Assembly: GCA_021648145.1 (NCBI GenBank) | Contig: JAKITI010000004.1 | Span: 63,848 to 127,847, forward strand | Direction: 5' to 3' | DNA from: Gammaproteobacteria bacterium | GTDB taxonomy: Bacteria; Pseudomonadota; Gammaproteobacteria; JAADGQ01 | Length of the DNA stretch: 64,000 bases | Part shown: one piece after another, positions 1-64,000 of the stretch | Numbering within the stretch: the stretch's first letter is position 1 | Layout of the letters: the number at the start of each line of letters is the position of its first letter | Notes under the pieces: generated by a model | Seen by the model: the letters and a program-made list of their open reading frames with translations, nothing else | What the model was told of the DNA's origin: nothing | The model's database searches: none | Made by a program: the position numbers and the translations under genes

Positions 1-237
1 CTACTCATGGTTTATTATTTTCCCTGCTATGATCATATTTTTTGATAAGGGGTCGCTATAGTAATGACTTAATTTTTTTGATAAAACCTGAAATGATGTT
101 CTTATGAATTATATGTTTTTATGAATTATTAAGTTGCTATTTATATGAGCATTAATATAGTCAATGGCTGAACGGCCATTATACGCTACGAGTTTATCGT
201 CGTCACAGGAAAATTTTAAGGGAGAGAGAGGGATATT

Positions 238-1155
238 ATGAAAATTGCTTTAATCGGGTTGGGAAAAATGGGCGCCAATATGGCACGTCGTTTATGTCGT
301 GGTGGTATTGAGGTGGTGGGGCATAATCGATCACAGGAAATTGTTAGTGAATTAGCTGCAGAAGAAGGCATGATTGCAGCAAAATCATTGAAAGATGCCG
401 TGAGCCAACTGCCTTCACCAAAAGTGGTTTGGTTGATGTTGCCGGATGGCGAACCCACGGAGTCTCATATTAAACAGTTGATGGACTTGCTTGATAAGGG
501 CGATGTCATTATTGATGGGGGAAATTCAAACTATCATGATAGTTTGCGCCGAGGCGTGATGCTGGCTGAGCACGGCATTGGTTTTATGGATGCGGGCACT
601 TCGGGTGGTATTTGGGGTGTGGATAACGGTTACTGCTTGATGGTCGGTGCTGAAAAATCAGTCGCAACCATTGTTGAGCCTGCATTAAAGGTTTTGGCAC
701 CTGCACCGGATCGTGGCTGGGCACATGTTGGGCCGATTGGTTCGGGTCATTTTACCAAAATGATTCATAACGGTATTGAGTACGGCATGATGCAATCTTT
801 TGCTGAAGGTTTTGCGTTGCTGCGTGGTAAAAAAGAGTTTGACCTGGATCTGGCGCAAGTTTCGGAGTTATGGCGACACAGCTCTGTTGTGCGCAGTTGG
901 TTGCTGGATTTGACAGCCGATGCACTTCAATCAGATCAAAAGCTAGAGTCTGTGGCTCCTTTTGTGCCAGATTCTGGTGAAGGGCGCTGGACAGTGATTG
1001 AGTCCATTGATCAAGGTGAAGCTGCGCCTGTGATTTCATTGGCATTACAAATGCGCTTTGCCAGTCAGGATGGCGAAGGTTACGCCAACCGAATGCTTTC
1101 AGTTATGCGTAATGCTTTTGGTGGTCACGCAATCAAAGGCGCAGGAGGAAAATAG
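238..1155 (+). CDS. gnd: 6-phosphogluconate dehydrogenase (decarboxylating), short NAD(P)-binding form
   Basis: 305 aa. It has an N-terminal Rossmann motif [19 protein letters not shown] and 6PGDH-like C-terminal motifs. It sits directly upstream of zwf. Confidence 0.8.
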
Positions 1156-1157
1156 AC

Positions 1158-2660
1158 ATGGAGCCATGCACATTAGTGATCTTTGGTGCAACAGGTAATT
1201 TGTCTCGCCTAAAATTAATTCCCAGCCTTTTTGAATTGGATTGTGCAGGCTATTTGCCTGACCATATGGTGATTCTTGCTTTTGCTCGACGGCCTTGGGG
1301 ACGCGAGCAATGGTTGGATGAAGTCAATGGAATGTTGAAAGAAAAATTTCCTGACGGGGTCGATCAGGAGGTCTTGGCTCGGTTTTGCACGAGGCTAGAG
1401 TACTTTCAAGGTAATCTGGATAATGAAGATTCATTTAAAAAATTACGAGAAACAATCGACAGCGATAACAAATTTTCAAATAATATTGCTTTTTACATGT
1501 CGGTTCGCCCTGCAGAGTTTGGCTCTACAACAGCTAAGCTGGGTGAGGCAGGGTTGCTTGAGGAGCAGCACGGCTGGAGGCGGGTCGTTTTTGAAAAGCC
1601 TTTTGGTTATGACTTGCTCAGCGCTCAAATTTTGCAGAAAAAACTAAGTAATTATCTGAGTGAGCACCAAATTTACCGAATTGATCACTATTTAGGTAAA
1701 GGAACCGTTCAGAATGTGTTGGTGTTTCGTTTTGCCAATTTGCTCATGGAGCCACTTTGGAACCGCCAGTATATTGATCATGTTCAGATTACACACTCTG
1801 AAACAGCGGGTATTGGCAGTCGTGCTGATTATTATGAAGGCTCGGGTGCGCTACGTGACATGATTCAGAGTCATTTGTTACAGTTGATGACCATGGTTGC
1901 GATGGAGCCGCCAGCGATGATGGATGATGAATCCTTGCGGGACGAAAAAGTTAAAGTCCTTAAAAGTATTCGTCCAATTACACAAAATGCAGTCCATGCC
2001 CATGCTTTTCGTGGACAATATAAGGCTGGTAATATTAACGGTGACTCTGTGCAAGGCTATCTTGAAGAAGATAATGTTGCCTCTAACAGCACTACAGAAA
2101 CCTACGCTGCACTTAAACTTTATGTGGACAATTGGCGCTGGAAAGGTGTACCTTTCTATTTGCGTACGGGTAAGCGAATGGCCGAAGGGGCATCAGCGAT
2201 CTGTATTCGCTTTAAAGAGCCGCCGACGACCCTGTTTAAAGGCAATCATCTGAACCGTGTTTCACCTAACTGGATCTTGTTGGGTATACAGCCTAATGAG
2301 TGCTTGAAAATGGAGATGCAGGTTAAAATGCCTGGGCTTGAAGTGGAGACGCGAACGGTCAGTCTGGATGCGAGTTACCGTAAAGATAAAGAGCGCGGTA
2401 CGGATGCTTATGAAGGGCTGTTGCTTGATGTGATGAATGGGGATCAGTCGCTGTTTCTGCGCTATGACGAAATAGAGTGGGCATGGCGGGTCGTTGATCC
2501 TATTTTAAAAGTCTGGTCAATGGAAAGGGATTTTATTAATACATATCCCGCAGGCTCCTGGGGGCCAAGAGGAACGTATCGCCTGTTTGATCGTGATGAT
2601 CAATTTTGGCGTCATTCACTGAATGTTTCAGCAACTGATGTCAGTTCAGAGGGTTTTTAA
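1158..2660 (+). CDS. zwf: glucose-6-phosphate 1-dehydrogenase
   Basis: 500 aa. It carries the GATGNL NADP-binding motif and the G6PD active-site region RIDHYLGK. It is translationally coupled to gnd. Confidence 0.9.
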
Positions 2661-2662
2661 AT

Positions 2663-4414
2663 ATGTATGAAAAACATGGAAGTAATACGCATATTGACTC
2701 AGCTTTAGGTGAATATCTTAGTGGTTTTTCTGCGCAGAAAATAGCAGACTTGCAGAATAAAAAAGGTCATACAATGAGTCTATTAACTGCCTCAAAGCCT
2801 TGGAGTGCTTTGATGAGCCATCAAAAGTTGATCTCATCACAGCATATGCGACAAATGTTTGATGCTGATTCTGAGCGTTTTGATAAGTTTTCATTGCGAA
2901 TGAATGATATTTTGGTGGATTACTCCAAAAATCGTATCACAGAAGAGACGCTCTCTTTGTTGTTTGATTTAGCTCGGCAAGCCGAATTAAGTGTCGCAAT
3001 CAAACGAATGTTTTCCGGTGAAAAAATTAACTTTACAGAAAATCGTGCGGTATTACACACAGCATTGCGTAATCGTTCTAATCGTCCGGTTTTAGTGGAT
3101 GGCAAAGATGTCATGCCTGATGTGAATGCTGTATTACGGCATATGAGAGAGTTCACAGAGTCGGTTCGTAATGGCAGTTGGGTGGGTTGCACGGGTAAAG
3201 CCATCACCGATATTGTCAATATTGGGATCGGAGGATCAGATCTAGGGCCCGTTATGGTGACCGAGGCATTGAAATCCTACTCTCAATACGGGTTAAATGT
3301 TCATTTTGTCTCTAATATTGATGGAACTCATCTGACAGAAGCGATTCGGCATTTGAGTTATGAGACAACACTGTTTGTTGTGGTTTCCAAAACCTTTACA
3401 ACACAAGAAACAATTACAAACGCAAACTCTGCGCGTGACTGGTTTTTTCAGCAAGGGGGGCACCTTGCATCAGTTGCCAGGCACTTTGTGGCGGTTTCTA
3501 CGAATGCTCAAAAGGTGTCTGACTTTGGCATCGACCCTAAAAATATGTTTGGTTTTTGGGATTGGGTCGGAGGGCGTTATTCGCTCTGGAGCGCGGTAGG
3601 TCTCACGATTGCGCTTTATATCGGTATGGATCACTTTGAAGAGTTGCTTAACGGTGCACATGAGATGGATGAGCACTTTCGAACCGCACCGTTTGAAAAA
3701 AATATTCCGGTTATACTTGGAATGCTGGGGATCTGGTATAACAATTTTTTTGGTGCTCAAAGCCATGCATTGATGCCATATGATCAATACTTAAGTCGCT
3801 TTCCAGCCTATTTTCAGCAAGGTGACATGGAGAGCAATGGAAAGCGAGTGGATCGCCAGGGTCATGTCGTAGATTATTCGACGGGGCCTATCATTTGGGG
3901 CGAGCCTGGAACAAACGGCCAACATGCTTTTTATCAGTTGATTCACCAAGGGAGTAAATTGATTCCTACTGATTTTCTGGTTGCGATTGAGCCACAAAAC
4001 CCTATCGGTGAGCATCATTCAATTTTGCTTTCTAACTTTTTTGCGCAAACAAAAGCGTTGATGCGCGGCAAAACAGAAGATGAAGCTCGAAGTGAGCTGG
4101 AAGCGCAAGGCATGATGGCGGAAGTACTTGAGCAACTGTTGCCGCATAAAGTCTTTGAGGGCAATAAACCAACAAATTCAATTATGTTTCAGAAGTTAAC
4201 ACCAAAAACACTGGGGTCACTTCTTGCGATGTATGAGCATAAAATTTTTGTTCAAGGTATTGTCTGGAATATTAATTCATTTGATCAGTGGGGTGTTGAG
4301 CTCGGTAAGCAGCTTGCATCAGAAATTTTGCCGAAGCTTTCAGTTGAGGGTGAAGAGAGTGATGGTGATTCGTCAACAAATGGATTGATTAATTATTATA
4401 AAAGTCATAAATGA
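2663..4414 (+). CDS. pgi: glucose-6-phosphate isomerase
   Basis: 583 aa. It is co-linear with E. coli Pgi, with motifs [32 protein letters not shown] and YEHKIF. Confidence 0.9.
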
Positions 4415-4528
4415 GCGTCGGGGCTGGTTTTTATCTAGTGTTGTGATCATGCTCTCGTTTTATGGCTGTAAACTGTATGATAGTTATAGTAGAAAATGTG
4501 TGAGTCGTAATAATTCAAGAGGTTTCTT

Positions 4529-4720
4529 ATGAAGTGGTTAGGTATTATCGGTCTGTTGGTCTTTGTTCCAAATGCCCAAGCGGAAATTCTTTATAGCCAG
4601 GTCTTTGAAGAAGGCAAGGTGATTTAAAAAAGGCTTGAAGGTGAATAGTGGTAGCCACAAATTTGCAATTGATTTAATTAAACTTGATACCAATGCACTA
4701 AATGATCTCACAAGTTCTTT
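4529..4720 (+). pseudogene. 5' remnant of a third PL7-like lyase paralog (signal peptide plus first beta-strands, then a frameshift)
   Basis: An ORF at 4529..4627 encodes MKWLGIIGLLVFVPNAQAEILYSQVFEEGKVI*. That is about 80% identical to the N-terminus of the 6074 protein. Another frame continues ...LKVNSGSHKFAIDL..., which resembles EVRNGNYAASFE of the 4798 protein. It is preceded by a copy of the duplicated promoter segment. Confidence 0.4.
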
Positions 4721-4797
4721 TGAGTGATAGAATGTTAAATATCATGAATATACAGTTAATCAACAAATTTAATCCAAGAATTATTACGAGAAACAGT

Positions 4798-5736
4798 ATG
4801 AATATTATGAAAGGATTACCAGCCAAACCTCTAGGTACAATTGCTTTTTTATTTTTTATAGGATTGCTCTCTAATCCTTCCTATAGCCAAGTTTATCTTA
4901 CCGAAAATTATGAGGATTTTGGATCACAAACTGAAGAAGTCGACTATCGTCTGAATTGTTATCTGTCACAAAATCACTTCGCTATTCAAAGCAGTGAGGT
5001 TCGAAATGGTAATTATGCAGCAAGTTTTGAAAGTTTGGCAAATCATGGAACAAGATGCGAAATGACATTTCAAGACAGAGGTTTCTTTAATTGGGGAGAA
5101 GAAAAATGGATGGGATTTAGTTTTATGATACCGTATATCCCTACAGGAGGTGGCGTAATGAGTCAGCACCATTCAGTGCCGGGGCCCATTGGGAATCCAG
5201 ACTGGACGAATTATGCTTCAGGAGGAAATGGATTTACCATTAGGTTATCAGACGATCAATCCAGATTTGCAATAAGATTAATTCCACCAGAAAATTTAAA
5301 CCATTATGTAAATAACTCAATCGGCAGTCCTGCGCCTTATAGTGCGGCAGAAGGTACTGAGATTTATCATGAGTGGGAAATAGTGGAAAACCAATGGTTC
5401 GACATAGTAATGAACTTTAAATATTCAGATGGAAGTGACGGGTTTTACAAGATTTGGATTAATGGCGATTTAGTTGTTGATATTACTGGATCAAATGTTC
5501 ATTTGCATGATGTTGTTGGTAGACTAAAAGAGAGAAAAAATTATTTTCAATTTGGCATTTATCCAGGAAATTCTGGAGAAGGAAAAATATACTACGATGA
5601 AATCCGTATTGGAAATAGTGCTAGTAGTTATGCAGATGTAGCGCCTGAAGGAGAAGGAAGTGTAGGTAATGGTGGACGCCCAGATTGGTGGGATCTATGG
5701 GGTTGGTTTGCTTCTTGGGGTTGGTCAGGAAGATAG
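4798..5736 (+). CDS. secreted polysaccharide-lyase-like protein (PL7/alginate-lyase-like beta-jelly roll)
   Basis: The ORF track begins at 4702, but the likely start is M at 4798 with the signal peptide MNIMKGLPAKPLGTIAFLFFIGLLSNPSYS. PL7-like motifs are RCEM (compare R[ST]EL), HQHH (compare QIH) and YFQFGIYPG (compare YFKAGVY). It is a paralog of the 6074 gene. Confidence 0.55.
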   Translation: MNIMKGLPAKPLGTIAFLFFIGLLSNPSYSQVYLTENYEDFGSQTEEVDYRLNCYLSQNHFAIQSSEVRNGNYAASFESLANHGTRCEMTFQDRGFFNWGEEKWMGFSFMIPYIPTGGGVMSQHHSVPGPIGNPDWTNYASGGNGFTIRLSDDQSRFAIRLIPPENLNHYVNNSIGSPAPYSAAEGTEIYHEWEIVENQWFDIVMNFKYSDGSDGFYKIWINGDLVVDITGSNVHLHDVVGRLKERKNYFQFGIYPGNSGEGKIYYDEIRIGNSASSYADVAPEGEGSVGNGGRPDWWDLWGWFASWGWSGR

Positions 5737-6073
5737 ACGCTGCGCCCAATCGCCTCAGAGAGAGGTGTGTCAGCTTTAAATTATCGGAAAAGGGTTTCAA
5801 TAAAGGCCATAGTGATTGATTATTTTGCCCTCACCAAGGTTAGCGTTAACCTAATAATGCATACCCACCCACAGGGGGCACAAGCATTGATGCCTGCAAT
5901 TTTGTCATCAACTCAGCATTTTCTGTTTCTCGCTGCCACGCTCCAGCGTGGAAATGCATAAATTGAGTGTTGTTGCTGGCTTTTTGTCTGATGATGTGAT
6001 CGCTCTCTCGTTTTATGGATGTAAACTGTATGATAGTAAATGTGGTTAGTCAAAATAATTCAAGGATCTGTTT

Positions 6074-6991
6074 ATGAAGTGGTTAGGTTATATTGGTTTG
6101 TTGGTCTTTGTTCCAAATGCTCAGGCGGCAATTACTTTTAGTGATGATTTTGAGTCAGGGAGGAGTACAGAGGCAAGGCTAGATTGCGACAATTATAATG
6201 AGAAATTTAAAATTCAAGGAAGCATCGTACGTAATGGCAATAAAGCGGCACTCATGGTGAATGATGCCAATGGAGGTAAACGTTGTGAATTAGTTCCACA
6301 ACCAGCAGGCCGTTTTTTTTGGGGTCGGGAGTATTGGGTAGGATATAGCTTTTACATCCCATCGAACCTTCCTAATACAGGATTTAAAGTTTTTCATCAG
6401 CATCACTCTGCACCGCCTAAAGGAGTTTCCTGTGGATATAGCGGTGGAAATGGATTCCTTCTGATTAGAGGGAAATCAGGCCAGCTGGAAATTCGCATAA
6501 CACCTGAAGGTCAACTGACAGCATTTCCTGAAGGGTCTGCTGGAGGGAATACACGTACAGCGTACTCATTTCCATATGAAACAAATAAATGGTTTGATGT
6601 GGTAATGAATTTTAAATATTCGGATAAAGGTGATGGTTTCTGGAAAATATGGATAGATGGTAAGCAAGTTATTAATAAAAATGGTTCAAATGTGAATCTG
6701 TATATGACTCCAGACAACACAAGAAGTTATAGTGATTGCGGGGATGGTACAGCAAAAAGGGCGCGTATATATGATATGAAATATGGTACGTATGCTGGAA
6801 ACTCTGAAGCTGGCGCAGTTGTCTATGATGAAGTGAAAATCGGTGATGTTAATTCCAGTTATGAGGAAGTTGCACCTGCTAATGGCAAGTCAATATCTAA
6901 CTTTGCTCCCAAAAATACGCCTTACCGAACTCAGTCATCACCAAGTACTCCATTGACAGTTCCAAAAGGGCTTGAGCTTGAAATTAAGTGA
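6074..6991 (+). CDS. secreted polysaccharide-lyase-like protein (PL7-like), paralog
   Basis: 305 aa with the signal peptide MKWLGYIGLLVFVPNAQA. It shares RCEL, HQHH, WFDVVMNFKYSD, KIWIDG and YGTYAGNSE blocks with the 4798 protein. Confidence 0.55.
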   Translation: MKWLGYIGLLVFVPNAQAAITFSDDFESGRSTEARLDCDNYNEKFKIQGSIVRNGNKAALMVNDANGGKRCELVPQPAGRFFWGREYWVGYSFYIPSNLPNTGFKVFHQHHSAPPKGVSCGYSGGNGFLLIRGKSGQLEIRITPEGQLTAFPEGSAGGNTRTAYSFPYETNKWFDVVMNFKYSDKGDGFWKIWIDGKQVINKNGSNVNLYMTPDNTRSYSDCGDGTAKRARIYDMKYGTYAGNSEAGAVVYDEVKIGDVNSSYEEVAPANGKSISNFAPKNTPYRTQSSPSTPLTVPKGLELEIK

Positions 6992-7146
6992 AATTACTTG
7001 GGCTTTAGCGCTAATCAGGTGTGGGCGTAGTTGCTATACGGAGCTAAACAGACAGGGTGGACGCGTCAGTGAGTCAATTTTTGACAGGAAGAGTCATCAT
7101 GAAATTGGTCTTGAGGTAGAAACTCATATCGGATTTTAAAAATTTA

Positions 7147-8217
7147 CTATTTTTTCAATTCGGTATAGAGTAAAAAAACCTTATTGACAATAGTTTTGAT
7201 ATTAAATTTATTGTCAATAAGTGCGAGACTCTCTTTACCCATCCTTTCTCTCAAGGCCTTGTCACTGCATAATTTTTCTAACGCGCCTTTGAGCCCCAAG
7301 ATATCGCCAGGATTAATGAGGTAGCCGTTTTTCCCTTCAATAACCGCTTCAGGAATACCGCCGATGGGAGTAGATATAATAGGAGCTCCAGCGGCCATAG
7401 CCTCTAAAATAGATCCTGGAAGACCTTCATTATAAGAAGGGAGAACATGGATGTCAGTTTTTCTAAAAACCTCAATTTTTCTCTCACCAGAAATCCATCC
7501 AAGTAGTTGAACGGAATTTTCCAAGTTATTTTTTTTTATAAAATCATCTACTTTTTCGATCTCACCATCACCACCTAAAAGTAATTTTGCATTTGGATAT
7601 TCCGTGGTTAATTGTTTGAAAGCTTCGAGTAGGTCATAAATACCCTTTCTTTTACCCAGCCGTCCCATAAAGGAAATGACAATATATTCACCATTGTCAA
7701 TTTTTCCTCTGAATTTATTGGTTGAAGCGCCATTGTAAATAATAACAATTTTTTTATTGGTAGTAATTTTGTTTATGAATCTTTTCCACTCTTCTGATAG
7801 TACGATAATAGCGTCACAGTTATCGAACATCCAACTGATTAATTTTTTCTGTAGTTTATTTCCACTATTATAGAACACCTTAAACTCGGAGCCATGTAAG
7901 TGAATAATAACTTTAGACTGTTTGAATTTGGCTGTTGTAAAAAAAATAAGTTTTCGATAAAAACTGATATAACTTGATAAATGAATATGAACAATATCAA
8001 TTGGCTTAAAGCAGCGAATAACGAAGTGAAAATAGGCTTTTATAGCCTGATGTAATTTTAATGCCTGATGTCCCGGTGCATTTTCATTCAGAGTGGAAAT
8101 GTAATCAAAGTCCACAAGGGACTTGATTCCGGATTCTATCCAGTTACTAACAACAGTTGAAATCCCACCAGTGGCATCAGGGTGCGCACCTAACATGACA
8201 ATTTTAAGTTTTTTCAT
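7147..8217 (-). CDS. glycosyltransferase family 4 (GT1/GT-B fold)
   Basis: 356 aa. It has a GT4 C-terminal signature LPSYNEGLPGSILEAMAAGAPIISTPIGGIPE. The sequence is AT-rich. Confidence 0.8.
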   Translation of the reverse strand: MKKLKIVMLGAHPDATGGISTVVSNWIESGIKSLVDFDYISTLNENAPGHQALKLHQAIKAYFHFVIRCFKPIDIVHIHLSSYISFYRKLIFFTTAKFKQSKVIIHLHGSEFKVFYNSGNKLQKKLISWMFDNCDAIIVLSEEWKRFINKITTNKKIVIIYNGASTNKFRGKIDNGEYIVISFMGRLGKRKGIYDLLEAFKQLTTEYPNAKLLLGGDGEIEKVDDFIKKNNLENSVQLLGWISGERKIEVFRKTDIHVLPSYNEGLPGSILEAMAAGAPIISTPIGGIPEAVIEGKNGYLINPGDILGLKGALEKLCSDKALRERMGKESLALIDNKFNIKTIVNKVFLLYTELKK

Positions 8218-8608
8218 AAATTAACCTGATTACGTATAAGTTTCCACTATTTTTAGAACCTGAAGTCATAAATGACACAAACCCCAGAGTAGATGTGATA
8301 TAAATTTTTTTAGGGTTGAATAATTCAATTGGGTAAACCCCCAGCTATGCTGGGGAGACTCATATAGGTTTTACCGAGACTACGGTAACGTGTACTTTCA
8401 GTTCTCGACCAAGAGAAAAGGAAAGTAAACCTATGCGAGACTACAAGAGTTTCGGTGTTTGTCAACATAGTTGGCACTCTTTTGTTAAATATTTACCCAG
8501 CCATTTCCGAGCCAATATTTTCAAGTCGATCTGGGTTTAAAAACACCGTGCCAATTGGTTCACAATTTGGTAGTGGGTTAAATCTGAAATTGTTCTATAA
8601 TAATCGCC

Positions 8609-8912
8609 ATGAAATGCTATCAAGAAATAAAGTGCCCGAAGTGCAAAAGCCCCGAAATCAAGAAAGTAGGAGAGAGTACACACGGAGCGCCCTGCTATCG
8701 CTGCGAGAATAGTGAGTATCCAACAAAAATCATTTATGCTGTCCTATCGCTATAGGGCTTGTGAGCCAGGAATCAAAGAACAGGCGGTAGAAATGGCAAT
8801 GAATGGACGCGGTATTCGAGATACGGCGAGAGTCCTTAAAATCAATAAAAACACAGTGATCAGTACGCTAAAAAAAAGCGAAAATGCTTGTCCAAGTCAA
8901 TCCCCGCTTTAA
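8609..8912 (+). pseudogene. insA: IS1 InsA-like (zinc finger plus HTH), with an internal frameshift between the two parts
   Basis: The zinc-finger part MKCYQEIKCPKCKSPEIKKVGESTHGAPCYRCENSEY starts at ATG 8609 in one frame. The HTH part SYRYRACEPGIKEQAVEMAMNGRGIRDTARVLKI (ORF 8712..8912) is in another frame. The IS1 InsA order is preserved but the frame breaks near 8700..8750. Confidence 0.5.
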
Positions 8913-9369
8913 CACCAATAAAGAACGAGAAGTAAGACTTGAGCTTGTCTGTGAAGAGGCAGAGCTGGATGAACAGTGGTCATTTGTAGGGAAAAAAGGA
9001 AATCAACGCTGGCTCTGGTATGGCGTTGATCACGCAACCAATACGATGCTGGCGTATGTATTAGGTCGACGTAAAGATGTTGTTTTTAAAGAGTTGAAAG
9101 CTTTGTTGGAACCCTTTGAAATCAGCCGTTACTACACCGATGACTGGGGCGCTTATGAGCGTCACCTAAAACCAGACAACCATGAAATCGGTAAACGTAA
9201 CACCCAAAAAATTGAACGAAAAAACCTAAACCTTCGAACTTGGATTAAACGACTGACCCGCAAAACAATCTGCTTTTCAAAAACAGATGAAATGCATGAT
9301 ATCGTTATTGGACTGTTGATCAATAAAGTAGAATTTAACATCGATATTCATGCAGCCGATCAGATTTAA
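8884..9369 (+). CDS. insB: IS1-family transposase InsB catalytic part
   Basis: 161 aa. It overlaps the insA 3' end at an A-run (ctaaaaaaaagcg near 8870), where IS1 uses a -1 frameshift to make InsAB'. The DDE region is similar to IS1 InsB. Confidence 0.7.
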   Translation: MLVQVNPRFNTNKEREVRLELVCEEAELDEQWSFVGKKGNQRWLWYGVDHATNTMLAYVLGRRKDVVFKELKALLEPFEISRYYTDDWGAYERHLKPDNHEIGKRNTQKIERKNLNLRTWIKRLTRKTICFSKTDEMHDIVIGLLINKVEFNIDIHAADQI

Positions 9370-9668
9370 CCCACTAACAACCTGAATTCGTATGATAAGT
9401 CTGACTTTGAACAGCAATACATAAGAAAATTAAGATGCAAGAACTTATGGAGCTATTGAAATTTACATGCAACACCCCCAATTTTTTTAAAAATTGGGGC
9501 ACATGCTACCAAATGATGACATAATCCATCATAGTCATCGGAACGTGTCAACCTCATATCAAATATCCTGATACTCTTGTAGTAGTCTAATGACACCGAA
9601 TATTTTAAATAAGAGATAATATTCAATTGTTGAGGTGTTAGAGTATACACATATACTAGAGATTAATA

Positions 9669-10127
9669 ATGAGTAAAGCCCTTCTAGCAATACATCGAAT
9701 AATATTTAATATGAAACAGCTTGGCATCCCATTGTTTCCAAGCTTGATTAATAAACTATTTATTCGTCTTTTGTTTGGGTGTCAAATAGGGGTAGAAACA
9801 AAAATTGGAAAGAATGTTGATTTAGGTTATGGAGGACTTGGAGTTGTTATTCATAAAAGAGCTGTTATAGGTGACAACGTTAGTATAGGAAGCGGCGTCA
9901 CGATTGGAGGTACAACAAAGAAATATGACGTGCCCATAATTGGTGATAACACTATAATTTCAACAGGAGCAAAAATATTAGGCCCCATTGAAATAGGAAA
10001 AAACTGCGTCATCGGTGCAAACTCAGTTGTATTGAAGAGTATTCCTAATAATTGTGTGGCTGTAGGTAGTCCTGCTAAAATTATTAAAAGAAATATTGAT
10101 ATTGAAAATTATAAAGTCATGGAGTAA
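9669..10127 (+). CDS. hexapeptide-repeat (left-handed beta-helix) acetyltransferase, CysE/WcaB-like
   Basis: 152 aa with repeated [LIV]G.N..IG hexapeptides: IGDNVSIGSGVTIGG, IGDNTIISTGAKILG, IGKNCVIGANSVV. Confidence 0.7.
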   Translation: MSKALLAIHRIIFNMKQLGIPLFPSLINKLFIRLLFGCQIGVETKIGKNVDLGYGGLGVVIHKRAVIGDNVSIGSGVTIGGTTKKYDVPIIGDNTIISTGAKILGPIEIGKNCVIGANSVVLKSIPNNCVAVGSPAKIIKRNIDIENYKVME

Positions 10128-10187
10128 CATCGGTAATATTTATAGTTCAGACAGTGTGACTTTTCAATTGCTGGATTGAATAATTTC

Positions 10188-11333
10188 TTAAAAATCATGT
10201 TTATTTTTTACGCTATTATTGAATAGAGCCAAGAGAGTATTCGTATTGTCCAATGAGTGTGTTTTTAGTGCGTATTTTTTTGCATTTTTCCCCATTGAAA
10301 TACGCATCTCCTGATCACGAATTAATAATCTTACTTTCTCTACTAGGTTTTCGTAGGTTTTCGTATGAAATCCGATGGAAGGGGATTGTCGATCAAAAAT
10401 TTGATCAGGGTTCACATTTAGACTAACAACGGGAATTTCTCTCATCCAGGCTTGGATAAATGTGTTAGAAAACCCTTCAAACACACTTGTATTTACAAGT
10501 ATGTGCGAAGTTGAAAGTATGTTGTTTACTTCATTTTGTGTTTTTTTTCCAACACAATCTAAGTTGTTAAGTGTTTTTGCAGTGTTAAGTAATTTTTTAT
10601 GCCATCTTGAAGAACCTTGTGCAGCTCCAATCATTATAAAGCGAGTATTTTCTTCATCACTTAAGGCTTTAGCTAATTGGAGAAAAATTTCGGGTCGTTT
10701 GTTTGGTTTTACATTTGCTAGCCAGATGACTTTTATTGGTTTAGATTTGTTGGTTTTTTCTTCTGGGTATGGGTGAAAGTTAGGTACAAGTGCGTAAGAT
10801 TCTCGCTGATAGTTTTGAGTTAAAAGGTGTGCTTGATCTTTTGTTTGAACAATTATTTTATGTGCGTTTTTTATGCCATATTCCAAAATTTTCTTTTCAA
10901 CAAAGCTTGATATTAAGTAGCGTGAGCGTTTGAACATAAAGGGGCGCACATCAGCTTCACTGGCAACATGCCAAATCAGTTTAAAGCCAACCAAATCTGA
11001 AAGGTAAGCAGCGGCTCCTGTTAGGCGACCCCCATCTCTTTGGTAGACGGCATCAGGTTTTAATTGATATAAAATACGTCGAAGAGGACGGTATTCGGAA
11101 ATTAAGCGTATTAGGCCGCGCTTTTTATCAGACCCTTTTGCCAAAGGAATAATTTTGTAACCATCAGGCTGATATGATCTGTCATAACTTCTTGTGATGA
11201 AGGTGATATCGTAACCTCCATGTTTTAACATTTGTTGTATGAGGCATTTGACTTGGTATTCAGCGCCACCCATGCGAAAACTCCAGTGAATGGGCATTAT
11301 GATACAAACCTTGGTTTTTCTATTCATGATCAA
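10188..11333 (-). CDS. glycosyltransferase, GT-B fold (GT4-like)
   Basis: 381 aa. It has a typical GT1/GT4 C-terminal domain, VNTSVFEGFSNTFIQAWMREIPVV. Confidence 0.75.
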   Translation of the reverse strand: MIMNRKTKVCIIMPIHWSFRMGGAEYQVKCLIQQMLKHGGYDITFITRSYDRSYQPDGYKIIPLAKGSDKKRGLIRLISEYRPLRRILYQLKPDAVYQRDGGRLTGAAAYLSDLVGFKLIWHVASEADVRPFMFKRSRYLISSFVEKKILEYGIKNAHKIIVQTKDQAHLLTQNYQRESYALVPNFHPYPEEKTNKSKPIKVIWLANVKPNKRPEIFLQLAKALSDEENTRFIMIGAAQGSSRWHKKLLNTAKTLNNLDCVGKKTQNEVNNILSTSHILVNTSVFEGFSNTFIQAWMREIPVVSLNVNPDQIFDRQSPSIGFHTKTYENLVEKVRLLIRDQEMRISMGKNAKKYALKTHSLDNTNTLLALFNNSVKNKHDF

Positions 11334-11592
11334 TTAAGCAGCGCAAGTATTTTGTTGAGATCGTGCAAATTTTTACTGGGGGATTTAGTCGGTTATGCAC
11401 TTATTATACGAATCCAAGTATAATAGTTTGTTAAGTAATATCAAATAATGGATTATATAGTAACCACTCTGTAACTAATTAAGCAAGGCAATCGGATTAA
11501 TTCTCAGGATTTAGAGAAAAAATCTTGGAGGGAATTCGCATTGATTTTAATTGGATGTAAAGATTTACAAAGGTTCGGAATAAACCTTTCAA

Positions 11593-12705
11593 ATGAGATT
11601 AAATAAAATGGCCAAAAAAGTATTATTAATTCAACCAGGTTATGCGCATTACAGGGATGAGTTATTTAGTATTTTGTCTAAAAGATATGATTTGTTTATA
11701 TTGTATGAAAAAAAGAAAAAGGTTTATCCTGGTGCTGAACGACCTAAGGGTGATAATCATAGGTTCATCATACAGACCCCGCTATTTAAATGGCTCAATT
11801 ATATACTTTCTCTCGTGCGTAGTAATCCGGATATTGTTGTTACCTCCACATCTACATCATTAAGAACATTAGTTGCGTATCTATATTCGAGACTTTTCGG
11901 TAAAAAATTTATTCTATGGATACTTGAATGGCAGGAGCCTGTCTATGATATAAATACGTTTGCGGGAAATATTAAGAGACTCAGGAAGGCTATAGCAAAC
12001 AAAATAATTCTGAAGTCTGATGCGTTACTTGTTGGGGGAAGTGCTTCATATAATTATGCTTTGTCGCTTGGGAAAAAAAGTGATGAAATTTTCACGGCTA
12101 CTCAATGTGCTAAAGATTTGTATGCAAATGGTCAAAAAAGAAGAGTAAAAGCCAATGATGTGGTATTTATTTATTTAAGCCGAATTATCAAATGGAAAGG
12201 GCTTGATTTTTTGATAAGAGCATTTTCAAAGCTCGAAAATGAATCAGATAACGTAAAATTGATAATAGCTGGTGACGGACCATTCAGAAAAGAGTGTGTT
12301 GAGCTATGTGAAAATTTGCAAAGTGAAAATGTCACGTTTTTGGGTAGCGTAGACTCTAGTGATGTTAATGATATATATAGTAGTGCTGATATATTTGTTC
12401 TTCCATCTATTACTTACAGAAACAGTTATGAAGCGTGGGGGCTTGTCGTTAATGAAGCTATGAGCATGAAAATGCCTGTAATAACCACTGATGCAGTTGG
12501 AGCAGCTTACGATCTTGTAAAGGATAATGGAATAGTTGTAAAAAATGCTAATGTCGATGAACTTTATCAAGCTATGAAGAAAATTTTATCAATGAATTTG
12601 AATCTTCTTGGAGAAGCATCAAGGAAAATATTTGTGAGTAAAAATGATTATTATAAGATGGCTGATGGTTTTACCAGTGCTATAGAATATGTGTCAGGAA
12701 AATAG
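11593..12705 (+). CDS. glycosyltransferase family 4
   Basis: 370 aa with motif LPSITYRNSYEAWGLVVNEAMSMKMPVITTDAVGA. An alternative start MAKKVLL lies 15 nt downstream of the track start. Confidence 0.8.
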   Translation: MRLNKMAKKVLLIQPGYAHYRDELFSILSKRYDLFILYEKKKKVYPGAERPKGDNHRFIIQTPLFKWLNYILSLVRSNPDIVVTSTSTSLRTLVAYLYSRLFGKKFILWILEWQEPVYDINTFAGNIKRLRKAIANKIILKSDALLVGGSASYNYALSLGKKSDEIFTATQCAKDLYANGQKRRVKANDVVFIYLSRIIKWKGLDFLIRAFSKLENESDNVKLIIAGDGPFRKECVELCENLQSENVTFLGSVDSSDVNDIYSSADIFVLPSITYRNSYEAWGLVVNEAMSMKMPVITTDAVGAAYDLVKDNGIVVKNANVDELYQAMKKILSMNLNLLGEASRKIFVSKNDYYKMADGFTSAIEYVSGK

Positions 12706-12723
12706 AGTTGCGTAGAGGTTTTT

Positions 12724-13794
12724 CTATTTATGATCAATTAAGCAGTGTAAGTATTTTATTAAATCAGCAGCGATATGTTTCCACTCATATAACTTGGCAC
12801 TTTCTCTAATACTTCTGGATTGATAAGAGTCCCTGTTTTCCCATATTTTGGTGATGCCCTTATAAAAGCCTTCTGCGCTGTCATTAATGCAAACACCATT
12901 AGCTTCATGAATAACAGCCTTGTTTTCTTTTGTGGCTGTTGCAATAACAGGCAGACCTGATAATAAATAATCAAATGTTTTTGTCACGGGCTGGCAATCA
13001 AAATAGTCGGTGCAAGGCACAAATGAAACGCCGATATTATGTGAGTCCATTAATGGTTTGAGATTACAAAAAGGGATTTGTCCTAATAAATGGACTGTTT
13101 TCTCCAGCCCATAGTAACGGATTTTTTCTTTTAGTAATGGCATCTCTTTGCCATCTCCTGCTATGGAGTATATAGCATCAATTTTATTACCATAATGTTG
13201 TAAGAATTTCCCAAAGCCTTCAATTGTTTTTGAAATATCACGACCATTCAATGTGCCAATATATAATAATCGAATTGAGTCGAACTGCTTGTCAACTTTA
13301 GAAATTACATCTGAACCTAGCGGTAATATATAGGCCTTCTCTTTAAAACCGAGGCGAACTGATAGTGATTTGGATATGACGGTTACATTGCGAAAAAAAC
13401 GGGATTCAAATTTCATGAAGAAGTCATATGTTGCTCTTTTTAATCTGTTATTTCCAACAGCCCCTGTTCGAACGTCAAATACAAACAAGGCCTTTCTATG
13501 CATTATTTTTAACAGTGAGCAGCCTCTAAAGTATTTTATAAAACATATATCACACTGGGAAGTAGAAATTTCTTTTGAAGCTGCGGATAAATATTTAATG
13601 TTTCGTGCCAATAGCGAGCCATTCCGAGAAATATATTTTACACAGATGCCTTCATGATCAATTTTATCGAAACCATAGTCCCAACATACATATGTAATAT
13701 CGAATTCGTTAGTTAATAATGTTGCGTATTTATATGTATCAACGTGGTATCCCCACTGCTTTTGACAAAGTATAAGTAGTTTTCGCTTTTTCAT
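12724..13794 (-). CDS. glycosyltransferase (GT-B fold)
   Basis: 356 aa. The C-terminal GT-B domain contains FDYLLSGLPVIATATKENKAVI. Confidence 0.65.
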   Translation of the reverse strand: MKKRKLLILCQKQWGYHVDTYKYATLLTNEFDITYVCWDYGFDKIDHEGICVKYISRNGSLLARNIKYLSAASKEISTSQCDICFIKYFRGCSLLKIMHRKALFVFDVRTGAVGNNRLKRATYDFFMKFESRFFRNVTVISKSLSVRLGFKEKAYILPLGSDVISKVDKQFDSIRLLYIGTLNGRDISKTIEGFGKFLQHYGNKIDAIYSIAGDGKEMPLLKEKIRYYGLEKTVHLLGQIPFCNLKPLMDSHNIGVSFVPCTDYFDCQPVTKTFDYLLSGLPVIATATKENKAVIHEANGVCINDSAEGFYKGITKIWENRDSYQSRSIRESAKLYEWKHIAADLIKYLHCLIDHK

Positions 13795-13797
13795 GAT

Positions 13798-15105
13798 TTA
13801 ATGTTTTTGGTTAGCCTGCCATTTTTTATCTTTTCGATATCTTTGCGCAGCGACAAAGCCTGATAAAAACCAAAATAAAACACCGACTTGCTGTGTCGCG
13901 ATACTATTGCTGTAAAATAGCATGATAAGCATAATAAACATTACAGTTATCCATGATAATGCAATATCATTTTCAGTGTGATTGCCATGTCTGAGTGCGA
14001 GACAGTCCCTAAAGATCAAAAAGAAAATAAGTATAATGATCAATAAGCCGATCAGGCCTATCTCCCATATGAGTTGGGAGGCAATAGTCATCTTTCCTCC
14101 ATGCATTCTGAATTTATAAGAGTAATTTCCAGCCGTGAGTTTTGATGTGTGCTTGGATATAGCGTTTCCAATGCCAACTCCAAAAAGATATTTTATAGGT
14201 TGGTTTGAAAATACTTGAAAGGGGAGGGTGAAGCTATCTATACGGCCGACTTCCCCTTCCTTGGTACCATCACTTTTTGTTGTTGCACCACGGCTTAAAT
14301 AGTCTTCAATATGACCTTCTTCAAAAACCATGTTTAGAATGTTGCCACCATAATGCCTGTTATAATTTATGTTATATATAACAACAAAAAGGATGATAAA
14401 GACGGTGCCCGATATAATAACTGGGAGAATTTTTTTAAGTTTTTCTTTTCGGTTTTCAATAAAAAGTATGGGCCCAATCAGGAGTAGAGGTAGAAAGAAA
14501 AGGGCGGCTTTTGTTTCATTAAGTGCTGCGGGAATAATGAAAAGAGGAGTTAAAATGAGTAATAGTTTTAAGCTGATTTTATTTCTTAGATAAGAAGTAA
14601 TAAGGAAAACTATAGGAATAATCGAACAGATAGCGAGCATTCCTGCGTCCGGGAAGGTTCCTGTGATGACATCTCCAGTCACTAAATGGCTAAACTCTAC
14701 AAATCTTTGATAAAAGACTAATGGGATTTGAAGAAGGATAAGGAGCAAAATCAGTACTAATATTTTTTTTATTTGTTCACCAGAAAAATGGTATACGATC
14801 GGAATAAAGAAAAAGGGTAAAAACCGAAAGTAGGCTCTGATGCCATAAAAGATCGAGCCAGGTTGTACCTGGTTGATAATGAGACCCGCGACTATAAACA
14901 GCAGTAGAATACCGAAAACCAGTATATATTTAAAATGTAATGCGAACGTTTTTTTTGAAATAGCTATTGCTATGACAACTAAAACTGTAACTCCTGATAG
15001 TAACTCAAGCGGTATTGTCGCGATTGCTGTTGGCACGCCCAGTGTTATCAGAAGATATTCACCAATGAATGCAACAATTAGTATGAAGGATACAAATATA
15101 AGCAT
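13798..15105 (-). CDS. polytopic membrane protein, Wzy-like O-antigen polymerase/ligase family
   Basis: 435 aa with more than 10 predicted TM helices and a large periplasmic loop. This is the position expected for Wzy/WaaL in a GT cluster. Confidence 0.55.
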   Translation of the reverse strand: MLIFVSFILIVAFIGEYLLITLGVPTAIATIPLELLSGVTVLVVIAIAISKKTFALHFKYILVFGILLLFIVAGLIINQVQPGSIFYGIRAYFRFLPFFFIPIVYHFSGEQIKKILVLILLLILLQIPLVFYQRFVEFSHLVTGDVITGTFPDAGMLAICSIIPIVFLITSYLRNKISLKLLLILTPLFIIPAALNETKAALFFLPLLLIGPILFIENRKEKLKKILPVIISGTVFIILFVVIYNINYNRHYGGNILNMVFEEGHIEDYLSRGATTKSDGTKEGEVGRIDSFTLPFQVFSNQPIKYLFGVGIGNAISKHTSKLTAGNYSYKFRMHGGKMTIASQLIWEIGLIGLLIIILIFFLIFRDCLALRHGNHTENDIALSWITVMFIMLIMLFYSNSIATQQVGVLFWFLSGFVAAQRYRKDKKWQANQKH

Positions 15106-15216
15106 ATGCTACTGTGTATAGTTCCAATCTTTAAGTGTGCGGTGTTGAATTAAAGCATATGATCGGTCAAATTTGGTGGGACTAATATTCAAGAGTTTTT
15201 ATTAATTTAGATTGAG

Positions 15217-15303
15217 TGGTGCCGAGGAGAGGACTTGAACCTCCACGGGGTTACCCCCACTAGCACCTGAAGCTAGCGCGTCTACCAATTTCGCCACCTC
15301 GGC
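15217..15303 (-). tRNA. tRNA-Leu (anticodon CAG)
   Basis: The reverse complement reads GCCGAGGTGGCGAAATTGGTAGACGCGCTAGCTTCAGGTGCTAGTGGGGGTAACCCCGTGGAGGTTCAAGTCCTCTCCTCGGCACCA. This is a type II tRNA with a long variable arm and an encoded CCA end. Confidence 0.85.
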
Positions 15304-15466
15304 ATAGAGCATAAAAACACTGAGCCGCGAACTCTACCAAATTATAGATTAAACTAGCAAGATTTTTTTTTGATTGTGTAAAATTTAATTAAAACATTAT
15401 ATAGTCTTGTTATATTAAATTGATGTGGCTGTTTCAGATAACTAATTATAAATTATAAAGGTTAAC

Positions 15467-17698
15467 GTGAATACTTCGAAAAAATCGAATGATCCTCATG
15501 CGGTACGGGAGGCAAGCAAGTATGAAAACCCTATCGCAAGCAGGGAATTTATTATGGCACTTTTCAATGATGAGAGTCTTCTACTTTCATCTAAGCAGAT
15601 TGCTGAAACTTTGGAATATGATGATGAAGATCGTCTGGAGGCATTGCGCCGTCGCTTAATCGCTATGGAGCGAGATGGGCAGTTGATATGCAACCGTCGT
15701 GGGAAGTATGGCTTGCTAAGCAAGATGGCTTTACTTAAAGGGCGTGTTATTGGTCATCCAGATGGTTTTGGATTTTTAACACCGGAAGATGGTGGGGATG
15801 ATCTGTTTTTATCAGGGCGACAGATGCAGTCATTGCTGCATGGTGACACGGTTGTAGCAAGGGTTGTCGGTCAAGATCGCCGTGGGCGGCGAGAAGGAGC
15901 CGTTGTTGAGGTTCTGGAGCGTGCTATTCGGCAGGTGGTGGGGCGTTTTCATGAAAAAGATGATGTGACGTATGTGGTTCCTGATGATAAACGTCTGAAT
16001 CAAGATTTCATGATTCCTGTCAGCCATCAAGGTCAGGCAAAAAAAGGCGATATCGTGGTTGCCGAGATCGTCGCCTATCCAACACGCCATGCACGAACAG
16101 TTGCCCGTATTGCTGAAGTGATTGGCAAGCACATGGCGCCTGGTATGGAGATTGAAATTGCAGTGCGCAATTATGATCTGCCGGACTCATTTTCAGAGTC
16201 AATCGAAAAAGAGATGTCAGGGCTAGCAGAAGAGGTTCCGTCTAGCGCCTGGTCAGGGCGAAAAGATATTCGTGACTTGCCTTTGGTGACGATTGATGGT
16301 GAAGATGCGCGTGATTTTGATGATGCTGTCTATTGCGAAAAAACAGCCGAAGGGTGGCGACTGCTGGTGGCGATTGCCGATGTCTCTTCCTATGTAAAAA
16401 CAGGGACGGCGTTAGATGAGGAGGCATTTAAACGGGGGAACTCGGTCTATTTTCCTGGTAATGTCATTCCCATGTTGCCGGAAGTGTTATCGAATGGATT
16501 GTGTTCAATTAATCCCGATGTGAACCGCTTGTGTATGGTTTGTGAATTAGAGATTAATGATCAAGCAGAAGTTTTAAATTCACGATTTTTTGATGCTGTT
16601 ATGTGCTCTCATGCGCGTTTAACCTACACTAAAGTGGCGGCAATAGTGGTGGACGGTGATGAAGTGCTAACTGCTGAATATAAAGCAGTGCTGCCTACGT
16701 TAAAAGAGCTTCATTCTTTATATAAAGTGCTGCTTACGGGTAGGGAAAAGCGTGGCGCAATTGATTTTGAAACCACTGAAACCCAAATTGTTTTTGGTGA
16801 TGATCGAAAAATTGAGCGTATTACCCCGTTGGTACGTAATGATGCTCACAAGATGATTGAAGAGTTTATGATTCTTGCAAATGTCGCGGCGGCTCGTTTT
16901 CTTGGTGAAAATAATATCCCGATTCCTTACCGAATTCATAAAGGGCCAACGACAGAAAAATTACAGGGTTTGCGTGAATTTCTTGGCGAATTAGGGTTGA
17001 AACTGGGAGGAGGGGATACCCCTGCAGCGGCTGATTATGGTGCACTTTTGAAAAAATCAAGAGAACGCCCTGATGCCCATCTGGTTCAAACCGTATTACT
17101 GAGAAGCATGAGTCAAGCGCTGTATACCCCCGACAATATTGGCCACTTTGGTTTGGGGTTTGATGACTACGCTCATTTTACATCTCCCATTCGTCGTTAC
17201 CCGGACTTATTGGTGCATCGAGCGATTCGGCACGTACTGAGTGGTAAAACGGCAGAAACATTCACATACAGTCACAATGATATGGTCTCGTTGGGTGAGC
17301 ACTGTTCATCAACAGAGCGTCGTGCAGATGAAGCAACACGCGATGTGGAAAGTTGGCTGAAGTGTGAATATATAGAAGATAAAATTGGTGAAGTTTTTGA
17401 CTCCATAATTACTTCCGTTACAGGCTTTGGTTTTTTTGCTGAGCTGAACGAAATCTATGTGGATGGACTAGTTCATATCACGTCATTGGGGGACGAATAC
17501 TTTGTTTTTGACCCTGCTAAACAGCGCCTGACGGGTGAGCATTCGAATAAAACATATCGTTTGGGTGATAAAGTACGAGTCCGTATCGCTAAGGTTAATC
17601 TGGATGAACGCAAAATTGACTTTGAGCTAGAGGATGGAGTTGAGCGTAAGCCTAAGCCTAAGCCCAAACCCAAACGCCGTCGGACAAAACGTAAGTGA
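15467..17698 (+). CDS. rnr: ribonuclease R
   Basis: 743 aa. It has a cold-shock/OB N-terminus, an RNB catalytic domain (DIDGEDARDFDDAV) and an S1 domain. The C-terminal tail is basic and KP-rich. Confidence 0.9.
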   Translation: MNTSKKSNDPHAVREASKYENPIASREFIMALFNDESLLLSSKQIAETLEYDDEDRLEALRRRLIAMERDGQLICNRRGKYGLLSKMALLKGRVIGHPDGFGFLTPEDGGDDLFLSGRQMQSLLHGDTVVARVVGQDRRGRREGAVVEVLERAIRQVVGRFHEKDDVTYVVPDDKRLNQDFMIPVSHQGQAKKGDIVVAEIVAYPTRHARTVARIAEVIGKHMAPGMEIEIAVRNYDLPDSFSESIEKEMSGLAEEVPSSAWSGRKDIRDLPLVTIDGEDARDFDDAVYCEKTAEGWRLLVAIADVSSYVKTGTALDEEAFKRGNSVYFPGNVIPMLPEVLSNGLCSINPDVNRLCMVCELEINDQAEVLNSRFFDAVMCSHARLTYTKVAAIVVDGDEVLTAEYKAVLPTLKELHSLYKVLLTGREKRGAIDFETTETQIVFGDDRKIERITPLVRNDAHKMIEEFMILANVAAARFLGENNIPIPYRIHKGPTTEKLQGLREFLGELGLKLGGGDTPAAADYGALLKKSRERPDAHLVQTVLLRSMSQALYTPDNIGHFGLGFDDYAHFTSPIRRYPDLLVHRAIRHVLSGKTAETFTYSHNDMVSLGEHCSSTERRADEATRDVESWLKCEYIEDKIGEVFDSIITSVTGFGFFAELNEIYVDGLVHITSLGDEYFVFDPAKQRLTGEHSNKTYRLGDKVRVRIAKVNLDERKIDFELEDGVERKPKPKPKPKRRRTKRK

Positions 17699-18465
17699 GC
17701 CAAGCCATACTTAGCGTAAAGAAAAATGAAGTGTTCATTTATGGCCAGCATGCGGTCGCTGCCGCGCTCAAACAGCGTCCTAAAGCAATGTGCGGGATGT
17801 GGTTTGATAGCTCACGCCGTGATGAGCGTATGAACTCTTTGTTTCAACTGGCTGAAAAGTATTCAGTGCAGCAGCACCCTGTTTCTAAAAAGGATCTTGA
17901 TGAGGTTTTTCCAGATTCAACACACCAAGGCGTGGTCGCAATTGTTAAAAGTGTCTCCCCGCGTGGCGAAGGTGATTTACAAGAGCTGCTCAAACATCTG
18001 GATGAACCCCCTTTTTTATTGATTCTGGATCATATACAAGATCCTCATAATTTAGGGGCATGCATACGCACGGCGAATGCATGTGGTGTGCATGCGGTGA
18101 TTGCGCCTAAAGATCGAGCTGTGGGGCTGACACCCGTGGTGCGAAAAGTATCCTGTGGCGCGACTGAAAGCACCCCCTTTGTACAGGTGACGAATTTGGC
18201 ACGTACGATGCGTATGTTGCAACAAGAAGGGGTCTGGATGATCGGTGCCGCAATGGAGGGGGCGAGCTCTGTTCATGAGGCTGCGTTGACGGGGCCGCTT
18301 GCTTTGGTGATGGGTGCAGAAGGGCGTGGTTTGCGCCGCCTGACTCGAGAAAATTGTGATGCATTGGTGAATATTCCAATGACAGGTGATGTAGAAAGTC
18401 TAAATGTCTCAGTTGCTGCGGGCGTTTGTCTTTTTGAGGCGGTCAGGCAGAGAAGTCAAAAATAG
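17695..18465 (+). CDS. rlmB: 23S rRNA (guanosine-2'-O)-methyltransferase, SpoU/TrmH family
   Basis: 256 aa with a SpoU methylase C-terminus ([38 protein letters not shown]). The rnr-rlmB order is conserved. Confidence 0.85.
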
Positions 18466-18485
18466 TAAACAGGATAGAAAAAATC

Positions 18486-19904
18486 ATGAGTGTTCGTACC
18501 CGTTTTGCACCGAGTCCAACTGGTTATTTACATGTCGGTGGCGCGCGCACCGCGCTTTTTTCATGGCTCTATGCTCGCAAGCATGGCGGCTCGTTTATTT
18601 TACGGATTGAGGATACTGATCGGGAGCGTTCCACGGCTGAATCTGTGAATGCGATTTTGGAAGGGATGACATGGTTAGGGCTGGAGTATGATGAAGGCCC
18701 GTTATATCAGACCGACCGTTTTGCCCGGTATGACGAAGTGATCCAGAAGCTTTTGAAAGAAGATAAAGCCTACTACTGTTACTGCTCAAAAGATAAATTG
18801 GAAATAATGCGAGCCAAACAGATGGCTCGCAAAGAGAAGCCTCGTTACGATGGGTGTTGTCGAGACGGGGTGGAGACCTCCCCTGAAGGTGTTGCGCCTG
18901 TCGTACGCTTCAGAAATCCACAGAAAGGTTCAGTGGTGATTGAAGATCAGGTGCGTGGTCGAGTCGTTTTCCAAAACAGTGAACTGGACGATCTGATTCT
19001 TGCACGTTCTGATGGTACTCCGACTTATAACCTTACCGTTGTGGTTGATGATTTGGATATGGGGTTAACCCATATTATTCGGGGTGACGATCACCTGAAT
19101 AATACACCGCGCCAGATCAATATTATGAAAGCATTGGATGTTGCTGATATCCCGAGTTACGCCCATGTTCCCATGATTTTAGGGGATGATGGCAAGCGGC
19201 TTTCAAAGCGACATGGTGCTGTGAGTGTCATGCAGTATCGTGATGAGGGGTACTTGCCTGAAGCGCTGTTAAATTATTTGGTTCGGCTGGGTTGGTCTCA
19301 TGGGGATCAGGAAATATTTTCTTTAGACGAACTGATTGAGCTTTTTGATGATAAAAACATCAATAATTCAGCATCCACTTTCAACACAAGCAAGCTGCTC
19401 TGGTTGAACCATCACTACATAATGAATGGTGCACCTGAACATGTTGCCCATCATTTGAGTTGGCATATGGGGAGGTTGGGTATTGACCCAAGTCAGGGGC
19501 CAAGTCTTATTGATGTTGTACTTGCAATGAGAGAGCGATCAAAAACATTGGTTGAAATGGCGGAAGGTAGCGTCTTTTTTTACAAAGACTTTGATGAATT
19601 TGATGCTAAAGCGGCTAAAAAGAACTTAAAACCTGCAGTTCAAAAACCACTGTCGGCATTGTGTGAGCAGTTGGAAACACTGGTGTCTTGGAAGGGGGAG
19701 GCGATACACAATGCAATCATTGAGGTGGCCGAGCGTTTTGAGATAAAAATGGGTAAGTTGGCTCAACCACTTCGTGTAGCGATCACGGGCAATTCAATGT
19801 CACCACCGATTGATATTACTGCAGAGTTGATTGGAAAAGAGGGCGTACTAAAACGTATCAATTTAGCGCTGGAATATATCCGTAATCGTATTGGTGAAAA
19901 TTAA
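18486..19904 (+). CDS. gltX: glutamate--tRNA ligase
   Basis: 472 aa with the class I HIGH motif [17 protein letters not shown] and a KMSKS-like motif RLSKRHG. Confidence 0.9.
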
Positions 19905-19915
19905 TAAAAAAAGTC

Positions 19916-19944
19916 TTGACGAACATAATCTCGTTACGTATTAT
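19916..19944 (+). promoter_or_regulatory. sigma70-type promoter for the tRNA-Ala/tRNA-Glu pair
   Basis: TTGACG, a 17-nt spacer, then TATTAT. The -10 element ends 18 nt upstream of the tRNA-Ala 5' end. Confidence 0.55.
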
Positions 19945-19962
19945 TCCGACTCCTTGGCACGA

Positions 19963-20038
19963 GGGGCCATAGCTCAGCTGGGAGAGCGCTACACTGGCAG
20001 TGTAGAGGTCGGCGGTTCGATCCCGCCTGGCTCCACCA
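19963..20038 (+). tRNA. tRNA-Ala (anticodon GGC)
   Basis: GGGGCCATAGCTCAGCTGGGAGAGCGC...CTGGCAG...GGTTCGATCCCGCCTGGCTCCACCA. It has the G3:U70 identity pair and is 76 nt long. Confidence 0.9.
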
Positions 20039-20079
20039 ACTTTTATATGGATCTCGTGCTAGAGAAAAGCAAGTCCTAC

Positions 20080-20155
<76 letters not shown>

Positions 20156-20409
20156 TATTATACTGAAAGTTAGCTGCAAACTTGTAGCTGACCTCGAATT
20201 CGTGATTGACCTAGTCAACCACTGAAGAATAATAGGTCTTTAAAAGCCCCTTTTTCCATATATTCTGATATTTCGCTCAGAAACAGCACTAATTTAATTC
20301 CGTATAATTCTCCAAGAGTACCGCTGAAGCATACTTGCTTTGCTATTTTTGATAAATAGTTATATAAGTTTACCTGTATTATGTATAATTATTCAAAAAG
20401 AGAATAAAA

Positions 20410-21516
20410 ATGAATAATTGGCACTTCCCTAGACCTCAACTAGCAAAGCACTACCTTAATATTCTGGCGCTGGGTATCTCTTCGAATTTAGCGATTATCG
20501 CGCCCAGACGAAAAGGCAAGACTCTTTTTGTACTGCAAGATCTCTCCCCTCTCGCACAAAAAAATGAATATTTGCCCGTGTATGCCAGCCTTTGGCAAAA
20601 TATCAATGCCCCTCATGAAGGCTTAATACTTGCTCTTGAAGATGCGATAGAAGCTTTGGATAAAAGATCCCCTATCAGCCGATTGCTTAAAGCTAAAATA
20701 AAAAGGACAACGGTCAGTAATGAGTTGCTTGGAAAGATGGAGGTTGAGTTTGCCGATAAAGCAACGAAGGTCACAAGCAAAGAACTGCTATTTCTGGAAA
20801 GGCTGTTAGCAGAGCTGCAAAAAAAAGCAGGGAAAAAAACAGTTTTACTTCTGATTGACGAAGTTCAACATCTCGCAACATCCCCTCTTTTTGATCCATT
20901 AACTCATGCGCTCAGAACGATGTTGGATAAACGGCAGGGGTGTGTGAAAACAATTTTTACAGGTTCATCGCGGCATTATATGAATCTGCTCTTTAATGAA
21001 TCACAATCTCCGTTCTATCATTTTGTAGAAACCGTACCGTTCCCTGATTTAGGGGATGAGTTCATCGACTTTCTCGTGACCAAATTAGAGCAAGAGCACA
21101 GTATATCCATCAGTCAAAAGTCACTGAGCAAAGTATTTGATGCGATTGATCAATCCCCCTACTGGATGATGAAACTCATCACTTATATTTTGACATCGGG
21201 TTCGAATATAAAGAGTGCTCAGGAATATATCCTTGAGCTGCTTGAAGCTGCTGAAGGTTTTGAGGATATCGCAAAGCGAATGAAAGTTATTGATCGAATT
21301 GTTTTTCTTGCACTGTCAGAAGGCGACAACCCTTTTTCAAAAGAGTTGTTATCCAAAATTGATAAAGAGACATCTGTGAAAGGAATTCCCTCAAATATAC
21401 AGCGCTCGATCAAGCGCCTTGCACAGAAGAATTTAATTAGCCAGATGGAAAAAGGGCGATATTACATAGAAAAACCAGGTTTGAAGCGCTACTTGCTTGA
21501 AGAGAGTTCAAGGTAG
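20410..21516 (+). CDS. AAA+-type ATPase of the 'archaeal ATPase'/DUF234 family
   Basis: 368 aa with a P-loop-like IIAPRRKGKT, a Walker B LLIDEVQHL, and a C-terminal winged-helix-like region. It lies just after the tRNAs and follows an AT-rich spacer. Confidence 0.55.
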   Translation: MNNWHFPRPQLAKHYLNILALGISSNLAIIAPRRKGKTLFVLQDLSPLAQKNEYLPVYASLWQNINAPHEGLILALEDAIEALDKRSPISRLLKAKIKRTTVSNELLGKMEVEFADKATKVTSKELLFLERLLAELQKKAGKKTVLLLIDEVQHLATSPLFDPLTHALRTMLDKRQGCVKTIFTGSSRHYMNLLFNESQSPFYHFVETVPFPDLGDEFIDFLVTKLEQEHSISISQKSLSKVFDAIDQSPYWMMKLITYILTSGSNIKSAQEYILELLEAAEGFEDIAKRMKVIDRIVFLALSEGDNPFSKELLSKIDKETSVKGIPSNIQRSIKRLAQKNLISQMEKGRYYIEKPGLKRYLLEESSR

Positions 21517-21581
21517 AGCCATCGACAATTATTGATCCGCTGGTGTAAACGTCATGATGTATTCTACCTTGGTTTTTCATA

Positions 21582-22298
21582 TCAAGAAATAGTGCAAAAA
21601 TCTTTCATATATTTTCGGCTGACGGGGATGATCGCACCGCTAACGGTGTGAATCTCTCCTAAACCATTTTCCTGCTTTGTGATCATTTTTATACAGTCTG
21701 GATCGACTAAATGTTGTCGGTAACATCGTACTAATGGAGTATTTTCTTCAAGCACTTTTAAAGAAAGGTCGGTATGAAATTCCTCGCAATTTTTGCCCGT
21801 AACAATATGCACTCCCGTAGTAGTAGTGGAGAATGCACGACAGACATCTTTGACATTGATGAGATAGTTGCAACCATCTTTGTAGCAGGGAATAAATTGC
21901 ATGGTTGTAGATAAGATTTTTACGATATCAGGCTGTGGTCGATAGTCCTCTTTAAGACGCTCTAATGTGATGTTTAAACGATCTGTTTTTACAGGTTTTA
22001 ATAAAAAGTCGATAGCATTTTTTTCAAATGCTTCGATTGCATATTCAGGGTAAGCGGTGACAAAAACAATGCGTGGCATGTCATCTTTATCCAGCATGCG
22101 AAGCATCTCTATGCCTGATATTTTGGGCATGATGATATCAAGAAAAACAACATTCGGGCGCTTGCTGTTGATCTCTTTAATTGCTTCGAATGCATTGGCG
22201 CATTTACCCACGATGTTAAAATCAGGGTCTGCCCCGATCTTTTCTTCCAGATCATCACGCGCGTGAGGTTCATCATCAACAATGAGGGCATTAATCAT
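21582..22298 (-). CDS. LytTR-family response regulator (receiver plus LytTR DNA-binding domain)
   Basis: 238 aa with a receiver domain (ALIVDDEPHARDDL...VVFLDIIMP) and a C-terminal LytTR domain. It overlaps the lytS stop by 4 nt. Confidence 0.85.
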   Translation of the reverse strand: MINALIVDDEPHARDDLEEKIGADPDFNIVGKCANAFEAIKEINSKRPNVVFLDIIMPKISGIEMLRMLDKDDMPRIVFVTAYPEYAIEAFEKNAIDFLLKPVKTDRLNITLERLKEDYRPQPDIVKILSTTMQFIPCYKDGCNYLINVKDVCRAFSTTTTGVHIVTGKNCEEFHTDLSLKVLEENTPLVRCYRQHLVDPDCIKMITKQENGLGEIHTVSGAIIPVSRKYMKDFCTIS

Positions 22299-22301
22299 CT
22301 T

Positions 22302-24110
22302 TTACTCCTTATTATATGGCAGGCGGATATTGACTTGAGTCCACTGCTCCGGTTCACATGAAATAGTAATTCCATAATCCTGACCGTAGCGTATTTTAAT
22401 CCGTTCATCTATTTTCAGTCCGATTCCATGCGGGCTGTTTTTTATATACAGACCCGCATTATCTTCGACGGTCAAGGTCAGCTTATCACTATTTGTCGCA
22501 CAGCTGATCTTGATTACGCCTGTGCCAAGTAATTCACTTGTGCCATGTTTTATGGCATTTTCAACAATCGGTTGTAACGTAAAAACAGGAATCACTTGAT
22601 CAAATAAATACTCTGGAATATCAATATGAATTTGCAAGCGGTCTTCAAAACGTGCTTTTTCTATTGCGAGATAAGATTTGATATGTTCCAGCTCGGATCG
22701 AAGCGTGATGGTATCATCAGATGTTTCCAGGCTTTTTCTGAAAAAATCCGATAAATGATGCAATAAATCACGCGCTCTTTCGGGTTGTTTTTTTGTGATA
22801 TGGCTGATGGTTGCGAGTGCATTATAGAGGAAATGCGGATTGACTTGCGCAGTTAATAGCTTGTATTGGTCTTCAATGCGTAATTCTCGTTGGCGTTCAT
22901 AACGACCGGCGAGAATCTTGCTGGACAGAAGCTCAGCAATATTTTCACCCAGCTTTCTATTAATGTTACGAAATAGTTTATTTTTAGGTTCATATAGCCT
23001 GATGGTACCAATCACCTGATTGTAAACATCATCTTTGAGAGGAATAATCAATACCGAACCCAATCCACAGAACGCTTCGCGTCTGCACTGATAGTTTCGC
23101 CTGAATATCACTTTATTATTCTTAATTGCCTCCAGAGTATCTTCTGAAGCAATGAGTGAGCCGGGTATGTGATGATCATCCCCCAAGCCAGTAAATGCGA
23201 GTAGCCTTTTTTTATCGGTAATGGCGACAGCACCTACTTGGGTTTCCTGTTGTATGATTTCAGTAATTTGCTTGCTGGATTCTGGGTTAAATCGAGTAAA
23301 TATGATGCTTGCGGTTTTCTCTGCAATTTGCCATGCCGTCGTGCTGCTGCGGAGTGTGTCACAAGCACGTTTTTGTTCCTTGATCATATACATGATCAAT
23401 GCTACACCTGCAGAGTTAGCAATTAACATCGGCGGCGCAATCTCCTTAATCAAAACCCAAGTCTTGGATATTTCGTTAAAAAATAGTCCGAATAGTAAAA
23501 TAATTAACATGTGTCCCAGCACGGCAATCAGGGTGACTAAAAAGACAGCTCTAGGAGAAAATAGACGCTCCATTCGGCCGCGATGTGATAAGTAGTAGTG
23601 TACAAAACCTGCTAGAAGTCCTTCGAATGTGGTGGCCACCGCACAGGCGATATCAATATAGTGAATAGGGTCCGTCGGTGATGACATGTACCAAACTCGA
23701 TGAATTCCCCCAGTGAACCCGACAAAAAAGCCAACGACAGGGCCACCCAATAGTCCACCGAGTACCGCCCCAATGGCTCTGGTGTTGGCTATTGCACTCT
23801 CTGATTCAAATGATTGCTCGCTTAGAAATGTTCCCAGAATACAAAAACCGGAAAATACCAGATAGATAACAATTTTATCTGGTAGAGAGAGCGTGTTGTT
23901 GACCAGGTCAGTAAACACAGGTGTTTTGGTGAATAAATAAGCTAAACCTAAAAACACGAGAACGTGCAGCAATAAAGGAGTGATGTGTTCTAAAAATAGA
24001 AGGTCTTGCATGAGTGTTTCGCTGTTATAAAAATATTTATACGACAGATTAACACAAGAAAAAAATCCACTCAGATGATATGGCTGCCACTTAGAAGCTA
24101 TATCAACCAC
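22302..24110 (-). CDS. LytS/BtsS-type sensor histidine kinase (5TM-Lyt plus GAF plus His_kinase plus HATPase)
   Basis: It has an N-terminal multi-TM 5TMR-LYT region, a GAF-like middle, the His_kinase motif NPHFLYNALATISHI and an ATPase domain. The real start is probably MQDLLFLEHI near 24011. The track start at 24110 would overlap the regulatory box. Confidence 0.85.
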   Translation of the reverse strand: MVDIASKWQPYHLSGFFSCVNLSYKYFYNSETLMQDLLFLEHITPLLLHVLVFLGLAYLFTKTPVFTDLVNNTLSLPDKIVIYLVFSGFCILGTFLSEQSFESESAIANTRAIGAVLGGLLGGPVVGFFVGFTGGIHRVWYMSSPTDPIHYIDIACAVATTFEGLLAGFVHYYLSHRGRMERLFSPRAVFLVTLIAVLGHMLIILLFGLFFNEISKTWVLIKEIAPPMLIANSAGVALIMYMIKEQKRACDTLRSSTTAWQIAEKTASIIFTRFNPESSKQITEIIQQETQVGAVAITDKKRLLAFTGLGDDHHIPGSLIASEDTLEAIKNNKVIFRRNYQCRREAFCGLGSVLIIPLKDDVYNQVIGTIRLYEPKNKLFRNINRKLGENIAELLSSKILAGRYERQRELRIEDQYKLLTAQVNPHFLYNALATISHITKKQPERARDLLHHLSDFFRKSLETSDDTITLRSELEHIKSYLAIEKARFEDRLQIHIDIPEYLFDQVIPVFTLQPIVENAIKHGTSELLGTGVIKISCATNSDKLTLTVEDNAGLYIKNSPHGIGLKIDERIKIRYGQDYGITISCEPEQWTQVNIRLPYNKE

Positions 24111-24112
24111 TC
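24085..24112 (+). promoter_or_regulatory. LytTR-type direct-repeat box (GCCACTTA-N12-ACCACTCA), copy 1 of a ~130-bp conserved promoter module
   Basis: It lies in the divergent lytS / lipoprotein intergenic region. The flanks aaaaatatttatacgacagattaacaca...ccactcagatg and cctgatttgt are conserved in the other copies. Confidence 0.5.
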
Positions 24113-24153
24113 ACCTGATTTGTACTTTCTCAGTAATTGATGAGCGTTATATT

Positions 24154-25089
24154 GTGGGTAAGACCAGTTGTTTGACTGTCGTGTGCGAAGTAATTTCGCT
24201 TAATTTTTTTGATAAGGGAAATGTAATGAAAAAACTATTGTGGTGTATGTTTGCTATTTTTTTAACACTATTGAGTGCGTGTGGTGGTGACGGTGTTACC
24301 GAACCCAACGAACCAAAAATTACAAGTTTTCGTGCGGATAAAAACAGCATCATAGCTGGAACAGGAGTCAACTTAACACCTATTTTTTCTGATGGTACTG
24401 GGTCCATTGATAACGGTATAGGTCAAGTTACATCTGGCATCTCTGTCTTAGTAACCCCCGACTCTACAACAAAGTACACCTTAACGGTGAAAAATTCTGA
24501 TGGAAAATCAGTAATGTCAACTACTACCGTTAGGGTTAGTGAACCACCTAACTTACTAGAAAAGCTCGCTGGAAAGGTGAGGTTTGATTATACAGTGAAC
24601 TCGTTTCTCTTTAGTACCACTGCAAATCTTTCCAGCATAGTCTTTAATGGAGAGAAGTATCTTTTTGATAGAGTAACAAGTACCGCTTGCCTCCTTTTTG
24701 AATCACCTTCATTTGAATACTTTTGTATGAAAACAAACACCTCGGGCTCAAAAGATGTTTTTGTATTTGACATGACATCTGACACAAAAGGGGCGGGGCA
24801 ATATGAGTTTTGTCGAAGCAACGAATCAGACGAAGAGTGTGCTTTAGGGATTATGAGTCCAGATGGAGACGTTAAAGTCACCGTAATAAGTAGCTCACCT
24901 AATAGACAGTTAGAGTTAGTGATACCAACAAATTTTGAGTATATCTATAATGATGTAGAGATATACAAGCAAGGCAGTGATATGGACTCTTACTCAGAGA
25001 CTACTGTGCTGAATAGTGATAGTAAGCAAGTTGATACATTAAGTGAACGTATTGAAGCACTTCAACAAATAATCAGAGGTCATTTATGA
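24154..25089 (+). CDS. lipoprotein of unknown function
   Basis: The likely start is MKKLLWCMFAIFLTLLSACGGDG at 24226, with a lipobox LLSAC. The protein is Ser/Thr-rich and looks secreted. Confidence 0.55.
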   Translation: MGKTSCLTVVCEVISLNFFDKGNVMKKLLWCMFAIFLTLLSACGGDGVTEPNEPKITSFRADKNSIIAGTGVNLTPIFSDGTGSIDNGIGQVTSGISVLVTPDSTTKYTLTVKNSDGKSVMSTTTVRVSEPPNLLEKLAGKVRFDYTVNSFLFSTTANLSSIVFNGEKYLFDRVTSTACLLFESPSFEYFCMKTNTSGSKDVFVFDMTSDTKGAGQYEFCRSNESDEECALGIMSPDGDVKVTVISSSPNRQLELVIPTNFEYIYNDVEIYKQGSDMDSYSETTVLNSDSKQVDTLSERIEALQQIIRGHL

Positions 25090-25410
25090 AGTTTAATGAA
25101 GAAGAAAAAGCAAAATTACTGAGCCTCAATGGAGTGGGATCTACGGTGATTAAGCGATTTGAAGAAATAGGAATTAGTTCATTTAAAGAACTGAGTAAAT
25201 ATAGCGTCGATGAGGTTGCGAATAGAGTGGCGGACATGCTTGGAACGACTTGTTGGAAGAATAGTCCACAAGCACGAGCAGCCATAAAATCCGCATTAGA
25301 ACTGGCCAAAAAGGGATAAATAGTTAAGAGGCTGTCTGGTTAAAATGGTATCAGCTGAAAAGGTCTGGCCGGTCACACCACAAGGAAGTCACTTTTGCTC
25401 TGGTTGCCAG
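25000..25410 (+). repeat. ~410-bp duplicated segment, copy A (3' end of the lipoprotein gene, the HhH gene and a downstream spacer)
   Basis: About 85-90% identical to 30785..31200 when compared by eye. Example: ...aagtgaacgtattgaagcacttcaacaaataatcagaggtcatttatgaag aligns with ...aagtgaacgtattgaaacactttagcaaataatcagaggttatttatgaag. Confidence 0.6.
25086..25319 (+). CDS. small helix-hairpin-helix DNA-binding protein (Cdd1/PF11731-like)
   Basis: 77 aa with an HhH motif LNGVGSTVIKRFEEIGISSFKEL. A near-identical copy lies at 30874..31107. Confidence 0.55.
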   Translation: MKFNEEEKAKLLSLNGVGSTVIKRFEEIGISSFKELSKYSVDEVANRVADMLGTTCWKNSPQARAAIKSALELAKKG

Positions 25411-25614
25411 GCTCCTGTGCGGGCAATCCATACCGAACATGAATTTACTTGCCTTATGCTATTGTTTTCATTGCCAATAATTTTCGCTTCACTTGAGCGG
25501 CTCACAATTACAAGCCTCTGGCTTTGCCTGAGGAATTTGGCTTGTAGATATGACAACTATAATGACACAGGGGATGGATGCAGCTCTTGTAAAATCCATT
25601 TAGCACGAGTGACG

Positions 25615-25642
25615 ACCACTTAGAAGCTATATCAACCACTCA
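25615..25642 (+). promoter_or_regulatory. LytTR-type direct-repeat box (ACCACTTA-N12-ACCACTCA), copy 2
   Basis: About 155 bp upstream of the S8 peptidase start. It is followed by the conserved module tail cctagtttgtgcttttccagtcatag...tattgtttgtaaagg. Confidence 0.5.
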
Positions 25643-25766
25643 CCTAGTTTGTGCTTTTCCAGTCATAGTGAAGACTCTATTGTTTGTAAAGGCTCAGAGT
25701 TACATTCAATGCGTAGCGATGGCAAATCTGGTATTAATAGCCAGCGACTTCAATATGATATGAAAA

Positions 25767-27620
25767 ATGAAAGCCAACATATGGACAGCAATAAAAATGA
25801 AAGCAGTTATTCCATTGTTTATAACAATAATTTTTATCTCGGGTTGTGGAAGTGGGGCGGAGCCACCTCCACCTGTTAGTTATACAATTACAGTCAAGGC
25901 AGGCGTGGGGGGAGCAATTTCATCAACAACAGACCTTGATCGTGTTAATGACCCAGTTCGTTTTGATGTGCGCCCGAACAGAAGCTATACCATTGATACC
26001 ATAAGTGGTTGCGGGGGTTCGCTATCAGGCCCTACTCGATTAGGTGAATATTCTTATACGACACAGACACTCACAGCGGATTGCACAATTAATATTTCAT
26101 TTAAAGCTTTAGGTGACCCACTGTATTCTGACCAGTGGCATCTAAAAAACATAGGGCAGGCAGGGAGTGATAAAAACCCCGGAAAAGTGGGGGAAGATAT
26201 TAATGTTGAGGCTGTGTGGAACGGTTGTCAGGAAAATTCATGCCGAGGTGAAGGGGTGCGTATTGTTATCGTTGATGATGGCCTGGAAATTGGGCATGAA
26301 GATTTAAAGGCGAATGTGGTGTTGGGTAAAAGTTACGATTATATTGACAACGATACTGACCCATCGCCATCAGTTACAGAGCCAAGTGATGAAGCCATAC
26401 ATGGTACCAGTGTTGCGGGTATTATCGCTGCACGAGATTCGAATGGAGTCGGTGTCGTCGGTGTTGCGCCGCGTGCAGAGTTGGTTAGTTATAACTATTT
26501 AAATGCACAAACCGTAATGAATGAAAGTGATGCGATGACTCGGGATGCAGCACAAAATCATGTTTCCAACAATAGCTGGGGAACAGTTGACGGTACGGGA
26601 TGGCTTATGGATTCTCCCGCAGTATGGCGTACCGCTATAGATACTGGCCATCGTATTGGGCGGCATGGCTTGGGAACCATTTACGTTTGGGCGGCAGGTA
26701 ATGGTTATATCGGAAGTTTTTTGGGCAGACCATTCATAGCAGATAATTCAAATTATGATGGTTATGCGAATTATCGAGGCGTGATTGCAGTGGGTTCAGT
26801 GACAAATTCAGGAAAGAGCTCTTCTTATAGTGAGCAAGGTGCAAACCTGTTAATCAGTGCGCCGGGGGGTGAATTTTGTGATACACATGCAATTGTGACA
26901 ACCGATATCACTGGAGCGAATGGTTATAATTCAGGTTCGTCAAATAATGACTATGACGATAGTAACTATACCGCTTGTTTTGGAAGCACTTCCGCTGCAG
27001 CGCCAATGGTATCCGGTGTTGCAGCCTTGATATTGCAGGCCAATCCTCGTTTGGGTTGGCGTGATGTGCACGCTATTTTAGCACGCAGTGCCAGAAAAAA
27101 TAATCCGTCCCAATCAGATTGGAAAACAAATGGAGCAGGGCTCTCTATCAATCACAACTATGGTTTTGGTGTGGTGGATGCACAGGCGGCTGTTTTATTG
27201 GCAAAAAAATGGGTGAATTTACCGTCGGAGAAAAAATATTCAACTGCTAAAAAGGATGTCAATATAAGCATTGGTGATAATGATGATACTTCTGTTGGCT
27301 CGACCTTGAATGTGGTTTCAAGTGGTATTAATAATATTGAGTTTATTGAAATTACATTCAGGGCAGATGACCATGCTTACTCGGGTGACCTGGAAATCAT
27401 ACTGCTCAATCAGACGACAGGCACGACCAGTCGTTTAGCAGAGAAGCATGAGTGTGGTGGCTTGTTCGGTTGTATTTTGCCTTATAAAAATTGGCGTTTT
27501 GGTTCAACACGCCACCTTGGTGAAAGCGCAGATGGCGATTGGCAGCTCATCGTTAAAGATAAGGCTGATGGTGATACAGGAACATTTCAGTCATGGAAGC
27601 TGACTTTTTATGGAACTTAG
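25767..27620 (+). CDS. subtilisin/kexin-like serine peptidase (S8) with a C-terminal P-domain (proprotein-convertase type), lipoprotein
   Basis: The likely start is MKAVIPLFITIIFISGC (lipobox) at 25797. The catalytic triad regions are VIVDDGLE, HGTSVAGIIAA and GTSAAAPMVSGVAAL. The C-terminal P-domain ends DWQLIVKDKADGDTGTFQSWKLTFYG. Confidence 0.85.
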   Translation: MKANIWTAIKMKAVIPLFITIIFISGCGSGAEPPPPVSYTITVKAGVGGAISSTTDLDRVNDPVRFDVRPNRSYTIDTISGCGGSLSGPTRLGEYSYTTQTLTADCTINISFKALGDPLYSDQWHLKNIGQAGSDKNPGKVGEDINVEAVWNGCQENSCRGEGVRIVIVDDGLEIGHEDLKANVVLGKSYDYIDNDTDPSPSVTEPSDEAIHGTSVAGIIAARDSNGVGVVGVAPRAELVSYNYLNAQTVMNESDAMTRDAAQNHVSNNSWGTVDGTGWLMDSPAVWRTAIDTGHRIGRHGLGTIYVWAAGNGYIGSFLGRPFIADNSNYDGYANYRGVIAVGSVTNSGKSSSYSEQGANLLISAPGGEFCDTHAIVTTDITGANGYNSGSSNNDYDDSNYTACFGSTSAAAPMVSGVAALILQANPRLGWRDVHAILARSARKNNPSQSDWKTNGAGLSINHNYGFGVVDAQAAVLLAKKWVNLPSEKKYSTAKKDVNISIGDNDDTSVGSTLNVVSSGINNIEFIEITFRADDHAYSGDLEIILLNQTTGTTSRLAEKHECGGLFGCILPYKNWRFGSTRHLGESADGDWQLIVKDKADGDTGTFQSWKLTFYGT

Positions 27621-27652
27621 AAACGGTCACAAAATTTCAGGATGGTTTTATT

Positions 27653-28285
27653 ATGAATAAAATATTATTACGTCAATGTGTCTTCGTCAGTATGGTCATA
27701 GGGTTGGCGGTATTTCAGGTAAGCTGGGCGATGAGTTCAAAGCCTGACGTTAATGCTAAACAACTGGTAGAGCCAGCTCACTATTTTTGGTATGACGGAG
27801 ATGAAAAACGATCCGTTTGGGTGAACCCAAAATTAATGGTTGAATTTAAGTTGCAGCCCGAGACGAGCACTCAACTACAATTACGTTACGCGGCAAAAGA
27901 GATTGATGTACCGTCATCTTTTGTTCGCCTTTGGGAAATTGAAAGTGATCTGTCAACCAAAGCTGTTGCTAGAAGTTTGAATAAAGATGTGGGTAGCCAG
28001 CTCTCTCCTGTATTGCATGATAGTGCGTCAATCTCTGGAGCCAAAAGAGCGTTGCCTGGAAATGTTTTGGTTCAAATGAGAGCTGATTGGAGCATGGGGC
28101 AAATAGAGTCCTGGTTTGAAATGCATGATTTAATCATGATTAAATCTTTAACTTTTGCGGAAAATTCATTTTTGATCAGATCAAATCCGGGGTTGGACGC
28201 ACTGAATACGGCAAACCGAATTTACGAAACAGGTGACGTAGTATTGGCTTCACCTGATTGGTGGCAGGAAATGGTTGCTAGGTAA
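27653..28285 (+). CDS. secreted protein co-transcribed with the S8 peptidase (possible cognate chaperone, ASP/ORF2-like arrangement)
   Basis: The track ORF starts at 27593 but the signal peptide MNKILLRQCVFVSMVIGLAVFQVSWA begins at 27653. There is no detectable catalytic motif. It follows the protease with a 30-nt gap. Confidence 0.45.
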   Translation: MNKILLRQCVFVSMVIGLAVFQVSWAMSSKPDVNAKQLVEPAHYFWYDGDEKRSVWVNPKLMVEFKLQPETSTQLQLRYAAKEIDVPSSFVRLWEIESDLSTKAVARSLNKDVGSQLSPVLHDSASISGAKRALPGNVLVQMRADWSMGQIESWFEMHDLIMIKSLTFAENSFLIRSNPGLDALNTANRIYETGDVVLASPDWWQEMVAR

Positions 28286-28355
28286 ATTCAGATCTTTACT
28301 TATTATTAATTAACAAAATAGTTTTTTCTCCAATTTAAAAATATGGAAATTTATC

Positions 28356-29900
28356 ATGCATAAAAAAAAGTATTGGCTGCTTGCTCTAGTCATTTTGTTT
28401 ATATGTCTATTTATATCAAACCAAGCCTTTGCTGCTGAGAGCGCAGGTTTCGGAGAAGCGCTTGATAGATGGTTTGGAGTGTTAGTCGGTTATATTGCTG
28501 CCGTTTCATTTTTTGATCTGCTTTTTTTCAGCGATGATTACAAACTCCCCTTCGCCGTTGCATGGCTCATTGTCGGTGCTGTTTTTTTCACATTCCGTAT
28601 GGGGTTTATTAACGTAAGAGCCTTCACTCATGCGATTCAATGTGTTCGCGGGCGTTATGACAATCCAAACGATGTCGGTGAAACCAGCCACTTTCAAGCG
28701 CTGACAACTGCACTTTCTGCGACTGTCGGTTTAGGCAATATTGCCGGTGTTGCAATCGCCATCAGTATCGGTGGGCCAGGCGCTACATTCTGGATGATTG
28801 TGGCCGGTTTTTTAGGAATGACGGCTAAATTCACTGAGTGTACTTTGGCGCAGATGTATCGAAAAGTTCGCCCTGATGGTCATATCATGGGGGGGGCTAT
28901 GGAATATTTAAGTCAGGGACTGGCTGAAATGGGCTGGGCCAGGTTAGGTAAAGTGCTGGCCGTGTTGTTTTGTATTCTATGTATTTTGGGCTCTTTCGGT
29001 GGCGGCAATGCTTTTCAAGTTAATCAATCACTCGGAATCATCCAGCAGCATATTCCCTTGTTAGAGAGCAGTCCCTGGATTTTTGGGCTATTTATGATGG
29101 TATTAGTTGGTGCAGTTATTATTGGTGGAATTAAGCGTATTGCCCATGTGACTGAAGCCATTGTACCTACAATGTGTGCTATCTATGTAGCCGCCTGCCT
29201 CTGGGTTATCTTAACCAATATGCCTGAAATTCCTGCAGCATTTTCACTGATTTTTACGGGTGCTTTTTCACCTGAAGCTGGGTTGGGCGGTATCATCGGT
29301 GTTTTGATTATTGGCTTTCAACGTGCCGCATTTTCCAATGAAGCTGGCATTGGCTCAGCAGCCATCGCTCACTCAACCGCAAAAACAAAATATCCAGTGC
29401 GTGAGGGTATTGTTTCACTGCTTGAGCCTTTTATTGATACCATCATTATCTGCACAATGACTGCTTTAGTCATCATTATTACGGGTGTTTACAATAGCCC
29501 TGAAACGGCTGAATTGGTTGCAAATAGACAAGGTGCAGCGTTAACCAGTGTTGCTTTTGGCAGTGCCATTTCATGGTTTCCTATCATACTGAGCATATGT
29601 GTCACTCTATTTGCTTTCAGTACAATGATCGCTTGGTCTTTTTATGGTGAGCGTTGCTGGTCATACCTATTTGGTGATCAATCCTCCATTATTTATAAAT
29701 TATTGTTTTTATTGTTTGTTTTATTAGGCTCCGTGGTCAGCGCCCCTAATGTTTTAGATTTCAGTGATTTAATGATTTTACTCATGGCAATTCCTAATCT
29801 GATTGGCCTCTATTTTCTGCATGGGAAAGTAAAAATAGCACTGCGTAGTTATATGAAAAAATTAAAGAGTGGTGAATTTGAAAAAGAGCGTCAGCATTGA
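28356..29900 (+). CDS. alanine/glycine:cation symporter (AGCS family)
   Basis: 514 aa with about 11 TM helices and AGCS hallmark blocks GLGNIAGVAIAISIGGPGATFWMIVAGFLGMTAKFTEC and QRAAFSNEAGIGSAAIAHS. Confidence 0.85.
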   Translation: MHKKKYWLLALVILFICLFISNQAFAAESAGFGEALDRWFGVLVGYIAAVSFFDLLFFSDDYKLPFAVAWLIVGAVFFTFRMGFINVRAFTHAIQCVRGRYDNPNDVGETSHFQALTTALSATVGLGNIAGVAIAISIGGPGATFWMIVAGFLGMTAKFTECTLAQMYRKVRPDGHIMGGAMEYLSQGLAEMGWARLGKVLAVLFCILCILGSFGGGNAFQVNQSLGIIQQHIPLLESSPWIFGLFMMVLVGAVIIGGIKRIAHVTEAIVPTMCAIYVAACLWVILTNMPEIPAAFSLIFTGAFSPEAGLGGIIGVLIIGFQRAAFSNEAGIGSAAIAHSTAKTKYPVREGIVSLLEPFIDTIIICTMTALVIIITGVYNSPETAELVANRQGAALTSVAFGSAISWFPIILSICVTLFAFSTMIAWSFYGERCWSYLFGDQSSIIYKLLFLLFVLLGSVVSAPNVLDFSDLMILLMAIPNLIGLYFLHGKVKIALRSYMKKLKSGEFEKERQH

Positions 29901-29940
29901 GCTGACAACTTGTTTTTGTTATTTGGGCTGGTACGGAAAA

Positions 29941-30063
29941 TTCATTTTTAATCAGCCTAAATCTGAGGTTGGATGCACCGCAGACAGCGAACCAAACTTA
30001 TGAAACAGGTGACGTGGTATTGGTTTCAGAGAATTGGTGGCAAGGTGATTTTATGTGGATAGA
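29941..30063 (+). pseudogene. diverged duplicate of the 3' end of the 27653..28285 gene (gene fragment)
   Basis: About 80% identical to 28165..28285. It would encode ...TANQTYETGDVVLVSENWWQ, compare ...TANRIYETGDVVLASPDWWQ. Together with the original it flanks the AGCS gene as a direct repeat. Confidence 0.45.
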
Positions 30064-30101
30064 TTAACAAAGTAAAAAAACCCCACTCAGATGGAATAAC
30101 T

Positions 30102-30129
30102 GCCACTTAGAAGCTATATCAACCACTCA
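30102..30129 (+). promoter_or_regulatory. LytTR-type direct-repeat box (GCCACTTA-N12-ACCACTCA), copy 3
   Basis: About 140 bp upstream of the 30271 ORF. The full module is present: ccccactcagatggaataactgccacttagaagctatatcaaccactcacctgatttgtgcttttccagtcatga.... Confidence 0.5.
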
Positions 30130-30270
30130 CCTGATTTGTGCTTTTCCAGTCATGATTAAGACGATATTGTTTGTAAAGGATCATGGTTACATTCAATACG
30201 AAACAACAAAAAATTAGTTAAGAAGAGCATAAGTGATCAATATAAAACCGATAATGCACCCGAAATAATA

Positions 30271-30774
30271 TTGGATAGGGTTCGTTCTTGGATTCTTGAA
30301 GATAGCGAAGTTAAGCCGTCTGATTATGATTTTAAGGGTGAGCATTTGCTTGATATACGTCGGGCGTATCAAAGTGCATGTCTTTTATATGGTGCTAGTC
30401 CAGCAGATTGGTTCAGTGACATAAAGTTTTTAAAGTTTTCGGAAAATGACCTCGCCAATTGTTCAGATACCGCGCCCGATCAAACTATAGGTTGGAAAAA
30501 AGTGCTTGAGCCATATAAATTGTCCGAAGGTACGTCTAATAATGTTGAGATAATATATGGTGAAGGGTCGATGAAAAATCAAATGATGGCAACGGGTATA
30601 CTTGAAGAATTTGCTGAAACGGTCAAGCAGTTTAATTGGCCTGAACCTATTATAATTCATTTTGATCATTGTGATAGAGGAGCTTCGTGGAGTCGGGAGA
30701 AGCGTAGAATTATGCTTTGTGATGATTATGTTTCTAGGTTTATTCGTCAAGGCGAAGCTATTCAGTCGAATTAA
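30271..30774 (+). CDS. hypothetical protein (possible metal-binding motif HFDHCD)
   Basis: 167 aa with no confident family assignment from sequence alone. Confidence 0.4.
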   Translation: MDRVRSWILEDSEVKPSDYDFKGEHLLDIRRAYQSACLLYGASPADWFSDIKFLKFSENDLANCSDTAPDQTIGWKKVLEPYKLSEGTSNNVEIIYGEGSMKNQMMATGILEEFAETVKQFNWPEPIIIHFDHCDRGASWSREKRRIMLCDDYVSRFIRQGEAIQSN

Positions 30775-30784
30775 TTTTAACTGG

Positions 30785-31200
30785 GTACTTACTGTGCTTA
30801 ATAGCGATAGCGAGCTAAGCTGATACATAAGTGAACGTATTGAAACACTTTAGCAAATAATCAGAGGTTATTTATGAAGTTTAATGAAGAAGAAAAAGCA
30901 AAATTACTGAACCTCAAAGGAGTGGGATCTACGGTGATTAAGCGATTTGAAGAAATAGGAATTAGTTCATTTAAAGAACTGAGGAAATATAGCGTCGATG
31001 AGGTTGCGAATAGAGTAGCGGACATGCTTAGAACAACTTGTTGGAAGAATAGTCCACAAGCACGAACAGCCATAAAATCTGCAATAGAACTGGCCAAAAA
31101 GGGATAAATAGTTAAGAGGCTGTATGGTTAAAATGGTTTCAGCTGCAAAGGGCTGAGCCGTCATCACAAGAAAGTCACTTTTGTTCTGGTTTCCACGCCG
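30785..31200 (+). repeat. ~410-bp duplicated segment, copy B (a non-coding remnant of the lipoprotein 3' end, then the HhH gene and spacer)
   Basis: See copy A. The lipoprotein-derived part here has stop codons in all frames and is a remnant. Confidence 0.6.
30874..31107 (+). CDS. small helix-hairpin-helix DNA-binding protein, second copy
   Basis: 77 aa and 70/77 identical to the 25086 protein. Confidence 0.55.
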   Translation: MKFNEEEKAKLLNLKGVGSTVIKRFEEIGISSFKELRKYSVDEVANRVADMLRTTCWKNSPQARTAIKSAIELAKKG

Positions 31201-31480
31201 GAACGATGATCAATATAAATATATTCTTTCCGCAGCTTATTTTAGCGTTAAGTAATAAGTGCGCGAATTCAGGGTACATTATTTGCAGAGTTTCGTTCAT
31301 AATACCTTCACTGTATGTGAAATTGATAAAGGAGTTGATAGTGAAATTGAGTCAGTATTTTATGTTGTTACTTGGGTTGAATTCAGGGAATGATATGTGC
31401 GGCAAAAATACATGCCTCTTTACACCGCCCAATGAGCATGGCGATATACATCTTAAAAAATCCACCCAAGGATATCAGTT

Positions 31481-31774
31481 ATGCATGTCACACTGGAAAA
31501 ACTACAATCCTATAAAAGTGAAATTTCTCGTATTGCTGCAAACTATCATGCGAATAATATAAGGGTCTTTGGCTCTGTCGTTCGAGGGGAGTCCTATGAA
31601 AATAGTGACATTGATCTATTGGTTACTTTTCAATCTGGGGCAAGCCTGCTTGATCAGGCGGGTTTGATCAGCGAACTAGAAGGCATGCTTGGTACTACTG
31701 TAGATGTTGTCAGTGACCGCGCTCTTAATCGTCACCTGAGCACAAAAATTTTAAATGAAGCACAACCGCTATGA
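31481..31774 (+). CDS. mntA: MntA-type nucleotidyltransferase antitoxin (type VII TA)
   Basis: 97 aa with the minimal nucleotidyltransferase motif RVFGSVVRGESYENSDIDLLV. Its stop overlaps the downstream HEPN gene start (ATGA). Confidence 0.75.
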   Translation: MHVTLEKLQSYKSEISRIAANYHANNIRVFGSVVRGESYENSDIDLLVTFQSGASLLDQAGLISELEGMLGTTVDVVSDRALNRHLSTKILNEAQPL

Positions 31775-32098
31775 AGCAGCGGAAAATATATGCTCTAGCA
31801 ATTTATGATTGTATTCAACGCATTCATGAGTATACAGACGGTTATGATGTTGATGCTTTTACAAAGGATTACAAAACGCAAGATGCTGTTGTACGAAACC
31901 TTGAAATCATCGGGCAAGCAGTTAAGGACTATGGTGTTGACCATCTAATTGACCATGCTCCAAATGTCCCTTGGTCACAAGTCGCAGGAATGAGAAATAT
32001 CATCGCTCATGAATATCTTGGTGATCGTGTGGGAAACAGTAAAATGGAATCTTCCTCAGTTGGAAAGTGCTATCATAGAGCTCACTCAGCATGAGTGA
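31771..32098 (+). pseudogene. hepT: HepT-type HEPN toxin (DUF86) with an apparent frameshift near its 3' end
   Basis: It has the HEPN motif RNIIAHEY. After ...YLGDRV the annotated frame reads GNSKMESSSVGKCYHRAHSA*. The +1 frame reads IVWETVKWNLPQLESAIIELTQHE*, which is the canonical DUF86 C-terminus. Confidence 0.6.
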
Positions 32099-32218
32099 AG
32101 AATTTTAGTTGTTTTTTATATTCGTAATATTTTATTTCTCGCTTGTTTTCTTCGCTGTATAAAAATATTTATACGACAGATTAACACAGGAAAAAAACCC
32201 CACTCAGATGGAATAACT

Positions 32219-32246
32219 GCCACTTATAAGCTATATCAACCACTCA
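32219..32246 (+). promoter_or_regulatory. LytTR-type direct-repeat box (GCCACTTA-N12-ACCACTCA), copy 4
   Basis: About 115 bp upstream of the SPFH gene. The full ~130-bp module is present, including the aaaaatatttatacgacagattaacaca 5' arm. Confidence 0.5.
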
Positions 32247-32360
32247 TTTGATTTGTGCTTTTCCAGTCATGATGAAGACGATATTGTTTGTAAAGGATCA
32301 TGGTTATATTCAATACGAAGACTTGATTCCTTTGTTTTGTCTTTATAGGAGGAGGAAAAG

Positions 32361-33419
32361 ATGAGTAAATATTTGTTTGTAATGGGTGCTTTTTTATTGG
32401 CCCACCTGATTGTCATTTCTCCTGAGAGAGGAATGGATATGGCAAAGGCTCTGGATATTGATGTCAGTGTGCTCACATACGCCTTGTGGGCGATTATTCT
32501 GGTCTTATTGATCAAATTTGCTTTCTCTTTACCTGGAATATACGTAAACATTGCTGAGGGAAATGTCGGTGTTGTCTCGCGTTTTAGTCGCTTCTCAAGA
32601 ACGCTAAGCCCGGGGTTTAACTTTATCTATCCGTGGGAGAAAGTTGAAAATTTGTCGATCCAGTGTCGTGCCATCGAGCTGGAGTTCCAGGCGATTACGC
32701 TAGACCAAGCCAGTGTCTATTTTAACTGTGCCATCATTTTTTCGGTTGTTGGTACAGATAAGGAAATGGTGCGCAGGGCTGTCTATTCGTTTGGGTCAGA
32801 AAGTGAGTTTGAGTTATCTGTCCAGCGTTTGCTCGAAGATGAAACCCGTGCCTATGTGGCCACCAGATGCCAGGCAGATATGATAGGAATATCCCAGGAT
32901 GTTGTCGTAAAAATCAAAACAAATGTCGAGAAAAATATCGAAAAATGGGGGTATAAGGTAGAGGATCTCCGTTATGCAAACCTTCATTTTGATGAGGTGG
33001 TTACAAAGTCAATGGCAAGGGTTGTTGCTGCCGTCAATGAAAGGGATGCCGCAGAAAATGAAGGCCAGGCACTACTTATTCGCAAGGTCAAATTAGCCGA
33101 GGCTGAAGGGGAATTTGTCCGCATTCAGGCCGAAGCGGAACGAACCGCATGGAAGTTGCGAGGGCAAGGCTTGTCTGATTTTCGAAAAGAGGTTGCCAAA
33201 GGTATCCACGTTGCAGTGGATGAGATGACAACAGCAGGGCTTGACCCTAACTTCCTTCTGTTTTTTATGTACACGGAAACATTGAAACACATCGCAGAAA
33301 ACTCAAATGCGGGTAGTACTATTTTTGTGGACAACAGTCCTTCTGTACCTAATACCATCATGCAGCAGATGTCTGCATTTTATAAAAACGAACCCATTTC
33401 AGAGAAAACTGAAAGTTAA
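32361..33419 (+). CDS. SPFH/band-7 (stomatin/prohibitin-like) membrane protein
   Basis: 352 aa with an N-terminal TM helix, an SPFH core (NVGVVSRFSRFSRTLSPGFNFIYPWEKVENLSIQ) and a coiled-coil segment. Confidence 0.8.
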   Translation: MSKYLFVMGAFLLAHLIVISPERGMDMAKALDIDVSVLTYALWAIILVLLIKFAFSLPGIYVNIAEGNVGVVSRFSRFSRTLSPGFNFIYPWEKVENLSIQCRAIELEFQAITLDQASVYFNCAIIFSVVGTDKEMVRRAVYSFGSESEFELSVQRLLEDETRAYVATRCQADMIGISQDVVVKIKTNVEKNIEKWGYKVEDLRYANLHFDEVVTKSMARVVAAVNERDAAENEGQALLIRKVKLAEAEGEFVRIQAEAERTAWKLRGQGLSDFRKEVAKGIHVAVDEMTTAGLDPNFLLFFMYTETLKHIAENSNAGSTIFVDNSPSVPNTIMQQMSAFYKNEPISEKTES

Positions 33420-33543
33420 CAGAGAAAGAGCAGAAATAGGGGTCAAACATTGACCCCTTGCCCCCAGGTTTTAATGAAGACTCTATTCAAGGCATTGTTG
33501 AGTATAACAGTGGGCAATATAAGTTTAGTGAAGGAGAGTATAA

Positions 33544-33693
33544 ATGAACACAATATTATTGGGCATATTTAAACTTACAGGAATAGGAGGACTTTTGCTC
33601 ATAATTATGGTGCTTTGTATAGTGGGTGTTATTAATAGAACTGAAGGTAAAAATAGTAAAGGGGGAGGTTGGGATGATGGCTGTGGCGGCTGA
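33544..33693 (+). CDS. unannotated small single-TM peptide (49 aa), copy A
   Basis: MNTILLGIFKLTGIGGLLLIIMVLCIVGVINRTEGKNSKGGGWDDGCGG*. It has an RBS-like GAAGGAGAG upstream. Its conserved 5' leader is shared with copy B at 36761. It is below the 60-aa ORF-track cutoff. Confidence 0.45.
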   Translation: MNTILLGIFKLTGIGGLLLIIMVLCIVGVINRTEGKNSKGGGWDDGCGG

Positions 33694-33802
33694 CTTTAGT
33701 GTTAGGTGTGACGTTCTCGTATTCAGAAAGCATTTGAGTTGCGTTTGTAAAAATGTGCCGATAAATTAACACAGGGAAAAATCCCACTCAGATGGAATAA
33801 CT

Positions 33803-33830
33803 ACCACTTAGAAGATATATCAACCACTCA
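33803..33830 (+). promoter_or_regulatory. LytTR-type direct-repeat box (ACCACTTA-N12-ACCACTCA), copy 5
   Basis: About 98 bp upstream of the pspA-like ATG at 33928. Confidence 0.5.
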
Positions 33831-33927
33831 CCTGATTTGTGCTTTTCTAGCCGCGTTCAAGCGATTACTGTTTACCCTTGTTTCCACGTTCATGTGTGGA
33901 AGTACATATCTCAAACAGGAGAGCAAA

Positions 33928-34606
33928 CATGAGTGAAACTTTAACAGGCCGTGTTGGGCGTATTATCAGCGGCAGTGTCAATACACTGGTCGATGCTATT
34001 GAAAACGCGACACCCGAGATGGTCATGGAACAAGCGGTTCGTGAAATTGATAGCTCTGTAGATGATGTGCGCACCGAACTAGGCCGTATGATGGCGAAGA
34101 AGCATCTTGCCAATAAACGTCTTATGGAAGAGAGTAGAAAACATAAGGAGTTAGCCGAAAAAACCAACCTCGCTATAGAGCAAGGTCGGGATGATTTGGC
34201 CGAAGCAGCCATTGCACAGCAGTTAGATATTGAAGCGCAAATTCCGATACTGGAAAACGCCATTGCAGATGCCGCCAATCAGGAAAAAGAGCTGGAAGGT
34301 TATATCTTTGCGCTTCAAGCAAAAAAACGGGAGATGAAAGAGGAGCTGCAACTGTTTCATGCGGCGAAAAAAGAGGCTGCCGCGAGTCGCAATACAAATT
34401 CAACCGTGCGCACAAACTCCAATGTGCAATCTCGCGTAGAAAAAGCAACATCAGCATTTGAACGTGTGGTTGAAAACTCCACGGGTATGCCGAGTAGTCA
34501 CGGCCCTAGTGACCGAAAAACAGCCGTTCAGCTGGTGGAATTAGAGGCGCTTGCCCGCAAAAACCGCATCCAGAAACGATTAACGGCTATCAAAGAAAGG
34601 GCTTAA
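33928..34606 (+). CDS. pspA: PspA/IM30-family protein (phage-shock protein A-like, ESCRT-III fold)
   Basis: The track ORF starts at 33878. The likely start is MSETLTGRVGRIISGSVNTLVDAIE at 33928 with the RBS caggagag. The whole protein is coiled-coil and co-linear with PspA. Confidence 0.85.
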
Positions 34607-34633
34607 CAAAACTCCTGACGGGAGCGGATTTAT

Positions 34634-34894
34634 ATGTCAATTGATGAAACCGACGCAGTATCTGAAGAAACCTTTATTGGACGAGTGGCCAAGATCACCT
34701 TAGGGAAAGCTGAGATTAGCAGTCCAGCACAAGCAAAGTTAAAAGATGAGCATGGCCAGATCCATTACATCATGGTTGAGCCTGACATGCAGAATGAAAT
34801 TTTTGAAACCGGTCGTTTAGTTATTTTAGTCAGCAGGGTTGGTGCTATTTTTAAAGCGATTCCCAACGACAAATCGGTTCTTTTTGATGAATAA
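34634..34894 (+). CDS. hypothetical soluble protein co-operonic with pspA and flotillin
   Basis: 86 aa with no TM helix. The gaps are tight: 27 nt after pspA and 17 nt before the flotillin gene. Confidence 0.45.
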   Translation: MSIDETDAVSEETFIGRVAKITLGKAEISSPAQAKLKDEHGQIHYIMVEPDMQNEIFETGRLVILVSRVGAIFKAIPNDKSVLFDE

Positions 34895-34911
34895 AAAAGG
34901 AAGGAATACCA

Positions 34912-36669
34912 ATGAATTTTGATTTAACGAATATACAGATTATTACAGTAGCCTTCATCACTTCTCTGATTGTACTTGGGTTGATATGTAGCCGTTTATA
35001 TAGGCGGGCTTCTAAACAAGTCTCTTTTGTGCGAACCGGATTTCGTGGCCAAAAGGTGATTAAAAATGGCGGTTGCCTCGTCTATCCCGTGCTGCATGAA
35101 ATCATTCCCGTTAACATGAATACGTTACGCTTGGAGGTTCGGCGGTCAAATGAACAAGCTTTAATTACACGAGACCGTATGCGTGTTGATGTGGCCGCTG
35201 AATTTTACGTACGAGTAAAACCAACAGAAGATGCCATTGGCGATGCGGCTCAAACTTTGGGCATGAAAACCATGAAACCCGAACTATTAAAACAGTTGAT
35301 TGAAGGTAAATTTGTTGATGCCCTACGTGCCGTTGCCGCCGAGATGGCGATGGAAGAACTGCATGAACAACGGGTCGATTTTGTTCAAAAAGTTCAACAA
35401 GCCGTCTCAGAAGATTTATTGAAAAATGGCTTGGAACTAGAGTCCGTTTCACTCACAGGTTTAGACCAAACCAGTAAAGAGTTCCTTAACCCTGACAATG
35501 TTTTTGATGCGGAGGGTTTAACCAAGCTAACAGAGGCAATTGAAAGTCGTCGCAAGAAGCGTAATGACATTGAGCAAGACACTGAAGTGGCCGTTGCCAA
35601 TAAAAATCTCGACGCTGAGCGTAACAAATTAGAAATTCAACGAGAACAAGAATACGCTCGACTAGAACAAGAGCAGGAAATTGAAATTCGTCGCGCCGCA
35701 CAAACGGCAGAAATTTCACGTGAACGAGCAGAGAAACAACGTGATGCTGAGCAAGCGCAAATTAATGCACAACAACAAGTAGAATCTTCAAAAATTGCAA
35801 CTGAGCGTGCTATTGAAGAGCAGCGTATCGATAAAGATCGTCAGCTAAAAGAAAACGAAATCACTAAGACTAAGGCCGTAGAAACGGCGGAAATAGAACG
35901 CCTCAAAACAGTCGAATTAGCTGAGCAAGACCGCGCTATCGCCATTGCAGAAAAATCGAAAGAAAAATCTGTCAGTGAAGCCACTGCCGACAAAGCGCGG
36001 GCCGAGGCGGTAAAAGCTGAAGAAATGGTTGTCACCGTTCGTGAAACGGAACAAGCTGAGCGAGCAAAAGCCGTTGAACTGGTTCTTGCAAGTCAACAAG
36101 CCGAGCGCCAGGCGATCTCTATCAAAGTCGCTGCCGAGGCAGAAAAAATGGCGGCAGAGGATCAAGCCGAAGCCGTGGCCATTTTAGCCAATGCAGAAGC
36201 ACAAAAGCTGCGCATTACCGCTGAAGGCTGTGCCGATGCGGAAAAACTAAAAGCTGAAGCGGCTGAAAAAACATATGCAGTCGATGCTGAAGGCCAACAC
36301 GCCCTCAATGAGTCACGCAACATTCTCAGCGCAGAACAGATCGCGATGCAAATACGCATGGCCTTGATAGAGCAACTACCGCAAATCATCCGTGAAAGCG
36401 TTAAGCCCATGGAGCAAATTGACGGTATTAAAATTATTCAAGTTGATGGTTTAAATGGCGGTTCAAATGGATCTGGAGAAACAGCAACCAATAATAGTAA
36501 TGGTGGAAGCTTGGCCGATCAGTTAGTCAATAGTGCCTTGAAATACCGCAGCCAGGCACCGTTGGTTGATTCGCTATTATCCGACATTGGCTTGGACGTG
36601 GGTGATATTAATGGCATGAGCAGAATGCTTCACAATAAGCCCGAAACAGAGAGTAAAAGAGGGGTTTAA
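34912..36669 (+). CDS. flotillin-family protein (SPFH domain plus long EA-rich coiled coil, YqiK/FloT-like)
   Basis: 585 aa with an N-terminal TM helix, an SPFH domain, and about 250 aa of Glu/Ala/Arg/Gln-rich coiled coil (EQEIEIRRAAQTAEISRERAEKQRDAEQAQ...) followed by a flotillin C-terminal region. Confidence 0.85.
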   Translation: MNFDLTNIQIITVAFITSLIVLGLICSRLYRRASKQVSFVRTGFRGQKVIKNGGCLVYPVLHEIIPVNMNTLRLEVRRSNEQALITRDRMRVDVAAEFYVRVKPTEDAIGDAAQTLGMKTMKPELLKQLIEGKFVDALRAVAAEMAMEELHEQRVDFVQKVQQAVSEDLLKNGLELESVSLTGLDQTSKEFLNPDNVFDAEGLTKLTEAIESRRKKRNDIEQDTEVAVANKNLDAERNKLEIQREQEYARLEQEQEIEIRRAAQTAEISRERAEKQRDAEQAQINAQQQVESSKIATERAIEEQRIDKDRQLKENEITKTKAVETAEIERLKTVELAEQDRAIAIAEKSKEKSVSEATADKARAEAVKAEEMVVTVRETEQAERAKAVELVLASQQAERQAISIKVAAEAEKMAAEDQAEAVAILANAEAQKLRITAEGCADAEKLKAEAAEKTYAVDAEGQHALNESRNILSAEQIAMQIRMALIEQLPQIIRESVKPMEQIDGIKIIQVDGLNGGSNGSGETATNNSNGGSLADQLVNSALKYRSQAPLVDSLLSDIGLDVGDINGMSRMLHNKPETESKRGV

Positions 36670-36760
36670 TTATTAAAATATATAGGTTTTGATGAAGACT
36701 CTATTCAGGGTGTTGTTGAGTATAACAATGGGCAATATAAATTAGTGAAGGAGAGTATAA

Positions 36761-36931
36761 ATGAACACAATATTATTGGGCATATTTAGTGTCGTTATGA
36801 TAGTGGTCGTAGTGAACATATTCGAACTTACAGGAATAGGAGGACTTTTGCTCATAATTATGGTGCTTGGTATAGTGGGTGTTATTAATAGAACTGAAGG
36901 TAAAAATAGTAAAGGGGAGAGGTTGGGATGA
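36761..36931 (+). CDS. unannotated small TM peptide, copy B (56 aa, with a 1-nt indel near the 3' end relative to copy A)
   Basis: MNTILLGIFSVVMIVVVVNIFELTGIGGLLLIIMVLGIVGVINRTEGKNSKGERLG*. Its leader matches copy A: gatgaagactctattca.ggc.ttgttgagtataaca.tgggcaatataa.tt.agtgaaggagagtataaatgaacac. Confidence 0.4.
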   Translation: MNTILLGIFSVVMIVVVVNIFELTGIGGLLLIIMVLGIVGVINRTEGKNSKGERLG

Positions 36932-36995
36932 TGGCTATAGTGGTTGATTTTTTATGCAACGAGCAGGGTGAATAAACAGCCCCTTTGGAGGATCC

Positions 36996-38747
36996 ATGGA
37001 TTCTGATTATTTTAGTCAAATGCTCTATGCCTTCCCAGGGATTTCCGTACTGGCACCCTGGTTCAACAGCCTACTCATCATAGATATTTTACAGCAGATG
37101 GCCCTGCTATTCGTTGTTGCCTTCCTGTTTAGCCGTTCAGGAGCCTTCGGGCTGTTGGTCAAGGATTCACTTCGGACTCGTGACTGGCTGTTGCTCTACC
37201 TGATTTTTTTTGCTATCTCAGCTATGGGCTCTGTATTGGCTTCCAATGTTCCACTGACGCCAGGCGGCGATGACTGGACTCAGGTGGATACTCGTTCCAT
37301 CGGCGCAGTGCTAGCGGGGTTTTTGGGTGGTCCCTTGCTTGGAACTGCGGTTGGCTTTACCGCTGGCCTCTATCGGTGGAGCCTGGGCGGGCCTACTGCT
37401 ATGGCGGGTTTCATAGGAACCACATTAGTCGGGCTTATAGCAGGTCTGGTCTACATGTTTTTTCTGAAAAAAAATCAGGAGGTACGTTTTGGTTGGAAAA
37501 TTGCGGTAGTCGCCACCTGCGTGGGTGAGCTGATCATGAAGGTCTTGGTGCTGCTTACCGTTCAACCATTCGATAAAGCACTGGCTCTTATTCAGATTAC
37601 CACCGTTCCCAGTTTAATTGGCAATAGTATCGGAGCCGCCTTGTTCGTTACCATATTGAATGATAAAGAGCGTCTTGGTGTCTTGCATACCACCACCGCA
37701 CTGCGTATGGCCAAGCGTTTAGTTGATGTTCTGAAATATGGCTTCAATAAAAGTGCTGCAAGGGCAATCGTCAACATCATCCGCGGAGAGACCCAGATTG
37801 CAACAGTAGCGATCACTGATCATACCAATAAAGTCATGGCAATAACCGGAGTCGGAGCCGATCATCATCACGTCGGTGATGAAATTGTCGCTGACCTGGT
37901 TCAAAACGCCATTGACCAACAGCGGGTTATCTTTATAAATGGTTCAACCGACCGGCTCCATTGTGCAACTTCTGCCAACTGCCCATTACATTCTGCGCTC
38001 ATCGCTCCACTTATTGTGGAGGGAAACGTACTGGGTGTATTGTTGCTGATTGAACCAAAGCGACGTTTTTTCCCCAAGTTGAACCGTGCTTTGGGCGTGG
38101 GCGTTGCCGAGCTTTTATCCGAGCAGATGCAATTAGCTATGTATCAAGAGCAACTGGCCAGCGCAAAACACAAGCTTCTTATTGCACAGATAAATCCACA
38201 TTTTTTATCCAATGCATTGAACACCATCTCTGCCATTGTTCGAACTGATACAGCTCGCGGCAGAGAGCTGTTGACCAAGCTGGCGTTCCTGATGCGCAAG
38301 AGCATAAAATATGAAAATGAAATCAGCACCCTAGAGGAAGAGTTGGAACATATGGATGCACATCTCAGTATCGATCTGGCTCGTTATGGCGACAAACTTC
38401 GAATAGAAAAAAATATCGAACCGAAACTGATGAATGCACTACTTCCCAGTTTTGTTCTTCAGCCATTGGTAGAAAATGCAGTCAAACATGGAACATCTCG
38501 CCTATTGATCCCTGGCATTATCCAGATACGCGCCTATCAAACAGGTGATGGATTGATTAAAATTGAGGTCAAAGACAATGCAGGACAATATCAGCCTAAA
38601 TTATCAGCGACTCAAGGCCTTGGCATGAAAAACGTCGAAGGAAGAATCAAAACGCTATTTGGTCGCCAATATGGATTAAGTATCGACTGTTCACCGAACC
38701 AGCACACCAGCGTTACAATTACCATACCATTCAGGGATCAGCTATGA
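36996..38747 (+). CDS. LytS/BtsS-type sensor histidine kinase, second paralog
   Basis: 583 aa with the same architecture as the 22302..24110 protein and the His_kinase motif NPHFLSNALNTISAIV. Confidence 0.85.
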   Translation: MDSDYFSQMLYAFPGISVLAPWFNSLLIIDILQQMALLFVVAFLFSRSGAFGLLVKDSLRTRDWLLLYLIFFAISAMGSVLASNVPLTPGGDDWTQVDTRSIGAVLAGFLGGPLLGTAVGFTAGLYRWSLGGPTAMAGFIGTTLVGLIAGLVYMFFLKKNQEVRFGWKIAVVATCVGELIMKVLVLLTVQPFDKALALIQITTVPSLIGNSIGAALFVTILNDKERLGVLHTTTALRMAKRLVDVLKYGFNKSAARAIVNIIRGETQIATVAITDHTNKVMAITGVGADHHHVGDEIVADLVQNAIDQQRVIFINGSTDRLHCATSANCPLHSALIAPLIVEGNVLGVLLLIEPKRRFFPKLNRALGVGVAELLSEQMQLAMYQEQLASAKHKLLIAQINPHFLSNALNTISAIVRTDTARGRELLTKLAFLMRKSIKYENEISTLEEELEHMDAHLSIDLARYGDKLRIEKNIEPKLMNALLPSFVLQPLVENAVKHGTSRLLIPGIIQIRAYQTGDGLIKIEVKDNAGQYQPKLSATQGLGMKNVEGRIKTLFGRQYGLSIDCSPNQHTSVTITIPFRDQL

Positions 38748-39469
38748 CCATAAACGTTATTCTCATAGACGATGAAACTTTGGCGCAAGACGAGCTGGCA
38801 TATCTTTTGGAACGGCACGATGACTTTCGCATCGTTGCCCGATGTGAAGATGTTTTCTCTGCCCTGCGTAAAATTCGCGAACACAAACCAGATGCTATTT
38901 TTTTGGACATTATCATGCCCGGACAAGATGGTTTTACGCTGCTCGACTATATGGCGCCGGAGGAACACCACCCTCACGTCGTGGTTGCCACTGGAGGGGA
39001 AAGTGATTTTGCAGTGCGTGCCTATGCAGAGGGTGTGCTGGATTATCTAACAAAACCCATCGAAGAGGAGCGTTTTGATAAAGCGATAGAACGAATTAGG
39101 AGTCAGGTTTCAGACCCAAGTATCGAAGTACTCCCTTATCCAGATCGCATACTCGAAATTATTCCGTGTATTTTCAATCATCGAATAAAATTTATTAAAC
39201 CTAAAGAGATAGAATTTGTACGGTCTGATAGCCGTGGTATTTACGTCATATGTGCAGAAAAAGATTTTTATACCGAATTAACATTAGCTACTTTCGAGAC
39301 TAAAACCACACTCATTCGTTGTCATCGTCAACACATGATAAATCTTGTACATATTGACGAACTTATTCCACTGGAAAATGGTTTAGCAGAAATTAAAACA
39401 ATATCTGGGCATCGCGTTCCGGTCAGTCGTCATTATCTCAAATGTTTAAAGGAAAAATTAGGGGTGTAA
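38744..39469 (+). CDS. LytTR-family response regulator, second paralog
   Basis: 241 aa with a receiver domain (VILIDDETLAQDEL...AIFLDIIMP) plus a LytTR domain. It has a 4-nt overlap with lytS2. Confidence 0.85.
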   Translation: MTINVILIDDETLAQDELAYLLERHDDFRIVARCEDVFSALRKIREHKPDAIFLDIIMPGQDGFTLLDYMAPEEHHPHVVVATGGESDFAVRAYAEGVLDYLTKPIEEERFDKAIERIRSQVSDPSIEVLPYPDRILEIIPCIFNHRIKFIKPKEIEFVRSDSRGIYVICAEKDFYTELTLATFETKTTLIRCHRQHMINLVHIDELIPLENGLAEIKTISGHRVPVSRHYLKCLKEKLGV

Positions 39470-39647
39470 ACATGAACAGGACTACCGAAGGCGAAGAGAA
39501 GTAGATATGTTTAGTGACCCCAATGCCGGAATTGTTGAGGAGGTTCATTTTCCTCACAATAAAGCTGCCACTTAAAAAAGCATAAGGCGGCGACTATTGC
39601 ACAAAGCCGATCTGTTTAACGCAGTAAAAAATAGTTTAAATTTAATT

Positions 39648-40907
39648 TCAGGAAGAAGCTAAATGAACTTCTTCCTGACCTGCATCAGGGTTATTGAAAA
39701 CCTTCATCGAAATATTTCTTTCGCTGCGAGCAACAATCATAGATACGACCACATCTCCCGTCACATTCACGGCTGTGCGCATCATATCCAATATTCGATC
39801 TATTACCAGAATTAAGGCAATGCCTTCTATCGGCAAGCCGACTTGGCTAAAGACCATTGCTAACATTGCCAACCCAAGCCCGGGAATTCCAGCAGTACCA
39901 ATGGATGCCAATATCGTCATGGCAACGACGGTAAGATAATCTATGATGCCCAGATCTATTCCATAAACATTGGCAATGAATACCGTTGCTACGCCATGAG
40001 TAATGGCCGTGCCATCCATGTTAAGGGTTGCACCAAAAGGAACCACAAATGAAGCCGTTGCATGATCAATACCCAGTCGCTTTTTTGCAGTGTGTAGTGT
40101 GATGGGAATAGTCGCATTTGAACTTGCAGTACTAAATGCAAGCATCTGGGTCGAACGCATTTTTTTCATGAACATTAAGGGGCTAACATGACCAAATAAT
40201 TTTAATAAAAGCATCAAAGTACCCGTTGCATGAAAAATCAGCACAACAGCAACCAGACCAAAATAGCTGATCATGGGTGAGATTAAACTGAGCCCTTGTT
40301 CAGAAAATGTTTTGGCCATCAGTGCGAATATACCAATCGGTGCCACCCGCATGACAACATTGACGACTTGCATCATCACCACATTTAGCTTTTCAGCGAA
40401 CTCGGTGATGAGTTTTCCCCGCTCTCCAATCATCAGTACACAAACGGAAAAGAGGATAGTAAAAAATATTATTTGCAACATATTGCCTTCAACATAGGCG
40501 GCAATAGGGTTTCCTGGTATTAAATCAATAAAAACTTGAGTCCATGATAATACCGGCGGTGGAGGCAGTGTATTTTGGGGTATTTGTGTTATATCAAACC
40601 CCTGGCCTGGTTGGACAATGACTGCCACAGTCATGGCCAGTGTCGTTGCTAACGCCGTAGTCAGCATAAATAGTAGAAATGTTTTAGTTCCCACACGTCT
40701 AAGAATAGCCACATCGCCGATGCTGCAAACACCACAAATGAGAGAGAATGTGAGTAATGGAATCACAAGCATTTTTAATACATTAATAAAAATACTGCCC
40801 ACGACATGAAAAAGACCATCGACTAAATACTCTTGTATAAATACAGCATCATTTGTGAGTGTATTGATTAAGCATCCTGTGACCAGACCGAGGGTCATCC
40901 ACACCAT
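39648..40907 (-). CDS. dicarboxylate/amino-acid:cation symporter (DAACS/SDF family)
   Basis: 419 aa with the SDF signature FSTASSNATIPITL and a polytopic topology. Confidence 0.85.
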   Translation of the reverse strand: MVWMTLGLVTGCLINTLTNDAVFIQEYLVDGLFHVVGSIFINVLKMLVIPLLTFSLICGVCSIGDVAILRRVGTKTFLLFMLTTALATTLAMTVAVIVQPGQGFDITQIPQNTLPPPPVLSWTQVFIDLIPGNPIAAYVEGNMLQIIFFTILFSVCVLMIGERGKLITEFAEKLNVVMMQVVNVVMRVAPIGIFALMAKTFSEQGLSLISPMISYFGLVAVVLIFHATGTLMLLLKLFGHVSPLMFMKKMRSTQMLAFSTASSNATIPITLHTAKKRLGIDHATASFVVPFGATLNMDGTAITHGVATVFIANVYGIDLGIIDYLTVVAMTILASIGTAGIPGLGLAMLAMVFSQVGLPIEGIALILVIDRILDMMRTAVNVTGDVVVSMIVARSERNISMKVFNNPDAGQEEVHLASS

Positions 40908-41176
40908 AATTTTTGTGGTTATATTAATTTTTTTCTGCCCTGCTATTTAATAGCATATCCACTGCTAATGATAAAAAATAATTTGTTCTCAATTGGTCTT
41001 GGTTTTTAGAAATCATATTGAGCTAGGTGGGGGTATTTAATTTTGGACAAGGCTAATATATAGTGTTATGCGTTATAAATGGGACTTTGAGAGCATACTC
41101 TTGTGCAAAATCCTAATGATCTCAACAATATATTTCCGTATAATAGCCAGCCAAAAATCAAACTGGAGATTAAAAA

Positions 41177-41386
41177 TTGGATAGCCGTTTAATTGAGATT
41201 GAAACTCGTATCGCATTTCAAGATGATACTATTGAGCAACTTAATCAAATCGTCACGACACAACAACAGCAAATTGACCAGCTTCGTAAAGAGGTCACTG
41301 CCATTGCTGCAAGAGTTTCGGAGCCTAGTGTGGCGGCCTCTAATATTGCCACTCAAGCAGAAGAGACACCGCCGCCACACTATTGA
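41177..41386 (+). CDS. slyX: SlyX-family protein
   Basis: 69 aa. The N-terminus RLIEIETRIAFQDDTIEQLNQIV and the C-terminal tail SQAEETPPPHY match SlyX. Confidence 0.8.
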   Translation: MDSRLIEIETRIAFQDDTIEQLNQIVTTQQQQIDQLRKEVTAIAARVSEPSVAASNIATQAEETPPPHY

Positions 41387-41389
41387 GGC

Positions 41390-42700
41390 TTATGCTTTAC
41401 TCGGCTGCTGATGCGGTAAATGAACCTCTTCAATATGCCCAGCCGTTGGATCATTAAAAGTCTCCATTGAGATTTTATCTTCAGCACGAGCTACAATCGT
41501 AGTGATGGCTGCATCGCCAGTCACATTCACGGCAGTACGCATCATATCCAGCAAGCGATCCACACCCATGATTAAAGCAATGCCTTCAATAGGCAGGCCC
41601 ACTTGATTGAATACCATCGCCAACATAATCAAGCCAACACCTGGCACACCGGCAGTCCCAATGGATGCCAACACAGCCATACCAATTACAGTCAAATAAC
41701 CAGTAATGCCTAGATCAATGCCATAGACATTGGCAATAAATACCGTGGCAACACCTTGCATAATGGCCGTGCCATCCATATTAATGGTCGCACCGAATGG
41801 CACCACGAATGAGGCTGTCGAGTTATCTACACCCAAGCGTTTTTCTACGGTACGCAGTGTCACTGGAATGGTTGCATTTGAACTTGAGGTACTAAAGGCA
41901 AATATCTGTACCGAACGCATTTTTTTCAAAAACATTAGTGGGCTGACACGCCCTAATAGTTTTAGTAAAATCATTAAAGTGCCTGTTGCATGCAAGAGCA
42001 ACACAACAGCAACCACACCAAAATAACTGATCATCGGTAAAATCATACCCAAACCTTGCTCGGAAAATGTTTTGGCGATCAGCGCAAATACACCAATAGG
42101 AGCTGTATGCATAACCACGTCAACCACTTTCATCATCACTTCATTTAACCGCTCAGCACCATCAGCAATGGGTTTACCACGTTCGCCGATCATGAGCACA
42201 CAAACAGCAAATAAAATTGTAAAAAAGATAATTTGCAGCATATTGCCTTCGGCATAAGCGGCCACTGGGTTGCTTGGAACCAGATCAATAAACACTTGAG
42301 TCAATGGAGGTGCAGAATTCGCTACAAAAGTACTTTCTGCGGTGCTGCTCATATCAAAACCTTCACCTGGCCCTACTAACACGGCGACTGTGATCGCCAG
42401 AGTAATTGCCAGTGCGGTCGTCAACATAAAGAGTAGGAAGGCTTTTACACCCACGCGCCCAAGAACGCCTATATCTCCAATACCACATACACCACAAATG
42501 AGAGAAAATGTAACCAGTGGCACCACCAGCATTTTTAATGCGCTGATAAAAATGGCTCCGATAACATGAAAAAGCCCATTAACAAGATAGTCTTGAACAA
42601 ACGCGATATCACTCGCAAAGGCATTGATTAAACTGCCGACCACTAGACCACAAACCATCCAGATCATGATCTTTGTCGTCATACTCATTTTTTGCGACAT
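41390..42700 (-). CDS. dicarboxylate/amino-acid:cation symporter (DAACS/SDF family), paralog
   Basis: 436 aa and about 70% identical to the 39648..40907 protein, with motif FSTSSSNATIPVTL. Confidence 0.85.
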   Translation of the reverse strand: MSQKMSMTTKIMIWMVCGLVVGSLINAFASDIAFVQDYLVNGLFHVIGAIFISALKMLVVPLVTFSLICGVCGIGDIGVLGRVGVKAFLLFMLTTALAITLAITVAVLVGPGEGFDMSSTAESTFVANSAPPLTQVFIDLVPSNPVAAYAEGNMLQIIFFTILFAVCVLMIGERGKPIADGAERLNEVMMKVVDVVMHTAPIGVFALIAKTFSEQGLGMILPMISYFGVVAVVLLLHATGTLMILLKLLGRVSPLMFLKKMRSVQIFAFSTSSSNATIPVTLRTVEKRLGVDNSTASFVVPFGATINMDGTAIMQGVATVFIANVYGIDLGITGYLTVIGMAVLASIGTAGVPGVGLIMLAMVFNQVGLPIEGIALIMGVDRLLDMMRTAVNVTGDAAITTIVARAEDKISMETFNDPTAGHIEEVHLPHQQPSKA

Positions 42701-42830
42701 AAAATAGCTCCATAAATATCGTATTGAATTTGCGGTCGTAGTATACAGTAATTATTTCAGCAACTTTTTTCACACTTGTTAAAATACTGTTATCTAGGAT
42801 CATTATCAGAAATAAAGGGTACATATAAAA

Positions 42831-43376
42831 ATGGGAAACTCATTTCAGGATCAGTTTTTAAAAGCAGGGCTCGTTAATGAAAAACAGATCAAAAAATCCA
42901 AAAAATCCAAATATATAAAAACCAAGCAAGCGGGCAAAAAAAAGGTTGAAAAGGTTGTTGATGAAAATAAGCTACATGTTCAGCAAAAACTGAAAGAGCA
43001 AGCAGAGAAAGATCGTGAGCTGAACCTTGCAAGACAAAAAGAGGCGAATCTCAAAGCTATTTCAGCGCAGATCAAACAGTTGATTGATGTGCACCATCAA
43101 ATGGATATGATGGGCGAAACAGCCTACAACTTTACCGATGGCACTCTCATTAAAAAAATCTATGTGACTGATATAGCAGTAAAACAAATTGCGAATGGTC
43201 GGTTAGCCATCGTGAAATGGGAAGAGCAGTATAAAATTGTGCCCAAAGTGGTGGCAGAAAAAATTAGTGAACGCGATGAAAAATATATCATTCATCTCGA
43301 AACAGCCAGCAAATCTATTGATGATGACAATGATCTTTATGCGGACTACCAAATTCCAGATGATTTGATGTGGTAG
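42831..43376 (+). CDS. DUF2058 (YaiL-like) protein
   Basis: 181 aa with a Lys-rich N-terminus KKSKKSKYIKTKQAGKKK and the YaiL-like C-terminal block ...YVTD..........LAIVKWEE...P..VAEKI.ERDE. Confidence 0.55.
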   Translation: MGNSFQDQFLKAGLVNEKQIKKSKKSKYIKTKQAGKKKVEKVVDENKLHVQQKLKEQAEKDRELNLARQKEANLKAISAQIKQLIDVHHQMDMMGETAYNFTDGTLIKKIYVTDIAVKQIANGRLAIVKWEEQYKIVPKVVAEKISERDEKYIIHLETASKSIDDDNDLYADYQIPDDLMW

Positions 43377-43587
43377 TTATTTTTGTATAAAAGCTGAGAA
43401 TTGTTAAGCCCTTGCGACCTGGGTGGCTGTTGCTATTTGCTAATAGTTAGTGTTAAATTTCGCCCTGTTTAAAATGACCTTTAAGTAATTATAGATTTTT
43501 ATTTTACTTCGCAAGTTAGTGTCCATGCTGGGCGTGCGCAAGGAAGACGAATTAGTCGTCAGTTTTAAAAACGGAGACTCTTAGTTA

Positions 43588-45876
43588 GTGGTTTGGATAT
43601 ATTTAACATTTTTCTTGGCAGGATTCCCTGCGCTCATTTATCAACTGGTTTGGCAACGGTCACTCTTTACATTTTTTGGCACAAACATTGAATCAGTGAC
43701 TGTCGTAGTGACTGCATTTATGTTGGGGCTGGGGATTGGAAGTTTGCTGGGTGGGCGTATCTCCAAATATGCTAAAATTAGCCCGTTGCTTGCATTTGCT
43801 TTTATGGAGTTTGGAATTGCAACTTTTGGGATTTTCTCTATCTCACTGTTTGATTATGTGGGTGCAACAACAGCAGGAAGTTCAGCGTTTACCGTCTTCT
43901 TTATTGCCTTCCTTCTCGTGCTTGTCCCAACCCTTTTAATGGGCGCAACCCTGCCCATTCTCACCGCATATCTGGTTAATAAAGTGAGCAATGTTGGCCG
44001 CTCAGTGGGGGTTTTATATTTTGTAAATACTTTAGGTTCTGCTTCGGCCTGTTTTCTTGCTGCCATCTGGTTGTTCGCAAGCTTTGGCATGTCAGGTGTC
44101 GTAAATATTGCTGTTATATTAAATATTGTGGTTGGAGCGGGTGCGCTTTTGTTGTGGCTTGTTAATAGTAGAAAAACTAAAGTAATAAGTAATATAGCTG
44201 AGGTTAAGCAGTCAGAGCCTCACGCAACTATTATCGACTTTCGTTTAGGTTTAATACTTGCTGCTTCTGTAGGCTTCATTGCTCTTTCATATGAAATCTT
44301 ATGGCTTCGTGTAATCATGTTTACCTCGGCAGGCTGGGCATTGGCATTTCCAATATTTCTTGGGTTTTTTCTGTCTGGAATAGCAATAGGCTCCTATGCT
44401 GCTCGAAAGTTTTGTCGCAGTGGTGTTATTGAGTTCCCTAAAAAACACCTGAAAACCTTAGCCTGGTTTCTGTTTTGTGCGAATCTGGTCGGGTTTAGTA
44501 CAATCCCTATACTGACTCAAGTCATTACCAGCGGTGTTGCTGCGTCTGTTGTTTTTTTTGTATTCGTGGCATTGAGTGCTGCAATGTTCGGAGCAGTCTT
44601 ACCATTAGTCGCGCACTATAGCGTTCCTGCAGATAGTAATTCAGGCTCAAAATTAAGCTATTTGTATATGGCGAATATTGTGGGTTCAGCGGCTGGGAGC
44701 TTGTTTACGGGCTTCATCCTTCTTGATAATTTTTCTATTGGCTATGTTAATACCTTCTTAGCTTTACTGGGTCTTTTGTTGGCATTCATATTGTTCGTTT
44801 CCAACAGAGATTCAGGCTCAAAAAACTATGGAATTGTTGCAACGGTCGTAGTGGCGCTTCTGTTTGTAGTATTGCAACCCAGTTTATTCAATCATGTTTA
44901 CGAACGATTGCAACTTAAACAAGGCTATAACGGACAAGCCTTTGCCCGTGTTATTGAAAATAAGAGTGGTGTCATCACGGTTAAAGAGGATGGTTCAGTC
45001 TGGGGTGGAGGTGTTTATGATGGTATTTTTAGCACGAGCCTTGTCGATGATAAAAATGGCATTGTTCGTGCTTACTCACTGTTTGCTGTTCATGACTCTC
45101 CAAGCAGGGTATTAATGATTGGTCTCGCTTCTGGCGCATGGGCGCAGGTTGTTGCCAATAATCCAGCGGTTGAAAAACTGACTATCGTTGATATTAATGA
45201 GGGGTATGTAAGTATAATTTCTGAGAACCCTGTCGTTTCTTCACTATTAAACAACCCCAAGGTTGAGATTATTATTGATGATGGCCGACGCTGGTTGAAC
45301 GCAAACCCGAACCAGATGTTTGATGTCATCATATCGAATTCAACCCTTCACTGGCGCGCATACGCGAGTAATTTATTATCGCAGGAGTATATTGAGCTTG
45401 AAATGTCTCATATAAATCCTGGTGGAATCGTTATGTATAATGGTACTTGCGCCCCCGAAGTATATAAAACAGCCGTCGAAACCTTCCCTTATGCACTGCG
45501 TTTTCTTTCAATGGCTATTGGTAGTAACGAACCGATTCAATTTAATAAAGAGCGTTGGAGAAATACTCTTGAAAATTACAAGATTGATGGTAAGCCAGTA
45601 TTTGATTTGAATAATGAAATTCACCGATCCAAACTTGAGACTATCCTCTCTCTTCCAGAGCAAAAAGCACCAGGAGATGCCCAGGCGAGTATTTATTCAT
45701 CATCAGATTATTGTTATGACTATCAACTCGCATTGGAAACAAAGGATGTTTTACTGCAAAACACAAAAAACTACACCAAAATAACGGATGACAATATGGG
45801 GACGGAGTGGCACCGGCAGCCCTGGAAAGATATTGTTGGCAATAAAGCGACTTACAATTCTCAAACAGCAAAATAA
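43588..45876 (+). CDS. spermidine-synthase-like membrane fusion protein (polytopic N-terminal domain plus aminopropyltransferase-like domain)
   Basis: 762 aa. About 400 aa of TM helices are followed by a SpeE-like domain VLMIGLASGAWAQVVANNPAVEKLTIVDINEGYV...IIIDDGRRWL. Confidence 0.7.
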   Translation: MVWIYLTFFLAGFPALIYQLVWQRSLFTFFGTNIESVTVVVTAFMLGLGIGSLLGGRISKYAKISPLLAFAFMEFGIATFGIFSISLFDYVGATTAGSSAFTVFFIAFLLVLVPTLLMGATLPILTAYLVNKVSNVGRSVGVLYFVNTLGSASACFLAAIWLFASFGMSGVVNIAVILNIVVGAGALLLWLVNSRKTKVISNIAEVKQSEPHATIIDFRLGLILAASVGFIALSYEILWLRVIMFTSAGWALAFPIFLGFFLSGIAIGSYAARKFCRSGVIEFPKKHLKTLAWFLFCANLVGFSTIPILTQVITSGVAASVVFFVFVALSAAMFGAVLPLVAHYSVPADSNSGSKLSYLYMANIVGSAAGSLFTGFILLDNFSIGYVNTFLALLGLLLAFILFVSNRDSGSKNYGIVATVVVALLFVVLQPSLFNHVYERLQLKQGYNGQAFARVIENKSGVITVKEDGSVWGGGVYDGIFSTSLVDDKNGIVRAYSLFAVHDSPSRVLMIGLASGAWAQVVANNPAVEKLTIVDINEGYVSIISENPVVSSLLNNPKVEIIIDDGRRWLNANPNQMFDVIISNSTLHWRAYASNLLSQEYIELEMSHINPGGIVMYNGTCAPEVYKTAVETFPYALRFLSMAIGSNEPIQFNKERWRNTLENYKIDGKPVFDLNNEIHRSKLETILSLPEQKAPGDAQASIYSSSDYCYDYQLALETKDVLLQNTKNYTKITDDNMGTEWHRQPWKDIVGNKATYNSQTAK

Positions 45877-45883
45877 TATCCGT

Positions 45884-46876
45884 TTAATTGCTGGTGTTAC
45901 GCGAGCCACGAAACCAGGGAATCAACAGTAATCCCAGTCCAATTCCTAGTGGAAAAGAATATATTTCCTGGGGCTGTATTAATGGGTTTTCTTCAATGGG
46001 GAGTGTTTCAAGCCGCTCAATGTCTTTGATAATTTGTTGCATGCTTTCTATATCAATCGCATGGTAATAACGCCCTCCTGTTTCTGTTGCGATGTCTCGT
46101 AGAGTAGTTTCATCCAGTGGCAGTTCAGCCATTTCGGGGGATTCGATAGGGCCACGGGGGAAAGGAACAGCGCCCTGTGAACCGATACCGACGGTATAGA
46201 TCCGTATGCCGTGTTTGTGAGCGAGCAGTGCAGCATCAAGAGGTTGAATGATCCCGGCTGTATTGGTGCCGTCGGTGAATAAAATCAATATTCGATTGGG
46301 ATGTTCGTGGTCTTGCAGGCGCTTCACTGCCAGCATCATGGCGGTACCGAGTGCGGTCTTTTCACCGGCAATACCATTTCTGATCTGCCCAATGAGTGTT
46401 TTCAACAGTCCTAAGTCAGTTGTAATAGGCGTGAGTGTGAAAGCATCATCGGCAAAGATAATCAAGCCTGCACGGTCTCCCTGACGATTGTTTAAGAACT
46501 CAGTCACAACACGTTTCAGCATATCTAGGCGACTGACCTGAGTGTTGTCGATGGTGTAATCAAGTGCGCGCATGGAGCCTGAAAGGTCAATGGCTAACAT
46601 AAAATCACGGCCTTGCCCTTGATGCTCACTGACACTAAACCATTGAGGTCTGCAAAGGGCTGTGATTAATAACATGCAGCCAATAAGCCAAAACCAAGGA
46701 GGTTGTTTATTAACGCTCGCACTGTTTGATAGCTGGCTCAGGAGTGCGGTTTGGGGATGAATGATGGCTGGACGATGAGGTTCTGCTCTGTCTTTTATAA
46801 AACGCATAGAGGCTTGCCATAGTAACCAGGGCAGTGGCAGAGCAAGCAGCCAGAGTGGTGTCGCTAGTTGCAACAT
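45884..46876 (-). CDS. BatA-type von Willebrand factor A domain membrane protein
   Basis: 330 aa with an N-terminal TM helix and a vWA MIDAS motif DLSGSM. Confidence 0.75.
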   Translation of the reverse strand: MLQLATPLWLLALPLPWLLWQASMRFIKDRAEPHRPAIIHPQTALLSQLSNSASVNKQPPWFWLIGCMLLITALCRPQWFSVSEHQGQGRDFMLAIDLSGSMRALDYTIDNTQVSRLDMLKRVVTEFLNNRQGDRAGLIIFADDAFTLTPITTDLGLLKTLIGQIRNGIAGEKTALGTAMMLAVKRLQDHEHPNRILILFTDGTNTAGIIQPLDAALLAHKHGIRIYTVGIGSQGAVPFPRGPIESPEMAELPLDETTLRDIATETGGRYYHAIDIESMQQIIKDIERLETLPIEENPLIQPQEIYSFPLGIGLGLLLIPWFRGSRNTSN

Positions 46877-47101
46877 CTATTTGCTAAAAAAGTTCTGAAT
46901 GACTGCCGCACCGTTCAAGTTTTACCAAACATGTCACGTAATTCATCAAGAGTTACTTTTTCATGTTGTTCATTAAAAGCATTAATGGTTGTTTGGTTTG
47001 GGATTTTTAGTTCAGGGTTTAATTTTTTTCTAACCGTAGCATCTATCGGAGTAGCGACCATGATTATATCTCTTTCAGTAGTTTGCTGGAATCCAAGTGT
47101 A

Positions 47102-47554
47102 CTATATATTGATACGTTCAATTTCATTGCTTTGCAACCACTGCTCGATGGTTTTAAATAGATCAGGGGTGATTTTTTGGTGGCTGTTGTTTTTATAGCG
47201 CAGTCTGTCTAGTTGCTTAACTGTTTTGCACCACTCTTGCTCATTTATTGTCAGCATGGAGGGCGGTGTGGTGGGTAAGTTGGGCAGTTGCCAGTGGTGG
47301 CGTAAGATTGAGGCAAGCCAGTATGCGGTCAATCGATTGTCCAGCTCGCCCGTTTGCCACTGTTTCTGTATTCGTTTAAGTTGGTTTTGTGGTGAAATAG
47401 TGGTGGGCTGACTTTTTCTAAACTTCCAGATAAAGCCACCACAGATAAACAGGAGCCCGATCGTAATCAGCATAATCATGGGCCACCACGTGGGCGCTTC
47501 GGGCGGCACAATATCAGCCATTTGGGCGAGCGATGCTAATGGGTCCATTGCCAC
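47102..47554 (-). CDS. DUF4381-like small membrane protein (Bat-operon component)
   Basis: 150 aa with a single TM helix (WWPMIMLITIGLLFICGGFIW). It sits between the DUF58 and BatA genes, as is typical for these clusters. Confidence 0.5.
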   Translation of the reverse strand: MAMDPLASLAQMADIVPPEAPTWWPMIMLITIGLLFICGGFIWKFRKSQPTTISPQNQLKRIQKQWQTGELDNRLTAYWLASILRHHWQLPNLPTTPPSMLTINEQEWCKTVKQLDRLRYKNNSHQKITPDLFKTIEQWLQSNEIERINI

Positions 47555-48447
47555 TTCTGGAGTTGTTTGAACGTCTCTTGTGCCGTTGATAGCATGTGAT
47601 AAGGGATGGCTGCTTTTTTGAAGCAGGTGAAAAGTTCGCTGCGTCCGAGTGTCATGGCGTGTTCGTATCGCTGGCGTAATTTTTTATCACAGGTATCAAT
47701 CTGGCTGGCTTTTCCCGTGAGTGGGCAGACGATATTCATGGTTCCGATATTTTTCAATTGCTCTTCGGCAGGGTCGGTAATATATATCGCTGCAACCTCT
47801 TGTTGTAAAGCTAGGTGTTGTAATCGCTGTTGAGAGCTTTCAATGAGTTGAACGAAATCACTGATGAAAATGGTGCTGCAAGCGTTTCCACCTAAATGCT
47901 CTATAGTTGTAAATAGTTGCTGCCAAGAACTCTGGTTTTTCGGTGTTGTGGCGGGTTGAAGTGGTTTTGATATGGCTCTTAATAAAGGTAGAAGAGTTTC
48001 ATTCGTTCGGGCGGCTGGGTAAATAGAAACTCCATCTTCAATCACAATGCCTAAAACTTCTTCGCTGTTGGCAATGGCAGAGAAGGCTATAATTGCGGCA
48101 GCACGTGCTGCCACGGTTGCCTTCAGATCAACGGTTGTACCAAACGCCATCGTTTGGCGACGATCGACCACAAGCAGCAATTTACGCTGACGTTCTTCTT
48201 GAAATACCTTAGTGGTGGCTTTGCCACTGCGAGCCGTTGCGCGCCAGTCCAAATGCCGTAAATCATCACCTGCTTGATAAGCCCGAGTATCAACCCAGTC
48301 CATGCCATGACCGCGATAAAGTGACTTGTAACGGCCTGACAATGCGGTTTGTCCACGCGCATGAAGTGGGGTGTTATTCAGCAAACAGCTCCGTAACTGG
48401 CTAAGTTCGCTGGGTGAAATCAGAGGGGGAAGGTTGCTTGCTTTCAT
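47536..48447 (-). CDS. DUF58 protein (MoxR-partner family)
   Basis: 303 aa with the DUF58 hallmark [20 protein letters not shown]. Confidence 0.7.
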
Positions 48448-50903
48448 CTTTATTAGGGCGTATTAATCGGCTCTCATCAAAACCCATAAATTATAGCACT
48501 GTTGAGTATCGCTTGTTCGACTGGCAAAATGGCTGCATCTTATACGTCAGCGGATTGAATATTTTGGCTCAAGCAACTCGAACTAAAACGCAAAAAGAAC
48601 AGGCACCTCTAAGCACTCATATCAGCCGTGCCTTACGTGAGGGCGGTTTTTTGGTGCTGGGGGCTGTTGCACTTTATCTCGCAATTTCTCTTTTTACCTA
48701 TCATTCCAGTGACCCTGGTTTTTTTCGTAATACGATGTATGGTCCTGTCAAAAATACCGGTGGTTTGGTGGGTGCCTGGTTTGCCGATCTGGCTTTTTAT
48801 ACTTTTGGAATATTAGCTTATCTTTTTCCTGTCGTGATTGTTTATTGTGCTTTTGTTTTTTACAAAGGGCGAAAGCATGCGGGTGATAATTGGTGGCGAC
48901 AAGGTTGGGTGCGTAGTGGTGGATTTTTATTGCTATTATTGTCGGGTGCGGCATTGGTTCACCTTCACTTAGCTGGTTTGGGTGGCGTGCTGCCGTTAGA
49001 TGGGGGCGGTATTCTTGGTGCAATGACGGGCTCAACTCTGTTGGGATTATTTAACCTTCTGGGCTCAACACTTATTTTATTCACACTATTTTTGGTTGGG
49101 ATCAGTATTTGTACAGGGCTTTCATGGATTGGTTTGGTGGATGCGACAGGGCGGGTCACATTGAATGGTTTTTCATGGGTTGGACAAAAAAGACAGCGCC
49201 GGAAAATTTTAGCTCGACAAAAACGTGCGTTGAAAAAAGCAGAAAAAGAGAAAAAAATAGCAGAAAAAACGGCAAGAAAAGATGAGAAAAAAGCCGAGAA
49301 GAAGGCTAAAAAACTATTGTCGAAAAAAGCTCATATTGAGCCACTTTTTAAAGGGATTGAAGTCAGTAAACGGGCTGAAAAAGAGCGCCAAAAACCATTG
49401 TTTCATAATGTAGAAGCAGGCACTTTGCCGCCGTTATCATTGCTAGATGATGCGGAACCTCCTAAAAACAGTATCTCCAAAGCAGATCTGGAAACAATGT
49501 CACGCCTGCTGGAAGTTAAACTGAAGGAGTTTAATGTTTCGGTTGAAGTGGTCGCAGTGCACCCTGGGCCGGTGATCACACGTTATGAGCTTAAACTGGC
49601 GGCGGGTGTAAAAGTCAGTCAAATCGCCAATTTATCTAAAGACCTGGCGCGATCATTGTCGGTGATGAGTGTTCGGATTGTCGATGTGATTCCAGGTAAG
49701 CCTGTGGTTGGCGTAGAAATTCCAAATGAGTATCGGGAAATTGTTCGGCTCAGTGAAATTTTAAAATCGACAGTTTACGATAACGCCAGCTCACCCTTGA
49801 CGATGGGGCTGGGGAAAGATATTTCAGGCCAGCCCTTTGTCGCTGATTTAGGAAAAATGCCTCACTTACTCATTGCGGGAACGACTGGTTCCGGTAAGTC
49901 GGTCGGAGTCAATGCCATGATTCTGAGCTTTCTCTATAACGCCACGCCTGAGCAGGTTCGATTGATTATGATCGATCCCAAAATGTTGGAGTTGTCGATC
50001 TATGAGGGAATTCCACATCTGCTGGCCCCCGTTGTCACAGATATGAAAGAAGCCTCCAATGCATTGAAGTGGTGTGTGGGTGAGATGGATCGGCGTTATC
50101 GTTGTATGGCCTCGGTCGGGGTGCGTAATATTGCGGGTTATAATCGTAAGTTAAAAGAGGCAGCTGAAAAGGGTGAGTCGTTCCCTGATCCACTTTTTCA
50201 GTTCACAGAAGGTGTGACCGAGGTTCCTGTGTTAGAGCATCTGCCTTATATTGTCGTGGTCATTGATGAACTTGCAGATATGATGATGGTGGTCGGTAAA
50301 AAGGTTGAAGAGCTGATTGCACGATTGGCGCAAAAGGCTCGGGCGTGTGGTATTCATTTGATTTTGGCAACACAGCGCCCTTCGGTGGATGTTATTACAG
50401 GTCTGATTAAAGCGAATATTCCAGCGCGTATCGGCTTTCAAGTCTCGTCAAAAATTGATTCTCGAACAATTCTTGATCAGATGGGTGCGGAGCAATTGCT
50501 GGGGCATGGCGATATGCTCTATTTGCCTGGCGGAAAAAGCATCCCTGAGCGTATTCATGGAGCATTTGTGGATGATCATGAGGTTCATGCGGTTGTTGAG
50601 TTTTTGAGTCAGACGGGATCCCCTCAATATATCGATGAAATACTTGAAGGCAGTGTTGCGGAAGATATTGCTGCAGCATTGGGTGGGAGCGGTGGTGCAG
50701 AGGAAGATGAGCTGTACGATGCCGCGCTGCAAATTGTGACTGAGACGCGTAAAGCATCGGTCTCTGGTGTCCAGCGACGACTGAAAATTGGTTACAATCG
50801 AGCGGCTCGTCTGGTTGAAGCGATGGAGGCGGCAGGGGTTGTGAGTTCTGTGCAATCGAATGGTCAGCGTGAAGTGTTGGCACCGCCACCAATTGATGGA
50901 TAA
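48414..50903 (+). CDS. ftsK: DNA translocase FtsK
   Basis: It has an N-terminal 4-TM domain, a long Lys/Glu-rich linker, and the motor domain (Walker [21 protein letters not shown]) and gamma domain. The true start is probably TTG at 48555 or 48564, which would avoid overlap with the divergent DUF58 gene. Confidence 0.9.
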
Positions 50904-51190
50904 AAAAGTGCTAATGGATGGTGTCTAAAGCAACAGGGGTAGGTTTCACTTTGAGTCTTTTTTGTTTAAGTCTATATTATTAGCTGTTAAGCTCCATGTT
51001 CTTTTTGATTCAAGTAGTTTATTCAGCAATGAGTTTGCCTGAACTTGGAAGTGATCTATAGGCTTTACTCAATATATCTTATAGATTTTTTCAATTAGTC
51101 AAATGAGTTGGGGGTATGTAGTATCGGTTCCGAATTATATTTCAACGCCAAAACACAATTCTAAACAAAAACTCGTAAGGAGAAAAATTT

Positions 51191-52606
51191 ATGGCAAATC
51201 AAACTTTTGATGCTGGTGTGCAGGATTACAAGCTAACTTATTGGACGCCTGATTATACGCCGCTAGATACAGATTTATTGGCATGTTTTAAGGTTGTAGA
51301 GCAAGAAGGTGTTCCACGTGAAGAAGCAGCAGCAGCAGTAGCAGCAGAAAGCTCAACAGGCACATGGACAACTGTATGGACTGATTTGTTATCAGACATG
51401 GAGTATTACAAAGGACGTGCCTACAGAATCGAAGAAGTTCCTGGTGATAAGGAAGCTTTTTATGTATTCATCGCTTATCCACTGGATCTGTTTGAAGAAG
51501 GTTCTGTTGTAAACGTACTGACTTCTTTGGTTGGTAACGTATTCGGATTTAAAGCAATTCGTTCTTTAAGACTTGAAGATATCCGTTTCCCAGTTGCATT
51601 TGTTAAAACTTGCATGGGTCCTCCAAGTGGTATCCAGGTTGAACGCGACAAATTAAATAAATACGGTCGCCCAATGTTGGGTTGTACTATCAAGCCTAAA
51701 TTAGGTCTGTCTGCCAAGAATTACGGTCGTGCAGTTTATGAGTGTCTTCGTGGTGGTCTTGATTTCACTAAAGATGATGAAAACATTAACTGTCAGCCTT
51801 TCATGCGCTGGAGAAATCGTTTTGAATTCGTTGCTGAAGCGGTTCATAAAGCACAAGCCGAAACGGGTGAGGTTAAAGGTCATTATCTGAACGTTACTGC
51901 GGCAGATTGTGAAGCGATGATTGAACGTGCAGAATTTGCTAAAGAATTGGGTATGCCAATCATTATGCATGACTTCTTGACCGCTGGTTTTAGTGCGAAT
52001 ACTTCGCTGGCTAAATGGTGTCGTAAAAATGGCATGTTGTTACATATCCATCGCGCAATGCATGCAGTAATTGACCGTAATCCTCGTCACGGCATTCATT
52101 TTCGTGTTCTTGTTAAATGTTTACGTTTGTCTGGTGGTGATCATCTGCATACTGGAACCGTTGTTGGTAAGTTGGAAGGTGATCGTGCGACAACTTTGGG
52201 TTTTGTTGACTTGTTGCGTGAAGATTTCATTCCAGAAGATCGTGCTCGTGGAATCTTCTTTGATCAAGACTGGGCCTCTATGCCTGGTGTATTCGCAGTA
52301 GCATCGGGTGGTATTCATGTATGGCACATGCCTGCACTGTTAAATATCTTTGGTGACGACTCTGTTCTACAGTTTGGTGGTGGAACACAAGGTCATCCAG
52401 ATGGAAATGCAGCGGGTGCAGCAGCAAACCGTGTTGCATTGGAAGCTTGTGTTAAAGCTCGTAACGAAGGTCGTGATTTAGAAAAAGAAGGTGGTGACAT
52501 CTTACGTGAGGCGGCTCAGCACAGTAAGGAACTTGCTGTTGCTCTTGAGACTTGGAAAGAGATCAAGTTTGAGTTTGATACTGTTGACAAGCTAGACGTA
52601 CGTTAA
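51191..52606 (+). CDS. cbbL: RuBisCO large subunit, form I (carboxysomal type)
   Basis: 471 aa containing [21 protein letters not shown], including the carbamylated-Lys motif KDDE. Confidence 0.95.
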
Positions 52607-52653
52607 TTTTTTATTAGTTAATATATATATAAGCATTTAATAGGAGTTCAATT

Positions 52654-52998
52654 ATGAGCCAACAAATTCAAGAAGATTACCGCACAAAGTACACCCTGGA
52701 GACCTTTTCTTTTTTGCCTCCATTAACTTCTGATGAGATCTATAACCAGATCGTTTACATTATTAATCAAGGCTGGACACCTGCTCTTGAGCATGAAACA
52801 CCTGAGTCAGCTTCTGCCCATTACTGGGGTATGTGGAAACTACCATTCTTCGGTATGCGTGATCCTAATGAGGTTTTGCAAGAAATTGAGGCGTGCCGTC
52901 AACAATACCCAGATCACCTGATCAGAGTGTTGGGATATGATAGCTATACTCAATGTCAAGGTCACAACTTTGTGGTTTATCGCCCTAGAGGCATGTAG
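52654..52998 (+). CDS. cbbS: RuBisCO small subunit
   Basis: 114 aa containing WTPALEHE and MWKLPFFG. Confidence 0.9.
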
Positions 52999-53031
52999 TC
53001 ATCAGCAAAGAAAGAGTATGGAGCCTTTAAT

Positions 53032-54993
53032 ATGAGTAATTCTATAAATGACGTGAGCGGACGCTCGCAGTCAAAGGCACGTCGTAAGTCAAAGCTTTCT
53101 GGTGGAAAATCAGGTGTAGCTAGAGCGACAAGAGTCCCTAGAAAAAAATCTGAGCCAGTCATTTTGGCTTCAGGTTCTAGTGCTTCTGTTGTAGCTGCGC
53201 CTGTTAAGTCTGAATTCACTTCAGCTTCTACAAAGCGTCAATCGCCTTCTCTGCAATCCATTACAGTTGCTGAAGGGCGTGCGATGGCGAAGCAAAAAAG
53301 AAAGCGGATGATTCGTGGTAAAACTGGGTCATCTCAAACAAATACGCAAGGTTCTTTGAAAACGAGAAAAAAGCCTGATGAGATGATTGAGCTTCGTTCT
53401 ACTACTACAAGTAAAAGCGCTGCTTTGAAGGGTAAAAAAGTTTCTCCTGCTATTAATAAATCGCAGGTTAAATCTGAATCATCAAAGGGTCGCAATATGT
53501 CAAAAGCCAGGCGTAAAGCTCTTGTCAAAGGCAAAGCTGGTCAGTCCTCTTTTAGTAGTCAGTCTAGCTCTGTTGCCAAGATGGCTAATCCCGGCGCTTC
53601 GGTAAGAGATGTGGCTCGAGTGGTAAGGGCAGAGCGCTGCAGCAAAGGCAAGACAGTTTGTTCTGCTGTTACAAAGTCTTCTAGGCGACAAAAGCGTAAA
53701 AGTGTAAATGATGCTCCAGAAAAAGTTTCTTTATCTGAAACTTTGAGTGGTAGCGTTGTTTCTGGCGTGCATGTGGGTCAAGGCCAGTTAACTGGCGCAG
53801 AGAAAGGTGCTTGCAAAAATGTGAGTGGTACTGAGTATTTGGGAATGGAAGAGTTTGTAACGCACTGCTCTACTGTTCCTGAAGCATCACCTTCAAAAGT
53901 TTCTTTTACTCAAACAAGTAAAGGAAGAACGGTGAGTGGTACTGAGTTTGGGCAAGACAAATCTGTCACGGGTGATAGAGCGGGGCTATGCTCTTCAGTG
54001 ACGGGTACAGAGTACCTTCCTGCGGATCAAGGTGATTTGTTTTGTGGTGCTGATCAAGCGTTAACGAAGTCTGACACAGGTTCTATGATTCCACGTCTAA
54101 TGAAGCCGAGTTGTACGCCTAAGTCAAAAGCTGTTCCTGCTAAAGTGGTTATTTCAACGACAATGGCTGGGAATATGACGACTGGCACACAAGTTGGAAG
54201 AGGCTTGTCCGTGACTGGTGATGAACGTGGTTACTGTCAAGCAATTACTGGTATTGGTTATCAAGGTAAAGAGGAGGTTTCGGCTGTTTGTGAAACGAAA
54301 TCTCCTGTTTCCCCGCCTGCTAAAGTATTAGTTTCTGGTACGGTGGGTGGTCAAATTGTGACGGGCGATCGTAGTGGCAGCGTAAGTGGAATGACCGGTG
54401 CAGAAATTGGAAGCTGTCAGCCTGTGAGCGGAACTGCTTATGTAGGCACAGAGTTTGCCTCAGATAGTTGTTCAGTAGAAGCTCAGGCATCTATCGCTCA
54501 GCGTTCAAAACAAGCAGCGGTTCAAAGTAGCCAGCCTATGACGGGTGTTCGGCCCGGTATGATGGGTCTAACAGGGGCTCAAAAAGGCGCTTGTGAAGTT
54601 GTTTCTGGAACGCATTATCAATCTGCTTCTGAAATGAGTCAGTTGTGTGAGGGCAGTGGTGCTGCAACACTTGGTGAGTCTGATTATCCTATGATAATTG
54701 GTCAAGCGACTGCAGCAACTCTTGCGGGTAGTGTTACAGCGCCTTCGGTTTCACCACCGAGTGCTATCACCGGTGATGGTTGGGAAAAAGGTAATAAAGT
54801 GACGGGTACTGATGGTGCTTGGGCTGCAAAGCGTAATCCTTCTATCCGAGGGGTTCAAGGGCAGTCTCCAATGAGCGCATCTAACTTTAGACCGCACTCA
54901 ATGCCTGAGGTACCTCAGAGTCCAATTACAGGTTCCTCTGGAAATACCACGGAAGGGAGTAAAGTGACCCTTTCTGGTGGCGCAAGAGCGTAA
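53032..54993 (+). CDS. csoS2: alpha-carboxysome scaffold protein CsoS2
   Basis: 653 aa and Lys/Arg/Ser/Gly-rich. It has repeated VTG.E, G.....VSGT.Y and C-containing repeats (GAEKGACKNVSGTEYLG, DRAGLCSSVTGTEYL, ERGYCQAITGIGYQG, EIGSCQPVSGTAYVG). It sits between cbbS and csoSCA. Confidence 0.8.
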   Translation: MSNSINDVSGRSQSKARRKSKLSGGKSGVARATRVPRKKSEPVILASGSSASVVAAPVKSEFTSASTKRQSPSLQSITVAEGRAMAKQKRKRMIRGKTGSSQTNTQGSLKTRKKPDEMIELRSTTTSKSAALKGKKVSPAINKSQVKSESSKGRNMSKARRKALVKGKAGQSSFSSQSSSVAKMANPGASVRDVARVVRAERCSKGKTVCSAVTKSSRRQKRKSVNDAPEKVSLSETLSGSVVSGVHVGQGQLTGAEKGACKNVSGTEYLGMEEFVTHCSTVPEASPSKVSFTQTSKGRTVSGTEFGQDKSVTGDRAGLCSSVTGTEYLPADQGDLFCGADQALTKSDTGSMIPRLMKPSCTPKSKAVPAKVVISTTMAGNMTTGTQVGRGLSVTGDERGYCQAITGIGYQGKEEVSAVCETKSPVSPPAKVLVSGTVGGQIVTGDRSGSVSGMTGAEIGSCQPVSGTAYVGTEFASDSCSVEAQASIAQRSKQAAVQSSQPMTGVRPGMMGLTGAQKGACEVVSGTHYQSASEMSQLCEGSGAATLGESDYPMIIGQATAATLAGSVTAPSVSPPSAITGDGWEKGNKVTGTDGAWAAKRNPSIRGVQGQSPMSASNFRPHSMPEVPQSPITGSSGNTTEGSKVTLSGGARA

Positions 54994-56538
54994 TTGGAAA
55001 AAGTGATGTTAAGCACAAGCTATCGCAAAAGCTCTATGTTCTCTAGATCGAAGGCTAAGCCGCCAGCTCTTGGTATGCGTCCTATAAAAAGGACCTTTAA
55101 GGCAGGTGGCAGTCTTGATGTGGCTATGAAGATGGAGAGTTTTTCGAGCTTTAATAGCAACCCTCTTGTTAGGGTTGAGCAAAATAATACTTTTCATGAT
55201 TATGAAGTTCGCATCAAAGCTGGCTTTGATGGTGTTGAGTCTGTTGTTCAGCAGTTGGTTGTAAAACAAAAATGTCTAGACTTTCTGAAAACTGCTTATT
55301 TACTAATCCAGGAAAAGTTAAATCTTTCACTCAGTAATGAGCAGTTAAACATTCTTAGTAAAGATCAGTTTGACAGTAATGATTTTTATGCGGAATGCAT
55401 TTTTGCGCAGTTTATGAGAATGTCAGAAGATTTTTTTAAAAATGACCCGTTATGTGGGCAAAATAAAATTGAAGCAGAAAATGTTTTCAAAAAATTGGGT
55501 TTTCATGCGGTTGGAATTGCGGCATGTTCTGATGGACGTTTAGCTCATTTTTCTACCTATGTATTGCGATTACCCTACTCGTTACCTCGAAGGAAGTTTC
55601 ATGCTGGAACTTTATTTGATGTCAGTGAGAGTGTACGTAATTGGGTCTTTATTGAGCACGGGCGTTTCAGAGAAGGAATACCTAACTCAGCTGAAGAAGC
55701 AACTAAATATTTAAAAATTGCCGTATATCATTTCTCTAAGTCTGACCCAGAGCATCAAGGTTGTGCCGCGCACGGTAGTGATGATAGCAAGGCCGCGACA
55801 AGTGCTTTGTCAAAGTTAAATGATTTTAAACAAGCAATTGAAAATAGATTTGGGTGTGGGTCAACCATTAAGACATTATTAATCGGTATAAATACAGATG
55901 ATGATAGCTTGAAGATTCACGTCCCTAATGCGCATGGAAAAATGTGTTTGCAACGTTTTGTTGAGACGGATGCGCTTTTTTTACAAACAATCGGGCTCAA
56001 TGCCGAGCAGGCTAAGTTAAGCATTAAAAAATCTGTTGGTGTATGTGGTGGAAAAAAGGTAGCGAACTCTTCAGATTCGATGAACGCTTTAATCTGTTGG
56101 TTAATTGAGAATAATTTTTCCCAGATAGAGTACGTTAAAAGCTATGAAAATGGTTTCTATCATGATACGGGTCATGCAGAGCGTTTTATCGGTATTGGTA
56201 GTGGATTTGAAGAGGTTCAACTTCGTAATTTAAGTTACTACAGTTTCTTGAATACAGTTGAAGAGGGTTTGAATGATGTCAATATTGGCATCAAAATTTT
56301 TACGGGATTGAATTTAAGTAAAGGTTTACCAATTCCTATTATTATTCGCTCTGATTATGATGGCAAAGTGCCTGGCTCAAAAAATAGAGCTCAGGAGAAG
56401 GTTTTTCGTATCGAGCAAGCATTACATGAGCGCTACCAAGAGTTGTCTATGCAAGGAAAATTAAAGTCTATGTGTACTTTAAAAGACAACACTGGTCACA
56501 AACCAGCTGAAAGAGTTTCAAACTTGGTAGAGCAATAA
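54994..56538 (+). CDS. csoSCA: carboxysomal beta-class carbonic anhydrase CsoSCA (CsoS3)
   Basis: 514 aa in the canonical position after csoS2. The start codon is uncertain: TTG at 54994, GTG at 55003 or ATG at 55006. Confidence 0.75.
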   Translation: MEKVMLSTSYRKSSMFSRSKAKPPALGMRPIKRTFKAGGSLDVAMKMESFSSFNSNPLVRVEQNNTFHDYEVRIKAGFDGVESVVQQLVVKQKCLDFLKTAYLLIQEKLNLSLSNEQLNILSKDQFDSNDFYAECIFAQFMRMSEDFFKNDPLCGQNKIEAENVFKKLGFHAVGIAACSDGRLAHFSTYVLRLPYSLPRRKFHAGTLFDVSESVRNWVFIEHGRFREGIPNSAEEATKYLKIAVYHFSKSDPEHQGCAAHGSDDSKAATSALSKLNDFKQAIENRFGCGSTIKTLLIGINTDDDSLKIHVPNAHGKMCLQRFVETDALFLQTIGLNAEQAKLSIKKSVGVCGGKKVANSSDSMNALICWLIENNFSQIEYVKSYENGFYHDTGHAERFIGIGSGFEEVQLRNLSYYSFLNTVEEGLNDVNIGIKIFTGLNLSKGLPIPIIIRSDYDGKVPGSKNRAQEKVFRIEQALHERYQELSMQGKLKSMCTLKDNTGHKPAERVSNLVEQ

Positions 56539-56559
56539 CTATTTGGGATCTTTTAGTTT

Positions 56560-56808
56560 ATGAAAATTTTAAAAGTTGATAAGACACTGGTTTCGACAAA
56601 TAGAATTTCAAGCATGGATCACAAGCCTTTGTTGGTTGTGCGTGAGAAAGATGGTGGAACACCACAAGTGGCTGTTGACCCTGTAGGCTGTAAACCAGGT
56701 GATTGGGTGCTTTGTGTTGGTAGTTCTGCTGCAAGGGATGCCACGGGTATAAAAGCTTACCCGAGTGACTTAACCATTGTTGGTATTATCGATAAGTGGG
56801 AGGTGTGA
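56560..56808 (+). CDS. csoS4A: carboxysome vertex protein CsoS4A (EutN/CcmL family)
   Basis: 82 aa. MKILKVDKTLVSTNRI...KPGDWVLCVGSSAARDA...IVGIID is the EutN/CcmL pentamer fold signature. Confidence 0.85.
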   Translation: MKILKVDKTLVSTNRISSMDHKPLLVVREKDGGTPQVAVDPVGCKPGDWVLCVGSSAARDATGIKAYPSDLTIVGIIDKWEV

Positions 56809-56814
56809 TTTCTT

Positions 56815-57060
56815 ATGGAAATACACCAGGTTAAGCAAAAATTAATTGTAACGAGCAGGTTGGATGGCTTAGGTCACTTGCCTATTAAAGTGCTGCAAAG
56901 TGTATCGGGTGCAAGACTTGTTGCACTTGATCCAATCGGTGTTAAAGCAGGGGACTGGGTGTTTACAATTGCAAATTCAGCGGCCAGAACTGCCGCAGGT
57001 GATGACAAAATTTTAACGGACTTAACAGTCGCTGGAATTATTGATAACTGGCAATCATAA
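56815..57060 (+). CDS. csoS4B: carboxysome vertex protein CsoS4B (EutN/CcmL family)
   Basis: 81 aa and a paralog of csoS4A (KAGDWVFTIANSAARTA...VAGIID). Confidence 0.85.
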   Translation: MEIHQVKQKLIVTSRLDGLGHLPIKVLQSVSGARLVALDPIGVKAGDWVFTIANSAARTAAGDDKILTDLTVAGIIDNWQS

Positions 57061-57087
57061 ATAAAATTTAAACTTAGGAGAAAAACC

Positions 57088-57366
57088 ATGAGCACAGAAT
57101 ACGGTATTGCTTTAGGAATGATAGAGACACGCGGGTTAGTTCCTGCCATTGAAGCAGCAGATGCGATGACTAAAGCAGCAGAAGTTCGCCTGGTCAGTCG
57201 TGAATTTGTAGGCGGTGGTTATGTCACTGTATTGGTTCGTGGTGAAACGGGCGCAGTCAATGCCGCAGTTCGTGCGGGCGCTGATGCCTGTGAGCGTGTT
57301 GGAGATGGCCTTGTTGCTGCCCACATCATTGCGCGTCCTCATAATGAATTAGGGTCTATGCTATAA
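57088..57366 (+). CDS. csoS1: carboxysome shell hexamer CsoS1 (BMC domain)
   Basis: 92 aa with the canonical BMC sequence ALGMIETRGLVPAIEAADAMTKAAEVRLV. Confidence 0.95.
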   Translation: MSTEYGIALGMIETRGLVPAIEAADAMTKAAEVRLVSREFVGGGYVTVLVRGETGAVNAAVRAGADACERVGDGLVAAHIIARPHNELGSML

Positions 57367-57436
57367 ATAGCAAAGTCTATTATTATAATAATTAGAGTAC
57401 TTTAGAGGGGAAAACCCTCTACGAAAGGAAAAAATT

Positions 57437-57985
57437 ATGAGTTATCGCCCATTTATGCAAGGCAATGCTATGTCTGGTGCAGCTGGTTTTCCTAGATTTG
57501 ATAGTTCTACACAGCTAGAGAGTAATTCTAAAATACTAGGGTATTTAGGACGTTCTTTAAGCTTGGAATTTACCTCTGGTCAGCATTATTTGGCCCAGGC
57601 TTCTTTGGCTAAGTTTCGTAATGAGGCTCATTATGCGCAAGGTTTTGTGACCTTGGCGAATGAAGAGTTTCAGCACGCCAACTTAATTACTGATCGCATC
57701 ATTACTCATGGTGCTTTACCTGCGGGTAGCGTTCTAAGCCCTTCGACTTATTCTGGCTCTATCGTTGATGCGTTGAAAAGTTGTGAGGCAAGAGAAATTG
57801 CTTTAATCCAGCTTTATGGTGAGGCAGCTCAGTATTGTGCAAACATGGGAGCAGCAGAAGATAGCTCTTTATTTAACAGGTTGTTTGAAGAAGAGCAGGC
57901 TCAGTTGGTTAGAATTAGAGGCTGGATCAAAGAATATTATCATGTGATGAATGTAAACCCTGCTATGACTAGGAGTTTTGCATGA
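57437..57985 (+). CDS. ferritin-like (bacterioferritin-like) protein of alpha-carboxysome loci
   Basis: 182 aa with the ferritin-like helix pattern E..HY......L..EE.QH. This is the position where bfr-like genes are found in cso operons. Confidence 0.65.
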   Translation: MSYRPFMQGNAMSGAAGFPRFDSSTQLESNSKILGYLGRSLSLEFTSGQHYLAQASLAKFRNEAHYAQGFVTLANEEFQHANLITDRIITHGALPAGSVLSPSTYSGSIVDALKSCEAREIALIQLYGEAAQYCANMGAAEDSSLFNRLFEEEQAQLVRIRGWIKEYYHVMNVNPAMTRSFA

Positions 57986-58257
57986 AAAGTAACTGGAGGA
58001 AGAAGGAAAAGCCTCCTTTATTAGAAGCTAGATTTGAGTTTACAGAATTTAGGGTTTTGATGTCTTTTTTAGATTCCTTAGCAGAGGTTGCTGAAGAAAT
58101 GGATCACCACCCTAATATCAGTTTTAGCCGTCAGCATGTATCAGTTGTGATTTATTCAAAGACGGAAACACTTAATGATACTGATTTTAAACTCGCAGAA
58201 GAGATAGATGTGAGGCATAAACAGTCGATAGACTTTTCAAAAGGAGTTCTTGAATGA
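57982..58257 (+). CDS. pterin-4a-carbinolamine dehydratase-like protein (alpha-carboxysome RuBisCO assembly factor acRAF-like)
   Basis: 91 aa with PCD/DCoH-family core EEMDHHPNISFSRQHVSVVIYS. It overlaps its neighbours by 4 nt on each side. Confidence 0.7.
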   Translation: MKSNWRKKEKPPLLEARFEFTEFRVLMSFLDSLAEVAEEMDHHPNISFSRQHVSVVIYSKTETLNDTDFKLAEEIDVRHKQSIDFSKGVLE

Positions 58258-58598
58258 GCAAGCTAGATGATAAAAAAAAACAAGCTGTTATTAATCAAAA
58301 ATCTGTACAAAAAGCAGTTAAACCTATCAAAACAACAAAAAAATCTGTAATAAAAAAAATAAATCCGGCTGTAAAAGCTATGCCTAAAAAAGATAATGTT
58401 AAGTTGGTAGCCAGTAAGTCAGTAGTTGTTGTTAAGCCATCCTCAGCTAATGCTCAAAAAAAACCAGTGTCAGCGAAGTCTTCACCTGCTAATACTCAAA
58501 AAAAATCAACAAAAACAAAGAAGTTAATAAGCAAGCCAATGAAGCATATTGCAGATCAAATTAAAGAGTTACCTAGCAAAAGGGTTTGGCCTGACTAG
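58254..58598 (+). CDS. Lys-rich intrinsically disordered protein ending in WPD, a candidate alpha-type McdB (carboxysome positioning adaptor)
   Basis: 114 aa, low-complexity and K/S/A/V-rich (KKSVIKKINPAVKAMPKKDNVKL...KKSTKTKKLISKP). The C-terminus reads ...LPSKRVWPD*. It is translationally coupled to the acRAF-like gene. Confidence 0.45.
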   Translation: MSKLDDKKKQAVINQKSVQKAVKPIKTTKKSVIKKINPAVKAMPKKDNVKLVASKSVVVVKPSSANAQKKPVSAKSSPANTQKKSTKTKKLISKPMKHIADQIKELPSKRVWPD

Positions 58599-58630
58599 TT
58601 AAATTATTAGTGCTTGGTTCAAAATTAATG

Positions 58631-58655
58631 GCGGGAATGTTACCCCGCTTTTTTT
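58631..58655 (+). terminator. weak rho-independent terminator after the cso operon
   Basis: GCGGG-aatgttac-CCCGC followed by TTTTTTT. Confidence 0.4.
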
Positions 58656-58854
58656 ATGTGAACTTGCTTTGTAGCGAAGTTGGTATTTATTTGAAAAAAT
58701 AGCAACAACCTATTGACTACTCTCTATACATGAGAGTTGTATTACCAACTTCTATTCTAGTACTATTTTTCGTATCATACTCGCACTAAAAATAAATGTT
58801 CTATACACAGAGGCGAATACACCTCTCTTAACAGTATAGAAAAAGGTATAAATT

Positions 58855-59841
58855 ATGGGATTAGACAGTTTATTAATACCAGCAGTTCTATTTTTTGCAT
58901 TAGGTGCTTTTGCAAAATTTATTAATTCGGATCTCAAATTCCCTGAAGGGATGACAAAAGGGATTGGTCTATACTTATTAATGGCGATTGGTTTAAAAGG
59001 TGGTGTTGCATTAAGTGATGCTGATTTTGGCTTGGCAATTTCCAGTATTATTTGGGGCGTGATTCTTGGTTTCCTATTACCGTTGATTGGGTATGCACTT
59101 TTAAGGTTCAGAAATAAAATAAATCCTTTTGATGCAGCCGCTATTGCAGCACACTATGGTTCTGTCAGTGCAGCTACTTTTTTAACTGCCGTTGCTTTCT
59201 TAGAAGTTTCTGGTGTGGAATATGAAAGCTACCCAATTATTATGATGGTTATTATGGAAACGCCAGCCATTATTATTGGTCTTGTATTAGCGGCTCTAGC
59301 TCGAAAAAAATTAGCAGCAGCTTCTGGAGAGGCTATCCCTAAAACAGAGTGGAGCCCCTTACTTAAAGAGGCATTTACTAATGGTAGCGTGATTGTTTTG
59401 ATAGGTGCTTTAGTGATCGGTACTGTGGCAACGCCAGAGGCGATGGCTAAAGTGACTCCATTTACGAGTGATATATTCATGGGTGTGCTTTGCTTGTTTT
59501 TATTGGATATGGGCATGGAAGCAGCCAAAAAAGCGGGTACGCTTAGGAAGGTGGGTGGCGTTCTAGTTGCATTTGGTGTTGTGATGCCGCTTATTGGTGG
59601 TACGATTGGTGTGGTTGTTGGGGTCTCTTTTCTGGGGTTTTCGGTCGGAGGCGCTTTCTTGTTAGCCATATTGTCTGCCAGTGCATCGTATATTGCCGTA
59701 CCTCCAGTGATGCGTTACGGGGTGCCTGAAGCAAACTCATCGTATTACCTAACCTTATCATTGGGGATTACTTTCCCATTTAATGTCGTAATCGGAATAC
59801 CATTGTTTTATCAAATGGCGATTATGTACTCTGCACTCTAA
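58855..59841 (+). CDS. sbtA: SbtA-family (DUF897) putative Na+-dependent bicarbonate transporter
   Basis: 328 aa. Blocks co-linear with cyanobacterial SbtA include IGLKGGVAL, HYGSVSAATFLTAVAFLEVS, LLDMGMEAAKKAGTLRKV and SASASYIAVPPVMRYGVPEANSSYYL. Confidence 0.75.
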   Translation: MGLDSLLIPAVLFFALGAFAKFINSDLKFPEGMTKGIGLYLLMAIGLKGGVALSDADFGLAISSIIWGVILGFLLPLIGYALLRFRNKINPFDAAAIAAHYGSVSAATFLTAVAFLEVSGVEYESYPIIMMVIMETPAIIIGLVLAALARKKLAAASGEAIPKTEWSPLLKEAFTNGSVIVLIGALVIGTVATPEAMAKVTPFTSDIFMGVLCLFLLDMGMEAAKKAGTLRKVGGVLVAFGVVMPLIGGTIGVVVGVSFLGFSVGGAFLLAILSASASYIAVPPVMRYGVPEANSSYYLTLSLGITFPFNVVIGIPLFYQMAIMYSAL

Positions 59842-59855
59842 AAAGGAGCTAAATT

Positions 59856-60179
59856 ATGCCTGCTACAATGTGCCCTGGAAAATCTGTACACATCATTGTT
59901 AATGCAACCTTTGAGAATGAACTGGTTAGAGTATTAGATAAAGTCGGTGTCACTGGTTATACGCAGCTAGATGCTAGAGGAAATGGCTATTCTGGTGTTC
60001 AAGATGGTCATTCAGAAGGTGAGACAAATGTGATGTTTATTGTCTTGGTCACCTCTGAAGTCGCAGAAGTATTGATTGAAAGTCTGATTGATTATATCAA
60101 GCGTGGATACCCTATTGTTTCTTATACTAGCGATGTTGAAGTTTTGACTACTAATAAGTATGGCAAGCCGACAATATAG
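59856..60179 (+). CDS. sbtB: PII-like signalling protein, SbtB-type
   Basis: 107 aa with a PII-fold length and pattern, located immediately after sbtA. Confidence 0.65.
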   Translation: MPATMCPGKSVHIIVNATFENELVRVLDKVGVTGYTQLDARGNGYSGVQDGHSEGETNVMFIVLVTSEVAEVLIESLIDYIKRGYPIVSYTSDVEVLTTNKYGKPTI

Positions 60180-60188
60180 GATATTCAG

Positions 60189-60809
60189 ATGACACCCTTA
60201 GTTCTTGCTACCGGAAACCCTCATAAGGCGATTGAAATTGAATCAATGCTTGCCCCGTATAAGCTTGACCTCCATCGCCAGACTGAATTTTTTTCACAAG
60301 AGGTTGAAGAGGATGGGCTAAGTTATCTTGAAAATGCTTTAAAGAAAGCAAGATATGCAAGCCAAAGAACAGGGCTGCCTGCGCTTGCGGATGATTCAGG
60401 AATAGAGGTTGATATGCTTAAGGGGAGGCCTGGAATATATTCAGCACGTTACTCTGAAGGCTTTAATGGTTTGCATGCATCGGACAGACAGAACAATGAA
60501 ATGTTATTACATGAGTTACAAGGAGCCATTTCTTCTCAAAGATACGCCTGTTATATTTGCGTGATGGTATTCATTCGCCATGCTTTAGATCCTAACCCTG
60601 TCATAGGTTTAGGGAAATGGTGTGGTGAAGTTTTGTCTCATCCTAAAACCTTGTGCGGTGTTGGTTACGATCCTATTATGTGGTTTAGTGAATACAATAA
60701 AACGGGTTCAGAAATATCTATGGAGCTTAAGAATCAAGTGAGCCATAGAGCGAAAGCGCTACAGAGTCTTTTGCAAAATTTAAGACAGGAAGACTCATGG
60801 TCGAATTAA
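60189..60809 (+). CDS. rdgB: dITP/XTP pyrophosphatase (Ham1/RdgB family)
   Basis: 206 aa, co-linear with E. coli RdgB: [48 protein letters not shown]. Confidence 0.85.
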
Positions 60810-61402
60810 GAACCTATGTTTTTTTAGATTCATTACAACCTCAACTAGCTTCTTATATGGGAACTGTTTCTATGGGGTTCTTGCCCGTCCCTGGTGATTC
60901 CTGTTTATGGATAGAGGTCGCTCCTGGGATGGCGGTTCACCGTGTTTCAGATATTGCTTTGAAAGCGTCTAATGCCAGGTTGGGCCAACAAGTTGTTGAG
61001 CGAGCTTATGGCTCAATGGTGATTCATCATCGTGACCAAAGCGATGTATTAGAGTCTGGAAATCACATTCTGCGCTACTTAAAGACCGAAGATGCTGATC
61101 GTCCATCTTGCCTGGTCAAATGGAATGAAGTTATTTGTAATATTACTGTAGATCATGCAACCTTAATTAATCGAGATAATCGTCGAGGTTCTATGGTTTT
61201 ACCTGGCCAAAGTATTTTCATTATGGAAACCGAGCCTGCCGGGTATATCATTTATGCTGCAAATGAAGCTGAAAAATCTTCAAACATCACCTTGGTAGAA
61301 GCAAAAGCAGTGGGTGCTTTCGGTCGATTGATTATGTCAGGTAAAGAAGCTGATATTATGGAAGCCTCTAGAGCTGCAATGCTTGCTTTGCAAAGACTAT
61401 AG
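60797..61402 (+). CDS. tandem-BMC-domain shell protein, CsoS1D-like (tentative)
   Basis: 201 aa with an internal duplication: [36 protein letters not shown] versus [34 protein letters not shown]. It ends with a BMC-like [31 protein letters not shown]. Confidence 0.45.
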
Positions 61403-61441
61403 TCTTGTATAAGGAACCTCAGACTTAATCAGAGGTTAAAT

Positions 61442-62392
61442 ATGAATGAACAAGATACCTCCTCAAATCTTGCTGGATACCTGATTCGGCATGCTTCACT
61501 TCGTCAGATTCAAATTTTTGAAGCCGTCGCTAGAAATCTTAGCTTTACCAATGCAGCAAGGGAATTGTTTTTGACCCAGCCAACCGTATCGGCGCAGGTC
61601 AAAAGTTTTGGTGAATCAATTGAAATGCCTCTGTACGAACAAGTGGGAAGAAAAATTTACTTGACGGAAGTGGGGCAGCATGTTGCTTCCAGTTGTAGGG
61701 AAATTATACTTCAGCTCTCTAACCTCGAAATTTTATTAGATGATTTTAGAGGTATGACTCGTGGTAGTTTGAAAATTGGTATTGTTTCAACAGCAAAATA
61801 CTTTACTCCAATCGCTTTGGGAAAGTTTATTAAAAAGCACCCTGATATTGATTTAAGTCTAAAAATAACCAACCGAGACAATTTAGTTAAACGTATTCAT
61901 GATAATCTGGATGACTTGTATATTCTGGGGCAAGTTCCTGATACTAAGCTTGATTTAGAGGTTATTCCTTTTGCTGCCAACCCACTGGTTGTCATTGCGA
62001 ATAAAAATAATAAACTGGTGGGTAAAAAAGTTTCCTTAGAAGAGTTATCTAAACAGCCTTTTATTATGAGGGAAGAAGGTTCGGGTATTCGTTCTGTGGT
62101 AGAGAATATGTTTTCAAAAATGGATTTAAAGGTCAATGAAAGGGTGACTCTGGAAACAAATGAGGCAATTAAACATTGTGTTGTTGGTGACTTGGGTGTT
62201 GCGGTGGTTTCAAAGCAAACGTTATACCTTGAAGGTGATGCTAGCCCTGTAGTGATATTAGATGTCGAAGGGTTTCCGATCAATAAAGAGTGGAATATCG
62301 TGTACCTTAGGGGAAAGGAGCTCTCTTTGCTTGCGAAAGAATTTTTAGCCTTTTTGAAAAATAAAGGGACTGAGTACCTTCAATTAGATTAA
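61442..62392 (+). CDS. LysR-family transcriptional regulator (possible CbbR-like regulator of the CCM locus)
   Basis: 316 aa with an N-terminal HTH (LRQIQIFEAVARNLSFTNAARELFLTQPTVSAQVKSFGE) and a LysR substrate-binding domain. Confidence 0.8.
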   Translation: MNEQDTSSNLAGYLIRHASLRQIQIFEAVARNLSFTNAARELFLTQPTVSAQVKSFGESIEMPLYEQVGRKIYLTEVGQHVASSCREIILQLSNLEILLDDFRGMTRGSLKIGIVSTAKYFTPIALGKFIKKHPDIDLSLKITNRDNLVKRIHDNLDDLYILGQVPDTKLDLEVIPFAANPLVVIANKNNKLVGKKVSLEELSKQPFIMREEGSGIRSVVENMFSKMDLKVNERVTLETNEAIKHCVVGDLGVAVVSKQTLYLEGDASPVVILDVEGFPINKEWNIVYLRGKELSLLAKEFLAFLKNKGTEYLQLD

Positions 62393-62418
62393 TCTCCTCC
62401 AGTTTGTAGTGTTGTTGA

Positions 62419-63069
62419 GTGAAATATATGAATAATAAAACGATGAATAAAATAGCTGCAATTTTTTTTCTTTTTATTTTAAGCTCAGTCTCAGTGATGG
62501 CGGACGATGGCGCTGAGCGACTCTCTACTTTTCTTAAAAAATCACAAACCTTGCAAGCAGTATTTGAACAAACCGTGTTCGATGCGGATGGTGGGGTAAG
62601 CCAGCAAGCAAAAGGGCTGTTTTATCTTTCAAGACCGGGCCGTTTTCGTTGGGATTATACCGAGCCTTATAAGCAGCTGATTGTGGCGGATGGAAAAAAT
62701 ATCTGGCTGTATGATGATGATTTGGAACAGGTGACGGTTAAATCACAACAGAGTGGTTTAGGTGACCTTCCTGCGTTGTTACTTGCTGGTGGGGATCAAT
62801 CACTGGAAAAAAACTTTAAAATTAAATCACTGGGTTCGAGCGACTCTATCGAATGGCTGGAGCTATTGCCTAATACAGAAGAGCGCAGTTTTGAACGTGT
62901 GCGTTTAGGTTTGAAAGGTTCTGTTTTACAGGAGATGGAGCTGCTCGATGCATTCAATCAAACCACTCGACTCGTCTTCAGTGATATTAAACTGGGAGTT
63001 AAATTATCGCCATCACTTTTTAAATTTACTCCGCCCAAAGGTGTGGATGTTGTGGGTGATGTTGAGTAG
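62419..63069 (+). CDS. lolA: outer-membrane lipoprotein carrier protein LolA
   Basis: 216 aa with a signal peptide and the LolA motif FYLSRPGRFRWDYTEPYKQLIVADGKNIWLYD. Confidence 0.85.
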   Translation: MKYMNNKTMNKIAAIFFLFILSSVSVMADDGAERLSTFLKKSQTLQAVFEQTVFDADGGVSQQAKGLFYLSRPGRFRWDYTEPYKQLIVADGKNIWLYDDDLEQVTVKSQQSGLGDLPALLLAGGDQSLEKNFKIKSLGSSDSIEWLELLPNTEERSFERVRLGLKGSVLQEMELLDAFNQTTRLVFSDIKLGVKLSPSLFKFTPPKGVDVVGDVE

Positions 63070-64000
63070 TGATTAGCGATCCCTTCCGGCCTTTGGCTGA
63101 TCGCATGCGCCCTCAGGTGCTGGGTGATTTTTATGGACAAAGCCATCTGTTAGCGGCTAATAAACCGCTGAAATTATCGGTTGAAACCGGACGTTTGCAC
63201 TCCATGATTTTCTGGGGGCCGCCCGGTACAGGAAAAACAACACTGGCACGAATGATTGCTCGTTGCGCTGATGTTCATATGATTGAGATATCAGCGGTCA
63301 TGGCTGGAGTGAAAGAAGTACGCGGCGCGGTTGAGCAAGCCAAAAAAATTCGTCAAAAGGAAAATAGAAGCACATTGCTGTTTGTTGATGAGGTTCATCG
63401 TTTTAACAAATCTCAGCAAGATGCTTTTTTGCACAGCGTGGAAGATGGCACGCTGATGTTCATTGGAGCGACCACGGAAAACCCATCATTTGAACTCAAT
63501 AATGCGTTACTTTCACGGGCGCGTGTTTATGTTTTAAAGTCTTTACAATTACAAGAAATCATTCAGGTGCTCAAGCGGGCACTACACGACTCTGAGCGAG
63601 GTTTGGGTTCATTGTCTCTTGATATTGAAGAGGCTCAGCTTGAACGCATTGCAACCGCCGCGGATGGTGATGCAAGGCGTAGCTTGAATTTTCTGGATAT
63701 CGTCGCTGATCTTGCAGAAAAAAAAGGTGACCGGAATGTAGTGAGCGATGCTTTGCTCGATGAAGTTTTATCGGGGGGTACTCGCCGTTTTGATAACAAA
63801 GGTGAAGCATTTTACGACCAGATTTCAGCATTGCATAAGTCAGTGCGAGGCTCATCACCCGATGCAGCACTCTATTGGTTTTGCCGAATGCTGGATGGGG
63901 GCTGTGATCCGCTCTATCTGGCACGACGCGTGGTTCGGATTGCGAGTGAAGATATTGGCAATGCTGATCCACGTGCTTTGCAGATGGCGCTGAGTGCATG
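63070..64000 (+). CDS. rarA: replication-associated recombination protein A (AAA+), 3'-truncated by the window end
   Basis: It has a GTG start adjacent to the lolA stop. The translation begins ...RPQVLGDFYGQSHLL...MIFWGPPGTGKTTLARMIA...LLFVDEVHRFNKSQQDAFL. This ORF is not in the track because it is open-ended. Confidence 0.85.

Follow-up and report, generated by a model that had tools for sequence, protein, structure and literature searches.

In the 64,000-nucleotide stretch of DNA analysed here (the window), a module of 15 genes for a CO2-concentrating mechanism (CCM) of the alpha-carboxysome type occupies 11.5 kb (50905-62406) between ftsK and the lolA-rarA pair, confirming the position and gene content given in an earlier note on this sequence; the module, all of its genes and both flanks lie on the forward strand. 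The left flank, ftsK (48414-50903; NCBIfam FtsK, 2.2e-240), carries the Pfam FtsK_4TM, alpha, FtsK_SpoIIIE (motor) and gamma domains. The right flank consists of lolA with a conserved leader of ~22 nt (62407-63069, with the lolA start at 62419/62428; TIGR00547, 2.8e-71) and of rarA/mgsA (63069-64000, running off the window), which was assigned by AAA/RarA families and by the MgsA_C Pfam domain in full-length orthologues, and whose start we corrected to a GTG at 63069 that shares 1 nt with the lolA stop. The edges of the module were defined by blastn against L004, the closest island-less relative: ftsK is 82.7% identical at the nucleotide level as far as 50904, homology is then lost, and it returns at 62407, placing the edges at 50904/50905 and 62406/62407, no more than 12 nt from where they had first been drawn. 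A terminator scan revealed no terminator between lysR and lolA.

The module is organised as two units, one running from cbbL to mcdB behind its own conserved upstream region and ending at a terminator at 58630, the other comprising sbtA-sbtB-ham1-csoS1D-lysR; with this content, enzyme, shell, assembly factors, positioning factor, bicarbonate pump and regulator are therefore encoded together. Unit 1 opens with the carboxysomal RuBisCO genes cbbL (51191-52606; NF003252, 2.1e-239, 794.8 bits, over the cut-off) and cbbS (52654-52998; the identical product of L001 matches Pfam RuBisCO_small), followed by the scaffold gene csoS2 (53032-54993; NF050161, 2.5e-221, with 737 bits falling under the 850-bit equivalog cut-off, and PF12288 in homologues) and the carboxysomal carbonic anhydrase gene csoSCA (54994-56538; TIGR02701, 8.6e-174, 578.6 bits, over the cut-off). 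Next come the vertex protein (BMC-P) genes csoS4A (56560-56808) and csoS4B (56815-57060), matched by the TIGR02703/TIGR02704 pair, both over the cut-off, and csoS1 for the major shell hexamer (BMC-H; 57088-57366; NF053791, 184.5 bits, over the cut-off), present once in the window and in two to three tandem copies in relatives. The locus thus combines form I RuBisCO, CsoS2 and CsoSCA with the shell proteins CsoS1, CsoS4A/B and CsoS1D, the gene set that identifies an alpha-carboxysome locus. Two further genes are a ferritin-like (bfr-like) satellite gene kept in every context of the module (57437-57985; Pfam Ferritin, 1.7e-07) and an acRAF-type, pterin-4a-carbinolamine-dehydratase-like gene (57982-58257; Pfam Pterin_4a, 5.5e-14).

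The last gene of unit 1, orf114 (58254-58598), was assigned as alpha-McdB from its translation, a K-rich, low-complexity product of 114 aa with the C-terminus ...KRVWPD. It has no Pfam or NCBIfam match, and neither database holds an HMM for alpha-McdB. Alpha-McdB proteins are recognised by a C-terminal V(I)WPD, a disordered, low-hydrophobicity sequence of biased composition and a position in or near the cso operon (PMC8359340); orf114 has the V(I)WPD end, the biased composition and a position inside the operon. No mcdA (ParA-type ATPase) gene lies near mcdB, either in the island or in the rest of the window, and orphan mcdB genes within cso operons are a described arrangement (PMC8359340). In L091, a ParA gene adjoins the module. 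An intrinsic terminator, GGCGGGAATGTTACCCCGC plus a T-run (58630-58657; terminator scan and alignment), divides the two transcription units and is kept in relatives.

Unit 2 begins with an sbtA upstream or leader region (58658-58854) that shares conserved blocks across the window, L093, L088 and L091, has no Rfam family at gathering score, and presumably contains a second promoter. Downstream, sbtA (58855-59841; Pfam Sbt_1, PF05982, 1.4e-110) is adjoined by a gene for an sbtB-type P-II protein (59856-60179; Pfam P-II, PF00543, 9.4e-15), and this order of an Sbt_1 permease followed by a P-II gene marks a predicted SbtA/SbtB bicarbonate transporter. An RdgB/Ham1 gene (60189-60809; TIGR00042, 153.5 bits, over the cut-off), a known satellite of alpha-carboxysome loci (PMC4207490, PMC12918739), precedes a csoS1D-type gene for a tandem-BMC (BMC-T) shell protein (60797-61402; NF053796 CcmP, 1.3e-68, under the cut-off; Pfam BMC, with CsoS1D_N on orthologues).

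The module closes with a LysR-family, CbbR-like gene (61442-62392) whose best NCBIfam match is NF045990 CbbR (5.5e-58), scoring 196 bits where the cut-off is 450 and standing alongside matches to many other LysR families; its counterpart in L088 is 90% identical and holds the same relative position. The earlier note had remarked that this gene is distal and co-directional and not in the divergent position regarded as usual in such loci (PMC4207490). That description is true of the window, but because the distal, co-directional arrangement is conserved in every module context having LysR, as well as in wider metagenomic cso loci, it is a family trait and not a consequence of insertion. A suggested check for T-N11-A sites across 50904-51190 proved uninformative, the 58 sites present being what chance provides (62 +/- 7 expected in shuffles). 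The module-borne region upstream of cbbL (50962-51190) was compared by aligning six sequences from four genomic contexts; the ftsK and dnaE contexts share conservation from ~50962 onwards, and all six sequences do so from ~51055, with blocks TCTATAG (51055-51061) and TTATAGA (51079-51085). From the sequence we infer a putative cbbL promoter with -35 TAGTCA (51096), -10 TAGTAT (51119) and RBS AGGAG, and LysR may act on the conserved TCTATAG...TTATAGA as its candidate site. Alignments across contexts indicate that 135-190 bp of upstream sequence, together with the sbtA leader, move along with the module.

Outside the lineage, ftsK, lolA and rarA are neighbours in E. coli K-12, as had been claimed, in the order ftsK-lolA-rarA-serS, and ftsK-lolA adjacency is found in 32 of 66 diverse loci. 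Within it, the outgroup L092 (FtsK 84.6%, LolA 70% and GltX 88% identical to the window) has the arrangement VWA-DUF4381-DUF58 / ftsK-lolA-rarA-crcB, with 9 bp separating ftsK from lolA. L004, whose flanks are 81-86% identical to the window at the nucleotide level, holds 1079 bp with a small ORF and a Zeta_toxin gene instead of the module. The junction seen in the window is common to two other genomes, L085/L093 and L087; window+L085, L087 and L004 form a trichotomy (quartet informative sites 118/84/108), and each of the relatives is either a MAG or a contig from a metagenome. The ftsK-lolA adjacency is the ancestral state, and the module insertion is derived. Two marks of a genomic island are present, a site that is empty in L092 and otherwise filled in L004, and a deviating composition: GC3 is 0.322 for the genes of the island and 0.401 for those of the host (p = 4e-6, Mann-Whitney).

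Related genomes carry the same module of 14-15 genes, in the same order, at no fewer than three further chromosomal locations: between tkt-gap-pgk-pyk-fba and bioD-purC in L088/L089, between priA-argS-SPOR and parA-speA in L091 (where lysR is missing), and after dnaE in L097. With the empty site, the toxin-filled site and these further contexts, the proposal that the CCM was acquired as a unit at ftsK|lolA holds in its core.

The host lineage is a separate matter. A Thiomicrospira-group host, as the earlier note had implied, is not shown, and only the island resembles Thiomicrorhabdus/Hydrogenovibrio loci. LolA and GltX are at least 70-88% identical within a small uncultured clade and at most 54% (LolA) and 73% (GltX) outside it, where the best named matches come from Methylophaga, Methylocaldum, Kaarinaea, Methylomarinovum and Sulfuricaulis. 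The nearest named CsoS2 proteins belong to Thiomicrorhabdus, Hydrogenovibrio and Thiosulfativibrio, at an identity of just 45-49%.

No integrase, recombinase or transposase is encoded among the 15 ORFs of the island, and no tRNA lies in or beside it, the only Rfam hits at the gathering threshold being three tRNAs at 15-20 kb. Searches of the island ends for target-site duplications, att-like direct repeats and terminal inverted repeats returned nothing above chance; the integrase, att target and direct repeats of a classical integrative genomic island are all missing. Upstream of lolA, a candidate second copy of the ftsK 3′ end was rejected, as its score equalled the shuffle mean. A CsoS2 scan of viral contigs found no viral relatives of the module, and on plasmids only distant CsoS2 proteins (33-37%) were found, on those of Nitrobacter and Thiodictyon.

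Divergence of island and flank was compared at two depths. Between the window and L085/L093, island dS (0.190) equals flank dS (0.182), which means that the two have been inherited together from that split onwards. When the window is compared with L087, the island shows roughly half the dS of the flank (0.44 [0.39-0.50] versus 0.80 [0.71-0.90]; 0.29 versus 0.65 at four-fold sites). A step separates ftsK from cbbL: a synonymous-difference proxy stands at 0.33 over the final 75 codons of ftsK and at 0.22-0.23 in cbbL, csoS2 and csoSCA. No recombination tract reaching into the ftsK 3′ end was detected in this comparison. The halved island dS and the step at the boundary hint at later lateral spread. 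Codon bias is somewhat stronger in the island (ENC 46 versus 54), which, combined with synonymous sites evolving at unequal rates, could account for part of its lower dS.

Together, these observations make it probable that a self-contained CCM module entered the short ftsK-lolA spacer as one block, in a small uncultured sub-clade of hydrothermal gammaproteobacteria. The cassette would move via recombination and not through an element-encoded enzyme, and, having settled between two strongly conserved genes, it could spread among related strains; transcription of lolA-rarA may now come from unit 2 by read-through or start at a promoter within lysR. Going further, we tentatively suggest that a minimal, self-sufficient 15-gene CCM cassette circulates among strains of a probably mixotrophic vent lineage, turning recipient strains into low-CO2 autotrophs in one step, settling at several sites with no enzyme of its own, and spreading at ftsK|lolA after the lineages had diverged.

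A considerably less likely account invokes intragenomic relocation only, that is, vertical inheritance with chromosome rearrangements and no transfer between cells. It draws its place from the fact that the hosts of the modules in L088, L091 and L097 are not tied to the window's clade by housekeeping genes (GltX clusters, cluster membership), and the identity ladders run roughly parallel, CsoS2 at 96, 84, 70 and 68% and LolA at 96, 90, 85 and 70%. The equal dS of island and flank against L085/L093 also fits, and the tkt-gap-pgk-pyk-fba genes before the module in L088 could represent an older cbb-operon location. Relocation alone sits poorly, however, with the halved island dS and boundary step against L087, the module-free site of L004 and the GC3 shift from host genes, and even then a recombination event would be needed to place the block precisely in a 9-bp spacer. 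Less probable again is that ftsK|lolA was the module's ancestral location in the whole clade, with precise deletion in L092 and replacement by the toxin genes in L004. The trichotomy permits a loss in L004, and about 25 nt of lolA leader are common to the window and L004 and absent from L092, so the ancestor of the window and L004 may already have had an insert at the site. Yet ftsK-lolA adjacency is widespread outside the clade, the 9-bp spacer of L092 holds no remnant, the module sits elsewhere in L088, L091 and L097, and the window-L087 island divergence is younger than that of the flanks. Finally, a chimera of assembly or binning, conceivable given that the source is evidently a MAG and that tandem csoS1 copies break or collapse the assemblies of relatives, is very improbable: neither junction contains a repeat, and because ftsK|cbbL is seen again in two assemblies made independently (L085, L087) and lysR|lolA in four from different samples (L093-L096), the module is not an assembly artefact.

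Entry of the module as one block can be set against several known systems. Hydrogenovibrio/Thiomicrorhabdus-type cso loci share the core order cbbL-cbbS-csoS2-csoSCA-csoS4A-csoS4B-csoS1, followed by bfr-like, pterin-dehydratase-like, ham1, csoS1D and co-directional lysR genes (metagenomic L104-L114). In one of these loci (L108), lysR is followed by dabB-dabA, whereas the window has SbtA/SbtB inside the module and no DAB after lysR; it differs further in its single csoS1, its CsoS2 at 45-49% identity and under the equivalog cut-off, and its unallied housekeeping genes. Halothiobacillus neapolitanus likewise gathers carboxysome genes, acRAF, csoS1D, a Ci pump and accessory genes in two neighbouring operons, but has DAB pumps, cbbOQ and mcdA, in contrast to the 11.5-kb window module with SbtAB and without cbbOQ or mcdA. 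Replacement islands between conserved genes are also familiar from the pneumococcal cps locus (dexB-aliA) and the O-antigen locus (galF-gnd). As in those islands, a fixed site holds variable cargo (here cso, a toxin module or nothing), mobility genes are lacking, and the cargo diverges independently of its flanks; unlike them, no recombination tract into ftsK was detected and this cargo turns up at unrelated sites too.

Whole carboxysome operons have themselves been transferred, as in the acquisition of the locus by alpha-cyanobacteria and Paulinella (PMC1904183), and a selfish-operon argument has been made for BMC loci (PMC4207490). Nitrobacter hamburgensis X14 and Ca. Thiodictyon syntrophicum each have a plasmid-borne cso locus. 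In all of these cases the complete locus acts as a transferable unit, as it probably does here; the evidence in the present case consists of an empty site in a relative and of several chromosomal locations, all inside one narrow lineage, and not of deep phylogenetic incongruence or a plasmid. That the module is a portable carbon-fixation cassette is clear but unsurprising, and the novelty is modest because whole-operon transfer of alpha-carboxysome loci is already established; a new kind of biology is not opened by this module.

Collectively, the empty, otherwise-filled and filled sites provide a clean natural example of a whole CCM as a portable block. The cso operon and adjacent CCM operon of H. 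neapolitanus have been rebuilt in E. coli, where ~20 genes were needed (PMC7714395), and the present module is more compact than that set; with a regulator of its own and an SbtA/SbtB pump on board, it makes a candidate design for engineering a CCM. More broadly, the module bears on how vent bacteria acquire low-CO2 autotrophy and how they lose it.

The ORF map and profile searches placed fifteen genes, all co-directional, between ftsK (window 48414-50903) and lolA, matching almost exactly the gene list of the earlier note. After ftsK come, in this order, cbbL, cbbS, csoS2, csoSCA, csoS4A, csoS4B and one copy of csoS1, followed by a ferritin-like gene, a Pterin_4a/acRAF gene, a lysine-rich ORF of 114 aa, sbtA (Sbt_1 profile match 1.4e-110), a P-II/SbtB gene, an RdgB/Ham1 gene, a CcmP/CsoS1D-type tandem BMC gene and a LysR gene (61442-62392). 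This island behaved as an alpha-carboxysome locus in every sequence test. Because the 114-aa ORF ends in KRVWPD, and alpha-McdB ends in V(I)WPD in every described case, with orphan copies known within cso operons (PMC8359340), the earlier McdB-like call is a good one. Genes of the Ham1 family are known to accompany alpha-carboxysome loci as satellites (PMC4207490, PMC12918739), so that rdgB belongs to the locus and its reading as a trapped housekeeping gene is ruled out. In gene order the island is closest to Hydrogenovibrio/Thiomicrorhabdus-type cso loci, although its CsoS2 is only 45-49% identical to theirs and SbtAB stands in place of DAB. The csoS1 gene (57088-57366) is single in the window; close relatives carry two or three near-identical tandem copies, at which their contigs are broken (L085 14062-14616 and L093 3-491, two contigs of one genome; L088 14060-14728; L091 14106-14693), and the window's one copy may reflect the collapse of such a repeat during assembly, not biology.

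We compared the ftsK|lolA site across relatives. In E. coli K-12, ftsK-lolA-rarA-serS are directly adjacent, and in the outgroup L092 (GCA_054016095.1; FtsK 84.6%, LolA 70% and GltX 88% identical to the window) 9 bp separate ftsK and lolA, with rarA and crcB next and the same VWA-DUF4381-DUF58 / ftsK neighbourhood as in the window. A near relative, L004 (MAG S141_38, WFXF01), aligns by blastn at 81-86% identity to window 45877-50904 and 62407-64000, and has 1079 bp with a small ORF and a Zeta_toxin-family gene in place of the 11.5 kb. No ftsK was found within 10 kb upstream of lolA in L005 (GCA_964468225.1; LolA 83%), where it has been lost from this region; among more distant loci, ftsK ends <400 bp from lolA in 32 of 66. 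Together, these loci establish that ftsK-lolA adjacency is ancestral, that the cso insertion is derived and that the clade shows unusual plasticity at this site. The observation of the earlier note is confirmed, and its main interpretation, acquisition of the CCM locus as a unit at this junction, is supported. An assembly artefact is excluded, since the ftsK|cbbL junction recurs in the L085/L093 genome and in L087 (GCA_054016435.1) and the lysR|lolA junction in L093-L096. The window+L085, L087 and L004 lineages form a trichotomy in our relationship test, so loss of the module from L004 and its original absence there are equally possible. Other genes also differ around this site, which is an insertion hot spot: besides its zeta-toxin module (8879-9957), L004 has an AAA_14/DUF4143 gene ahead of ftsK (5340-6464), L085 a YafQ/RelB pair between VWA and DUF4381 (3487-4001), and L087 a radical-SAM gene ahead of ftsK (3853-5394).

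Synonymous divergence bears on the timing. Between the window and L085/L093, dS was nearly the same in flanks (0.182) and island (0.190). Against L087, it was 0.80 (0.71-0.90) in the flanks and 0.44 (0.39-0.50) in the island, with four-fold sites at 0.65 and 0.29, and the step fell at the ftsK/cbbL boundary, where a synonymous-difference proxy went from 0.33 in the final 75 ftsK codons to 0.22-0.23 in cbbL, csoS2 and csoSCA. The lower island dS and the position of the step are suggestive of an island that arrived in, or passed between, the window and L087 lineages after their split. Heterogeneity among synonymous sites may also lower island dS. Codon bias is only moderately stronger in the island (ENC 46 versus 54), and csoSCA retains a lower dS at an ENC equal to that of ftsK. 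Within ftsK itself, the window and L085 (5509-7857) differ at synonymous positions by 0.06 over the first 250 codons but by 0.18 over the last 250, a rise suggestive of mosaic recombination even though the two genomes are very close.

The same gene order recurs in different surroundings, with CsoS2 at 70%, 68% and 81-84% identity: between tkt-gap-pgk-pyk-fba and bioD-purC (L088/L089; GCA_027072875.1 and GCA_015487495.1), between priA-argS-SPOR and parA-speA without lysR (L091; GCA_054047165.1), and immediately after dnaE (L097; GCA_027031605.1). The more distant L098 (CsoS2 55%) has the core operon only. About 135 bp upstream of cbbL are kept in all contexts, and about 230 bp between the ftsK and dnaE contexts; because the sbtA leader and a terminator (58630) are kept as well, the cassette brings regulatory DNA of its own. 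Between contexts, homology is lost a few nucleotides at most from the lysR stop codon. In L091, the module is followed on the opposite strand by a ParA-family partition ATPase (18719-19982; NF041546, above cut-off), which could be the McdA counterpart of the module's McdB, and in the L097 MAG csoS2 is broken into ORFs of 167 and 455 aa (3291-5252), by either a frameshift or an assembly error.

Island genes differ from host genes in GC3 (0.322 versus 0.401, p = 4e-6). The island holds no integrase, transposase or tRNA, no bracketing direct or inverted repeats were found at it, and searches recovered neither viral nor close plasmid relatives of the module; tested as a classical integrase-type island, the locus does not qualify. 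Plasmid-borne cso loci do exist, as a plasmid search showed. Elsewhere in the window, a low-GC block (4700-15300; GC 0.34-0.37 against about 0.44, GC3 0.26-0.34) with two polysaccharide lyases, four glycosyltransferases and an IS1-family transposase fragment (8884-9369) terminates at a minus-strand tRNA gene (15220-15303) and looks to be a polysaccharide island in its own right, with a foreign composition.

The distal, co-directional lysR, read earlier as unusual, does depart from the usual position immediately upstream of and divergent from cbbL (PMC4207490), yet it is characteristic of the locus family, and the weight placed on it must be corrected. The same ham1-csoS1D-lysR tail occurs in L088 and L093 and in the metagenomic cso loci L104-L114 (CsoS1D 78-84%, LysR 68-76% identical); in L108, dabB-dabA directly follow lysR. 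T-N11-A sites upstream of cbbL, which the earlier note proposed to check, occur at chance frequency. A conserved pair, TCTATAG (51055) and TTATAGA (51079), precedes by some 35-75 nt the sequence TAGTCA-17-TAGTAT, a plausible if weak promoter. LysR-type activators usually bind at about this distance from the promoter, and position and conservation make the pair a putative LysR site. Approximately 200 nt upstream of sbtA (58658-58854) contain blocks kept in four genomic contexts, such as TCTCTATACATGAGAGTTGTATTACCAACTTCTATTCTAG, and have no Rfam match; they could form a second region to which a regulator binds, or a leader element that has gone unrecognised.

Downstream, lolA starts 26-35 nt beyond lysR, with in-frame candidate starts (62419-62440) at GTG 62419, ATG 62428 and ATG 62443 (database form 213 aa). 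The rarA GTG start (63069) overlaps the lolA TAG stop by 1 nt, a common G (63067-63071) that would imply translational coupling. The terminator scan found a strong terminator downstream of mcdB and none between lysR and lolA. Ancestrally, lolA-rarA were coupled to ftsK; their transcription would now probably start in the sbtA unit or inside lysR.

The host had been assumed to belong to the Thiomicrospira group, an assumption to be corrected. A LolA genome scan returned only two near relatives (91% and 83%), and protein searches gave identities of 100/96/90/85/70% for LolA (next <=54%) and 98/92/92/91/88% for GltX (next <=73%), the closest named matches being Methylophaga, Methylocaldum, Kaarinaea, Methylomarinovum and Sulfuricaulis. 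By this isolation and these matches, the host is an uncultured vent gammaproteobacterium and no recognisable Thiomicrospira-group member; a Southwest Indian Ridge metagenome is among the samples in which its sequences recur. Also encoded in the window are zwf-gnd-pgi (238-4414), polysaccharide lyases and symporters for amino acids and dicarboxylates, which suggests a mixotrophic lifestyle. Two paralogous LytS/LytTR two-component pairs (21582-24110, 36996-39469) and two tandem sodium:dicarboxylate symporter genes (39648-42700), together with zwf-gnd-pgi, hint that this carboxysome-bearing organism uses organic substrates. Complete carboxysome operons have long been known to be transferred (PMC1904183), and the island is a new, unusually well-documented case of this known phenomenon.

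Follow-up and report, generated by a model that had tools for sequence, protein, structure and literature searches.

The last gene of an alpha-carboxysome (cso) operon, located at 58254..58598 on the + strand of the 64-kb stretch of DNA analysed here (the window), encodes a 114-aa protein that we identify as an alpha-McdB, an assignment supported by its sequence properties. Judged by gene position and motif, it is of Type 2, the operon-internal or 'orphan' class. In our assessment the protein is probably an McdB paralog of the operon itself, which would be bound to the carboxysome shell by its C-terminus, would not engage the ATPase McdA and would tune carboxysome positioning or prevent aggregation.

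Alpha-McdB proteins are defined by a V(I)WPD end with an invariant tryptophan, low hydrophobicity, a bias towards A, P, K, S and T and near-complete disorder, and they range from 51 to 169 aa in size (MacCready et al. 2021, Mol Microbiol 116:277; PMC8359340). The same study describes three arrangements of mcdA and mcdB: in one of them mcdB stands alone inside the cso operon; in another an 'orphan' mcdB in the cso operon coexists with mcdA and a further mcdB copy that lie together far from it. The operon-internal orphan class was named Type 2, with Thiohalospira halophila as an example, and was described as having no charged N-terminus; alpha-McdBs encoded after mcdA carry a conserved charged N-terminus (PMC8359340). 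The idea of an orphan alpha-McdB, from which the present analysis started, is hence already published, as Type 2 in arrangement (ii)/(iii) (PMC8359340).

mcdB at the end of the cso operon

The operon spans 51191..58598 (+ strand) and was delineated from open reading frames and Pfam matches. Its genes are, in order, cbbL, cbbS, csoS2, csoSCA, csoS4A, csoS4B, csoS1, a ferritin-like gene, acRAF and mcdB; the window carries one csoS1, and an identical gene order with the same Pfam labels was found at another locus of our comparison set (L001). Directly upstream of mcdB lies acRAF, not mcdA. The respective 91-aa ORF (57982..58257, + strand) matches the Pfam family Pterin_4a with an E-value of 5.5e-14, yet scores far under all NCBIfam equivalog cutoffs for true pterin-4a-carbinolamine dehydratases (PCD). 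This combination fits acRAF, the PCD-like assembly factor of carboxysomal RuBisCO. The start codon of mcdB (ATG, 58254-58256) overlaps the stop codon of acRAF (TGA, 58255-58257), so that the two genes share the four nucleotides ATGA at 58254-58257. A Shine-Dalgarno sequence, AAGGAG at 58241-58246, is placed 7 nt 5′ of the ATG and forms with the overlap a translation start region at 58241..58257 (+ strand). Translation of mcdB is likely to be coupled to that of acRAF by this overlap, as proposed in the original prediction. A GC-rich hairpin (GGCGGGAATGTTACCCCGC) followed by seven T residues (58630..58656, + strand) begins 31 nt 3′ of the mcdB stop codon; it resembles an intrinsic terminator and its hairpin is conserved in the closely related locus L084. 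The cso operon therefore ends with mcdB. In the public record the gene is named 'hypothetical protein L3J70_03895' and has no functional annotation.

The predicted product begins with MSKLDDKKKQAVINQK and its C-terminal part reads KHIADQIKELPSKRVWPD, with the translation closing on ...PSKRVWPD*. It is dominated by few residue types: lysine accounts for 26.3%, serine and valine for 11.4% each, alanine for 8.8% and proline for 7.9%, and A, P, K, S and T together make up 59% of the protein. The calculated pI is 10.6, the net charge +25 and the GRAVY value −0.78. W112 is the sole aromatic residue, and no other ORF of the window ends in WPD*. In a charge-hydropathy plot the protein falls on the disordered side. 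An AF2 model contained no globular fold (pTM 0.20, mean pLDDT 66) and only short helices at residues 3-21, 29-41 and 99-104; since the model was computed from a single sequence, these helix predictions are weak evidence. Disorder was judged here by these two proxies, the published criterion having used PONDR. The description of the product as Lys-rich, disordered and ending in KRVWPD was thus borne out, and its identification as an alpha-McdB agrees with everything compared: the WPD end, the size, the hydrophobicity, the A/P/K/S/T bias, the predicted disorder with no coiled-coil and the location in the cso operon.

With 32% the GC content of the ORF is lower than that of the window (41.5%), which is explained by the use of AAA as Lys codon. 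A search for tandem repeats yielded an A-rich 10-nt pseudo-repeat and nothing else. Neither Pfam nor NCBIfam returned a match to the protein at E≤0.01, including any repeat family of the histone-H1/AlgP type.

Orthologs and the conserved C-terminus

A word-indexed homology search with the mcdB ORF returned the self-match only. Searching 1.8 billion representatives with phmmer yielded three true relatives (P0101, P0103 and P0104), all of them ending in RVWPD, and the other matches were low-complexity noise in long proteins. As sequence searches are nearly blind for operon-internal McdBs, orthologs had to be identified by synteny. The comparison set was anchored on the ferritin-like gene and comprised 80 loci from species-representative genomes together with closer metagenomic relatives. 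With few exceptions, related proteobacterial loci that are long enough to cover the region behind acRAF carry a small ORF with an R[VI]WPD end directly after this gene. In the loci of Thiomicrorhabdus, Hydrogenovibrio, Thiomicrospira, Thiosulfatimonas, Sulfurivirga and of the Halothiobacillaceae type, for which this likewise holds almost throughout, the ORF measures 56-145 aa. Most of the Thiomicrospiraceae-like loci (L004-L036, also L084-L087) show the orphan arrangement, with no adjacent mcdA; a Halothiobacillus MAG locus (L032) likewise contains the orphan copy only and no mcdA. No small ORF with this end was found in the cyanobacterial cso loci examined, in agreement with the published survey (PMC8359340).

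The R[VI]WPD end is invariant: it is present in 38/38 unique post-acRAF proteins and in 12/12 proteins encoded next to mcdA, and isoleucine replaces valine once in these 50 C-termini. The conservation of the terminal WPD among orthologs at the same locus, on which the original prediction depended, is therefore complete in this set. For the McdB of Halothiobacillus neapolitanus, association with carboxysomes requires the C-terminal Trp, and the C-terminal motif suffices for it (PMC11321042); the corresponding codons R110-V-W-P-D114 of the window gene (58581..58595, + strand) presumably encode the carboxysome-binding element. The motif is part of a longer module, KHIADQIKELPSKRVWPD (residues 97-114; 58542..58595, + strand), which is common to the operon-internal copies of Thiomicrospiraceae-like genomes. 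Most of the 38 operon-internal C-termini share the pattern HIADxIKx[FL][PS]xxRVWPD, which the window protein fits exactly; in the individual columns H is found in 27/38, I in 32/38, A in 33/38, D/E in 32/38, [FL] in 30/38 and [PS] in 31/38 sequences. Among the 12 Type 1 C-termini the HIAD element does not occur at all (0/12).

The junction with acRAF is conserved as well: 17 of 30 orthologous loci show the same 4-nt start/stop overlap, and in 10 of the remaining 13 the genes are separated by gaps of 0-16 nt, usually with a GGAG-like site. The closest cso locus, L084, is 95.6% identical to that of the window over 6.9 kb at the nucleotide level. Its mcdB product is also 114 aa long and 93% identical to the window protein. 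The eight amino-acid changes all lie between residues 36 and 91, leaving the first 35 and the last 23 residues unchanged, and dN/dS is 0.29, a value derived from 15 substitutions only. By this comparison the ORF is a real gene, with selection acting mainly on its two ends.

Type assignment and mcdA elsewhere in the lineage

Binding of H. neapolitanus McdB to McdA, on which its N-terminal helix docks, requires the N-terminal 20 aa, especially K7, and these residues also suffice for it (PMC12139897). From ten mcdA-adjacent McdBs of our comparison set we derived the Type 1 motif SKLxxS[VIL]R[RK]xK, whose core maps onto K7, L8, I12 and K13 of the H. neapolitanus protein (PMC12139897). Canonical Type 1 proteins are encoded at Chromatiales-type loci, where a ParA of 207-208 aa is followed directly by an McdB that starts with MTESDKTGEKLAASIRKTKA and ends in RVWPD. 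When the Type 1 profile was run on the window protein, the best score was 12.0, compared with 34-39 for Type 1 proteins, with a shuffle p of 0.20; the position equivalent to the hydrophobic I12 is occupied by Lys. We had also considered the 'SKL' start of the window protein as a vestigial McdA-binding peptide and dropped this idea, as the similarity to the Type 1 motif is no better than that of shuffled sequences (p=0.20).

The N-terminus is nevertheless strongly basic for a Type 2 protein. Residues 3-21 (KLDDKKKQAVINQKSVQKA; 58260..58316, + strand) are predicted to form a helix with a pLDDT of about 81. The first 20 aa comprise six Lys and two Asp; Type 1 proteins have 4-6 Lys in this segment, and the Type 2 median is 2. 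The pattern MSKL..KKK is kept in the close relatives P0101, P0103 and L084. At the same time, none of the other proteins in the set of 38 orthologs is as rich in Lys (26% against a median of 13%) or as cationic (net charge +25 against +10) as the window protein.

Within the window the ParA-type Walker motif KGGxGK[ST] is absent from all six frames, and tblastn with two McdA proteins gave a best E-value of 2.9 (positive control, 2e-133). The original prediction was therefore right that this stretch contains no McdA/ParA, and in this respect the term 'orphan' stands. It does so probably only locally, as related genomes indicate. In the closed genome of Hydrogenovibrio crunogenus (CP032096) the orphan locus is found at 942-949 kb and mcdA with a Type 1 mcdB at ~1,116 kb, about 170 kb apart; the absence of mcdA from a 64-kb window therefore tells little. 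The distance can be much shorter: at L088 mcdA with a 54-aa Type 1 mcdB lies just past csoS1D, some 3.3 kb downstream of the orphan copy that follows acRAF there, and both McdB paralogs are encoded within 10 kb at L025, L029, L090, L092 and L096.

Closer to the window, a sister MAG (GCA_054043885.1) holds both L084, a cso locus with the orphan, and L099, which carries mcdA and a Type 1 mcdB. L099 is a separate 4.8-kb contig with an epimerase gene, mcdA (213 aa), a 59-aa Type 1 mcdB (product MTKKLGSKLASSVRQAKAKQ...SSRRVWPD) and asmA, and its GC content of 41.8% is like that of the window. A further locus, L097 from metagenome GCA_006240915.1, is 96.2-96.4% identical to L099, and this metagenome contains the mcdB ORF of the window in identical form, too. 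Given this matching divergence and the co-occurrence, L097 likely represents mcdAB of the organism from which the window derives, the link running via the sister MAG and one metagenome, with MAG binning as a caveat. Among the close McdA clusters none came from the window's own MAG, as judged by proximity of GenBank accessions to MCF6235504.1; the clusters had accessions from other MAGs, or none. The recovered mcdAB contigs are short (3.3 and 4.8 kb), and we suspect that such contigs are easily omitted from MAG bins. A cognate mcdA with a Type 1 mcdB is thus very probably present elsewhere in the window's genome, as the original prediction had considered when it suggested an McdA encoded at another site.

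Proposed role, alternatives and relation to known McdB proteins

A model in which a paralog lacking its own McdA modulates the shell sites was suggested by MacCready et al. (PMC8359340), and the role we favour follows it. The mcdB product would be made alongside the carboxysome components and would dock on the outer shell via its C-terminal Trp-acidic motif, as in H. neapolitanus McdB, possibly helped by the HIADxIK helix, while the cationic disordered chain would extend into the cytoplasm. Since the McdA-engaging peptide is absent, the window protein itself would not stimulate McdA. It would share shell sites with the Type 1 McdB, whose gene lies beside mcdA at a remote locus, or compete with it for them, and the ratio of the two paralogs could set the strength with which carboxysomes are coupled to the nucleoid-associated McdA gradient. 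In addition, the protein may serve as a cationic coat against carboxysome aggregation. Both shell binding and the 'tuning' role of Type 2 alpha-McdBs are extrapolated here from Type 1.

The basic N-terminus, with its six Lys and predicted helix, may interact to some extent with McdA or with a different ParA/MinD ATPase. A fully functional adaptor, in which this helix would bind and stimulate the distal McdA or another ATPase of this kind and the protein would act as second or main adaptor, is unlikely in our view. The Type 1-like number of Lys residues, well above the Type 2 median, the conservation of MSKL..KKK in the close relatives and the resemblance of helix 3-21 to the McdA-docking helix of H. 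neapolitanus McdB (PMC12139897) all speak for it, and ParA partners generally bear basic N-termini (PMC12139897). However, the Type 1 motif score is 12 instead of about 37 (p=0.20), Lys replaces the hydrophobic residue at the I12-equivalent position, and a canonical Type 1 McdB, encoded directly after mcdA, is retained in this lineage. The N-terminal charge is moreover unspecific because the whole protein is Lys-rich, and a helix predicted from one sequence weighs little. The charge of the whole chain, the highest among the operon-internal copies, could instead point to positioning or tethering that is free of McdA, with RVWPD holding the shell and the cationic chain binding nucleoid DNA or condensing with CsoS2, RuBisCO or the shell. 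McdBs do phase-separate in vitro, among alpha-McdBs the one of H. neapolitanus (PMC11321042, PMC8359340), McdA was not found in the annotated MAG by accession proximity in the close clusters, and there are orphan McdBs in genomes in which no McdA was found. These genomes amount to 9% of those surveyed, but 76% of them are incomplete (PMC8359340). By itself, the McdB of H. neapolitanus fails to bind DNA (PMC12139897), mcdA paired with a Type 1 mcdB occurs both in the sister MAG and in the metagenome with the exact ORF copy, and the high charge appears to be a peculiarity of the lineage, the conserved parts being the termini. We therefore regard McdA-free positioning as quite improbable; the window does not demonstrate it, and the cognate mcdA and Type 1 mcdB almost certainly lie elsewhere in the genome.

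Even less can be said for a nucleoid protein of the histone-H1/AlgP type unrelated to carboxysomes, an alternative raised in the original prediction, or for a spurious low-complexity ORF, either of which we consider very improbable. The Lys/Ala/Pro/Ser-rich composition with short KK-containing repeats, the lack of a Pfam or NCBIfam family and the low GC content would be in line with it. The latter is explained by the AAA codons, and the missing family match applies to H1/AlgP-type repeats as well. Against this alternative stand the conserved position after acRAF at the end of the cso operon and the frame-dependent R[VI]WPD terminus of 38 unique orthologs from several genera, the Shine-Dalgarno sequence with a conserved start/stop overlap, the dN/dS below 1 with unchanged termini, and the lack of the ORF in cyanobacterial cso loci, as published (PMC8359340). 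Synteny and frame-dependent conservation effectively exclude it.

The reading as a shell-bound paralog that does not engage McdA allows for one extension, which we think improbable: the 17-residue pattern HIADxIKx[FL][PS]xxRVWPD might bind a shell site, or with an affinity, other than that of the bare RVWPD of Type 1, and in this lineage the chain with its net charge of +25 might tether carboxysomes directly to nucleoid DNA or RNA. If true, carboxysomes would be anchored, or kept from aggregating, at an additional level that needs no ATPase. In practical terms, the gene can be annotated in genomes of sulfur oxidisers by a simple rule, the invariant R[VI]WPD end of the ORF that directly follows acRAF, and a correct name is useful for a gene so far without functional annotation. 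The gene also bears on the role of a second, McdA-less McdB paralog, a question posed in 2021. To the published picture our analysis makes modest additions, namely a longer conserved module at the C-terminus, a coupling to acRAF that is conserved among related loci, and a variant that is unusually cationic and charged at its N-terminus.

Like Type 2 alpha-McdB, exemplified by Thiohalospira halophila, the window protein is small and disordered, and its gene lies inside the cso operon without mcdA as a neighbour; it shares the V(I)WPD end, the A/P/K/S/T bias and the lack of the Type 1 N-terminal motif, and a second mcdB beside mcdA at a distant locus is seen in the sister MAG and in H. crunogenus. 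It differs by its strongly basic N-terminus (six Lys in 20 aa), and together with its Thiomicrospiraceae-like relatives it adds the HIADxIKx[FL][PS]xxRVWPD module, which we did not find described in the literature examined. The Type 1 McdB of H. neapolitanus likewise ends in RVWPD and is small, cationic and predicted to be disordered almost throughout, whereas a gene position directly after mcdA and an N-terminal McdA-binding peptide belong to Type 1 only. The beta-McdB of Synechococcus elongatus PCC 7942, a carboxysome adaptor for a ParA-type ATPase, resembles the window protein in its invariant C-terminal Trp, basic N-terminus and disorder, and we count the adaptor role as shared; in contrast, it possesses a central coiled-coil and a Gln-rich region, oligomerises, has no WPD end and serves the other carboxysome type (PMC8359340).

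Linker length and assembly of mcdB

The operon-internal (Type 2) McdB of the window has orthologs that range from 56 to 145 aa in length. In P0103, a metagenomic relative of 61 aa, the first 9 residues of the window protein and its final ∼20 are kept, and about half of its middle has been lost. From these sequence comparisons, the disordered linker of operon-internal McdB appears to be freely variable in length. The mcdA-adjoining Type 1 mcdB was found to be interrupted by runs of N in two species-representative assemblies, at the loci L025 (8070–8687, minus strand) and L013 (about 12 500–13 070, minus strand). The repetitive, low-complexity middle of mcdB seems to break or to be masked in assemblies, which may have contributed to the under-annotation of the mcdB family.

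Possible mobility of cso and/or mcdAB modules

The locus L088 (GCA_054015895.1) has a GC content of 53% compared to 41.5% for the window, and the tetranucleotide correlation between the two is only 0.23. Despite this disparity their ferritin-like proteins are 80% identical. The McdA of L088, in turn, is 92% identical to that of the loci L090 and L092; the ferritin-like genes of the latter two are of a different, 144-aa type. The comparison suggests that the cso and/or mcdAB modules moved laterally between lineages.

Gene content of the operon and of the window

The cso operon of the window carries a single csoS1 (BMC-H) gene (57088–57366, plus strand), compared to three csoS1 genes in H. crunogenus and two each in the loci L090, L092 and L096. 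Elsewhere in the window, the ORF list contains two pairs of genes that each encode a ∼600-aa multi-pass membrane protein and a ∼240-aa protein (21582–24110, minus strand, and 36996–39469, plus strand); judged by eye from this list alone, both pairs look like paralogous LytS/LytTR-type sensor kinase/response regulator genes.

Within 60189–61402 (plus strand), the gene for a Ham1/RdgB-like NTP pyrophosphatase runs 13 nt into the next gene, which is csoS1D-like and of the tandem-BMC type. The nearest NCBIfam model to the csoS1D-like product is CcmP (230 bits, below the cutoff of 340), and a Ham1 gene with csoS1D directly behind it is seen again in the compared loci L084–L088 and in H. crunogenus. 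The cso terminator is directly followed by two genes (58855–60179, plus strand), one of the SbtA family (Pfam Sbt_1, 1.4e-110) and the other P-II-like with a product of 107 aa; the pair is also kept in L084–L088, L090, L092 and L096. These two genes resemble an SbtA/SbtB-type bicarbonate transporter pair.
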